DNA of 63,911 bases, counting the filler, from Kipferlia bialata (Eukaryota): assembly GCA_003568945.1 (NCBI GenBank). It is 5 parts of 3 records of this genome, joined end to end, with 100 filler letters (N's around TTAATTAATTAA, not from the genome) between each part and the next. Parts side by side here need not be neighbours in the genome. Positions count along the whole stretch, not along the records: positions 1 to 16,876 come from BDIP01000101.1; 4 more parts are not named here. The stretch is one strand, 5' to 3'. This document shows, piece by piece, positions 1 through 63,911 of this stretch. Below the pieces are notes generated by a model. That model had not been told where the DNA came from, made no database searches, and saw only the letters and a list, made by a program, of their open reading frames with translations. A program made the translations under genes and the position numbers. The first letter of the stretch is position 1, and every line of letters begins with the position of its first letter.

Positions 1-263
1 CCTTAATTTCAAATAGCCAAGGCGGCCGGCCCCTCTTTAATAAATCTCAGCTGCTTCCATACCAGAGGTGTGTATCAAGACTTCAATATCACAGCGATAA
101 GATATATACCTCCGCTTCAGGCGCAGCATTATACTTCTGGTAAGAAATCTATTGAGTGGGCCTGTCCAGTATTATTAAGGATTCAGACACCCCAATACAA
201 ACGACATCTAATAGTATAAAGACACACACACACACACACACACAAGCACTGTGGTGCCGCCCC

Positions 264-500
264 TCACTCCTGGGCCTCCTTGGCCATCTTCTTGGCCTTC
301 CTCCTGACCAGGGCCCTCTCTCTGTTCCTGGCGTCCTTGGCAAGGCCCTGCGTGAGACGGCATATATATGTACCAATACAATGATTCATATCCGAACAGA
401 AGAGGACACGGCACCTTGTTCATCTTTGCTGCCTCGATGACTGCACCCTTTCTGATGATGACGTCGGGCATGATGGCACGGCGGTGGCCACCTGGGTTGG

Positions 501-540
<40 letters not shown>

Positions 541-2597
541 CACCTGCGGATGTCCACTCTCTGGACACACTCTGGATGGCTGCATTGTGCTGCACCGCAG
601 TGCCTGTACCATGACCAGCCTTCTTAAGCACTGGGGGTGAGGACGGGGAGAGAGAGGGAGGGAGAGAGACAGAGGGCACCTCACACCGCATACACCCTAC
701 CTAGCTTGTTGACGCCCTTCCTCTCGTGGCTATCGTTGATGATGGCCCTGATCTGCTTGCCAACCACCTCGGCCTACAGTGAGGGTCATAGAGAGGGTCA
801 TAGATTGGGTCGAAGGGTGGATAGGGAGACAGTCAGTGGCGGTACAGACATGGAGGGATGCATGGTAGAACCCCACCTTCTTTCTGGCCTCCCTGGCAAA
901 GGCGGCATTGTTGTTCTTGTTCTTTCTCTTCTTCTTCTTCTTGACACCTGGGCCTGGGGGGTGAGGGGATATACAATCACTACTGCACAACACCTACCCT
1001 ATTCTGCATCCATGCATACCCTCTGTACACACCCCCACCCACCTGTCCAGCTGCCAAATCCTGGCATGTCTTCGTCCTGGGTCCTCTTGGGGGCAGGCTC
1101 CTCCAGCATGTCCTATCAGTCAGAGGGGGAGAGGGAGGGAGAGAGGGAGGGAGAGAGAGAAATCGATACCACACCATTCGTCATATACACCGAAGCATGT
1201 GTACCTCGAGTGTGTTCACAGCCACGCTGCCGAATGCCTCTCTGAGCACATCATCGTTCTCCCCCTGCCTCTCCCCCTTGCCCCCCGTGCCGTCCCCCCC
1301 GGCCGTTGTGATCATGACCTCCTCCTCAGACTCACTGTCACTCTCACTCTCCTCGGCTGCGTTGCTGCCCAGCCACTGCGACAGAGTAGCTGGGGGTCAG
1401 TGCACACTCATGAACAGTGTAGAATGGCACATTCCCTAATTCAACTCCCCCACTGCTATATCCACCCACCTGTCTTCCTGACGTTGCGTGTGCCCATGGC
1501 GAGGCCTGCCTTCTCTCTCTCCCTCTGGTCGGCCTTGTCCCTGGCACGCTGGGTCTCTCTCTCTCTCTCGGCCTCAGCGGCAGCCTCGGCAGCGGCCTAG
1601 AGGTCAGAACATCTCGTATCAAACATTACATCAATATGCAATAAAATATAATACCAGGGAAGAGTCGATGGAGAGTGTCACACTCCTTGCGTACCTTCCC
1701 TGCCTCTGCCTCTCTCTCTCTCTCTCTCTGGGCCTCCTCTGCCTGCACCCCTTCCACGTCGCTATCCTCCTCCTCGGCCTCCCCCTCAGCCCCCTGGGGT
1801 CCCCCGAATGTCATGTACCCAACCTCAGTGCCAGAGGTGTCTGCCCCAGTGCCTCCTGCCCTCCTCTCTCTCTCCGCCTTGCGCTGGGCCTTGTCCCTGG
1901 CCTCGGCCTGGGGGGAGAGGGGGTACGCATGAACATACATTTATACAAACATAAATATATACACATATACTCCCCCTCCCACATCTCCATGTACCTTCTT
2001 CATGAAGTCCAGTCCAAAGAGAGCACTGTCGGGGGCGTCGTCTCCCTTCTTGCCCTCTCCCTCTCCCTCTCCCTCTGCGCCACTCTCCTCCTCGCTGTCT
2101 GTCTCCTCATCACTGTCCTCAAACAGTCCCCGGTGCGACATGCCAGAACCTGGGGGGTGAGACATTAATAGTAGTATCGACACACTCTATGCCCTCTACC
2201 CATCCACTGCCCCTACCTCTCTCCACCGCATCGATCTCCCTGGCCTGAGCCATGGCCTGTGTAGCCTCATCTTCAGTGGAGGCAATGGCCTGGCGCCTAG
2301 GGTCAGGGTGGAGAACAAGAGGCACACCAACAGATACATGATATACACTACATGTCCACATGACTCCTGAGTGCCCACCTTGTCTTCTTCTCCCCGAGTG
2401 CCAGCCTGGCTGCCTTCTCGGCCTTGGCCTTGGCGTTGTGCACCTTCCTAGGGGGTCAGGGTCACGATCAGAGGGAAGGGAGAGAGAGAGAGAGGTATGT
2501 GCAGCCTGGGGCACCTGAACTTCCTGCTCTTGATCCTCTTCCACCTCTTCAGCTTGGCATCGTCAAACACCCGCTTGGCCCTGGCTGCAGCCTTGGC
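264..2597 (-). CDS. UTP14: U3 snoRNA-associated protein 14 (Utp14), multi-exon, 5' part missing
   Basis: Spliced minus-strand exons give AKRVFDDAKLKRWKRIKSRKFR (Utp14 KxKRxKKIKSKxYR-like motif), EEPAPKRTQDEDMPGFGSWTG (LPGWGSW-like motif) and C-terminal SVSREWTSAGGHRRAIMPDVIIRKGAVIEA (PIGxEWT...PxVIxKxGxII-like). Stop TGA at 264-266. The first visible exon opens on an acceptor (ctgaccccag), not an ATG. Confidence 0.8.
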
Positions 2598-2724
2598 CTG
2601 GGGTCAGGGGGGGGGGGGGGGCTGGGGGTTTGTTGTTTTTTGTTGTGTTTTTCCCCCCCCCCCCCCCCCTCTCTTCTCATGTCTCTCTCTACACCCACTC
2701 CCTTTATCTCCATCTCACATCCAG

Positions 2725-2812
2725 GTAGCAAGGAGACACCAGAGGACCCATCGTTAGGTATCCTACATATATATATGTATACATATATATATATATATAA
2801 ATATATATATAT

Positions 2813-2847
<35 letters not shown>

Positions 2848-3416
2848 AGAGGACCTATCACAAGGTGTATATATATATCTCGGTCTGACACGATATTGAT
2901 ACAATTGAGCCACATTGATTCGTACTGACACGTCATCATGTGCCCATCGGTGTATCTCTCTCTCTCTCTTTCAGTGTTCTAATGAATAGGCAATACATCC
3001 TCTGCCACCTCTGATGATCTCCCTCTCTCTCTCTCTCTCTCCCTCTACACACTTATTGTCAGGCCAGATCCAGAGACACCTCTCTCTCTCTCTCTCTCTC
3101 TCTCCCTCTACACCCTTATTGTCAGGCCAGATCCAGAGGCAGACCCTGGCAGACCTCAGTCTGACAAACAGCCTAGGTATGTATTACTATATATGTGTAT
3201 ATATATTTGTGTATGTATAATATCATTGGCAAGTATGCCAATGAAGTAGTGAGTCTCTATCTATATGCACTAAACCCTTATATTCAGGCCAGTATGAGAG
3301 AGAGGCAGGTCTAGAGGGAGAGACTGAGAGTGAGAGAGAAGCAGAGAGAGAGAGAGACCTACAGATGGATGGGTACCTCAACATGGTCGGTACGTATCTC
3401 TGTCTCCCTCTACCGT

Positions 3417-3447
<31 letters not shown>

Positions 3448-6400
3448 CTACACGTTGTATATGTGTTAATCTATCTTACCTCAGACACTCTCTCCCCCTC
3501 CCAGCTGGCACTGTTTGAGCACCTCTCTGCGGTCTACATTCCCGCTAAGAAGGTATGGGTTCGAGCCCCGCTCCATCTACTTTTATCTGATACCAGGTCT
3601 ACCCTGAGGTTGGCAAGGATGCCCTATCTTCCATGTCTCTCTCCCTAGGAGAGAGAGAGGCAGAGGCAGAGGCAGAGAGACTGGAGCTGGAGAGAGAGGT
3701 ACCTAAATGTACATATATCGCAATTATATCCGTATATGCGTCCACATATATAAAATTGTATTTTTGTATATATACTAACTATATAGGTATACATAGAGAT
3801 AAATATAAAGATACTGGAGCTGGAGAGAGAGGTTCGATCTATTTGTGTATATATGTGTATGTCCGTATTTCTGTTATTCTCTCTCTTACCGGTCGAGATG
3901 TACCTCTTGTATGATTATGTATATATACTACTATACCTAACTCCTAGGAGAGAGAGAGTGCCCAGCTGGGTGAGGTGGAGTCCAGCATACAGCAGGACAT
4001 CGGGCAGATCAGGTATATATTTTGTTATTCTATATCATATTTTTTGTATGGTGACAAATTATTATTCATTAATAATATTTGTCTCATTCTATATATAATG
4101 ATGAGTCCAGCATACAGCAGGACATCGGGCAGATAAGGTATATATTGTATATATCCTCTATATAGGAATGTATGCAAGCATGTATATATTCTATATACTG
4201 TATTGTACTCACCCCAGGGCTGTGATTGAGTACCAGGAGGATATACTATATGGAACAAAAAGACTCTATAAACTATACATATACTATATACTGTATATAT
4301 ACTGTATATGTACAATACTATATATATGTACATGTATGTGTGTATATACTCACCCCAGGGCTGTGATTGAGCAGACTCACAAATACCATGGTATATATGC
4401 CATATATACTATATACTATATTTACTCTCTACTATATATACTGTATTATCCTCACCCCAGGGCTGTGATTGAGCAGACCGAGAAGGGAGGATATACTCCA
4501 TATTCTACATATACTATATATACTATATATATATATATATTTATATATATGTGTGTGTTATTCTCACCCCAGGGCTGTGATTGAGCAGACTGAGAAGGGA
4601 GGGGTGGTGCCAGAGGGGAATGAGGTGAGAGTGTATTATATGAATATATATATATATATAAATATGGTTGAATATATAAATATATATAAATATGGTATAT
4701 ACATGTAGATGTATATACCTTCATATGTGTTTTTGTGATATGGTATTGTATATGTATATATTATGGTATGAAAGTATTGAAGGGAGGGGTGGTGCCAGAG
4801 GGGAACGAGGTGAGTATATAATATATGTATTCATCTCTATGGTGTATATATATACATATATATACATATATACCTTCGTATATATTTGACAATTAGGACC
4901 TCCTCACCAACCTGGGACCCAAGCTGGATGCACAATATGTATATATATGCTATCATGTATTATACACCTCAACTGTTGTATTTTACCTTAGTATATACCA
5001 ATATACCTCTAATCCCTAGGACCTCCTCACCAACCTGGGACCCAAGCTGGATGCACTAGTGGCCATGCGAAAGGTATGTTTTGTACTTGCTATAAACACC
5101 ATTATCTAACATATACAGTATTGCTAAAGACATTGTATTGTGTTGGAATGTTTCCCTGTGTGAGTGTTCTATTTATTTGTGATTCATTACACCCCTAATC
5201 CCAGGCCGGTGTTGCTGCCCGTATCAGAGAGGAGCGCAAGAATGGACAGGTACTCTCTCTCTGTCTCTCTCTGTCTCTCTCACACACACACAACACGTTA
5301 ATATGTACACATATACACCTCTATATTGTTCTACTTTCTCTCCCTTATTCACTACCATCTTCTACACCCTTAATTCAGATGGACCGCAGACAGGCTCATG
5401 TGAACAGAGATATCGCCGACGGAGGTATGTGTCTATGTATATATATAGAGAGAGAGAATATATACACGTTGCACAGAATTATTAGGAATAATAATGATCA
5501 AATAGAAAGTAGAGGAGTGTGTATTATTATTCACCTGTGTAATAACCCCCAGCTGGCCACCACATGCTTGGCTTCCCCATGTCTATATCATAAATCATAT
5601 ATTTATAATGAGATATAGAAATCATTGGTCATTATAATAGTATGATACATGTAATTACTTCATATAACCTCAGCCGGCCACCACATGCTGGGCTTCCCCA
5701 TGTCCCCATACACCAGACAGGCATTCTCAGGGGAACTAGATGTACGGGTGCATGAATACATATACATGTATACATATACATATATATGTATTATTTATAT
5801 GTATTATTGGAGAGTGGTAATTATTCCTAGACCCTTACTTTTGTCCCCATGTCCCCATACAAGCATTCTCAGGGGAACTGGATGTACGTATGCTGTACAA
5901 TCTCTCTCTCTCACACACACCCACACACCCTTATTCTCAGGGTGTCCATGTTCTCTAAATAGATACAGCTTTCTCTCTCTCCCCTACACCCTTATTTCCA
6001 GGGTGCCCCTGTTCTCGATATAGCTGAGCAAGTGGTGCGTAAAGAGAGAGAGAGACAGAGCATGGAGAGACAGCTGGAGAGGCAGAGGCAGATGGGTGTC
6101 AGCATGCCCAGTCTGCATGACACCAATGCATGTGTGCTCACACCACCATTCCCTAAGTTGCTACTGGTACGTGTGTGAATAGTATATAATCTATAGTGTA
6201 TAGCATACTTCATAATATACATATATATATATATATATAATATGTGTGTCAGGATGCCCAGTCTGCATGACACCAATGCATGTGTACTCACACCCCCATT
6301 CCCTAAGCTGTTACTGGTGAGTCTGACATGTATATATGTATATATATGTATATATATATATCAATATATATATATATATTCAGTAATTGAGCCATCACAT

Positions 6401-7413
6401 ACACATGGGATCTCTGTCTATGCTTGTTTCTCTCTCTCTACACTTCTAGTCTTTAACTCTAGGCCAGGTGTCCCTGGATGTTTGCTCAGTGGTGGAAGGA
6501 GAGGTATGACGTTATGTATCTGTTTGCTGTATTTCCCTGTGGGCTAGGTGTTCATATATCCCAAGGAGCAGACACTCTGCCTCTATTGGCTGAATACTCT
6601 CTTTCGCGTTGATCTAGTTGATAAATGTATGTATACATTATTGGTGTATGTATGTACATCTATATACCTCACTCTTGGGAGCAGTCTTTCTGCCTGTACT
6701 GGCTGTATACTCTCTCTCAGTCAAATTGATTGTATATGTATATGTAGGATCGATTTGGGTATGAGTATGTATATACATGTATATATATACTGACCCTAGG
6801 GAGGAGTCTTTCTGCCTGTACTGGCTGAATGCCCCCAGAGAGGCAGCCATACAGATGGTCAAGGAGGTATTATTAATGTGTATGAATATTCATTATATAT
6901 CTGTCTCAATAGGGAGAGAGAGATAGAGAGATAGTCCCCAGTATATATGCATGTATATTTCTATATCTATATCCTCATTGCCAGGCTGTTCTGAACGTGT
7001 GTGCGTGCATCACGCCTCCATACCAGCATACAGTGACAGAGCCAGAGGCAGAGGGAGAGACAGAGACAGAGGCAGGAGAGAAGGAGGGAGAGACTCCTGC
7101 TGATGAGACTGAGGCTGGTAATAAGAGTGTAGAGGGAGAGGGAGAGAGAGAGACCGAGACTGTACAAGAGGAGGGCGAGGTTATTGAGACAGTCATTAGG
7201 GATAGGGGGATGGGAGAGAGAGAGACTGTCATTAGAGTGTGCGGGGGACTGCTACTGGCAACAGTCATGCAGGAGGTAAGTATAACTGTTGATATACCTA
7301 TAAGTCAATTATATGGGTGAAGTTTTCATATATATATAATATACATGTGTAATAGTTTGTATATATATGTCTATATTTTTACTGCTCCTGGCCACAGTCA
7401 TGCAGGAGGTGTG

Positions 7414-7469
<56 letters not shown>

Positions 7470-7750
7470 TACGCCCCTTATACCTAGGAGGACCGTCTTC
7501 TGCTACCGAGACTGATCAGGGCACTTGGATTCATGCTAGGTATATATAGTATAGTCAAATGAATATATATATATATATGTGTGTGTGTGTAGGTAGGGTA
7601 TATGTATGCATATATATATGTATAAATAGGTGAGTATATATATTAGTGTATCAATATACATTGACAATGTACACACCAGGCTTCATGCTAGGTATAGGTA
7701 CATGTGTTTTTATTGGGTTTTCTCTCACCCTAGACCCTTCCTCTGTCAAC

Positions 7751-7785
<35 letters not shown>

Positions 7786-10700
7786 CCTAGACCCTTCCTC
7801 TGTCAACCGGTGTATCTGCCAGTCAGAGCCAGAGATACTCTCTCCACCCACCCTCACCGACATGGATGAGGGAAATAGGGGTGTAGAAGGAGAGAGAGAG
7901 AGAGAGAGAGGCCCTGGTGATGATTCCCCTCTTGTTCCCCTAGTACCCACTTTTGTCAGAGACAATCACAGGATAATCAGCGATGCCTGCGCTCTGGTAA
8001 GTGATTTCTCTCTCTCTCTCTCTCTCTTAACCAATATATATATATATTTGGTTACATGTATATGTGTATATACTATTATACCCACCTTTGTCAGAGACAA
8101 CCACAGGATAATCAGTGATGCATGCGGTCTGGTATGTAAATTATGTATAATCTGTACTCTCGCTACACCTTCTATATATATGGATCATGACTCATGCAGG
8201 CGCATTGGTACGATTCTCCCTCTCTCTCTCTCTACACCCTTAATTCCAGGTCCTAGAGCCCCTTACTCTCTCCCTCTCCGACTCCATGTCTGATGATTCT
8301 CTCTCTCTCTCTACACCCTTAATACCAGGTCCTTGAGCCTCTGACCCTCTCCCTCTCCGACTCCATGTCTGATGAGATTCACGGACCCATGTACTACATG
8401 GAGATAGACCAGGCTATCAGGTAAAGATATATGTATATATATATAGGTAGAGAGAGAGAGAGAGAGATCTATGCACTACATGGAGATAAACCAGGCTGTG
8501 AGGTAGAGACTCCTGTTCTTTCTGTATATCTCCCTGTTTTTGGTATGTGTGCTATTAGTCGCTATTCATGTGTATAATAGCCTCGTTACTTGTATGACTC
8601 TCCTCACCCCAGATACCTCTATCTGTCTGTCCTGGAGATATGCTCCACATACGCACACTACACAGAGAGGTACGGGTATTTGTGCTTTCTGTATACTTTT
8701 GTTTGAGAAGGTATGTTCTTATGTTTCACAGAGAGGTTCGTGTATTAGTGGATATATTACTACTAGTATTCGACGGAGTCTGAAAGTCCTATTTCGAGAG
8801 GATGTCTGGATATATCTGATAAATGATCTAGTTATCAAGTATATAGTACTCATCTCTAGGGAGAGAGAGATATCCAGGCTGAAGTCCCAGGGCGAGTGCA
8901 TAGACCACCTGTACTACCACAGACCAGTGGACAAGGCTGAGGAGGGTATGTATAGTGTATATATACGAGTAGATAGTATTTATATGTGGTGTATATACAT
9001 ATACTACCACAGACCTGTGGACAAGGCCGATGAAGGTATGTCTCTCTCTCTCTCTCTCTCTCGCTCTCTCTCTCCTTCTACACCCTTAATCCCCAGATGA
9101 CACACCCAGTGTGTATGACCCCAGCACAACCCTTGACAGGTATGTGTACTCACATATATATTTATATATATATATATATTAATATATGTATAATGAGTCT
9201 ACAAATGTGGTATTAGTATAATAAACACACATTTGTACTATTATACATATATACCAGTGTGTTTGATCCCAACACAACCCTGGACAGGTATGAGGGCATT
9301 TACATCTATATATATCTTTGACTCTTTAGTATAAGTATATATATATAATAACAGACATATATAGTTTATCTTAACAATATCATGTGTGGGGCTTGGACTT
9401 TGGGCATAATGGCTCTTACCCCAGAATTATTGACTCCGCTGCAAAGCTGGGTCATACATATATATGTATAATTGATTAATATATATATTCATTTCAATAG
9501 ATAAGCAAAACTCTAATAGAATCCTTACCCAAGAATTATTGACTCCGCGGCCCTCACCAAGGGCCCAGCTGGCTCATATATACTATATATATACATATAT
9601 AAGTATATAAATAGTAATATATATAGATATTTGCATTAACACCAGGATCATTGACTCTGCTGCCCTCACTAAGGGCCCCGCTGGCTCATACATGCAAGAC
9701 AGGGAGAGAGAGACTGCCTTAGAGGGTGCAGCTGGGGAGACTGGAACGTCTAAAACTGGTGAAGATGCGGCTGAGACTGATGTACCCCCTGGAGCGTCTG
9801 AAGCGTCTGAAACGGCCAGCCATCACAGCCAGTACGAGGAGTGGGCTAAGAGAGAGAGGTGTGTTCAGTATGGCGTGTGGATATATTGCAATATGTGGAG
9901 AATAGGTGAGATGTGTATATTTAATACTGCAACTTATCTTCAGGGAGAGACTGCGTGAGCAAGAGAGAGAGAACCAGATCAACCCTGAGACTGAAGTCAT
10001 GATCACAGACACGGCGGAGGTATAATATAGTGTATATTTATTCATATATAGTGTGTATATGTTATAGTTAAGAGAGAGTGTGTTGTATATGTGTATAGTA
10101 TATAATAATTCCTTCCCTGAGACTGAGGTCATGATCACAGACACGGCAGAAGTGTGTATATGTATATATTATACTAAATTATTATAGTTGTTGTATTATG
10201 CATACATATATATATATATATTGGTATAGTATGATTCCTACCCTGACACTGAGGTCATGATCACAGACACAGCTGAGGTATACTCTCATATACATGCATG
10301 CATATATTCACACGGTATTTTTGGTATACCAGTATGTATATATCAATATATATACAGTTAGTATTTAGGTAGAGTGTATATATATACTCAGTGACTGAGC
10401 TCATGATCACAGACACAGCAGAGGTATGTTTACATACATTATGTCTGTATGTGTGTGAATACCCTGGATGTCATATGTATATTGTGATATGTATACACTT
10501 ATGGTCTCTCTCTTCACCCTTATGTCAGCCTGTCCCTGTTCTGCCCACCCATCTCTCTCTCTCTCTCTCTGTCTCTCTCTGTCTCTCTCTCTCTCTCTCT
10601 CTATCTATCTGCACCCTTATACCAGCCTGTCCCTGTTCTGCCCACCCTCCTAGACCACGAGAGACACAGTGATAAGGTATATATACAGTGTGTATGATGA

Positions 10701-11225
10701 ACGTCAGTGATATAGTTATATAGTACCCCATGTATATGCATCTCCTAGACCACGAGAGACACAGTGATAAGGTGTGTATGTATATATATATATAATAGTA
10801 TTGAATACTGTACGTATTTGTATATAATATTATATAATGTATGTATATATATGATGAACGCCACAGAGAGACACAGTGATAAGGTGTGTAATTGTATATT
10901 TGGGGTATATTTGGGGTATATACTGTGTTTATGTGTTGAAACCATAAAGACACCTTTATGTTGTTGAATTTTCTCTCCTCTCCTAACGTCAGCTCTTCTC
11001 GGCCGCTCTCTCCACCGAAGCCGTACACCCAACGGTTGATATCCCATACCACTCCGATATTGAGATTGAGGGAGATGGAGATATGGATGGAGAGACTCCA
11101 GAGGGGCCATTTAACACTGTGGTGGTGCCCGTTGACTTTAACGTCCCTGCCACTATCACTGGGCTGGCTGCCATCATGATCAGGGTATGGATACATATAT
11201 AGACACATGCATATAAATAAATACC

Positions 11226-11260
<35 letters not shown>

Positions 11261-11610
11261 CTTTAGAGAGATAGAGAGAGAGAGAGAGTAGTCTGCCACT
11301 ATCACAGGACTGGCTGCCATCATGATTAGGTGTGTAATAATATATATATATATATATATATATCCTAGTGGGAGAGCGACCTGCCATCATGATAAGGGTA
11401 AGTGTGCCATGTCCTACTGTCCCCGCGATTCTTTCTCTCTCTCTCCCTACACCCTTTTTCTCTCCCTCTACACCCTTTATCTCACCCCTAAACCCTAATT
11501 CTCACCCCCAGTCTGGCAGGGGTATCCCAGACCAGTACTACTCCAGAGGTGAGTCCAGTCTCTCTCTCTCTCTCTCNNNNNNNNNNNCAGTACTACTCCA
11601 GAGGTGAGTC

Positions 11611-11643
<33 letters not shown>

Positions 11644-12120
11644 ATAATAATAATCTATGTGTATCCCAGACCAGTACTACTCCAGAGGTGAGTGTACATA
11701 TGTGTGTGAATACCAATTGCTGCCGTTCTTTACATATCTATGTATGTCAATCTCTGTCTTTCTCTCCATATGTGTATTCATGCTCACGTACAGTCACCAC
11801 TGTTCCCCACCCCATGCCGGATAGAGTCCTAGTGCGTGCCAAGAACGTACCAAGGGTCATCTACAACGCATTCTTCGATAGAGCATCAGGCAACAGTGAC
11901 GTGGAAAGAGAGAGAGAGAGAGACACTGGAACCGGTGTCGTGCCAAGTATGTTCTTGCAGGTCATTGTGCAGCAGAGAACGGCTGAGACGTCTGAAGCGT
12001 CTGAGGCGTCAAAGTCGCTAGAGGGAGAGAGAGAGAGTGATACAGCTGTGTATCTGGAGCCAGTGGCACCCGTGGAGCAGGAGGTTACTGATGCTAGGTG
12101 TGTATATTTACCATATATGT

Positions 12121-12158
<38 letters not shown>

Positions 12159-14157
12159 TTGTATATGCTAAGGTGACAGATGCAAGGTGAATATATATGT
12201 ACTATATACTCAATATATATATGCATTTTATCATTATTGTTCCGTATACACTATATATATGAATATTAACTGACCCCAGTTCCCTGGACCATCTGCTGGG
12301 CCACCCAGACTGTATATATATATAGAGAGAGAGAGCGATGTGTATTTGTATATTACTATCGTACCATATAGTTATATTACAACACATATACTCACCCCAG
12401 TTCCCTTGACCATCTGCTGGGCCACCCGGACTCACTGCTACAGGTGGCACAGGTACGCAAGCCTTGTTTGTAATACTCCTATAGTTATATATATACTGTA
12501 CTCTGTATATGTATGGTGTATCCTGGATCACTGCTCCAGGGGGTGGATCTATACATGCACATATATAGCATTATATATACATAGAAATGGGCATACCCTG
12601 TCACTGCTACAGGTGGCACAGGTAAGGATTGAAGAAATATAGACAGTCTGTATGCAACAAGTATTCATACATGTACATACTTATTTCCATAATGGTATAC
12701 AATAGTTAATCTCTTCTTCTGTATTTCTTCTTGTTCCTCTCTATGTGTAATTACGTATGCTGACTGTCAGATTGTGATGCGTGCCCCTCTTTCCACCTGT
12801 GTAGACAGTGTCACACAGAGGTATGATATATATATAGGTGTGAATATGTATATATTGGTTTATAGACATTGACCTATATGTGTATTAATAGTGCCCCCCT
12901 GTCCACCTGTGCAGACAGTGTCACACAGAGGTATTGTCAGTGTTATGTTGTATATCTACTCTCAAGCAGCGTGTGGCGGGTGTAGTTTATGCAGAAAGAG
13001 TGTACTCTGAATATCTCACTCACTCACTTTCTCTCTCTATATATATACTCTCACGCTAGGCTAGCCACTCTGAAGCAGCGTGTGGGTGGTGTAGTGCAGA
13101 TTCCCTATTCCCTATGTTTATATATACTCTATACTATACATACATTGTATAACTAACCCAAGGCCTCCAGCCATCAAGCAGCGTGTGGCAGGTGTTGTCA
13201 AGGATGGAGAGTGTACTCTCATAGATATCTCACTCACTCACTGTCTCTCTCTATGTGTATGCACTAACACAAGGCCTCCAGCCATCAAGCAGCGTGTGGC
13301 AGGTGTTGTCAAGGAGGGAGAGGGAGAGGGAGAAGAGCCACAGAAGCAGGTCAAGGCAGAACTCGTGGATGACGTAAAGGTACTTATACTGTAGTATGTA
13401 CTGTAATGTATCTCAACATAGATATGCTATTCATTCTACTATTCATTCTACAAGTATTATTGTCCATATATATTGTGGAGAAGCCACAGAAGCAGGTCAA
13501 GGCGGAGCTCGTGGATGACGTAAAGGTATGAATAGTATATAGTAACTGTATATATACACATAGTATTGGTTATTTATTATTGTTACAGACACAATTATAT
13601 ATGTATTTGCATTGTGTATGAAGCAGGTCAAGGCAGAGCTGGTGGATGACGTCAAGGTACTGTCAGTCAAAAATATATATTATATTCTAGTGTATGTATA
13701 TACCTTACAATATTACAATTCCGGATGGTGTTAACGTATAATGTATATACATGGGTCAAGGCAGAGCTCGTGGATGATGTCAAGGTATGGCAGTTTTATA
13801 AATGTATGCATATGTATATATGTTACTATGAATATAGTGGAGTATGTTCATGTTTATATTCTTGATTGTGTATGTATATAGTGGATACCTGGGACAGGTC
13901 AATGCAGAGCTCGTAAATAGGGGTGTAGTCGTGGATGATGTAAAGGTATAGATTGTAACAGTTTTACCAGATTACCATCATGCTCCTTGTGACATCTATG
14001 CTTGTACTGTATTCATAATAATATATATACATATCTTATAATACAATATTATATTGCAATCATTACAATCATTATTGCATATGTGAATGATGCTCCTGAT
14101 GATTGATGTACATGTGTATGGAGCTTCTATACCTTCATGTGCTGTTAAATATATAAT

Positions 14158-14214
<57 letters not shown>

Positions 14215-16633
14215 ATCAGTATAGGTATGACTCTCATGCCAGAATGCCTTCATGCGCTTTGCCAAGAGGAGGGGGTACATCCAGGAGGAGACTGAGGTAT
14301 GTATATGGTATTCATAAGGAGAGTATATATATGTGTGTGTGTTATATATGGACACACATACGTGTGTGCATGTAGATATATATGTATTTATGTAGGAGAG
14401 GATAGATCCAGGAGGAGACTGAGGTGTGTACTTCTACAAATTTATGTATAGTGATATGGGTGTAAATACCGTTATGTTATATACTGATAGGAGGCTCAGT
14501 ACTTGTACTCTTCAATATTCTTACACCCAGGAGCCAGAGACAGAAGTTGAGAACGGAGGGGAGACCAAGGAGGGAGAGGGAGAGGGTAAGGAGGTGGATA
14601 CTGTCGCAGAGAGTGCTGATACAGCCGTAGAGACACAGGGAGAGACAGAGACAGAGACAGAGAGAGAGACTAAGGAGGAGAAGGTTGATGCAGCCTCCAG
14701 TGATGCATCTGCACCTGCCTCCAAGCCCACCATCTTCGATGCCGCACGTGCAGCCGATGATAGTGCAGCTGCTACTGCCGTTACTTCCAAGGCCGGGGCT
14801 CCCTCCATCTTTGACGCTGCACGTGCCGCTGACTCAGCTAGTGCTGCTAGTGCTAGCGGTGCTAGTAAGGCCCCTGCTAGCACTACATCTACCCCCTCTA
14901 TCTTTGCTGCTGCACGTGCCGCAGATGCTACTGCAGCTACTACTCAGGCAGAGGCCCCAGCTAGTGCTGCGTCTACACCCTCAATATTCAGTCAGGCCAG
15001 GGCCGCAGATGCTGCTGGTTCTACCGCTAGTAAGGCAGACGCTCCCGCTAGTACCCCCTCCATCTTCAGTCAAGCTCAGTCAAGCTCAGTTAAGCTCAGT
15101 CAAGCTAGGGCCGCAGATACTAATGCCGCTGCCGCTGCTACTACTGTTGCCAATACTGGTGTAGCACCATCTACGGCCTCCCTCCCTACGACTACCCCCA
15201 CCCCCCCACCCCACCCCACCTTCTCCGTCCCCTCTCCCTTTGTGTACTATAGAGGGGTCAGGGAGAGAGAGAGAGAGAGACAGGCAGCAAAGAGAGAGGC
15301 AGGGGGAGAGAGTGCTACTGCTACCCGGGAGGAGCCCAAGTACATACCCTTCTCTTACGACACTCTGCTGGCCAACCTCATCAGGTATTATAGTATATAT
15401 ACAGTTTATATACAAATATCCTTCTCGCTCCATGACTGATATACCCGCAGAGACAGTATTTCTCTCTCTATGTATATATTTATGTATGTGTGTATGTACA
15501 CATGTATGTATCATACTGTAGTGACTGCTATGGCCCTGTGGACAAGGATCCCACGTCATAACATGTATAGTGGTATTCCATTGTCCATTGTATATTCATA
15601 TATATTCATAAATATATATTACTCTAACTGTAGTGACTGCTATGGCCCCAGGGACAAGGATCCCAATGCTGTGTCTGTGGCATCACTAGATAGAGTGAGC
15701 CTGGAGGACCTGGCAGGTATGTGTATGTATTGTATCTATATTCATTTACGCACATGTATATATGTATATATATGTGTCTATAATCACTGGACAGAGTGAG
15801 CCTGTAGGATGTGGCAGGTACTTAAACATATAGATATAAGTACATACCATTATATGCCATATATTTCTATACTTATTTCTATATGTATGGACGGCAGCTT
15901 GAGTCCTCAAAACCGTACGCCTATGGTTCTCTATTCTCTCTCTCTCCCTCTATCCCACACCCACTCTCTCCCTTTACCCCACCTATACTTACCTCCTGGC
16001 CCCCTCTCCTCTGTGTCTGTGTACTCACAGATTCTCTCTCTCTCTCTCTCTTTCTCTCTCTCCCTGTTATACTAACTTGTAGGCCCCCTATCTCATGTGT
16101 CTGTGTACTCACAGATTCTCTCTCTCTCTCTCTCTCCCTCCCTCCCTACCTTACTCCTAGGCCCCCTCTCCCATGTATCTGTGTCACTTGGCCTAACAGA
16201 GGAGAGACTTAACGAGAGGGCTAGAGACAGGTATATAATAATACACTAACATACATATATACTCAAGTTTGGAAAGTGTATTTGTATATATATACATATA
16301 TGTGGAGGGATGGGGATTAAACGAGAGGGCAAGGGATAGGTATGTCTATTACGTATCTATGCTTCTGGTTGTTGGGGGCTTGCAATCAGCAATGTGGTCC
16401 AGAGAGAAGTAAGGCTGAGTGCTCTCTCTCAGACTCACCCTCAGTATTCTCTCCCGTCCTGGCAGGGTCAACAAGAGTCAAGTCAAGGGGTCTCCAGCAG
16501 TCAACAAGGGCCTCCCTGAGTCACCTGGGGTCAAGGCCACTGCTCCCGGGTCCGAGGGGGAGAGAGAGAGAGAGAAGAAGCGGGAGAGAGACTCCTACTG
16601 TGTCTCTGGGATGGGGGCACTCCCTCTCTACAG
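2725..16633 (+). CDS. Large hypothetical protein, ~35 exons, incomplete at both ends
   Basis: Consecutive GT-AG exons join in frame, e.g. GQIQRQTLADLSLTNSL / ERESAQLGEVESSIQQDIGQIR / AVIEQTEKGGVVPEGNE / DLLTNLGPKLDALVAMRK / ARCPWMFAQWWKER / EESFCLYWLNAPREAAIQMVKE / IIDSAALTKGPAGSY / PPAIKQRVAGVVKEGEGEGEEPQKQVKAELVDDVK / NAFMRFAKRRGYIQEETE. No family recognised; it runs off the contig end. Confidence 0.75.
4208..4811 (+). repeat. Intronic echo copies of exon 4573-4624 (three acceptor echoes, one donor echo)
   Basis: ctcaccccag|ggctgtgattgag at 4208, 4349, 4451 and 4563 (functional); gaagggaggggtggtgccagaggggaaYgag|gtgag ending at 4624 (functional) and 4809. Confidence 0.9.
9985..10425 (+). 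repeat. Donor echoes of the exon ending ...PETEVMITDTAE
   Basis: actgaRStcatgatcacagacacRgcNgaR|gt at ~9990 (functional), ~10120, ~10247 and ~10394, separated by TA-rich spacers. Confidence 0.9.
12963..13947 (+). repeat. Echo array around exon 13274-13379 (three upstream, four downstream copies)
   Basis: aagcagcgtgtgg at ~12964, ~13073, ~13176 and in the exon; gtcaaggcRgaRctSgtggatgaYgtMaag|gta ending at 13379 (functional), 13525, 13656 and 13784, plus an interrupted copy ending ~13945. Confidence 0.9.
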
Positions 16634-16667
16634 GTATATATATCTATACTTGTATCTATATATCTTG

Positions 16668-16707
<40 letters not shown>

Positions 16708-16829
16708 GTATAAATATACATATATTTATATATATATGGGATGCGGGCACTCCCTCTGTACATGTATCCGTCTCATACATAATTGGTGCAGTACTTGACG
16801 CATATCCCAGCTCTCTCTCTCTCTCTTTC

Positions 16830-16866
<37 letters not shown>

Positions 16867-16876
16867 ACAAACTACC

Positions 16877-16976
16877 NNNNNNNNNNNNNNNNNNNNNNNN
16901 NNNNNNNNNNNNNNNNNNNNTTAATTAATTAANNNNNNNNNNNNNNNNNNNNNNNNNNNNNNNNNNNNNNNNNNNN
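16877..16976. other. Artificial contig linker (N44-TTAATTAATTAA-N44)
   Basis: The same six-frame-stop linker flanked by Ns occurs four times in the window. Confidence 0.95.
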
Positions 16977-17230
16977 GGTATGTGTTGTTGTTGGCATGGA
17001 TACATGCCCCTCCCCCCCCCATCCCCCTTCTGCCATCCTCTCTACAATGTTATCATGTCTGTCAGACGTTTGCATTTGATTTCGTATTTGGCACTTTTAT
17101 ACATACACCTCATCCCTTCACTCCAGATAACACAACCTGCTCCACCCTGGTATTGATATATTTACATTCATACTCTTTCTCTAAAGTCATATATATTACA
17201 ATTGTTGGTACTCTCCCCCCCTCACCCCAG

Positions 17231-18870
17231 ATGACAACACCTCCCTGGTCTGCGCTGCCACTGGTACCTACGACGGGTGTGGGTGTGCCGTGCCCGTGTC
17301 CTCTGGGGACGGGTGGGCCCTAGGGGATGTGGACCAGGATGTGGTGGGACACACACAGACATGCAGGGTCATGGTACGGGCGGCTTGTAGGTGGATACAT
17401 TGTACCTTCGGCGAGGGGCTTATCTATCAGTGTCAACATATCAGTTTTAGAGGGTTATTGGTGTCTATTTCCCCTCTAATACCCCTCTCTCTCCCTGTCT
17501 TCGTCTTACGACCACTCTCTCTCTCCCACCCATCGCTCATACAATGTAACGAATGTGTATAGAACCTCCCACTTAGCCTCTATTCTTTCTCAACCCCTAT
17601 ATCTATTATATATATCTATTCTTTCTCAGTCCCACCCACCCAGCCTCTATTCTTTCTCAACCCCACTCACCCAGTCTATGCTGCGCTTCAGAGAGCAGTG
17701 CTTCCCCATTCTGCCAGTTGAGGACTTAGGTATCGGCTCTCTCTTTACATGGTCTCACATTTCGATAATTACACAGTATAGATACATATCATATACATGT
17801 TGTCTGTATTCAACACTGACTCCGTAGGTGGTCTTGAGCGCTTCCTCCTTGATTCCGTCAAGCCCCTGTGCTTCATCTCCCCCACTGAGCTGATGGGTGT
17901 GCAGGAGGCATGCCCCCCCGCCTTCTGTCTCATCACACTGCCTGAGGGTGGGGTGGTGGATGGCACCCCCAGCCTAGGGGCGCCGTGCACAGTGGAGGTG
18001 GTACAGGCACCCGACCAGGAGACAGAGGAGTGGTCGGTGCAGGTTTGTGTATTTATATGGATATGTGCATATATAGACATAGACTACGATGCGGCATAGA
18101 GTCAGTGAGTCATTGGCAGAATCCTGACATACATTCATTCTCCCTGACCCCAACAGGTGGTGGGCTCTGACGTGTATGCAGTGCCAGACAACTGCCACAC
18201 CGGCAACGGCATCTACCTCTTCAACAGACAGACCAAGGGCTGGACACGCATCCCAGGCTTCAGCCACGAGGGCCGCATCCGCTACAGCGACATCTTCGCC
18301 CTAGAGGGATGCCTCTATGTTGTGGTGGATGCCTCCAACCTCGGGGCAGCCAAGCTGTGACGCTACTCCCCCGAGACCGCTACCTGGTCCGCCCTGCCCC
18401 TCTGCCCCATTGGGGAGGGGGAGGGGTACGAGCGCTTCTGGGTGGCTGGTGTCACATCCACTGCCATGTACGGTGTGTTCAATGACACCACAATGTACTC
18501 ATTCACCCCTGGCTCACAGGAGGAGTGGAGGTGTGAGGGCCCCCTCCCCCTGGAGTCCATGGGTGTTGTGCGCACCCTGCCCTGCGGCCCCTACCTGGTG
18601 CATGTACACAGCGACATGGCCACCCCCCTAGTCTATGACCCCGTGGCACAGGGGTGGGTGGGTGACACACACATGGCACAGGCCCTGCTGGGGGAGAGGG
18701 TGGGGGCGGCATACACACCAGCCATAGGCAGCACCATCGTCAATGAGTACGGAGAGACCACCGCCGAGGTCACCCCTGTCTGTGGGTCTGAGGCCAGGGA
18801 GTGTGTGCTGAGTGTCGTGATGGTCGACAGGGCCATAGCTCAGAACGGCGGGGTCAGTGGGCTTGAGTAG
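17231..18870 (+). pseudogene. Kelch-like beta-propeller gene with one in-frame TGA (pseudogene, sequencing error or readthrough)
   Basis: Exons give GGLERFLLDSVKPLCF.../VVGSDVYAV...GIYLFNRQTKGWTRI...ALEGCLYVV...AKL*RYSPETATWSAL...MYSFTPGSQEEWRCEG...VYDPVAQGW, with kelch-like Y-x-P-x3-W blades. ORFs 18157-18360 and 18442-18870 are in the same frame. The 5' boundary is uncertain. Confidence 0.55.
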
Positions 18871-19196
18871 AGTGTATTAATGTGTGTATATACATTTGTA
18901 TACATTCTATATACCTTGCTGTAGTAAATGTAGTTCGTATCAGTGAGATAGAAGTATCGGGAGGCGGTACCTAAGTGTTGTCTCTCGATATCATTATCAG
19001 CAGAACTGCAGTAGAATACTGCCAGCAGTACTTCTTCTATGGAATTATATCAACCGAAAGAGGGCAGGTCTGACACACACTGTTCTATTATAGATCCTAA
19101 TACAGTTATGAAATATAGACCTTGGCCTGACCGGGCCCCACAATGTCGCTTACACATCATATCAATCCCTTACGCCCACATGTCCTGTATCAACAT

Positions 19197-21088
19197 CTAC
19201 TCACTGGCGCTCCCCCTCATGCGCTCTGCATCCTCCCTGTCCAGCTCGGCAAGCAGGGCATCCTCATCACACCCGTCAAACAGGACACAGCCGGCAGACA
19301 TCAGCCTCATGAGCTTGCTGGCTTCCAGCATGTCTTCTTGCTCTCTTCGGCACTGCTCGTCCCCGAGCCGCTTGGCCTGGAGGGGTGGGAAGAAGAGAAG
19401 GGGAAATGTGCACTTTCCTTTCAGTGCTAGTCTCCTCTCAATACATTATATATAATGATAGCCCATACACACAATCATCCTATTTGTATTCAAGATGCTT
19501 CATACAATATATACATGCATAGTACCTCCTGCTTCTCTCTCTCCCTGGCTTCCTCGGCCACCTGACGTTCCCTCTCGGCCGCCTGACGTTCCATCTTGGC
19601 CTTCTTCTCACGTTCCCACTCGGCCTTCCTCTCTGCCTGCCTGGCCTGTCTCTGCCTCTTTGCCTCCTGCTTCCACTTCTGCACTGCGTCCAGAACCAAA
19701 GTGGGACTCTTTAGAGACTCCCAGACCAGCGATGAGCCCGCAGACACCCCGAGGTCTAGGTCTGGGTCAACATCGACCACCCCCATAGTGAAGCCTCTCC
19801 TGCCACCCCTCCTCTCCTGTATGTCTGTGATGAACACAGTCTCTCTGCCCCCGGGGAGGGTGGCGCATGCACATGACTCCCAGTTGGCCCCCAGCCCATC
19901 TCTCATGACACGGACTAGGGCACACTGCAGATCCGTGGAGGCAGTGTCCAGGGCCCAAAGCACCGTGCCGTAGCGAAAGACCAGTGTGCGCCCACACACC
20001 TAGAGAGTGAATGGGGTTAGAGACTAGTGTTTCACTCTATGATAGCAACGCTCTCATTAACCTGAGAGCTTATCTCTCAGATTATCCAGTATATAGCGAG
20101 TAACATAGCGTATAGTATACTGCGGCTCTGTGTATAGAGTACCCACCTGCAGCAGCCTTGAGTCTGGTAGGCCATGCACATCCTCATCCTTCCCCAGTAT
20201 CCTCTTCTTCCATCCGCGAGATAGGGAGAATGTGGCCAGCATATGCACCTGAACTGACTTGAGCAGGGGCAACATATACTTCACCCCCATATACACGGTG
20301 TCATCCACCACCGCTGTCCACTTCGGGGCACCCAGCCAAGGGGGGGCGTCGTCTAGACGGGTGTACTCACCAGAGGCAGGGTCGAGGGTCCACACCTCGT
20401 AGTAGGCAGGGAGGGGTCTGGTCCCATGGCGTTGAGGAGGATGAGGATGGCGGGGTCTGCGGTGGCCTCTGGACCGTCCAGAGGCTCTGGACGTGGTTGT
20501 CTCTGCCTCCTTGCGTCTCGGGCCCTCTGCCAATAGGACCAGGGTGTCCCCCAGTCCAAACATGCTGCAGATGCGGCTAGAGGGCTTGGCCCCTCTCTCC
20601 ACTGTCTCTCCCTGAGGGAGTCCCTCTGCTCCCCCACTCACTGGACAGAGTTGCTCTGTCTCCCACTGCCCGGTTGTCGTGTCTAAGGTGTGCAGATGGG
20701 TCTCAAGGCGAGGATTGAGGCAAGGTGATACCACAAAGCCATCGTCACTCTCAGTGTACACAAAGACACGGTCCCCAACCTTGGCCAAAAGGCGAGTGCC
20801 TGCGGAGCGCCAAGGCATGTCCATGAGTTCGTCGTAACTGAAGAAGTGTCGGTCATACTCCACTAGGGAATGCCGGTCATCCCCCATCTCGAAGTGAGTG
20901 CTGTCACTGGTGTCCCGGGTCAGTACTTCGGCGACTATCTTGTTGCTCTTCAACCCCATGTCTTCGTCTCCATACTCCCTCAGGCACAGGAGAGTGTTGG
21001 GATCCAAACCCACAGCAGCCCTGTAGGTACTGGGATGACGGTAGGTCTCCGCAAACACCTCTCGGACATGCACCATGCCATTGTCCAT
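19197..21088 (-). CDS. Divergent kelch-like propeller protein with C-terminal coiled coil (3 exons)
   Basis: 343-aa ORF with blades (KVGDRVFVY, HTLDTTTGQW, VWTLDPASGEY, AVVDDTVYM). It splices RLLQ|VCGRTL and EKQE|AKRLGD, and ends at TAG 19197-19199. Confidence 0.7.
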
Positions 21089-21297
21089 TACTCAACACAC
21101 TTGCGGCGAGTAATTATGTCTGAGTTCCCTGAAGAGAGACTGAAGAGGGACCATAAGGACGAAGCCTATCTCAAAGCGTGTAGGAGGTTTTTGTCTCCTC
21201 TTCCAACAAAAGGGGGTCGCGATACCGTATGTGCACGTCTGAGACGGTCTGTCTATCAGTCTTCACTGAGTCAGGTGCCCAGGCTGCATATCGGCAG

Positions 21298-22540
21298 ATG
21301 AAGGCGGATACTGACCGCATTCAGCTGCGGAATGTACCGGTGGCCACTCATTACACCAATGTTGTGAGCCTTGATGGTAGCACCCTTCTGTGTCTGAGGA
21401 ATACCTCAACTGGAAAGGGGCCACAGATGGAGACAGTGGTACACTCGGGGGTTCTAGGCAGAGAGAGAGACGGTGGCGGGTTTAGCCATTCACCAGAGCT
21501 GGACCGAGAGAGAGAGAGAGAGGTGTGTCGGTGTGGCCCCAATGCCCTGTCTCTGTCCTGGCAGACCCCTGTGAGACATGCAGTGAGGGTGGGGGGGTAT
21601 GTGTATGTGTGCACAGATGAGGAAGCAGCACCCCACACCCACATGCACAGGCTGGACATGGGTACATGGCAATGGACGTCAGAGCCGCTGTACTCCGTTG
21701 GTGACAGGGGGGTTAAGAGGTGTGACAGGCCCTCGGGGAGAGTGGTAGCCATGGTGTCAATGGATGATACACTCATACTGCTGTCAGACGGAGATGAGAA
21801 GGCTAGGTACACAAGACAGGGCTACCCCATACCGGGGTATACATCCACTACCACACCCACCCGGGAGATGTGGACTGTTAACCCTGACTCTGGTGAATAC
21901 ATTAGATGCACCCCTGACCCCCCCTCCTGGACAGATGCCCCTAGGTGGAGGGGGGTTGTTGGAGATACACTCTATCTGGCTATGAGGGTTGGGTCGGACA
22001 GGGCACTGTGGAAATACACCCACACTGGTGGGTGGGACAGGGTGTGCGCCCTGGAGGTCTACCAGGAGAGGTCTAGACTGATACAGGTATGGGATTGGGA
22101 TGTACCTTACTTGTCACATATGAAGGTGTCAACCCCCCCCCCCCCCCTTCTCTCCCTAGGTCTGTGGCTCTGTCCTTCTCCTCCAGAGGGACCGTGTCCT
22201 GTGGGCCCTGGACACTGTATCCATGCTGGGTGCGCTGGTGTGTATACTGACACATAACCCAGCGGAGATGTGGACAACTGCCGCATACACAGCACTCGGG
22301 GAGACGGAGAGTGTGCTTGCTAATGACGAGAGACGAGAAGATGGTAGAGCTTGTGCCCCCAGTGTGTGTGTGTTAGATGTGGACCCATCCCTCTGCAACG
22401 GCTCCTCCTCGTCTCTCCCTGGTTCCCCCACTCTACACTGGGAGAGTCTCACAGATGCCAGAGGGATACCCTCTGCCGTTGTGCAGTGTCAGATGGAGGA
22501 CAGGAGACAGATGGACGCAGACAGATGGAGGGGTCGCTGA
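21298..22540 (+). CDS. Divergent kelch-like propeller protein (2 exons), paralog of the upstream minus-strand gene
   Basis: RVGGYVYV, HRLDMGTWQW, MWTVNPDSGEY, GVVGDTLYL; intron at ~22088-22159 joins RLIQ|VCGSVL; shares TLLCLR, VLWALDT, DVDP and WESL with its neighbour. Confidence 0.7.
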
Positions 22541-22636
22541 TGTGCGGAGATGGAGTGCAGATACAGTGTGACTTAGATAGCAATAGAAGCTGTGATACTC
22601 CATTTCAAATCTGTCTATTCGCTCTCCCAATCCCGT

Positions 22637-23084
22637 CTACCCGAGGATGCCTGCCAGCACCAGGTTGCATATCTCCTCTGTGCCTGCCTTGACCATGACC
22701 TCCAGCCTGACCCCCTTGCCCTGGGTGTCTGTGACTGCCTTGCCTCTTAGTAGCACAGGGCAGCGGTGCAGGAAGGAGCCTCCCAGGGCTAGCAGCACCG
22801 ACCCATCCTTGGCCTCCTTGCCTAGGGGATTAGAGGGGGATGATAATAGAAAAGAGGTATATACACTATATATACATATATACCATACTGTAGACACAAA
22901 CACCCCACTATACCTGTGGGTGGGACAGGGCACATGTGGAGGTGGTCCGGCAGCTCCTGCACCAGCTGCTGGGCACTCGACATCTCACTCAGGCTAAACA
23001 CATCTCTGACAGAGGCCTCGAGCTGCTGCCACTGGGCCCCATAGGCCTGGGGGTCAGGGTGATTGATACACAGATATATATACA

Positions 23085-23119
<35 letters not shown>

Positions 23120-23569
23120 TGATATACCAATAACCGATACCTGGGGGTCGAGTGCCTGGGGTGCAATGTAGTCCTGTGCGCAGAATGTGACTGGGTCGAC
23201 TGGGTATGTCTCCCCCATGCCCTCCATATCAAAGTAGAGGGTGGCATCCAGGGTGGCTATGAACAGAGCATCGTCTGGCTTGTTGATCAGCACCAGCAGG
23301 GACCCCGTCTCCCCATCTGCCAGTGTATCCAGAGTGGCCTCGCTCAGCACAGGCACAGGGGACCCATCAGTAGACAGGTGCAGACTGACGCCAGACACAT
23401 CGTCACCCAGGTTGTTGGTGACAGCCACCTCCAGCAGCACAGACCGGCTGTACACATGCCTCCTGACAGCCACATGCAGCTCTGAGTCAGGCTCTGTGCA
23501 GTGCTGCACAGACACACAGGAGAAGAGGGGGGAGCCCAGGTCAGAGAAGCCATCAGCCTGGGACAGGAC
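22637..23569 (-). CDS. COPG: Coatomer gamma subunit, C-terminal appendage only (5' part missing)
   Basis: FSDLGSPLFS...TEPDSELHVAVRRHVY...LEVAVTNNL...YPVDPVTFCAQDYIAP; VFSLSEMSSAQQLV...LHMCP; LLALGGSF...VLLR...VRLEVMVKA, which follow the gamma-COP platform/appendage pattern. Confidence 0.8.
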
Positions 23570-23786
23570 CTGGGGAGTGAGGGGGGGGGGGCGGGTCAGA
23601 GTGAGGGAGATACACAAGTGAATGATGCAACACAGTCATACACTAGAGAGAGATACAATGTCAGCCCCCACCTGCATGAGCACCGATGGGGGGGGGGGGG
23701 GCAGTGTCGGAGTGATACATATCAATATAATAAAATGCTGCTCTCCCCCCCCCCCCCCCCACCTCCTATCTCCCTTCTTACCCCAG

Positions 23787-29878
<6,092 letters not shown>

Positions 29879-30394
29879 ATGATATATATGCTACCCTGAA
29901 GAGTTACTAGTTTCAGTGGAAACGCATGTTATATATTTTGATTATGAATAGATATTCCAGAGTGTTACTCAACCATTTATCATTGGCCGAGCAGAAGTGT
30001 GTAGACAAGTCAGAGTGTTTGGAGGCATGAACTTGAATAATAACGATCTCTCAGTGACATCATGAAAACAACGCCACAAGTCCGGATCCAAACCATCGTG
30101 ATATACATATATTAGAGCAGTACACTCTCGATCCACATTCGAGTGTCATAATTGGGAATACCATAGATCAACTGTGAAGCCTACACGGTAGGAAGAGAGT
30201 TTTTGGCGAAGTCAACCCTTTTTGAATCTTCACTTTGAAGTGTGTGGACCTGTCTCTTCTGTCCAAGACTAATATGGATGTCACGATCGAGTCAGATGCC
30301 TGGGACCCAGTGTGGGATGTCCGCCAACCCAGCGCTGCGGAGGTGGAGACCTACTACCTCTTCAAGATAGCTCAAGGGTGTGTAGTAGTGAGTA

Positions 30395-30494
30395 NNNNNN
30401 NNNNNNNNNNNNNNNNNNNNNNNNNNNNNNNNNNNNNNTTAATTAATTAANNNNNNNNNNNNNNNNNNNNNNNNNNNNNNNNNNNNNNNNNNNN
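30395..30494. other. Artificial contig linker
   Basis: N44-TTAATTAATTAA-N44. Confidence 0.95.
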
Positions 30495-32980
30495 CCTACC
30501 TGCACGACCTGGAGCCCAACCACCTAGTCACCTCCTCCACACACGTCAGAGTGGTGGTGTTCTCCCCCGTACAGCCTACGTCTGTGACCTACACGGTATG
30601 TACTCCGATGATACCTTCACACCGTTCACCCTTATGCTCACTATTGCCTGTAAATACTCTCCTTGTCTCACCTATAGGTGGATCAGAATGAGAGTAGGCG
30701 TGCCCCCCTAGCTATATCTGGCAGCAGACGCAGCAGAGACGTGGCCAATGGGTCTGTCGAGGCCGGTGAGGAGTGTGCCTTCCTATACACTGCGGAGTGG
30801 GACCCCTCTCTCTACAGCAGCGGCCTGCATACCCTGGAGGTGAGGGTGGCAACTGATAGTACCGTGGTGGATGCCCTCACTGATGAGGAGAGACTGGCGA
30901 GGCACATGGTGGATGGCATATCCATCCAGCCAGTGCACTCCAAGGTGTACCCCTTCTCCCTAGACGGCACCAGTATGTCCCTGTACGACAAGGGAGACAT
31001 CTCCACCTTTGTCAGTGAGATCACAGACTCCGTTGGTGATCTCTTCTGGTACGAGTTTGACTTCCCAGAGCTGGCTGGCAGGGCATACTACTTCTCCATC
31101 TTCCACTCCCCCATTGTTGTAGCCACCCCCTTCCTCTGTGTCCTGGGTATCATTGTGGTGGGGTCGGTGCTGGTGCCCAAGTGCGTGGCACATGCATTCG
31201 TCACAAAGCAGGTATGAGAGTGTATATATGATGTAATGATGCAACAGTTGGACTCTTGCTCTCTGTCTAGTGTCTCGCTTACCCTCAGGCCCTGCCATCC
31301 TTCCTAGTCCACAACAACGGCAGTGCAGAAGGAGGGGCAGACCCAGAGGCAGTCAAGCTCTCGGCAAGGTATATAGTTTTATGTATATTCACATTTGTGA
31401 GTACGACTACGCTCTCTCCCACGTCCACCCAGATATATTTTTCCCTGTGCCCTACACTCACCCCCAGGTACACCCAGTCCCTTATGCGTGCTGTGTCCAA
31501 GGGCCATACTATCTCAGAGGCCCAGGAGACTGCCAAGAGACACATATCGCACCCTGCCCTGGTGAGAGGGTTCATGCGGTACTGCTACTGCCAGATGCAC
31601 GAGTCCCTAGAGGCAGACAACGCTAGGAACAACCACCGCACCCCTGCGAACCCCCACCGCAGACTAGTCACTCAGCAGACACAGTGCGTGGTGGTGCCTG
31701 ACTCGTCGTGTGGGGAGGAGACGACAGAGCCTCTCAGTGCCTACAGACAGGAGAGAGAGAGAGAGGAGGCAGAGGAGAGTGTACCAGTGGGTATGGATGA
31801 CATGGGTGCCGAGCCTGCCTCTCCCCAGTCCCTGCTGGGCATAGGTCTGATACCTGAGGTGGTGGAGGTAGAGAGAGAGGCAGAGAGAGGACCAGGGCTC
31901 TGTGCCCCATGGGTATGAGGAGGAGGAGGTTGCCCCTGACAACGCCCCCCACACCATCCTAGCCAACTCTCCTCCCATGGGTATAGACGATGTGCTCCCC
32001 TGTGACTCCGAGGACTGCCTCTCTCTCTCTCAGGCTGAGGATGCATCCCCCTCCCCCTCCCTCACCCTGCACACCGTACCCGACTCAGACCCTGATGGCA
32101 CCGACACAGACACACACCCAGGGTGCCAGGTGCCCCCAGTCACAGAGTCCCTATTCAGGTTCCTCGCCATGTTCCTGTCCAGACGCATTGACGTGCCCCC
32201 CTCCATGGTCGTGTGGCTGCTCATGCCCATCTTCTGCCCCCTCTACTGGGGCTACATCTACTTCGAGCAGCCCGGCCTTGTCTTCACATACTTTGTGTAT
32301 GTGCCTGGCCGCGGTCTCATCTTCGAGCTGACCACCTTCTTCTTCGGTGTCTACATCTACCTAGCCATGTTCACACCCATGATCGGACTGCTTGTGGCCA
32401 CATCTGAGGCTGTGCTACCTGGTGTCCTGCCGGATAAGTGGCGGGGCAGGTCCTTTGCAGACCATGCCGATGCCATCTTCAGAGAGGCCATGGAGCCTAC
32501 CCCCCACCAGGCCATGCCCTCCTGCACAGACCTGTCACACGCTAGGGACTCCATCCTCAAGGCATCCAGTGCGTCATCAGCCGCAACAAGGTACATGCAA
32601 CAGTAATTTCTCTATAATTAGTATATATATTTATTCTGGATACTGTATGTATGGTATATAATCGCTATACTCACCACCACAGAGAGATGCAGATGGCCAC
32701 TGAGTCACTGTACACGCTGCACTCCTTCAAGAGGGGCAGGGTGCTCGATGGCCTGACCCAGCTGGTGCCCGACACCACGCTCTACCTCTACATCTTCATC
32801 GCCATCTCCTCCTGTCTCTTCAACTGTGTCGGGGCCTGGTCCTGCTTTGGCTGGTGGTCTGTCTTCGTCTCTCCCTTCTGCTTCCCCTTCCTGGTCTATG
32901 CGTGCTACATCATCTACATTAGACTGAGGAGGAGGTCCCAGATCAGGCAGGAGTGGAAGGTGCTCGCAGCCAAGGCATGA
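30495..32980 (+). CDS. TMEM62-like membrane protein, C-terminal part, with an apparent frameshift near 31880
   Basis: STHVRVVVFSP...FLYTAEWDPSLYSSGLHTLEVRV...YPFSLDG resembles the TMEM62 Ig-like domain. It is followed by hydrophobic segments (CPLYWGYIYFEQPGLVFTYFVYV...) and a TM-rich last exon ending at TGA 32980. Starts at the contig edge. Confidence 0.6.
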
Positions 32981-33326
32981 GGGGAGGATGGGCGGCAGTA
33001 GCGTGTGTGTGACACTTCTGTGATGTGTGGTAGATACTGCTATCTACTTAGTCTATGTGTCTTCAAGTCTTGCAGAGATGCTTCATTATTGTTCTCTGCC
33101 GGATTAAAATGTTTCTTCTGGCTTCTAGGAGGAGTTAGACCCTCTCTATCAATAGATGCCTATATCTTGTTTGTCAGGTCCTGTGTGACTATGTCAATGC
33201 AGTATACGAACGCATATTGTGAGCCTTGATCTATTGAACAGTTCTACTGATAGGTGATTTGGGTAGAGCCGATCTTGACACAGTCCGTGCCAGTGATACA
33301 GCACATAGCGTATACTGGGAGTGGGC

Positions 33327-33989
33327 TCACTTGGTGCCCACACCAGCAGCCTTGGGTTACATGGGAGTGAACCAAACTCAAGAATAGAGGTATATGACAC
33401 GGGAGTGCCATCAGGGTGTGTTGGTTGGAGATTATTGTTAGTATGTCACACATACCGCGTTGGCCTCTGCCTCCAGCTCCGCCTTGATCTCTGCCCTCAG
33501 AGCTGCCTCGGCCCTCATCTCCTCCTTCAGCTGGGCCCTGGGGGTCAATAGGTATATAATAGGTGTTAGTACCTATCTCCCAGCATATTCACGATGGCAG
33601 CCTCAGTATCAGTAACTGTCAGTGTATATATATATGTAGGTATCGTCACCTGTGCTCTGCCTCAGTCTGGGCTGGTGCCGGGGCTGGAGCTGGAGCAACT
33701 GGTGCGGGTGCGGGTGCGGGTGCTACAGCAGCTTGACTGACGTTAAACACTATACACAACAAAGCAAGCAGGTCAGCCAAGGTATATAGGTGGTGTGGAG
33801 ACGTACGCTGCCTGCTGCTTCTTGGCTGCCTTCTTTGCCTTGTGCCCCTTCACGGCCTGGTGTGAGGTTTCATCAATCACAATATCTTCTCTATGCATAG
33901 TAGAAGTGACATGTAGGTCCCTGTCCTTATCTTGAATACTCTCAAAACAATACCTTGATTGCCACTACCCTTCTCAGTGTCTTGCCCAT
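33327..33989 (-). CDS. Small Ala/Pro-rich coiled-coil protein (~90 aa, 5 exons)
   Basis: In-frame splicing gives MGKTLRRVVAIK|AVKGHKAKKAAKKQQAA|QAAVAPAPAPAPVAPAPAPAPAQTEAEHR|AQLKEEMRAEAALRAEIKAELEAEANA|AAGVGTK*. Confidence 0.55.
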
Positions 33990-34337
33990 TGCTACTAGTG
34001 CTGCACGAGGAGAGGCGACTTGGTCTCTACATCCCTAGCAGACAGCAATGCGAATCAGGAAGCTACATGATACCATCGAATACAGAAGGTTGTAACGACA
34101 GGTATTTTGGAGAATTGATGGTGTCAACTTTGACACTGTCAAGTTCCTGCTGTGTTATACGATCTAGAGTCTAGACCTTCAATGTTAATGGTGGGTACTT
34201 ATTGTTCTGCTTCCCATTGCAGTGACAAGGTGATAGAAATGAGTATCACTTGGCCAGCCAAATCGGATTATTCCGCTTCCGATTCGGATATAAGATTCCT
34301 TCCGATACGGTCCTAATGAGCCTCTTCCCACTCATCA

Positions 34338-35222
34338 ATGGGAGGCCACTGGACGAGTGTGAACTGCCCCCTCGTCGGATTCACAGCGGATCTGAGCGAT
34401 GCGATGCGCCTGTTGCCTGGCTTGACTGAACTAGTGGAAGCCAAGGTCACAGAGGCAAAGGAGAGGTTCCGTGATGAACACTACGTGGAGTACCCTGATA
34501 CTGATAGTGAGGACCAGGAGGAGAGGGAGTACCCATGCACTGACCCCATTATGTACCTCAACAGCTGCGGGTTAGCCCCCAGCTCCAACTGTGTGCAGCT
34601 GGAGGTCGGGGAGTGCGGCATGATTAAGGTGAGATAGTGTTCAGGCTCCTATCCACTATCTGTAATCGTTGTCACTAAGCTGCAGATCTGTCTTCCTTCT
34701 CGGGCCATCTCAGTCTACGGAGACGGTGGAGACAGTGACTATGAGGTGGCTATGCAAGGTAACTACTGATATGCATGACTTTGGCGTGTCTCTATTCGTG
34801 AGATACTCTGTATACCATACCCTTCCACACTAGAGTTTTGATTCCAGGACGTGTCTTCTTTCAGGTTGGCATTATTGGGGTGCCCGATCTCGATGTACGT
34901 AAGCCTAGTCAGTTCCTCCTGCTTTGTCTCCGATTTCTTTTCAACATGGTGTCTTTCTAGTGTTGAGTATCAGTATTAGGCCTGTCATAGTCTACTCCTC
35001 TCATGCAGTCATGCGACAGGGCACCTGTGAGTCAGTACGGAGTTTCAGAGGGTAACGGACCAGACCTGGAGGCACTCATGGCAGCAAAGAAGGTAACTGC
35101 CCCCCCCCCCCACCAAACCACTTGTACCCCCCCCCCCTTCTCCCCATTCACGACAGCACCTAGAGAAGTACCTCACCGACCTCGGCCTGTCTCCTCTTTG
35201 GTCCACTGCTGCCAGGCTCTAG
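34338..35222 (+). CDS. Hypothetical protein (5 exons)
   Basis: MGGHWTSV...ECGMIK|ICLPSRAISVYGDGGDSDYEVAMQ|GRVFFQVGIIGVPDLD|SCDRAP...LMAAKK|HLEKYLTDLGLSPLWSTAARL*, joined at consensus splice sites. Confidence 0.55.
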
Positions 35223-35699
35223 AGAGTCTTGTCAAGCGACTTGACTCAGGGTTGTAGAAGTATTGTGCCTTATGGCTGTGAGTATAGATCTGAAGTCAAT
35301 TGTTGTCTAAGAGAGAGATTATTCATTGTTTCTCTTCTCCACTGACCGGAGAATCTGAAAGACCAGTCACCGTGTCAATCTATACTTTGGTCGCTGTTGA
35401 GTGTGTTGATGGTGTCTGATTGCATATACGCCATCTATTCACTCGACTGCTTGTGACAGTGTCATACTGTTGACCCCTCTCCCATATGGTTTGCGCGCTC
35501 TGTATTCACACCCTCCTCCTCTTTTAGTCTCTGGTGGGGCTACACTCCTTTGGCTCGGAACAGGAGAGGTAAGGGGCGGTCAGTGAAAGAGACTCTGGTA
35601 CTACAAAGCATACTATCATAATGGATCCAAAATGACATACAGATTGTGCTCCACCTCTGCTCTAGAGGTGTCGTTGTTGATTACCATGTACAACTGGAG

Positions 35700-38600
35700 T
35701 TTGTCCAGATGCGGCCGTTTCGGTATGATTGGAGACCTAGCAGTGCTACTCCAGTTGCTAACTGCCTGCCACATGTGGAGAGTGACAAGCAATAGCAGCA
35801 TAATCATATACCCAGAGCCCTCAAGGAAGCAGCGAATAGTACTCCGACCCTCTCTCCAGGTACCGTATATATATGTTCGGGTGACTGTATGTTCAGCCTG
35901 TTTCGTATGGTTGTGTCTCATTCCAGCACTTGAGGGTTCTGTCCGGACTGACGGTCTGTGCTTCGGTGTTGGTAATGAGCTCCCCACCTTCAGTGAGAGA
36001 GAAAGTGTGGATGTGGGTCCTACCAGTACTGTGTGTGTATGTGTGCTGTCTGTGCGCTCTTGAGTGCCTCCCTCATCCCCTATTTGACAGGACTCTACAG
36101 ATACTGAGAGACGTAGCAGTGTGGGAAACAGTGGCAAAAGAGGTAGGGACAGTAACCATATATGGGGGTTGTCAGTGTACATATACATTCATTGTGTGGT
36201 TGACAATAGTGGGATGATATGCCTATGGTGTCCATGTATTCCTAGGTGGGTGGTAGATCCACCATTGTCTCATACTACAGCACTGTCCTTCGTACAAGGG
36301 AACCCACTCTGACCTGGTTGAGTATATCCACTGGGTCACTGGAAGGGTAACAGAGGTGTCACCTATTCCATATAGCATGGTGAGTTGCCGTCTCTCTCCC
36401 AGCTGTAAACACACACACCGGATACTACTAGTGGGCCAGAAGATCGGCAATAGTGGATACTGATATACATATATATATTTGTGCTGACGTGCAGTTGAAG
36501 GAACTAACAATCCAAACTGTCCCTCTCTCAGCGCCACGAGCATATGCTGGTTGTGTATGGGAAAGAACATTTCTTGGCGAGAGATACCCTATGGTGACAA
36601 CGCCCCTAGTCTTGATCCTCTTTCAGTTGTTTTCAATGATTCCGAAAGCTTGCAGATCCATCTTGGCTCCGCTACTAGTGACTGAGAAGACAGCATATAG
36701 GCTCAGGTAATTAGGCATATGCCAATTTCCATATCTACCAGCCTCCCTAGTAATTTCGATGCATATTGGATTGTATCAGAGGGTTATAAAGCCTCAATGA
36801 CAGCAGAAAATGGATACTTGAGAACTATCCGACAAAAACTACGTCTAAGGGGCATGTGTGTCATGACCCCCGTAGTGTATCTCTGTGCGGTGGATTGGAG
36901 GTGAGTCTGGGTTCCTCTAGGCTCTTAACTCTATTGAGGGATCTGGGAGATGTAAGTCCCGAGGTGTATGGCCCCACTAGAGTATGTCAGTACTACACGG
37001 TGTCTGGCGTTGTACTGTCGCATCTACCTAGGGTGCAGGTCGTCCCTGCCGACCAAGACAGAGACCCCACCTGGATAGCTGTCCCCCTCACTGTGGGGCA
37101 GGCACCTGTACACATGCCAGGGAACCCCATCCCACCCCCACCTGAGGCCACCAATCGATTGATATGGCCACCTGTCGCAGTCCCGCAGATGGGTCCAATG
37201 GCGCTGTGCTTTGAGGTGGGTGTGTTACCAACTGATCTCTCACTTTCGACGTAGGTGCACTCACTTCCAGGGCCCCTATGTCAACCTTCCTATTGCTGTG
37301 ATCCTTGTGGTCACAGGGTCATTCTTGAGACTCTTCAGAATGAGCGAAGAGGTTAGTATACTCAACCATTTTAGTGAATCAACACTAGTTGCTAACCGGT
37401 AGCCCCTTACCACCTGGGTGGGGTTCATGGATTCCCTGCTTCCAGACACTAGAAGCCATATCCTCAGCACCCTCAAGACGCGACCTGATCCCCACCACGC
37501 AGACTTCCAATATGCTGTAGGCCAGATTAGGCTGAAGAGACGGGACGGGTCTAAGGTGGTGTCCTTAACTCAACTAGGTTGAGTATAGCTCTGTCTTGAC
37601 TAATGGGTCACTTTAAGTGAATGCTTCAATAGTGGTGAGAACTATATCTTTCAGTCTCTCTTGCTAATTCCCAGTTTGTGGCCAAGTGGAGCTTTGTAGA
37701 GTATGTCGACATCAGATGCCCGGACGGCATCCCTCTAGTGATACCCGGGACAGTAACCATGTACTCCCACAGACAGCACCTATTGCTCATGCAATCTTGG
37801 AACCCAGTCACCCTGGAGCGGCCTGTCATGCATCCTTTCCTACGACCAAGAGTCCGAACGCGAACGGATAGCACCCAACCTCACCTACCAAGAGAGCTCT
37901 TCAAGAAACCAATGAAAACAATAAGGCGACTTATGGTGGCTGAGGTTACATACATGTATAACAGCTGTCTGAGTGACCATCGAACTAGGTAAGAGGGATG
38001 TGCATACTAAGACCATATGGTGTTATAGCATAGGTTACTGCTCAAGTGACCTCTCATCCTAGGCAAACCCTTGACCATTTCTGTCGGGATAGAAAGTTTA
38101 AGACAGCAGTCCTGGATTTCCACACCAATCGGAATGGGTTTGCAATTGGCCTTATGCACCTGTTCGACATTCACAACCTGGACATGGTCGGTTAGTTAGG
38201 GGTCTCTTCTAGTTCAGGTCCTCTATGTGGTATCTCACAACAGGAATACAACCCCAGCAGTCCACTCGATTCATACTCACTGTGGCCAATGGGTTCAGCA
38301 AGAGAGCTAAGAGACACGACGCCTCCCATGCGCTTTCCTCGTTGCACCTCATGCACCACCTGATCTACAGCATCAGGGCCAGCTGCAGTGGGTCCAAGTA
38401 CATCACAACCCTTTTGGTGAGACGTGGTATAGTGTTCTGTGTCGCATATATTTCACTTCTCAAATCTTCTTTCACACTTTAACCCCACAGACCCTGATAC
38501 TCTTTTGTGTCTCTGTCACACATGGGATAGACTGTGTATGCTCTGCGAGAGTGTGTGACACTGGCCAGTACCACGTGGCGGGGTGTCTGCACAGATCACA

Positions 38601-39479
38601 CTCTCAGAAGGCACACGCCACAGGGTAAGTGTATCGGTATACCTTCACATTTGTACCTGGTTACAATGACACGGCATAATACTCACAATTTTTGGTGGAC
38701 TATTCACTTTTATTAACCTCCTGACGACGTTTTGACACTCACTTCCTAGCATTACACTTGTGGCTGCAAAGCAGACCGGGCTATTAGACAACATGCCTAT
38801 GGGATTCACCCATCTGTTACGTGACCTGGTTCAAGCTACCACTGAGGCTTCCATCATATCATTGGTCCTAGAGCTGAAGGTCTGTTTATGAGACCTTTCA
38901 TACTCCCGTGTTGATCGATTTCATTCACACTATGTCTTGATGCTAACACAGGCATTCTGTCTCTGGATGCAGGACCTGACTCCTCTTGAGAGGCGCCAGA
39001 TACTAGAGTGTAGTAGACCTGAGGTAGGAAGACGGGAGTGCAGTAGTCTCTAAGTTGATGTGTACTCTCTCACATCAGATGGAGGATGTGATGCCGAGTG
39101 TTCTAGCTGTGACCAACTCCGTCTTTGGAACTCTGCAGCGTCTGCTGCTAAGGGGCCTATCTGTCATAGCGTGTATAGGATGTGACCTAAGAGAGGCGGG
39201 AAACAGGTAAGTGGGCCTAGTCCATAAGCACATAGTGTAATTGAATGCCTTACCACCAGTGTATCCCAGGAGCAAAGGATGTTTGACAGCATCGACTATG
39301 CAGCCTGCGGGTTGGCCGGAGACTCGTCTGACTCCCAGAGGCACATCGCTCTACTGCACACGTGTTATGTCCCACTTCTAACAGAACTAATGCGATTGGC
39401 ACAAGTATTCGAACTATCTCACTTCAACACTTTGCTGGGAGAGTTACGGGATGAAGTGGAAGCCCAGTTCTCATTGTGA
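35700..39479 (+). CDS. Hypothetical multi-exon protein (5' boundary uncertain)
   Basis: Regular run of short GT-AG introns. The last exons join in frame: MEDVMPSVLAVTNSVFGTLQRLLLRGL...GNS|VSQEQRMFDSIDY...EAQFSL*. Confidence 0.4.
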
Positions 39480-39567
39480 ATCTTTCTATGTTTCATACCC
39501 CACGATTCTATTTATGTCGAGAGTAACGCGAATACAAATAGATTCTGATATAGTCTACTTTCACTCC

Positions 39568-41733
39568 TTACATGTCACCAATGATGCCAATACCCCCCTC
39601 CGTCGGTAGTGTCACTCCTCTACCTCTTGAACCGGCCAGACCGTCCTTGGCATCCTCTATCACAGCTGCCACGACCTAGAAGTAAGCACTGAGAAGTACA
39701 CGAGTAAAAGCTGAAAGAAGAGTACTAAGTGTCAAGAGCTGGAACTTCCAGCCTGGAAGCTACTAGCATATTACGTACCTTCTTGTCCTCGAGTGCAAAC
39801 TTGAACGCGACCTCACTTCCAACCATGTCTGCCACTGACTCCTCCTTGACCCTCCTACCGCCACTCTTGATACCCTCGTATGGCGCACCGGCCATTGCAT
39901 GGCGACACATGCAGAGTGATAGTGCAAATAGAGGAGTGGAGGGGGCCGTCTCCATGCACACCCTCATGAGTGCTGTGACATGCTGTGCCACTTCTCCCCC
40001 TGCATCCAGGGTCTGGGATACCCACTGGCAGAGGCTGCCTAGGTAGAGACCCGAGTTGGACTCGACCGTCTCTGCTATCTCTCCCCACTCCATTGGGGAT
40101 GATGGGAAGTCGAGCATCCTGCATGTCTGGACAAGGGTTAGGAAGGACAGGACAGGGTGGCAGGAACGCAGACCAACAGTCAGAGACTGGGCTAGGTGTC
40201 TGGTGATGTGGGTGAAGTTGGCCTCGACAGAGCTGACGTGAGTGAGAGGGTTGGTCTCTGATTAAGTATTCCTCCACGATTGGTGCCTACCTTACTCCAT
40301 GCACCCCCCTCATACCCATCTGAGTGAGACGACACAGACCTCTCATCACAGAGACAGGATTCTGAGGTGAGGGTCGCATGCGCTATATACACTATCGTAG
40401 AGGTACTCTGGTCACAAACCTGCAGGGCCGTTCCCTCCACCCCCCTTCTGAGTGCATATGCCCCGTCGTCGTCTCTGACCCAGCCCACAGTGATCAGGGC
40501 CTGGGGGTGAGTGAGTGTCTCTATATACATCATTCCTCACTGAATGCCCCACCTCCACCACGTGCTCTGGTCTGATGAGTGCCCCTGTCACCCATGGGTT
40601 GTAGTGCATGTGGACAGGGAGCACAGCCATGTCGCTGTCTGTGCACAGGATGTCTGGTAGGAGGTACACCATGAAGGAAGGGGGTCTGTCCCTAGTAGGC
40701 ACTGAAGGCACATGAATAGCAGTGTCCCATAGACACAGCTCGGGGAAGAAGGACGTCACAGACACACTGCCCCTAGGGTTGTGGGAGACCAGCCACACAC
40801 ATGCCCCAGCTGATAGGGCAGTAGTGTACTCTGTCTGAGAGGTACTAGGTGGGATGGGTTCCTCTGTCCACTCCCCATCCACCCCATCATACACAGCCGC
40901 ACTCTCAGCACGGCCCAACCCTCCACACACTCTGGGCACCACAACTATCCTAGTGTGAGGCACTGCTGCAACGATGAACAGACATACCCTGTGTTCAAGA
41001 TAGAAGTACAAGACATACTTGTGATGGTGGGACACCACGAGGCATGGTGTGTGTGACAGGTAGACAGGCACACCCTCAACCCTCTGTATGGTGTCCTTGT
41101 CTATGCGGTACAGGGCGTCACTGTACAGATACACGCAGTCACCATGACTGGGATGAGGGGTGTCTCACATGATTAGCGGTGTAGAGATGGTATGTATGGA
41201 GTAACACGTACGCTGTGGCCGAGAGAGGGTACTGCCCGTGGGAGTGCGAGAGGGAGATGTCGGCCATCTCCACCCACTCTCTCTCTGGCTCCCTCATACT
41301 CCACATCCTGAGGGCACTCCCTACATAGGCAAAGAGGTAGGCCTGGGGGGTGAGAGACTACGTTATGATATTGACACGATAACTGTACAACCCACCTTGC
41401 CATCCACTGCTGTCATTGCCACTCTTCCTGCACTCCTGACTGACCCTGCATCAGAGATTGGGGACTCACACAGCACTCTGGCGTCAAAGGGCGGCCCTCC
41501 CCTGTGTGCCCCGTGCTCACTGACAGACCCCATGCTTAGGGAGATGGTGTGGGTGGAGGAGAGGCCTAGCAGGTGGCCTGGGGTAGGGTTGATAGAGTGT
41601 GTAGTCAGATGGGGACAAGGACCTTACCTGGTGCGAGTGCTACTGCGGCTATCAGCCTGTGCCCTATGGGTACGGGCAGGGTCTCCCACTGCAAGGGAGT
41701 GACTCCCATTCCTGTGTGGGTTGGAGCACTCAT
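39568..41733 (-). CDS. Hypothetical protein with kelch-like propeller and helical C-terminus
   Basis: MSAPTHTG...LQWETLPVP; AVYDGVDGEWTEE; TSFFPELCLW; last exon VVAAVIEDAKDGLAG...GDM*; consensus minus-strand introns. Confidence 0.55.
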
Positions 41734-42148
41734 ATGTGCGCTAAAACTTGGTAGGAGAAACATGTGATGGCAATTACTGCTCTTTTCCACTCCTTAGGGT
41801 CTCAAGGGTCGATATGAGGATATCTTTCGTGGATGGTCTCAAACGCTTGACTGTAGAGGCTGAAATAGATTTTGAGGCTCGATCCTACACGATGAGTTGA
41901 GATCATAGGGACAGCAGTAATATCACTCTCAGGTTACCCAATTGCTACATACTGAAACACCCTGGACATACACACCCTTACACACCACGGTTTATGACAT
42001 CAACACACCAGCGGCTACACATAACAGAACACATTGATAGGTACCAAACTACAAAGAAACAATGAGAGGCGACGGAGCACTACCCAAAGAGGAGCCATCT
42101 GCCTCTACCTAAACCCCACACTGACTGCAAGCCAGACCCCCTTGCCCC

Positions 42149-43053
42149 TCACTTCCTGAGTGCCTCAGCGACCCTTCTCTTGAGGTCCTTGGTGGTATCC
42201 TTGATCGGCTTGGCGGGCTCTGCCACAGTTAGCTGCTGGGTGTCGTAGTAGCGCACTGCGCCCTCGCCCTGCTCCCTGTAGAGCCTGAGGCTGTCTGCGA
42301 TGGACAGGACTGTCTTGGCGCCATAGGGCATACGGGCCTGGATGTCCGTCTCGGCAGCCTCCAGCACGACAACACACTTGGGGGGAGTGACCTGGGGGTG
42401 AGGGGGAGAGTGGTTGAAGGGAGAGAGAGAGAGAGAGAGAAGAAAATAGCGAGACTGTGGAGAGAGAGAGAGAGGGGAGATGACGTGGCTATGAAAGAAA
42501 GACATGGAAGAGAGAGGGGAGAGAGCCTAAAAACCGCATGTACCTGGGCATCGAAGAGTGTGGCGTGCTCAATGGACACTGGGTAGCCATCAACAACGAA
42601 GGTGGCAGAGGGGTTGGCGGCAAAGGTGCTGGGGTGAGGCAGGATGGGGGAGAGGATGGAGCGGGGGAGAGAGAGAGAGAGGAAGGGCAAGGAGAGACAC
42701 CTATCCCCTACCTGATGAGGAGTCTGATGTACACTGCCACAGGGACAGCCTGGTTCGAGGCACGAGCAGCCCTACAGGTGAGGATAGACAGGAGGAGGTA
42801 GAGAGTGACAGAGTATGTATTTACAAGAATGACAACAATATGAGAGTACTCATAGTCATAATCGTGCTCCATGCGAGGTCTATATGACATGTATACACAT
42901 GGGAAGTGCGTACCTGATGGTATCAGCCACAGGGGGCCTGGCAGTACGAAGGAGCTCGTCCACATCCACGTACTGGCCTCCTGGGAGGGAGGATGCCAGG
43001 GCCTTGGCCTGGGTGGTCTTGCCAGAGGCAGGGGGTCCCAGGAAGAAGATGAC
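42149..43053 (-). CDS. Adenylate/UMP-CMP kinase family domain, 5'-truncated at the contig end
   Basis: VIFFLGPPASGKTTQAKAL (P-loop), YVDVDELLR, FVVDGYP (NMP-kinase DG[YF]P motif); ends ...AEALRK*. Confidence 0.8.
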
Positions 43054-43190
43054 CTGGGGGTCAGAGATGCAGTATATGTATATGTATAGTGAGAGTCATT
43101 ATATATGGTAGAGACGTATGTGTGGAAGAATCAGGGGTGGGGGGTTGGGGGGGGGGGGGGGGGGGGGGGGGGCACAATGAGCCACAAAGG

Positions 43191-43290
43191 NNNNNNNNNN
43201 NNNNNNNNNNNNNNNNNNNNNNNNNNNNNNNNNNTTAATTAATTAANNNNNNNNNNNNNNNNNNNNNNNNNNNNNNNNNNNNNNNNNNNN
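43191..43290. other. Artificial contig linker
   Basis: N44-TTAATTAATTAA-N44. Confidence 0.95.
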
Positions 43291-43463
43291 TGGGTGGCTT
43301 TTTTGTTTTGACCCCCCCCCCCCCCCCCTCAATCATTATCATACAATGCATGTGTTGTAGAGGATGGTATAGTAGTATACTGCAGTTGTGTGTTGACAGT
43401 TTTGTAGAGTATGGTATAGTAAACTGCTGGCCGTACCATCTCGCCTACCATCTCTCACCCCAG

Positions 43464-43591
43464 GGAGGATGCGAGGCTTGATGATACACTTGAGCGGGGG
43501 GTGGCTCTGAATGGGCGTTTCCGGGTGGAGTACGTGACGTTGTGTCTGGATATATCCTCGGTCCTTGTCTTTGGCTCTCCCCTCTGATCAC

Positions 43592-43634
<43 letters not shown>

Positions 43635-44126
43635 CTCACTCTCTAGCAGCAAGATCCTTAACTATCTCAAGTTCCGCACCATCGAGTTAGAGTATCTTAG
43701 TGAGGTGAGTGCGATCATTATATGTGCATTCGCATACATGAGACTCTACCTTAGTGTGAGTATAGTGTTAGATATACACGATGACACATTCGCTTGCATT
43801 GTATCTACCTCTCACATCTAGGAGTATCCAATTATATATATCATTATTATATTATTTTTATTATTACACTCACATCCAGGAGTTCTGGGAGGCACTGGAT
43901 AGAGGTAGTGTGGAGCTGAGTAAGTGTCCTGAACTCCGTGGGACAGGTAATGTGTATATGTATATATATATTAGTATCCTTATGTATTTCATATATGACT
44001 ATGTCTCTTCTGACCCCAGATCTAGGTTGGCAAATGAGATACGCCCACTGTGTCCCCTTCCTGGAAAAGGCCTTCGCAGCTAGTTTCCCTCGTTCCTCGT
44101 CAGAGTCAACTATTACTGAGATATAA
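43464..44126 (+). CDS. 3' end of a hypothetical protein (4 exons)
   Basis: EDARLDDTLERGVALNGRFRVD|SKILNYLKFRTIELEYLSE|EFWEALDRGSVELSKCPELRGTD|LGWQMRYAHCVPFLEKAF...TEI* in frame. Confidence 0.55.
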
Positions 44127-45242
44127 TAGACATTGAATGAAATAGACATTGGTGTTTCGGTTTGGGTACAAGTATATATGAAAGATCTTAGTATTAGCCA
44201 ATATATCATAATAGGTATTGGTTCTCTCTGCCATTGTCACTGTTCTCCCCCAATACTCTAGGGTCTATAATATGTGTTCCTAGCACTAGTGGGAGCCACA
44301 CAGTTTTCATACTGATACTCATATATGCCACAGAGAGAGTCTTGCTATACACTTGAACACAGCACCCAGTCTATTCAATATGAGGAGAACAGACCCACCA
44401 GTTGTTGTTGCAGTACACAAACCAGGTACACACATACATACACTGTATGTGTGACTGTGTATGATACACCAATCTCATCAAACACAGAACGTAGATGCAG
44501 CAAATTATTACTATAAATTATTATAAATTATTATTAAATTATTATAAATTATTATGTGGCATAATAATAATCCAATATAGGCAGAACCCGTCGCACGTAA
44601 GTATCTGTTTCTGCGTATGCGCTCCTCCTTGCCTTTCTCTCTGATGCCCTAGGATCCCTACGATCTACTAGGTCGCTGAGCACGAGGATGAGTTCTTGGC
44701 CATGACGCCGGAGGAGCAGGAACAGGTACATATATATATATATACATATACTATGGGTGGCCCTTCACTATCTCCATCAGTTCCATCAGTTCCATCAGTT
44801 ATAAAATACTTCCCACCTTAGGTTGAGATTACTTGCATTGTGGAGGAGCTGCTGTTCGAGAAGATGAGATCAAGGCGCTCCAGGCGGCACCAGTGATGCG
44901 TGGTGCTGTGTCTCGTGTCTCCCTGTTATGTGGGTATTTGGTGTCATGTGGGTGGCAGCACGGAGTTCCTCCTTGTTCCTGAAAACGGCTATGTTCTTCC
45001 CTCTACGTCCATTCACCAACCGATGCACACTTGCGTGGTCCTTCCCCGCATCCCTGCTGCTAAATGCGTTGTTGCGTGGAATCTCTCCCATCCTTTGTCA
45101 AAGAAGGTCAGTTGGTGTCATCAGGATGCGGCGCAGACGTTTGAAACTCCATGAGAAGGGTCTAGAGCACTGGCTACTCAAAAATCCAGCGTGCTCCTCC
45201 CTGGCCTGGCAATGTGGCCTGTTCTCGCTACGTTTGATCCTA

Positions 45243-45818
45243 ATGGCTAAGCGGAGTCGCTACAGAAACCAGAGCAAGGTTTACTCCGAGCCAAAGACCC
45301 CTTTTGGCCGTGAGCGCCTTGACGCTGAGCTCAAGCTTTGTGGAGAGTTCGGACTCCGCTGTAAGCGTGAGATCTGGAGAAGCCAGTTCACCCTGCGTAA
45401 GATCAGGGCTACTGCTCGGTCTCTACTTGCTCTTGATGAGAAGGACCCTCGCCGTATGTTTGAGGGCGAGGCTCTCCTTCGTAGGATGCACCGCAGTGGT
45501 ATCCTTGCCGATGAGAAGGACAGGCTCGATTACGTGCTGACACTCACCGTTGAGGACCTCCTCAACCGTAGGCTGCAGTCTGTTATCCTGGCCAAGGGCA
45601 TGGCCTCCTCTGTTCACCACGCTCGTGTTCTGATCCGCCAGGGTCACATCCGTGTTGGTGGCCAGGTTGTCAATGCTCCCTCTTTCCTTGTCCGCACTGA
45701 GTCGGAGAAGTTCATTGACTTCGCCGAGACATCAGCATTTGGCAAGGGCCGTCCCGGTCGTCTTGCACGTGCCAAGGCTCGTGTTAGCTCTGCCACGGCT
45801 CCCGAGGAGGAGTTTTAA
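45243..45818 (+). CDS. RPS9: 40S ribosomal protein S9 (uS4), intronless
   Basis: [46 protein letters not shown]...LDYVLTL...RRLQS...[29 protein letters not shown]. Confidence 0.97.
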
Positions 45819-46000
45819 GTAATAGACAACAATACTGTAAGGGTGTGGATAATTTTATTGGACTATTCTGCTGGAGTGATACGAAGGAAGAGCCTTGTGT
45901 TGGGTATGTATCAATGCTGTTGCCACTACCTTCCTATTCACTAGGCCTGCAGTACTATCCATCCAAGTGTCTGGCATGTTACTCTGAGTAGCTGTCTTAA

Positions 46001-46085
46001 TATGATGATTCTGGTTCACTTGCAACAATCGAATGAGATTGTCGGAAAGTCCGACTTGATATCCGGATATTCTCAGTAATCTGAA
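46001..46085 (+). ncRNA. Candidate box C/D snoRNA between RPS9 and RPL29
   Basis: Box C ATGATGA at 46002-46008, box D CTGA at 46081-46084, internal hairpin gtcgga-aag-tccgac. No rRNA target identified. Confidence 0.3.
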
Positions 46086-46266
46086 CACCAAAGTCGGAGA
46101 TGTTGGAGAGCAGGAAGCAACGCAGAGCCTGGCTGTTAGCCTGTTTTGCGAGTCGAATAGGTGAGTTTGAGAGGCTAGGGGCTGTGGGAGGGTTGCTTAG
46201 GGTTGGTGTGGGTTGGTGTGGGCTGGAGGGTTGTTGGGAGTCGGTCATTTCCTCTAACCGCAGAAA

Positions 46267-46539
46267 ATGGCTAAGTCTAAGAACGGAACGGCCCGTCACG
46301 AGGAGAAGAAGAACCACCGCAATGGAATCAAGAAGGCTAGGGTTCACCGTTACGGATCCACCAAGGGTGTACGTTATCTCAATCTCTTCTTGCTGTTTCT
46401 CCCTGCTTTTGTGTCCTTCTTTCCTTCTGTGTGTGTCTTTGTCGCTTTGATCTCACCGTAGGTCGACGCCAAGCTCCTTCGCAACATGAAGTTCGCTCGC
46501 AAGCACGACCCCGCCCAGAACCGCCTCCTCAAGGCTTAA
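46267..46539 (+). CDS. RPL29: 60S ribosomal protein L29 (eL29), intron 46369-46461
   Basis: MAKSKNGTARHEEKKNHRNGIKKARVHRYGSTKG|VDAKLLRNMKFARKHDPAQNRLLKA*. Confidence 0.95.
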
Positions 46540-46938
46540 GCGTTCTGCTTCTGACTGTCTTGCTTTACCTTGACTGCTCTTGATTGGTGTGTTGATAGGT
46601 ATGCCTGGGTCTTTAGCTGGGGTCTTCGGGCCTCTATCCGGGTGTGTCCACAACCTAGAATAGATCGGTTATGTTGTTCAGTTTGGGTGTGTGTCCAGAG
46701 TTTGGTTCCATGTCTTGTTGGAATGGCTTTGATTGTTGTTCAGGTGTGTGTCTTAGATACTGAGTGAACAAGTATTGCCGCTCATACCCAGTGCATCAAA
46801 TATGCATTGATATCTCCTCCAGAGGCGGATGCAATCATACAATCACCCCAAGTGGCAAACACAAAATCTATAGTAGTACACGCGATTCCACATATTGAAG
46901 AGGCCTTCCTCGTGGTAGGAAACATAATGAAGGGCACA

Positions 46939-47844
46939 TCAAACAATCATCTTCTCGAAGTTGGAGGACCCGACTCGTATGTGCCTGGCCGGTCTGCCTC
47001 CCTTCGGTGTCACCTGCGCCATGAGCCACCGGAATGCGTAGTAGATGCTGTGACCTGGGATGAGACTTGGCAAACAAGCTGTCAAATCATGGGGAGTGTA
47101 TGTATATATAGATATACACACGGGTGTATGTGTATATATATATTCATACCTGTAAGGGCAGATACCCGGAGAACACGGAAGGGGCGGTGGTGGGTTAGTG
47201 GCCCGTCAAGTGAAAAGTACTCGACAACAGTCTCAAAACGTGCACAGGTATCTATGGTTGGTAACAGGGAACAGAGTGGGAGGCCAACTGCTACTGTATC
47301 TACTCACCTAAGTCGCACTTGTTGATCAGGAAGAGCACTGGGGTGTTGGCGGTGGCTAGGGTTAGAGGCCAGCTTGTGGAGAGAGTGTGCTATCTGTCTA
47401 AATATCTATCTATCTATCTATCCATCCGCAACACCATACCTTCGTCCTGCATGACCTGGGTGAAGTGTCGCCGGGCCTCAGCGAAGGAGGAGGCATCGGC
47501 ACCATCAATGATAAACACAATGGTCTGATGTGAGTGACATGGGAAGGAGTACATATATACATATATATATACTTATTCAGATTAGCAGTGCACGTACCGT
47601 TGCCGTGGCATATTGCACACTCCACTGCTTCCTGTAGCTGCTCTGCCCACCCATGTCGAAGATGGTGGTCTAGGATGAGAGAGGGGGGGGGGGAGAGAGA
47701 GGGAGTGTGTGTGTGAGAGAGAGAGACAAGATGTCGAAGATGGTGGTCTAGGATGGAGAGAGAGACATGGGCAGAGTGCTCATACCTGGGGATATATACG
47801 TAGAGAGGGAAAGAGAGAGACAAGATGTGGAATATGGTCGTCTG

Positions 47845-47876
<32 letters not shown>

Positions 47877-48692
47877 AGATGTCGAAGATGTCAGGGTGAG
47901 AGACACAATACACATGAATTGGAGCAGTGTCCTCAGTGCTGGCTCAATCACCCTATATATAACTATAGTATACTGCATTATAGACTATAGTATAGACCAT
48001 ACCTTGTATCCAAACATGCTGATGTGTCCGATGTTCTGCCCAATGGTTGGGGTGAGGAGGGAGTCGTCAGGATGGCCTGGGTGAGAGATGAATGAGTCAG
48101 TATCACTGGTGAGGGTCACTCAAACACAGCCACAGGTGGTTCCACAAGAATAGCCTCTATACACACAGACACATATGAGCCGGCCACAGCGCCATATACA
48201 GACTTACAGTGCGTTCCATATACCACAGTGCAACATACCTGGGTGGGATGACACAGCCCCAGGTACATGCATCAATATATTATATATAGTATATGTATAT
48301 ATGCATATAGTATATCAACTCAGTACCCCTATGCAACATACCTGGGTGGGATGACACGTCCAGCTCCTGCCTGGGGTCAGATTGGTGTATCAGTATCAGT
48401 ATCAGTATCAAGAATGAGGTTGGCAGGATCAGATTGGTGTTTCATGGACGAAGTTGATGCAATTGTATACGATGGAAAACCATAACCGGAGAGAGCCAGA
48501 GCACACACCACGCAACAAAACATCCACACACCTTGTAACAATGCTCATGATCCGGGTCATCGTTGTGGTCTTACCGCTGTTCTGAAGACCTGAGGTGAGA
48601 TTGGTACTGGATACAAAATAGTATACAATCCATCACTCACCCAGTATTACAACATTGGCCTTCTTCCCGATGCACCCACAGAAGTTTCCCAT
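46939..48692 (-). CDS. Arf-like small GTPase (9 exons)
   Basis: MGNFCGCIG...ILGLQNSGKTT (G1), PTIGQN (G2), IFDMGGQSSYRKQW (G3), IVFIIDGAD, LFLINKCDL (G4), SALTG (G5), AFRWL. Confidence 0.9.
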
Positions 48693-49103
48693 GTTTTCTT
48701 TTGTCCCAGAGGACCCTGGTTCTCTAAGGCCGCCAGAACACCAGCTTCAATGAATGACTGTGAAGAGACCACCCTCTCACAAAAAATCCATTTTTGATGG
48801 AGCCCTAGTCTACACCCTTTGTGCTGGATTCTAGAGCGACTATATAGAGTCTATACTCTCGGCCAGCGTAAACTCCGTCCAAAGGAAGGCTCAAGGCCTT
48901 ACATAGATAACACAGTGTTGGAATAGACTGAGTGGTTGCTCGGTCCTCTGATGTATATGCACAAGAAGCATGTCACACATATGTAAAGTGTTAAGGCCAG
49001 TGCACTTGTAAAAAGGCCAGTGCACTTGTAAATAACACGTCATTGTTCTCTATTAAGCCTTGAATATATATTCATACACATAGAGAGAAAGAGAGGGAGA
49101 GAG

Positions 49104-52100
49104 ATGCTGCTAGAATCACCGAGGCCAGTATTGCCTCAATGCAACGGACGAAACGCCCGATTCCAAAAAGGTTCGGTGTGCACTGGGTTATTGACTTTCT
49201 ACCCTGCTCTTCACCCAGTGACTCCTGCCTCTCCCCCGGTAGAGGGCACTGATGCATCTGAAGTGCCCTATATGCGGTGTAGGTGGGTGTATGGATTATA
49301 TGATAGGTCTGCCAGTAGTGGTGGTATCAGTATCAGAGTATTAGATACTGATACTGATAGTGGTGTATACACGGCATCACACTCTCTCCTCTGCTAAATC
49401 TTTGTCTCTCCACTATATGCTGTCTGAATACACGGGTTAGACATCCTCTGTGAACCCCTCTTACAGATATAACCCCCCCCCTCCCCCCTGCTCTCTCTCT
49501 CTCTCTCTCTCTCCCTCCCCCCCCCCCCCCCCCCCCCTTATTCCAGATGTTGATAGAGTAGTGGCTGGTCCCCACCACATGTTCTACAGATGCACTGTCA
49601 GACAGGCAGAGGCAGAGGCAGAGGCAGAGGCAGAGGCAGAGAGTGGAGTCGACACCCCCTCCAGTCACCTCTGGTTCTGTGCCGGACTCAACGCCACAGG
49701 GCAGCTGGGACTAGGTATACATATATATATATATGGGTATATGTATGAACAGACAGACTCAACGCCAGGGCAGCTGGGACTAGGTATATATATGAATATA
49801 TATGGGTATATATATATGAACAGGCAGACTCAACGCCACAGGGCAGCTGGGACTAGGTACACTATATGCTGAGTGTTCTAATACTTCCCCCATGCCCTGC
49901 CTCAGTCCAGATAATGTGTAATATCTATGTAGATGAATATGTACACATATATGGACATCCGTACTTATACTGCCACTGACCCAGGTCCCTCCTCTGCCCC
50001 GATAGTGTCTGAGCCCACCTTCCAGCCCACGCTGTCTCTGGAGTGCCCCCTGGCCCTTTCCCTGGGGGCAACGCACTCACTATGCATATCAGGTACACAC
50101 TCACTATGCATATCAGGTGCACATATAGGGTTACATATACACCCAACCCCCCCCCCCCCCCAATGCCAGGTGAGACTACCGCCCCCGCACCTGATGTGTC
50201 GGGTGAGGATGCCAACACGTCCACCCCTGCCAGGCACAGGGTGTATGTGTGTGGCAACAATGACTACGGGCAGCTCAGCACAGAGCCCAGGTATCGTGTC
50301 ACTATATATATCCATTGGTGACACATGTTTGTGTATGTATATCCCCACCCCTAATGACTACGGGCAGCTCACCACAGAGCCGAGGTATTGTATCGACGTA
50401 TTTTCACTAATAACCCATATATCTATGTATATACCTGTCCCACCCCAGGCCTGAGCGTCTGAGGACACCCAAGCACAAGAGACAGAGACAGAGGGAGAGG
50501 AGGAGGGAGAGAGAGAGAGAGAGAGGGTCCACCCCAAGAGGTGTCACCAGCAGTAGGCTCTCCCACAGCACCCCTGTCACACCCAGTGGTATTGAGGGCG
50601 CAGAGGGAGAGAGGTCAGGGAGAGGGACAGTGGCCTTTGTGAACCCTTTATCCACCAGACAGGGGGGTCAGAGAGAGAGAGACAGGGTCAGAGAGTCTGG
50701 TCTGGCCAGGTCTAGACTGGGTGTATCTGCTGTGACAGTGAGTGACAGTCCGTCCACCCCTGGGACGGGGGAAGGGGTAGAGAGGGAGGGGGAGGGGCTG
50801 AGTGTGACACCCAGTGCCAAGACTCATGATGCTCTCTCTCTGTCTAAGGGGGTGGAGGTATCAGGAGGCGACACGCCGAGAGAGAGAGAGAAGGCCCCCC
50901 GTATCAACACCCGTGTCAACATCACCCCTGGGTTTGATGCCCACCCCCTGCTGTCCCTGTCACCCCACACAAGGCTATACGCCTCGTGGCACTCAAACAT
51001 AGCAGTGTCAGGTGGGTGTCAGTATGTATACGAGAGGTGTATCGTGGTATATGTTGGGACCTCTGAGCACTAAGTCCTGTATGGCATATTAGTGTTCTTC
51101 TCCCAATAATAGTTCCAGCTGGGTATCATGGTACAGTATACGTGTGTTTGTACCAGGGTATGTATATATTGATGTGAATCACTTGTTTCCTTTTGTCTAT
51201 GACCCCAGGCCCCTCCCTTACCATGTCATGTGGGGCAGATGGCACAGTGTCTATAGGGTCTGGACCGTGCATGGTCAACAAGGTGGGGGGTGGTATGTGT
51301 ATGTGTATGTGTATAGCATATGATGGTATGGTGATACTGACACTGACACTGATTCATGTGCAACAAGGTGGAGGGCTGTCATGTTGCATTCTATGACACA
51401 GGTTGTCTTAGAATGCTATGAAGTTCAATTCATACAGAGTACAAAGATACCCTGACCCCAGCTCTTCTTCTGGGGCAGGACCAGCTGCATCAGGGGCATG
51501 CCTAGGGGGCACAGGTGAGAAATGTATCTGAATGTGTGTATTGGTGTATATATATATAGGTGTGTGTGTGTGGCTATCCAGCTGCATCAGGGGCATGCCT
51601 AGGGGGCACAGGTGAGTATATTATATGATGCTTGACTTTATATCACACTCTATTAGCCAAGGGGACACAGGTGATGTATCGGTAAGAGTCTATCTAAAAT
51701 ATGATATCTCTTACCTACACTTGTACTTTGAGTTGGATTCCACTCCTCTGTATCACTCCCTCCCACCCCTCACCCACAGATACCTCTCTGCGCCAACTAT
51801 GATTGAAACAGACAGGATGGTAGAGACAGAGGCCGAGGCCCCTACCACCGGTGGGGAGTGCCCGCTTGTGGAGCATGTGGCCCTGGGCAGATACATAGTG
51901 TGCATAGTCATAGGGGGGAAGGTGGGTGCAGAGGGGTATACTGTATATACTGTGTAGTGAATACTAATACATATGTATACTGATGCAGATGTATAGTGTG
52001 TATGTGGTGTGGCTGATGAGGGGTGTAGGGGCATTGTATGTGTGAATACGTATTCCACTTGACTGACCCCCCAGGCCTATGTAGCTGAGTACCAAGAGGA

Positions 52101-54040
52101 GAGGGAGAGAGAGGCAGATGCTGAGGCAACCCCCCTCTCCCCACTCTCCCCACTCTCCCCTGCGTCTCCCACTAGTGACACTAACAATGTCACTGACAAT
52201 GGTGACCCTGTGGGTGAGAGGGAGAGAGAGAGAGAGGGTGCCTCACAGACAGAGACCCCTAGGGCCAGGAGGGCCAAGAGAGGTGGTGCTGTGTACCTAG
52301 TGCCCTTTACATCAGACACGGGGGAAGGGGTGCACGGGGTGGTGCAGGTGGGTGTTGTATATCATTATTGCCAGACATACATTGTCCCCATAGAGATGGT
52401 GTATGACCAGTATCCATAGTACTTCACTATCCTCTGTTAGACCTGGGTCCCTGCCTATGGGTAGAGTATCAGGATGTATAGTGTCTATATATAGTGTTTT
52501 ACCATTGTTTCCATGTATACACCCCTGACCCAGGTCTCTGCGTCCTGTTCGGGTGACCACCACCTACTGCTGTTCACAATGGCAGATGGGTCTACTAGAT
52601 GCTACAGGTAGATCTACATGCATAACAAATACATATATATGTATAAAGATCGGGTACGTGTATATATATACATGGATGGATTGGTCCACTAGATGCTACA
52701 GGTACATGTGTGTGTGTATTGATCGGTATCTATGCCTATACCCTCTGACCCCCAGGTGTGACAAGGACTGTCTCCCTGTGGAGGACATGTCTCTGATACC
52801 ACAGTCCCTATGTCTACCCAGCCCATACCCTAGCACAGACACAGCACTTAGGGGACTAGGGGGTGCCTATGCCACCGCCACCCACATATGCATGTGGAGG
52901 GGAGGGGTGTCTGGGGTAGAGACTGTACACACACGGCAGAAGGGAGAGGGAGAGACTGAGAGCCTTGCGTCCCTTGCACTCAGTGGCCCTGTGGTCACAC
53001 CCCATACAGACACAGTGCCTGCAGAGACACTACATGGTGGAGAGGAGGACATGCCTGTGGCAGTCACTGATGCTGATACTGGGACTGGTGCTCCATCCTC
53101 TGCTGTTGACACTGTTGCCACGGGTGGAGATGAGGGGGTACATGCAGTTCTTGAGGCAGAGAGACGGGAGAGAGAGAGGGAGAGACAGGAGTTGATGGCT
53201 GAGCAGGCCAGGATGGAGGGTGTGATAGGGACATTGGAGAGTGATGTACAGACACTGAGGGAGGAGAGAGAGAGAGAGAGAGAGAGCGCCGAGGGTGTCC
53301 TTTCCACCCACAAGGCCCTTCTAGCGGAGAGAGAGGGAGAGAGAGATGCCGCCCTGGCTGAGCTTGAGATGATTAAGGGTGCAGTGGAAGAGATGGAGGC
53401 ACGGGTTGAGAGGGAGAGGGAGATGGAGAGGGAGGAGAGAGAGACAAGGGAGAGAGAGATGGGAGAGGAGCGGGAGGAGTGGGAGAGAAAGACTAGGGAG
53501 ATGGAGAGGGAAGCGCAAGAGAGAGAGAGAGAGCTCGAGGCTGAGAGACAGCGCCTGGCTGATGTCACTTCACAGCTACGGATAGAGGCCTCTGCCTATG
53601 AAAGAGAGGTTGCATCTCTGACCCAGAGAGAGAGAGAGGCGTCACAGGAGTTGGCTGTACTGAGAGAGAAGGTGGAGGCAGAGAGACAGAGGGGGAGAGA
53701 GAGAGAGGCCTTGGCTGCAGAGTCACAGAGACAGAGCGTAGAGGACGCACTGAAGAGAGAGAGGGAGCAGAGAGAGAAAGAGACGGACCTGCAGCGCCTG
53801 CAGAGCATGTGCTTCCCGTCTCCCCCTCTCCCCCTACCCCCTGTAACCGAGAGTCAGGGTGGGTCAGCCCCTCCCTCTGTGTCCCTCTCTCTCTCTCTCT
53901 CCTCTGCCCTAGAGGGCGATGTGTACCAGGGCAGCACACCCATCCTGGCCCAGGTGCAGAGGGCCCTAGACAGGAGTGGGGAGATGACACTGCGCATGAT
54001 GGGACACGCCCCTATGGATAGCTACCTCGACATGCTATGA
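49104..54040 (+). CDS. RCC1-repeat protein with long C-terminal Glu/Arg coiled coil
   Basis: VAGPHHMF...CAGLNATGQLGLG; LSLGATHSL; VYVCGNNDYGQL (RCC1 signatures). The last exon is a long ER-rich coiled coil ending DSYLDML* at 54040. The start codon is tentative. Confidence 0.7.
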
Positions 54041-54430
54041 GGGGGGGTGTATGATGCAGAGCATGATGTGGTCTGTCCGTGTGGGTGGATGTATATGTAG
54101 TGTGGTCCTTATGCAATGGTGTGTGTGTGTTTGTTCGTGTTGTTTGTAATGTTCTTTGTTGTTCGCACCATTGCTTCTCTGTTTAGAACTGTAAGATCGG
54201 AGATACTTGCAGAACAGTCTGAATAGAGTGTATATCAGAATGCGTGGATACAGCTATATTATACATTGGTTGCCATGGATCATCTCGCGTCCCCATTTCA
54301 GTGAGATTGAGGGAGAATCCCACATGATATGTCCCATATCCCGTGTATTCCACTAGTCTTAGTCGAATGTCGTCTATCTGTCTTCAAAGACACATACATA
54401 CACCATGCATATACAGTGGGCATATCCCCT

Positions 54431-57400
54431 CTATTCTAGTAGCCGGAGTGTCTCCTGTGACAGCAGCCCACTCATTGCGAGGTCTGGGTTGTCTAGCAGT
54501 ATAGGGGGGGCAGTGCTCCTGGACATTATGACCCGGATGATGCAGTTGGCCCTGGGGTGAGACATACTCAACACACACATATATGTATATATAGCTACAT
54601 ACTGACATAAATATGAACTATGTGGATTGATATGATGGCCCTGATGATGCAGTTGGCCCTGGGGTGAGGGGTCTATATACATACATTGCACACACACACA
54701 CACACGGAAGAGTCCGTGTCAGTATGTAATATTGACTATGTATACATTGCCATACAAGAATAGAGAAGATAGCCATTATAGTATACATACACACACACAC
54801 ACACACACACCCACACCTATTGAGCACTGCGTGCAGTGTGAGGTGCTCTACATCGAGGGGTGACCCGATGGCTGTGTTCCAGTCCCGGACCATGCTCTCG
54901 CCTGGAGTCAGCGTGTATATCAGTATGCACATATAGTATACACCCCGCTGCCACCTGGCACCGACATCAGTGTATATGTCTGTATGTATATCCCCACCTG
55001 GCACCAACATGCACACTGACGATGCCTGGTCAATGAGGCCCATGGATATGGATATGCTCTGCCTGTGCCTCCACTCAGACAGAGAGTGGATGGACTCAAT
55101 GGCTGAGAGGGAGGGGGGGTGGGGGTCTGGGTCTGGGTCAAAGTACCCCCTGCCCAGCCTGTCCCCGAGGGTGTCACCCCTATCACAATCACCATCACCA
55201 TCACCCACCCTATCACCCCCATGTCTGTATGCCATGGTATCACCCCCCTCCCCCTCCCCCTCCCCCTGTGCCATATATACAAGCCTGGACCCATCCGTGT
55301 CTGCCTCTGTCACCCGTCTGCCCCACCCAGCCACACCCCCTCCTGAGGGTCACGGTATCGATATACATGTATATACAGACACTGTCATACACACCCAAGG
55401 CCTAGTAGATACACCCACCTAACCGCATCCCTAGGAGCAGTACTAGGGGCCGACCCGGCATCAGATAGTCTATCAGGCGCTGGTTGTAGTCTCTGGGGTG
55501 TTAGGGAGAGGGGGAAGGGTGGGAACTGCTGGACTTGACTCTAGATTTATAGAGTCGTATGAGATTATTAGGAGGGAATTAGGAGTACATATTTGAACCA
55601 ATGTCATAACATGCATATGACGTTACCAAGAGAGAGACTTGCAGTTACTGTATGGAAACACTAGTGGATATTCTTTCATGTACAGTAGCATTGGTCATAA
55701 CCCAACGTTCAGCGTTGCCTCACGACACTCACTTCCAACATGACATCATATACATCAGTCTATATACATCAGTCATACACATCATGTGTGGCCATACCCA
55801 CCGGACACACACCTATACATAGCATCACTCACATACAATGGTACACACACTATGCTGTCAGACTGGTGTAAGTATATCAAGTACCCACCTGACACACAGC
55901 TTGGGAGACTGGATCAGGGAGTTGTCTGGGGTCAGTGGTCAATGACAGCATCAATGTCAGTACCAACGTAAGTCCAAGGGCCATAGGGACTAGAGGTGTA
56001 TGGGAATAGAGGTGTGTGTGGAGGTATGGCATGATACATGAAGAAATCTGTATCAGTCAGACACTGATACTGCATGTCTACATACATACTGTGACTGGGT
56101 GGGTATGACACATATGTACAGGAACCCAACATCTATACATATACCAGTATATATCATATCGAATACATATAGTCCCTAATAGTCATATATACCAATACAT
56201 GTATCCCAATATACCTATGTCCAGGAACTCACACCCTGGGGGTAGCTCTATGCGTGTGTACCCCTTGTAGGGTGTGACTGGTACCCCCCCTCCTCTGATA
56301 CCATGCCTAGTGCCTCCATGCCTATTAGTGTCTCTAGTGTCTGAGCTGGTGTGCATGGATAGGGACAGCAGCTGTGCATTGCCTGACACAGGGGCACAGG
56401 CCCAGAACAGAGACACCCGGTCCCAGCTGATGAACTGGCCTGGGGGTTGAGACACAGGGGCAGGATATATATATATATATACATAGAGAGAGAGAGATGG
56501 ACACCCTGTCCCAGCTGATGAACTGGCCTAGGGTAGGGGTATAGGTGTGTATGTATATATATGTATACATTGATGTATAAAGAGAGAGGGAGAGAGATGG
56601 AGACCGTGTCCCAAGTAAGGGTTGAGAATCAGGGGTGTGAATCACTATGCATATGTTTATGCACACACACACATATATAATAGATAGAGGTATAGTATGG
56701 AGCCGCACCCTTGCTTCTAAAGAGATCCCCTATGGCTGAGAGTATGTCACAGTCTACACCCACATACACCCTGCCGTTGGGGTGTTTGGCCAACAGACAC
56801 TGGGGGTCAGAGAAACATGGCACATATGTATGTATCAATGTATAGATATATCAATGTATTACAGCACCCCATACTGACACCATCCTTGGTCTCCACTCTG
56901 ATATAGGCATACGTCTACGAATGCATCTCTTTCTGTTATATATGTGCACACACCTTGATCTCTGTGGCCACCACTTTGGACACATACATAGGTACATGTA
57001 TATACAAGTGTGTATACCTTTATGTATATATGCACCCATACACCCATACACACCTTGATTTCTGTGGCCACCACTTTGGATGCCTCTCTCACATACTGGG
57101 GCCACGAGTCACACAGCCTAGGGGTCAGTGGGGGAAGGTGTACCAGTGACACAGTATGTACTGTTTCATATATATACATATATATACATATATACATATA
57201 TACATATATATATGAATATATAATGGCCAGCAGGCACACTGCCCGGGGATGGGATGGCAATGAGTATACGGGTAATAGAGTAGATGTCCACAGATATATA
57301 CTAGTGTATCTGTACAACCATCATCAGATCAAGCAGTCAACTAGCAGTACAGACATTGTACCTACAGTCCGTGACCCCAGTATCAGTGTCAGTGTCAGTA

Positions 57401-57900
57401 TATACAATAGTATATACAATAGTATATATATGTATTAATTTATATACATATAGATATGTCTGTATGTACCTGCAGTCTGTGACCCCAGCAGAGCAGAAGG
57501 AAGAGGCGCCACTGGGGTGAGACGATGCACAGGAATGCAGAGAGAGAGAGAGACAGAGAGAGAGGGAGTGTCGGCAGTGTTGCCAGAAGCAAGAGGGTTT
57601 GCTACGCGATTGGACTTAGCATGAATATTGGATTGGATACTTGTAGTGGACGAGGCACCCATACATGCATTGGATATACATCGCTTTACGGACACTACCT
57701 CCCTACACACCATCTCATACACTCTTGATAGTTCCTTATACACACATATGTATACACACATCATGCACTTGGATCCCTCCCACCCCACCTGAGATAGGGC
57801 ATCGGGGGTGCTCTCTTGGGGGGTTGGGGCACACCGTTGGGGAACCGAATGGGGGAGCTGGGGGGAGAGACGAAGAACACACTTCACTAGAGAGGGGATA
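54431..57900 (-). CDS. Hypothetical multi-exon protein (5' boundary uncertain)
   Basis: Exons LCDSWPQYVREASKVVATEIK|CLLAKHPNGRVYVGVDCDILSAIGDLFRSK|GQFISWDRVSLFW...; DYNQRLIDYLMPGRPLVLLLGMRL; ANCIIRVIMSR...LRLLE*. Confidence 0.55.

Positions 57901-63911: not shown

What the first reader, a model, noticed from the sequence alone, without database searches (positions are those of the whole stretch)
3060..16340. Intronic 'echo' copies of exon ends that differ almost only at synonymous sites
Seen: most introns of the 14-kb gene contain 15-65-nt copies of the adjacent exon end together with its splice site, set in unrelated TA/CT-rich spacer. Read in the exon's frame, the differences are almost all silent. 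Echo 9534-9579 vs exon start 9646: 7 of 7 synonymous. Echo 6254-6316 vs exon end 6104-6166: 4 of 4, including two first-position Leu swaps (TTG/CTG, CTA/TTA). Echo 8250-8296 vs 8329: 4 of 4. Echo ~8080-8131: 4 synonymous, 1 Ala/Gly. Echoes at 7382 and 12281: 2 of 2 each. By-eye tally over 15 echoes is about 42 synonymous versus about 3 replacement changes; these are not fully independent and I chose the alignment ends by eye. Neutrally decaying copies should show mostly replacement changes. Yet each echo has only one splice site, so canonical splicing cannot translate it. Inference: the echoes exchange sequence with the coding exon (deletion or unequal crossover between the direct repeats, gene conversion, or template switching), or they were captured from divergent alleles. 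Either would be a splice-junction turnover or cassette system that I do not recognise as described.
Basis: partly seen in the sequence, partly recalled or inferred. Interest (0 to 1): 0.92.

Follow-up and report, generated by a model that had tools for sequence, protein, structure and literature searches.

The report
Intronic exon echoes from other alleles
In the free-living flagellate Kipferlia bialata, most introns of one gene carry short copies of the neighbouring exon end with its splice site; the copies differ from the exon mostly at silent sites, were skipped in the one transcript tested, and are likely scars left when DNA repair joined in the exon end and intron of a very different allele.

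Summary
A codon-blind census finds 47 echoes in 26 of 34 introns of a Kipferlia bialata gene (KIPB_000813), none on the wrong side. They carry 76 silent and 40 replacement differences; 0-fold/4-fold divergence is 0.16 (bootstrap 0.07-0.30). Neutral decay predicts 0.5-1, and simulated conversion with the echo's own exon gave 0.35-1.0. In the 872 bases tested, DNA contigs link echo and exon at ordinary depth with no second allele, and an RNA contig uses exon letters and skips the echoes. Three echoes carry stops. So the echoes are likely untranslated copies of exon ends that were functional in other, diverged haplotypes. A paralog pair shows one spacer is a truncated real intron, followed by the echo and an unrelated intron body. 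Best model (0.55): break repair between highly diverged alleles, finished by end joining, leaves two exon-end/intron versions in tandem; only one-splice-site products survive. No second allele or strain was found, so the donor is inferred, and the source of new intron bodies is unexplained. If right, one genome records outcrossing, about 20% silent diversity and wholesale intron replacement in a fornicate.

The parts
2725..16633 (+). Host gene KIPB_000813 (35-exon model; the NCBI protein P0001 continues downstream); no Pfam family
   Evidence: junctions of four exons seen in an RNA contig
2840..2864 (+). weak donor echo of exon 2725-2757 (1 silent, 4 replacement)
3018..3078 (+). acceptor echo of exon 3126; here the intron flank is duplicated too (plain tandem type)
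3809..3831 (+). donor echo of exon end 3698 (0 silent, 1 replacement)
4103..4137 (+). donor echo of exon end 4012 (1 silent)
4218..4490 (+). array of three acceptor echoes (4218-4230, 4359-4377, 4461-4490) of exon start 4573
4779..4809 (+). donor echo of exon end 4624 (1 silent)
4897..4933 (+). acceptor echo of exon 5020: 37 nt identical, different branch-point/AG flank
5553..5583 (+). acceptor echo of exon 5674 (2 silent)
5844..5883 (+). donor echo of exon end 5741 with a 7-nt frameshifting deletion
5941..5962 (+). decayed acceptor echo of exon 6002 (4 replacement changes, one stop)
6242..6316 (+). longest echo (75 nt), donor echo of exon end 6166 (4 silent, 2 replacement)
6565..6708 (+). two acceptor echoes (6565-6595, 6678-6708) of exon 6800, both with damaged AG
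7381..7408 (+). donor echo of exon end 7275 (2 silent)
7734..7760 (+). acceptor echo of exon 7791 (3 replacement)
8079..8131 (+). donor echo of exon end 7996 (4 silent, 1 Ala/Gly); the RNA contig carries the exon letters
8250..8296 (+). acceptor echo of exon 8329 (4 silent); skipped in the RNA contig, linked to the real acceptor by a DNA contig
8471..8502 (+). donor echo of exon end 8420 (4 replacement); skipped in the RNA contig
9002..9035 (+). donor echo of exon end 8945 (3 silent, 1 Glu/Asp)
9254..9287 (+). donor echo of exon end 9139 (2 silent, 2 conservative)
9425..9581 (+). acceptor echoes of exon 9646: 9534-9581 (7 of 7 silent) and a shorter one at 9425
10115..10423 (+). array of three donor echoes of exon end 10019
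10529..10883 (+). acceptor echo 10529-10550 and donor echoes 10742-10771, 10866-10883 of exon 10626-10676 (all identical to the exon)
11293..11397 (+). two donor echoes of exon end 11184 (4 silent)
11661..11687 (+). donor echo of exon end 11548 (the copy at 11588-11603 beside the N gap is probably a scaffolding duplicate and was dropped)
12280..12311 (+). acceptor echo of exon 12401 (2 silent)
12601..12621 (+). donor echo of exon end 12452
12891..12930 (+). donor echo of exon end 12820 (2 silent, 1 replacement)
12958..13211 (+). acceptor echoes of exon 13274: near-identical 13163-13211, and a deeply diverged one at 13060 with conservative changes (Ile/Leu, Ala/Gly, Lys/Gln), below the census threshold
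13482..13945 (+). array of four donor echoes of exon end 13379 (9 silent, 0 replacement; the last has an 18-nt insert)
14394..14423 (+). donor echo of exon end 14296 (2 silent, 1 stop)
15522..15817 (+). acceptor echo 15522-15553 and donor echo 15783-15817 (with a stop) of exon 15634-15716
15999..16339 (+). acceptor echoes 15999-16022, 16083-16106 and donor echo 16320-16339 of exon 16161-16230
16738..16763 (+). donor echo of exon end 16633
25103..25653 (+). two echoes in an ABC-transporter gene (25103-25127, 25624-25653); 2 of 36 introns
47731..48254 (-). echoes in an ARF-like GTPase gene (47731-47747, 48239-48254)
49766..52701 (+). six donor echoes in an RCC1-like gene; 5 of 9 introns
54629..57380 (-). 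four echoes in a minus-strand gene; 4 of 8 introns
62111..62325 (+). test case: intron 3 of a RING-finger-like paralog = truncated intron homologous to the other paralog's intron 3 (62116-62180, 53 of 65 identical) + echo 62186-62203 + unrelated intron body

Best explanation
The echoes are 13-75-nt copies of an exon end with one splice site, skipped in the one transcript tested, and they are likely untranslated scars of DNA break repair between highly diverged alleles. Inferred steps: Kipferlia alleles match in their short exons (about 20% different at silent sites) but often carry unrelated intron bodies. After a break, one end copies the other allele across an exon/intron junction for roughly 120 nt, or two homologues break at offset points. 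The ends are then end-joined instead of annealed. The product is exon end + part of intron A + second exon end + intron B, or the mirror image at acceptors. Both exon ends were coding until the event, hence the silent bias; afterwards the echo decays neutrally. Products that include both splice sites of an exon would be purged. Splicing uses the site nearest the exon. Unequal crossover between echo and exon among alleles would expand or delete arrays.
For: Shown: 0-fold/4-fold ratio 0.16 (0.07-0.30), below the 0.5 expected if only the exon were constrained (p=4e-7) and below all 18 conversion simulations (0.35-1.0). Echo-versus-echo differences are also silent-biased (7/249 vs 18/59), so there are more than two source versions. 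The silent rate is uniform across echoes (chi2 44, df 45), while the replacement rate is clumped (p=4e-5) and uncorrelated with it: a constant allelic part plus patchy decay. Silent changes are GC/AT-balanced (38 vs 33). No echo exceeds 80% of its exon; steps between splice-site copies are 57-185 nt, median 121. Echo splice signals score like real ones and above random intronic GT/AG (p<=1e-7), yet donor flanks lose homology to their own exon's flank after about +8. Paralog test: the spacer is a truncated genuine intron and the part after the echo is unrelated. The RNA contig skips the echoes; no second allele in DNA contigs over the bins covered. Known biology: metamonads lack Ku-type end joining, alternative end joining is fully or partly present, and fornicates have Dmc1 but no Rad51A (PMC8516963, section 8); DMC1 is mismatch-tolerant (PMC7809202, listing); aborted SDSA finished by alternative end joining (PMC8951532, passages); inter-homolog end joining at meiotic hotspots (bioRxiv 2020.06.23.168138, passages).
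Against: No donor allele was seen: one protein hit with one member, none among shorter proteins, nothing in metagenomes. About 20% silent diversity and outcrossing are assumed, not measured. The paralog pair shows introns stay alignable (58 of 62, 53 of 65 identical) at 10/27 four-fold divergence, so gradual drift does not make introns unrelated; the model needs wholesale intron replacement and does not explain where new intron bodies come from. The narrow step size and the lack of spacers under 30 nt in this gene are not predicted. 5 of 76 same-intron segment pairs are clearly homologous, and same-intron segments are slightly more alike than others (p=0.0006), so some arrays are plain or unequal-crossover duplications. 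Inner echoes are longer (8 of 11 successive pairs, 2 ties) but outer ones are not more decayed (0.034 vs 0.031), so the order of events is unsettled. Whether K. bialata itself has the alternative end-joining genes is in a supplement I did not read.
Confidence: 0.55

Rival explanations
1. Ordinary same-chromosome tandem duplications across the junction, later refreshed: unequal crossover or conversion with diverged alleles swaps the exon end, the echo and the intron behind it. It also needs hyperdiverse alleles, but echoes are born without a homologue.
For: Some units duplicate the intron flank too (3018-3078, 49766-49856, 50095-50116, repeated spacers at 12990/13210). In-frame coding repeats with 75-93-nt steps in exon 14531-15384 suggest a general short-duplication process.
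Against: 71 of 76 same-intron segment pairs are no more alike than the 99th percentile of unrelated pairs. Refreshing predicts more replacement changes far from the splice site; none seen (12/404 vs 16/425, p=0.57; low power).
Confidence: 0.17
2. The echoes are functional cassettes, brought into the reading frame by programmed DNA deletion between the direct repeats or by non-canonical RNA joining, perhaps in another life stage, so protein-level selection acts on them (as with ciliate paralogous MDSs).
For: Ratio 0.16 and conservative amino-acid changes; regular spacing; intact splice signals (27 of 28 GT, 15 of 18 AG).
Against: The RNA contig carries exon letters only, and no DNA joint matches an exon-to-echo deletion in 872 bases (contigs drop rare forms). 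Stops in 3 of 46 echoes, one frameshift, 20 of 46 with replacement changes. No benefit is evident in silent cassettes.
Confidence: 0.1
3. Gene conversion between each echo and its own exon, filtered by selection on the exon, produces the silent bias.
For: Short direct repeats 60-190 nt apart are natural conversion substrates; 8 of 46 echoes are identical to the exon.
Against: 18 simulated runs gave ratios of 0.35-1.0, above the observed 0.07-0.30; about 8-9 identical echoes are expected by chance at the uniform silent rate; it does not explain unrelated spacers.
Confidence: 0.05
4. Assembly artefact: haplotypes or strains concatenated.
For: Draft assembly with N gaps; one copy (11588-11631) sits beside an 11-N gap with an identical intron flank. 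Run X1 may be the source data.
Against: 92% of 914 sampled 31-mers lie in X1's independently assembled contigs. One 104-nt contig joins echo 8250-8296 to the real acceptor, and one 624-nt contig joins echo 8477-8502 to two exons, at depth 400-457 like neighbouring contigs; no other letters. A spacer running into mid-exon exists in no normal allele.
Confidence: 0.04
5. A dedicated intron-replacement system (a mobile or host process aimed at splice junctions) inserts an exon end plus a new intron body from another locus version at a fixed scale of about 120 nt.
For: All-or-none intron replacement between paralogs; narrow step size; a CT-rich acceptor motif shared by many loci (table 7).
Against: No element ends or shared body among spacers; selection against two-site products explains junction bias without targeting.
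Confidence: 0.09

Closest known systems
Human F7 intron 7 37-bp VNTR (splice-junction minisatellite; PMC1557585, abstract read)
   Same: A repeat whose first unit spans the exon-intron boundary leaves intact but silent pseudo donor sites; the most upstream donor is used.
   Different: There the units are head-to-tail copies including the intron part. Here spacers are mostly unrelated, both donors and acceptors are echoed, it affects 26 of 34 introns of one gene and four of the other genes modelled, and differences are codon-patterned.
Repair-mediated duplication by SDSA (PMC2671141, abstract); aborted SDSA plus alternative end joining (PMC8951532, passages); inter-homolog end joining at meiotic double cuts (bioRxiv 10.1101/2020.06.23.168138, passages)
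   Same: Short, closely linked duplications from imperfect break repair, which can include splice sites or join DNA of two homologues.
   Different: Those are rare, scattered events between near-identical templates. Here the inferred templates differ by about 20% at silent sites and carry different intron bodies, and the products accumulate at most junctions of a gene.
Paralogous MDSs of scrambled ciliate genomes (PMC9797194, passages)
   Same: Partial copies of coding segments lie next to the used copy in non-coding DNA.
   Different: Ciliate copies are alternatively built into a somatic genome by programmed rearrangement; here no echo-derived RNA or deletion product was seen and no such programme is known to me in fornicates (recalled).
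Intron gain by tandem duplication of an AGGT site (PMC3265369, passages) and tandem exon duplication
   Same: Intragenic duplication around a splice signal.
   Different: No new intron or exon is made: each echo has one splice site, covers at most 80% of the exon, and lies inside an existing intron.

Membership tests
Splice-junction minisatellite (F7 IVS7 type) | first unit spans an exon-intron boundary | tested here: met
   46 of 1035 correct-side splice dinucleotides vs 0 of 1052 wrong-side
Splice-junction minisatellite (F7 IVS7 type) | head-to-tail units that repeat the intron part as well | tested here: not met
   donor flanks at background identity beyond +8; only 5 of 76 same-intron segment pairs homologous
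Splice-junction minisatellite (F7 IVS7 type) | pseudo-sites are intact but silent | tested here: met
   scores like real sites; skipped by the RNA contig in the one 872-base region tested
Splice-junction minisatellite (F7 IVS7 type) | copy-number polymorphism among individuals | not testable with these tools
   no second strain found
Repair-mediated duplication (SDSA or inter-homolog end joining) | short duplication closely linked to its source | tested here: met
   13-75 nt copies, 57-185 nt steps
Repair-mediated duplication (SDSA or inter-homolog end joining) | junction microhomology or filler relative to the template | not testable with these tools
   the template allele is not available
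Repair-mediated duplication (SDSA or inter-homolog end joining) | the two copies come from different homologues | tested here: inconclusive
   inferred from ratio 0.16 and two intron versions in tandem; no allele observed
Ciliate paralogous MDS / alternative DNA processing | the paralogous copy is built into the expressed product | tested here: inconclusive
   not seen in contigs of one region; contigs drop rare forms
Ciliate paralogous MDS / alternative DNA processing | programmed germline-to-soma rearrangement | not tested
   no data
Tandem (mutually exclusive) exon duplication | whole exon copied with both splice sites | tested here: not met
   largest echo is 80% of its exon, one site each
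Intron gain by AGGT tandem duplication | the duplicated GT and AG become the ends of a new intron | tested here: not met
   echoes lie inside introns that are removed from the real donor to the real acceptor

The most novel reading that the evidence does not exclude
Kipferlia has a junction-directed intron-replacement system: exon ends act as landing pads through which whole intron bodies are swapped between alleles at a fixed scale of about 120 nt, the echoes being displaced former exon ends that remain recruitable into the gene by programmed deletion in another life stage.
Probability: 0.12. Interest if true: 0.93.

Novelty: new variant of a known kind. Interest (0 to 1): 0.78.

Why it matters
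If the allele-capture reading holds, each echo is a sample of another haplotype stored in one genome. That would give evidence of recombination between unrelated individuals and an estimate of silent diversity near 0.2 in a free-living fornicate, a group where sex is an open question (recalled), and it can be measured genome-wide without new sampling. It also points to a mode of intron evolution in which position is kept while the body is replaced all-or-none. The arrays are a natural test of how a reduced spliceosome (87 of 174 proteins, PMC6679479, passages) ignores decoy donors and acceptors as strong as the real ones. They mislead gene prediction too: the NCBI protein P0001 begins by reading through an echo. 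Ten literature searches returned no description of this in Kipferlia or another protist; the library lacks most subscription journals.

Tried and rejected
No whole genome is held, so nothing is genome-wide: five genes plus one paralog pair in 64 kb. Reads could be laid on only 872 bases, and on contigs, which drop rare variants; the rest of the gene is untested for RNA use. The run search listed no holder on record as RNA; X2 is RNA by the tool's guess, though its contig joins model exons at GT-AG junctions, and its 0.18 word share matches the 0.182 expected from exons alone. Relatives: none in metagenomes by protein or by acceptor motif; no shorter homologues; no Pfam family; no look-alike notes in the scan by place. 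Rejected: an 8-nt micro-exon at 8200-8207 (breaks the frame; skipped by RNA); recursive AG|GT splicing as the cause (28 of 34 exons end in AG, but it explains neither codon bias nor acceptor echoes); target-site duplication with new filler (in the paralog case the spacer is the old intron); conversion with the echo's own exon; a decay gradient along echoes (not seen). Rows dropped: echo 11588-11603 (beside the N gap). In one search two exons of the minus-strand gene were read in the wrong frame; corrected. Ungapped endpoints cut two echoes at indels, and one or two counted differences at 5855 are artefacts of that. Supplementary Data 2 of PMC8516963 (repair genes per species) and the genome paper's supplements were not read and may bear on the mechanism and novelty claims.

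Full report
Setting. The window is a draft eukaryotic assembly with N-linked pieces. Exon 6002-6166 matches one protein at 100%, KIPB_000813 of the free-living fornicate Kipferlia bialata. My hand-built model has 35 GT-AG exons at 2725-16633 and 1371 codons without a stop; 1349 consecutive residues equal that protein. It has no Pfam family. No whole genome is held.

Observation. Each exon end was aligned, without gaps and blind to codons, to every position of the flanking introns. There are 47 echoes in 26 of 34 introns, donor echoes always downstream and acceptor echoes always upstream, none on the wrong side; the 19 hits in 646,272 non-adjacent positions all come from GA-repeat exon starts. 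An endpoint-free test agrees: 46 of 1035 correct-side sites, 0 of 1052 wrong-side, 12 of 33,681 elsewhere, with ratios of 0.14-0.25 across four thresholds. After dropping one copy beside an N gap, 0-fold sites differ at 29 of 919 and 4-fold sites at 47 of 232: ratio 0.156; nearest echoes only 0.16, bootstrap 0.07-0.30. Four other genes have 14 echoes in 13 of 61 introns, ratio 0.28, p=0.006, so the pattern is general but uneven: 2 of 36 introns in the ABC transporter gene, whose introns are short.

Is it an artefact? Run X1 holds 92% of 914 sampled words. On 8079-8950 a 104-nt DNA contig joins echo 8250-8296 to the real acceptor, and a 624-nt contig joins echo 8477-8502 to the next two exons, at depths of 400-457 like neighbouring contigs, with no other letters in the bins covered (24 of 30) and no joint matching an exon-to-echo deletion. 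X1 may be the source data, and these are contigs, not long reads.

Are the echoes used? One X2 contig (RNA by the tool's guess) carries the exon's letters where laid on echo 8079-8130, then runs 8328-8417, 8610-8667 and 8858-8945 with no differences and continues into exon 9097. It skips the echoes. X2's word share, 0.18, equals the exon-only expectation of 0.182. Three of 46 echoes carry stops, one a 7-nt frameshift, and 20 have replacement changes. They look untranslated; rare or stage-specific use is not excluded.

Anatomy. Echoes are 13-75 nt (median 31), never more than 80% of the exon, only weakly related to exon length; successive splice-site copies are 57-185 nt apart (median 121, sd 28); 27 of 28 keep GT and 15 of 18 keep AG. 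Spacers are 30-154 nt. Scored with matrices trained on two other genes, echo splice signals equal real ones and exceed random intronic GT/AG. Donor flanks resemble their own exon's flank only to about +8; acceptor flanks share the branch-point region and sometimes more. Only 5 of 76 same-intron segment pairs are clearly homologous.

What gives the silent bias? A copy decaying beside a constrained exon gives a ratio of 0.5; the data reject that (p=4e-7). Conversion between echo and exon in either or both directions gave 0.35-1.0 in 18 simulated runs. So both copies must have been coding during most of their divergence. Echoes of one exon also differ from each other mostly silently (7/249 vs 18/59), the silent rate is uniform across echoes and the replacement rate is clumped and uncorrelated with it. 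That is the pattern of draws from a pool of diverged alleles, followed by patchy decay (inference).

A natural control. Two RING-finger-like paralogs (60162 and 61679) differ at 10 of 27 four-fold sites in exons 1-3. Intron 1 is 58/62 identical and intron 2 is unrelated. In the second copy, intron 3 is the first 65 nt of the other copy's intron 3 (53/65 identical), then an echo of its own exon end, then an unrelated body. So a spacer is a truncated real intron, and intron bodies change all-or-none. This also counts against the simple idea that allelic introns drift apart gradually, and it leaves the source of new bodies unexplained. It is one case.

Mechanism. Most likely (0.55): break repair between diverged alleles that share only exon islands, ended by end joining, leaves two exon-end/intron versions in tandem; products with both splice sites of an exon are purged. 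The repair steps are inferred. They rest on known pathways (aborted SDSA with alternative end joining, PMC8951532 passages; inter-homolog joining, bioRxiv 2020.06.23.168138 passages; repair-mediated duplication, PMC2671141 abstract) and on the reported fornicate toolkit: no Ku, no Rad51A, two Dmc1 paralogs (PMC8516963 section 8), DMC1 being mismatch-tolerant (PMC7809202, search listing). Against it: no second allele or strain was found, the narrow step size is not predicted, and a minority of units are plain tandem copies. Rivals: same-chromosome duplication refreshed by allelic recombination (0.17), functional cassettes (0.10), a dedicated intron-replacement system (0.09), own-exon conversion (0.05), artefact (0.04).

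Comparison and novelty. The nearest known structure is the F7 intron 7 minisatellite, with silent pseudo-donors (PMC1557585, abstract; lead from scan note e1-7810567), but the head-to-tail criterion fails here. Ciliate paralogous MDSs (PMC9797194, passages) and intron gain by duplication (PMC3265369, passages) do not fit as memberships. The passages and section of the K. bialata genome paper that I saw report 124,912 GT-AG introns and do not mention such repeats (PMC5874029). Ten searches found no description. I rate it a new variant of known repair-derived duplication, interest 0.78, because the pattern is strong, survives artefact tests, and makes recombination, diversity and intron turnover in a fornicate testable from one genome.

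Noticed in passing
window 60162-61006 and 61679-62576: Tandem RING-finger-like paralogs: exons 1-3 close, exon 4 far apart; intron 1 conserved, intron 2 wholly replaced, intron 3 half shared with an echo at the switch point.
   Followed up: yes
window 3095-3125, 5360-5378, 5986-6001, 8220-8249, 8299-8328, 9066-9096, 10604-10625: Many introns end in the same CT-run + ACACCCTTA..CAG motif, and many other loci in run X1 share it; intron 3' ends may be copied between loci. No match in metagenomes.
   Followed up: partly
window 14726-15056: In-frame P[ST]IF repeats inside the 854-nt exon with steps of 75, 93, 84 and 78 nt, close to the echo step size.
   Followed up: partly
window 12990-13059 and 13208-13273: Two homologous spacers, one followed by a deeply diverged echo and one by the real exon; suggests unequal crossover between different alleles.
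   Followed up: partly
window 11533-11631: 44-nt exact duplicate across an 11-N gap, probably a scaffolding artefact.
   Followed up: yes
window 16877-16976, 30395-30494, 43191-43290, 59085-59184: Artificial linkers (44 N, a 12-nt all-frame stop spacer, 44 N) join the pieces of the window.
   Followed up: no
window 2600-2725: A minus-strand acceptor and a plus-strand acceptor face away from each other across G and C runs with no room for first exons; possible mis-join. The NCBI protein starts by reading through the echo at 3018-3078.
   Followed up: no
window 23908-29878: ABC transporter gene with 35 or more short introns (median 67 nt) and only 2 echoes; echo density goes with long, AT-rich introns.
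   Followed up: partly
window 45243-45818 and 46268-46539: Ribosomal protein genes by recalled resemblance (S9-like without intron; L29-like with one intron); not checked.
   Followed up: no

What the first reader, a model, noticed from the sequence alone, without database searches (positions are those of the whole stretch)
3984..5075. Strict nested polarity: real donor, donor echoes, acceptor echoes, real acceptor
Seen: in intron 4013-4572 the order is real GT, donor echo (GT at 4138), three acceptor echoes with the identical ctcaccccag (AG ending 4217, 4358, 4460), then the real acceptor. The next intron repeats it (donor echo ending 4809, acceptor echo ~4897). I found no acceptor echo lying upstream of a donor echo within an intron, which would create a spurious exon. 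Spacing of ~100-150 nt is similar to ordinary intron length here. Echo length also rises toward the functional exon (13, 19, 30 nt). Inference: long introns may be removed stepwise as nested introns, or splicing relies on strict exon definition to ignore sequence-perfect decoys.
Basis: partly seen in the sequence, partly recalled or inferred. Interest (0 to 1): 0.72.

Follow-up and report, generated by a model that had tools for sequence, protein, structure and literature searches.

The report
Stranded exon edges from diverged alleles
The introns of this protist gene are packed with partial copies of the neighbouring exons, splice sites included, which a spliced contig skips where tested and which differ from the working exons mostly at silent positions, so they are likely leftovers of DNA repair between diverged alleles rather than a new way of splicing.

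Summary
The gene (33 exons identical to a protein named Kipferlia bialata KIPB_000813) carries 50 exon-edge 'echoes' in 26 of 34 introns; donor echoes precede acceptor echoes in 10 of 10 mixed introns. That order needs no splicing rule: any tandem duplication spanning one splice site produces it. Nested splicing is not supported: 16 of 26 echo-bearing introns have only one echo kind, and a spliced contig joins first donor to last acceptor where tested. The surprise is elsewhere. Echoes differ from their exons at 49 of 239 four-fold sites but 32 of 964 zero-fold sites (ratio 6.2; a neutral copy allows at most 2; p 4e-7), differ from each other mostly silently, and carry different but still valid splice signals, while donor-side intron flanks are unrelated. 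Each echo was probably a working exon edge on another, about 20% silent-diverged haplotype, stranded when homologue-templated break repair overshot into the intron and was end-joined. Up to five copies per site imply repeated contact between diverged alleles. DNA reads were not available, so an assembly origin is unlikely but not excluded.

The parts
3948..4012 (+). working exon 6 (65 nt)
   Evidence: open frame in the 35-exon model, peptide found in P0001
4103..4137 (+). donor echo: last 35 nt of exon 6, one silent difference, followed by GT
4218..4247 (+). acceptor echo, 13 nt intact plus a 12-base remnant shared with the far end of the 4461 echo (eroded copy)
4359..4377 (+). acceptor echo, first 19 nt of exon 7
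4461..4490 (+). acceptor echo, first 30 nt of exon 7, one silent difference; candidate left half of an older exon 7
4573..4624 (+). working exon 7 (52 nt)
4779..4809 (+). donor echo, last 31 nt of exon 7, one silent difference; overlaps the 4461 echo by 9 nt on the exon, candidate right half of an older exon 7
4897..4933 (+). acceptor echo, first 37 nt of exon 8, identical, with a different branch-point region
5020..5073 (+). working exon 8 (54 nt)
2725..16633 (+). host gene, 35-exon model, 1371 open codons, 50 echoes in 26 of 34 introns; protein of unknown function
7791..8502 (+). exons 17-18 with donor echo 8079, acceptor echo 8250 and donor echo 8471; spliced contig carries the working exons' letters and skips the echoes
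13274..13945 (+). exon 30 and a stack of four donor echoes, each with its own silent variants and its own donor sequence
47731..57380 (.). 16 further echoes in 13 of 21 introns of three other genes (two on the minus strand)

Best explanation
The echoes are intronic partial copies of the adjacent exon edges, each with its splice site, that are skipped in the spliced contig tested and are likely former working exon edges of other, diverged alleles, probably stranded when break repair copied from a homologous chromosome overshot into its intron and was closed by end joining. Shown: the copies, their order, their codon-biased divergence, their distinct valid splice signals, their skipping at exons 17-19. 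Follows from geometry: a colinear duplication across a donor leaves the extra copy just downstream, one across an acceptor just upstream, so the order donor, donor echoes, acceptor echoes, acceptor is automatic; duplications that take a whole exon or break it would be purged (inferred). Inferred mechanism: in a diploid cell a break inside a ~50-nt exon can pair only with the homologue's exon, because the AT-rich introns of diverged alleles no longer align; synthesis runs through the template's splice site and 50-150 nt of its intron, finds no homology to return by, and is joined by microhomology to the old broken end. The new edge becomes the working one, the old edge stays as an echo, both having been under coding and splicing selection until then. 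Overshoot on both sides splits the old exon into an acceptor echo and a donor echo around the new copy. Mispairing of echo and exon then multiplies units (shared junctions), and older copies erode. The spliceosome likely ignores echoes because they lack a partner site across an exon-sized distance.
For: Four-fold 49/239 vs zero-fold 32/964 differences, ratio 6.2, p 4e-7 against the ceiling of 2 for a neutral copy beside a constrained exon (all 50 echoes); ratio 6.5-8.6 with 48 echoes, trimmed ends, each variant counted once, or nearest echoes only. Echo against echo 15 silent vs 7 replacing changes, neutral share 0.22, p 5e-6. Silent differences are GC-symmetric (33 vs 35), replacing ones lean to AT (15 vs 7), as for diverged coding copies with later decay. 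Echo donors differ from their own working donor at 77 of 168 bases yet score like real donors (1.23 vs 1.35; background -1.0; 0 of 2000 decay simulations reach it); acceptors 72 of 208, 24 of 2000. Donor-side flanks are no more alike than unrelated introns (p 0.31, n 28), even behind identical echoes. Near and far echoes are about equally diverged. Nearest acceptor and donor echoes tile the exon within -5..+10 nt in 5 of 10 cases, 2.1 expected, p 0.02, window chosen after seeing the data. One contig version only at exons 17-18, with the working letters at 5 of 5 and 8 of 8 diagnostic sites.
Against: No second allele or strain was seen: the donors are inferred, not found (one protein hit; one contig version). 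In the three other genes the ratio is only 3.2 (7/56 vs 9/230), not distinguishable from 2 (p 0.25), so the strong signal rests on one gene. Acceptor-side flanks are often homologous (6 of 16 above the control 95th percentile, p 9e-5), within-intron spacers are slightly more alike than between-intron ones (11 of 74 above the 95th percentile, p 0.017), and some echoes are plain recent tandem copies (49738-49859, 50095-50116), which fits ordinary same-chromatid duplication. 8 of 48 echoes have more replacing than silent changes. Tiling is not significant with two of three windows tried (p 0.05, 0.07) and fails for 4 of 10 exons (gaps 13-126 nt). K. bialata has XPF and ERCC1, so loss of flap trimming cannot be the cause. 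No DNA reads were examined.
Confidence: 0.55

Rival explanations
1. Ordinary same-chromatid tandem duplications across a splice site, followed by very fast microsatellite turnover of the intron part; the silent bias comes later, from short allelic gene conversions that refresh exon or echo.
For: Shared junctions between stacked echoes (4236/4486, 10693 region), homologous acceptor flanks in 6 of 16, recent tandem units at 49738-49859 and 50095-50116; explains polarity equally well.
Against: Alone it caps the four-fold/zero-fold ratio at 2 (observed 6.2-8.6) and predicts decayed splice signals (0 of 2000 simulations); donor flanks are unrelated even behind identical echoes. With conversion added it still needs diverged alleles.
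Confidence: 0.2
2. Assembly artefact: pieces of several haplotypes of a diploid or mixed culture were chained in tandem.
For: Echoes look like alleles; species reported diploid; one duplicate beside an N gap (11588-11603) is such an artefact; no DNA reads were tested.
Against: Junctions are seamless; echoes hold internal stops, frameshifting deletions and an insertion (5855, 13482, 13895, 15783, 49766) and eroded shared junctions, which working alleles would not; up to five distinct versions per site; depth at exons 17-18 is one contig each at 85% likeness.
Confidence: 0.08
3. Nested or stepwise splicing: echoes are kept because long introns are removed inside-out.
For: Echo splice signals score like real ones; the inner segment 4138-4217 is an ordinary-sized intron with good signals; order is strict.
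Against: 16 of 26 introns have one echo kind and 4 of 10 mixed ones are unbalanced; recursive AG|GT sites mostly lack an acceptor signal; splicing cannot select for silent codon positions; the introns are long only because of the echoes.
Confidence: 0.07
4. Echoes are under present coding selection because they reach protein, through minor isoforms or by recombining into the exon often enough to be selected.
For: Strong silent bias.
Against: The contig tested has only the working exons' letters; 38 of 44 echo sites would shift frame or hit a stop; several echoes are broken; frequent exchange would homogenise copies, not leave 20% silent divergence (inference).
Confidence: 0.06

Closest known systems
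Human F7 intron 7 VNTR (37-bp repeat spanning the exon-intron boundary; PMC1557585, abstract seen)
   Same: Duplication across a donor leaves silent, sequence-good pseudo-sites downstream; the most upstream site is used.
   Different: F7 is one head-to-tail minisatellite of near-identical units; here most introns of a gene carry echoes on both sides, units are 100-150 nt with unrelated donor flanks, and copies show coding-type divergence.
[quoted passage not shown]
   Same: Homology-initiated copying that runs into non-homologous sequence and is rejoined by microhomology, without classical NHEJ.
   Different: Shown with a sister-chromatid reporter over kilobases in mouse cells; here inferred for 50-150 nt tracts from a diverged homologue, fixed in a natural genome.
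Tandem genomic duplication and double-strand-break repair as intron-making processes (PMC3443670 and PMC4202315, passages seen)
   Same: Local duplications and break-associated AT-rich insertions reshape introns.
   Different: Those make new introns with 4-12 bp direct repeats or duplicated AGGT sites; here no intron position is gained, repeats are 13-75 nt exon edges, and old splice sites are replaced.
Nested U2 introns, stwintrons and recursive splicing (PMC6616335, passages seen)
   Same: Good splice sites inside a longer intervening sequence.
   Different: No outer splice signal is interrupted, sites are mostly unpaired, AG|GT ratchet points are mostly absent, and the inner sites come with exon copies.

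Membership tests
Stwintron | inner intron interrupts the donor, branch point or acceptor of the outer intron | tested here: not met
   outer GT and AG with branch region are intact in all 34 introns of the model
Nested U2 introns | paired inner donor and acceptor for every layer | tested here: not met
   16 of 26 one kind only; 4 of 10 mixed unbalanced
Nested U2 introns | inner-junction intermediates or lariats | not testable with these tools
   only assembled contigs of one run were on hand; they drop rare forms
Recursive splicing | ratchet point: acceptor AG directly followed by GT | tested here: not met
   4 of 23 AG|GT donor echoes reach the weakest real acceptor score; 1 of 16 acceptor echoes starts AG|GT
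Tandem duplication across a splice site (F7 type) | extra copy of exon edge plus splice site next to the working site, silent in mRNA | tested here: met
Tandem duplication across a splice site (F7 type) | intron flank duplicated together with the exon edge | tested here: inconclusive
   not met for donors (p 0.31), met for part of the acceptors (6 of 16)
Tandem duplication across a splice site (F7 type) | copies diverge neutrally after birth (four-fold/zero-fold ratio at most 2) | tested here: not met
   6.2-8.6 in the main gene; 3.2, not significant, in three other genes
Homologue-templated repair with end-joined termination | template allele identified that supplies exon edge and intron flank | not testable with these tools
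   no genome held, no second strain or allele found
Homologue-templated repair with end-joined termination | microhomology or small overlap at the junction | tested here: inconclusive
   overlaps of 9, 10, 1, 1 nt and gaps of 4-126 nt between paired halves
Homologue-templated repair with end-joined termination | recombinase and Ku-independent joining enzymes present | tested here: met
   from the literature only: Dmc1 pair, Pol theta, Spo11 listed, Ku70 not

The most novel reading that the evidence does not exclude
Kipferlia genes undergo recurrent exon-edge replacement between hyperdiverse alleles: Dmc1-driven repair pastes in a homologue's exon with its intron flanks and leaves the old halves stacked in the introns, so one assembly holds a readable record of up to five ancestral haplotypes per exon, i.e. 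evidence of repeated outcrossing at about 20% silent divergence in a free-living metamonad, plus thousands of natural decoy splice sites.
Probability: 0.35. Interest if true: 0.82.

Novelty: new variant of a known kind. Interest (0 to 1): 0.62.

Why it matters
If the allelic origin holds, introns here archive past recombination partners, giving evidence for sex and a diversity estimate from a single genome in a group where, by PMC8516963, sexual processes have not been directly observed. It would also show a repair outcome that lengthens introns by about 130 nt per event and swaps splice sites without moving intron positions. Independently of origin, a short-intron protist with a reduced spliceosome (87 of 174 proteins found, no snRNA candidates; PMC6679479) skips decoy sites as good as the real ones, which makes exon versus intron definition directly testable. 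Echoes also mislead gene prediction (the annotated N-terminus reads through one).

Tried and rejected
No whole genome is held, so the genome-wide count of echo order could not be made; 5 gene models in this window were used instead. No RNA holder is on record; the one run listed, X1, is a guessed RNA run kept as contigs; its word share 0.18 equals the exonic share 0.182 of the stretch searched and its contig is spliced. X1 was laid on 7700-8430 only, so the finding's own intron has no RNA test. The joint 8130-8328 printed is not echo use: the tool skipped a repeat stretch and laid the exon-17 end on the echo with 5 mismatches, with exon-17 letters as the loose end; 32 further pieces were not shown. 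Pfam found 0 families in P0001; the protein atlas did not answer, so the gene's function is unknown. Two of the 50 echoes were dropped from then on: 15433 (weak, no AG) and 11588 (beside an N gap). The ABC-transporter model (35 introns, 3 echoes) has one unresolved frame break near 27580 and was used only for intron limits and splice-site weights. Frame preservation of echo sites: none (shifts mod 3 not different from even, p 0.22). Earlier findings: three look-ups, nothing. Literature: 9 searches found no description of such echoes in Kipferlia or of codon-biased intronic exon edges; the library lacks most subscription journals, and the papers on Kipferlia were searched by passage, not read whole. 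I did not establish which assembly or study the window or X1 belongs to; statements from the species' genome paper are background only.

Full report
Observation. The window is an intron-dense eukaryote scaffold set. A repeat scan showed that the same kind of copy occurs in dozens of places between 2725 and 16633 and in clusters at 47600-57500. Taking the first donor and last acceptor of each intron gives 35 exons and 1371 codons without a stop. A search with one exon returned a single protein, P0001, named by its sources Kipferlia bialata KIPB_000813; exons 2-34 of my model occur in it letter for letter. It has no Pfam match.

Catalogue. An edge-anchored scan found 50 echoes in 26 of 34 introns, 45 of 50 with GT or AG in register; 36 of 68 adjacent comparisons hit against 21 of 2244 non-adjacent controls. 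Donor echoes precede acceptor echoes in 10 of 10 mixed introns (1.1e-4 at random). Each echo adds about 131 nt. Density varies by gene: 7 echoes in 9 introns, 6 in 8 and 3 in 4 in three other genes, 3 in 35 in an ABC-transporter-like gene with median intron 67 nt. None of those introns has both kinds, so they do not test the order.

Polarity. A colinear duplication across a donor leaves the spare copy downstream of it; one across an acceptor leaves it upstream. An acceptor echo before a donor echo in one intron would need a transposition. The order therefore follows from geometry. The 13-19-30 gradient is erosion: the shortest echo keeps the far-end junction of the longest. Nearer echoes are longer in 8 of 10 untied pairs, with counter-examples at 12528 and 10693.

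Splicing. Nested removal is impossible in the 16 of 26 introns with one echo kind and insufficient in 4 of 10 mixed ones, including the finding's. Ratchet sites are mostly absent, and 38 of 44 echo sites would shift frame or hit a stop. One run, X1, a guessed RNA run kept as contigs, holds a share of words equal to the exonic share. Laid on 7700-8430, its record 2 carries exon-17 letters (5 mismatches to the echo, exon-17 sequence as loose end), joins exon 18 with no mismatch and runs on into exon 19: three echoes skipped.

The unexpected result. Echoes are not neutral copies. Against their exons they differ at 49 of 239 four-fold and 32 of 964 zero-fold sites (positions 1, 2, 3: 20, 17, 88); a neutral echo beside a fully constrained exon gives at most a two-fold ratio, observed 6.2, p 4e-7, 6.5-8.6 under stricter counting of 48 echoes. 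Echoes differ from one another by 15 silent and 7 replacing changes (p 5e-6). Silent changes are GC-symmetric, replacing ones lean to AT. Echo donors differ from their own working donor at 77 of 168 bases yet keep consensus (0 of 2000 decay simulations), acceptors at 72 of 208 (24 of 2000). Behind donor echoes the intron is unrelated to the working intron start (p 0.31), whereas acceptor flanks are partly homologous (6 of 16). In the finding's two introns all 3 differences are silent. So each copy seems to have worked as exon edge and splice site while it diverged, and decayed a little afterwards: internal stops, deletions and an insertion occur in five echoes. Against generality: in the three other genes the ratio is 3.2 on 16 differences, not significantly above 2.

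Mechanism (inferred). The simplest source of functional, diverged copies is other alleles. In a diploid (PMC5874029 passage) lacking Ku and Rad51A, with two Dmc1, Pol theta and Spo11 (PMC8516963 passages, section 10 and supplementary rows), a break in a short exon can pair only with the homologue's exon; copying that runs into the non-aligning intron must end by microhomology joining, as described for mouse cells (PMC5104497 abstract). That replaces the working edge and strands the old one. Two-sided events would split the old exon: the nearest acceptor and donor echoes tile exons 7, 11, 24, 28 and 33 within -5..+10 nt (5 of 10, 2.1 expected, p 0.02 post hoc; exon 30 misses by one base; four exons do not tile). 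Echo-exon mispairing can then duplicate units, as shared junctions show. All 29 donor-side spacers of this gene are 50 nt or longer, which may reflect selection against echoes close enough to compete. Stacks of up to five near-equidistant versions need more than two haplotypes, hence repeated outcrossing or polyploidy. XPF and ERCC1 are present, so lost flap trimming is not the cause. No template allele was found.

Rivals. Plain tandem duplication explains order and some recent units but not the codon bias or conserved-yet-different splice signals (0.2). An assembly artefact accounts for one gap-side duplicate but not for broken, eroded, seamless copies (0.08); DNA reads were not available. 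Nested splicing as the reason 0.07; present coding function 0.06.

Comparison and novelty. The closest cases are the human F7 intron-7 repeat with silent pseudo-donors (PMC1557585 abstract), break-associated intron change (PMC3443670 and PMC4202315 passages) and fungal nested introns (PMC6616335 passages), which this fails on defining features. Nine literature searches found no account of such echoes. I file it as a new variant of a known kind: duplications across splice sites, unusual in density and in their signature of past function. Labels for neighbouring genes (ABC transporter, RCC1-like, ARL-like, RING-like) are recalled from motifs and come from no call.

Noticed in passing
window 2600-2680: A poly-G run and a poly-C run join the intron of a minus-strand gene to the intron of the plus-strand gene; both genes lack their starts here, which looks like a misjoin of two contigs.
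   Followed up: no
window 3020-3130 and P0001 residues 1-36: The annotated N-terminus reads through CT-rich intron and the acceptor echo at 3063; the open model instead has an exon at 2725-2757. Echoes can mislead gene prediction.
   Followed up: partly
window 16877-18360: P0001 residues from 1389 map beyond the 100-base gap; the annotated protein may fuse two genes.
   Followed up: no
window 11577-11603: Sequence duplicated on both sides of an 11-N gap: a scaffolding artefact that mimics an echo; left out of later counts.
   Followed up: yes
window 12958-13211: Older acceptor-side echoes of exon 30 encode a different but in-frame peptide start, suggesting a more distant allele; AAG is used as acceptor here.
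   Followed up: partly
window 49685-49859 and 50070-50116: Recent tandem units with homologous flanks, including a 24-nt period duplication across a donor, in an RCC1-like gene (label recalled from motifs).
   Followed up: partly
window 23908-29880: ABC-transporter-like gene (label recalled from motifs) with only 3 echoes in 35 short introns; one acceptor echo copies a conserved motif with mostly third-position changes.
   Followed up: partly
window 46900-48700: Small ARF-like GTPase gene on the minus strand (label recalled) with a donor echo and stacked acceptor echoes, so conserved housekeeping genes carry them too.
   Followed up: partly
window 60150-62540: Two tandem paralogues of a small cysteine-rich (RING-like, recalled) gene with the same exon layout and diverged introns.
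   Followed up: no
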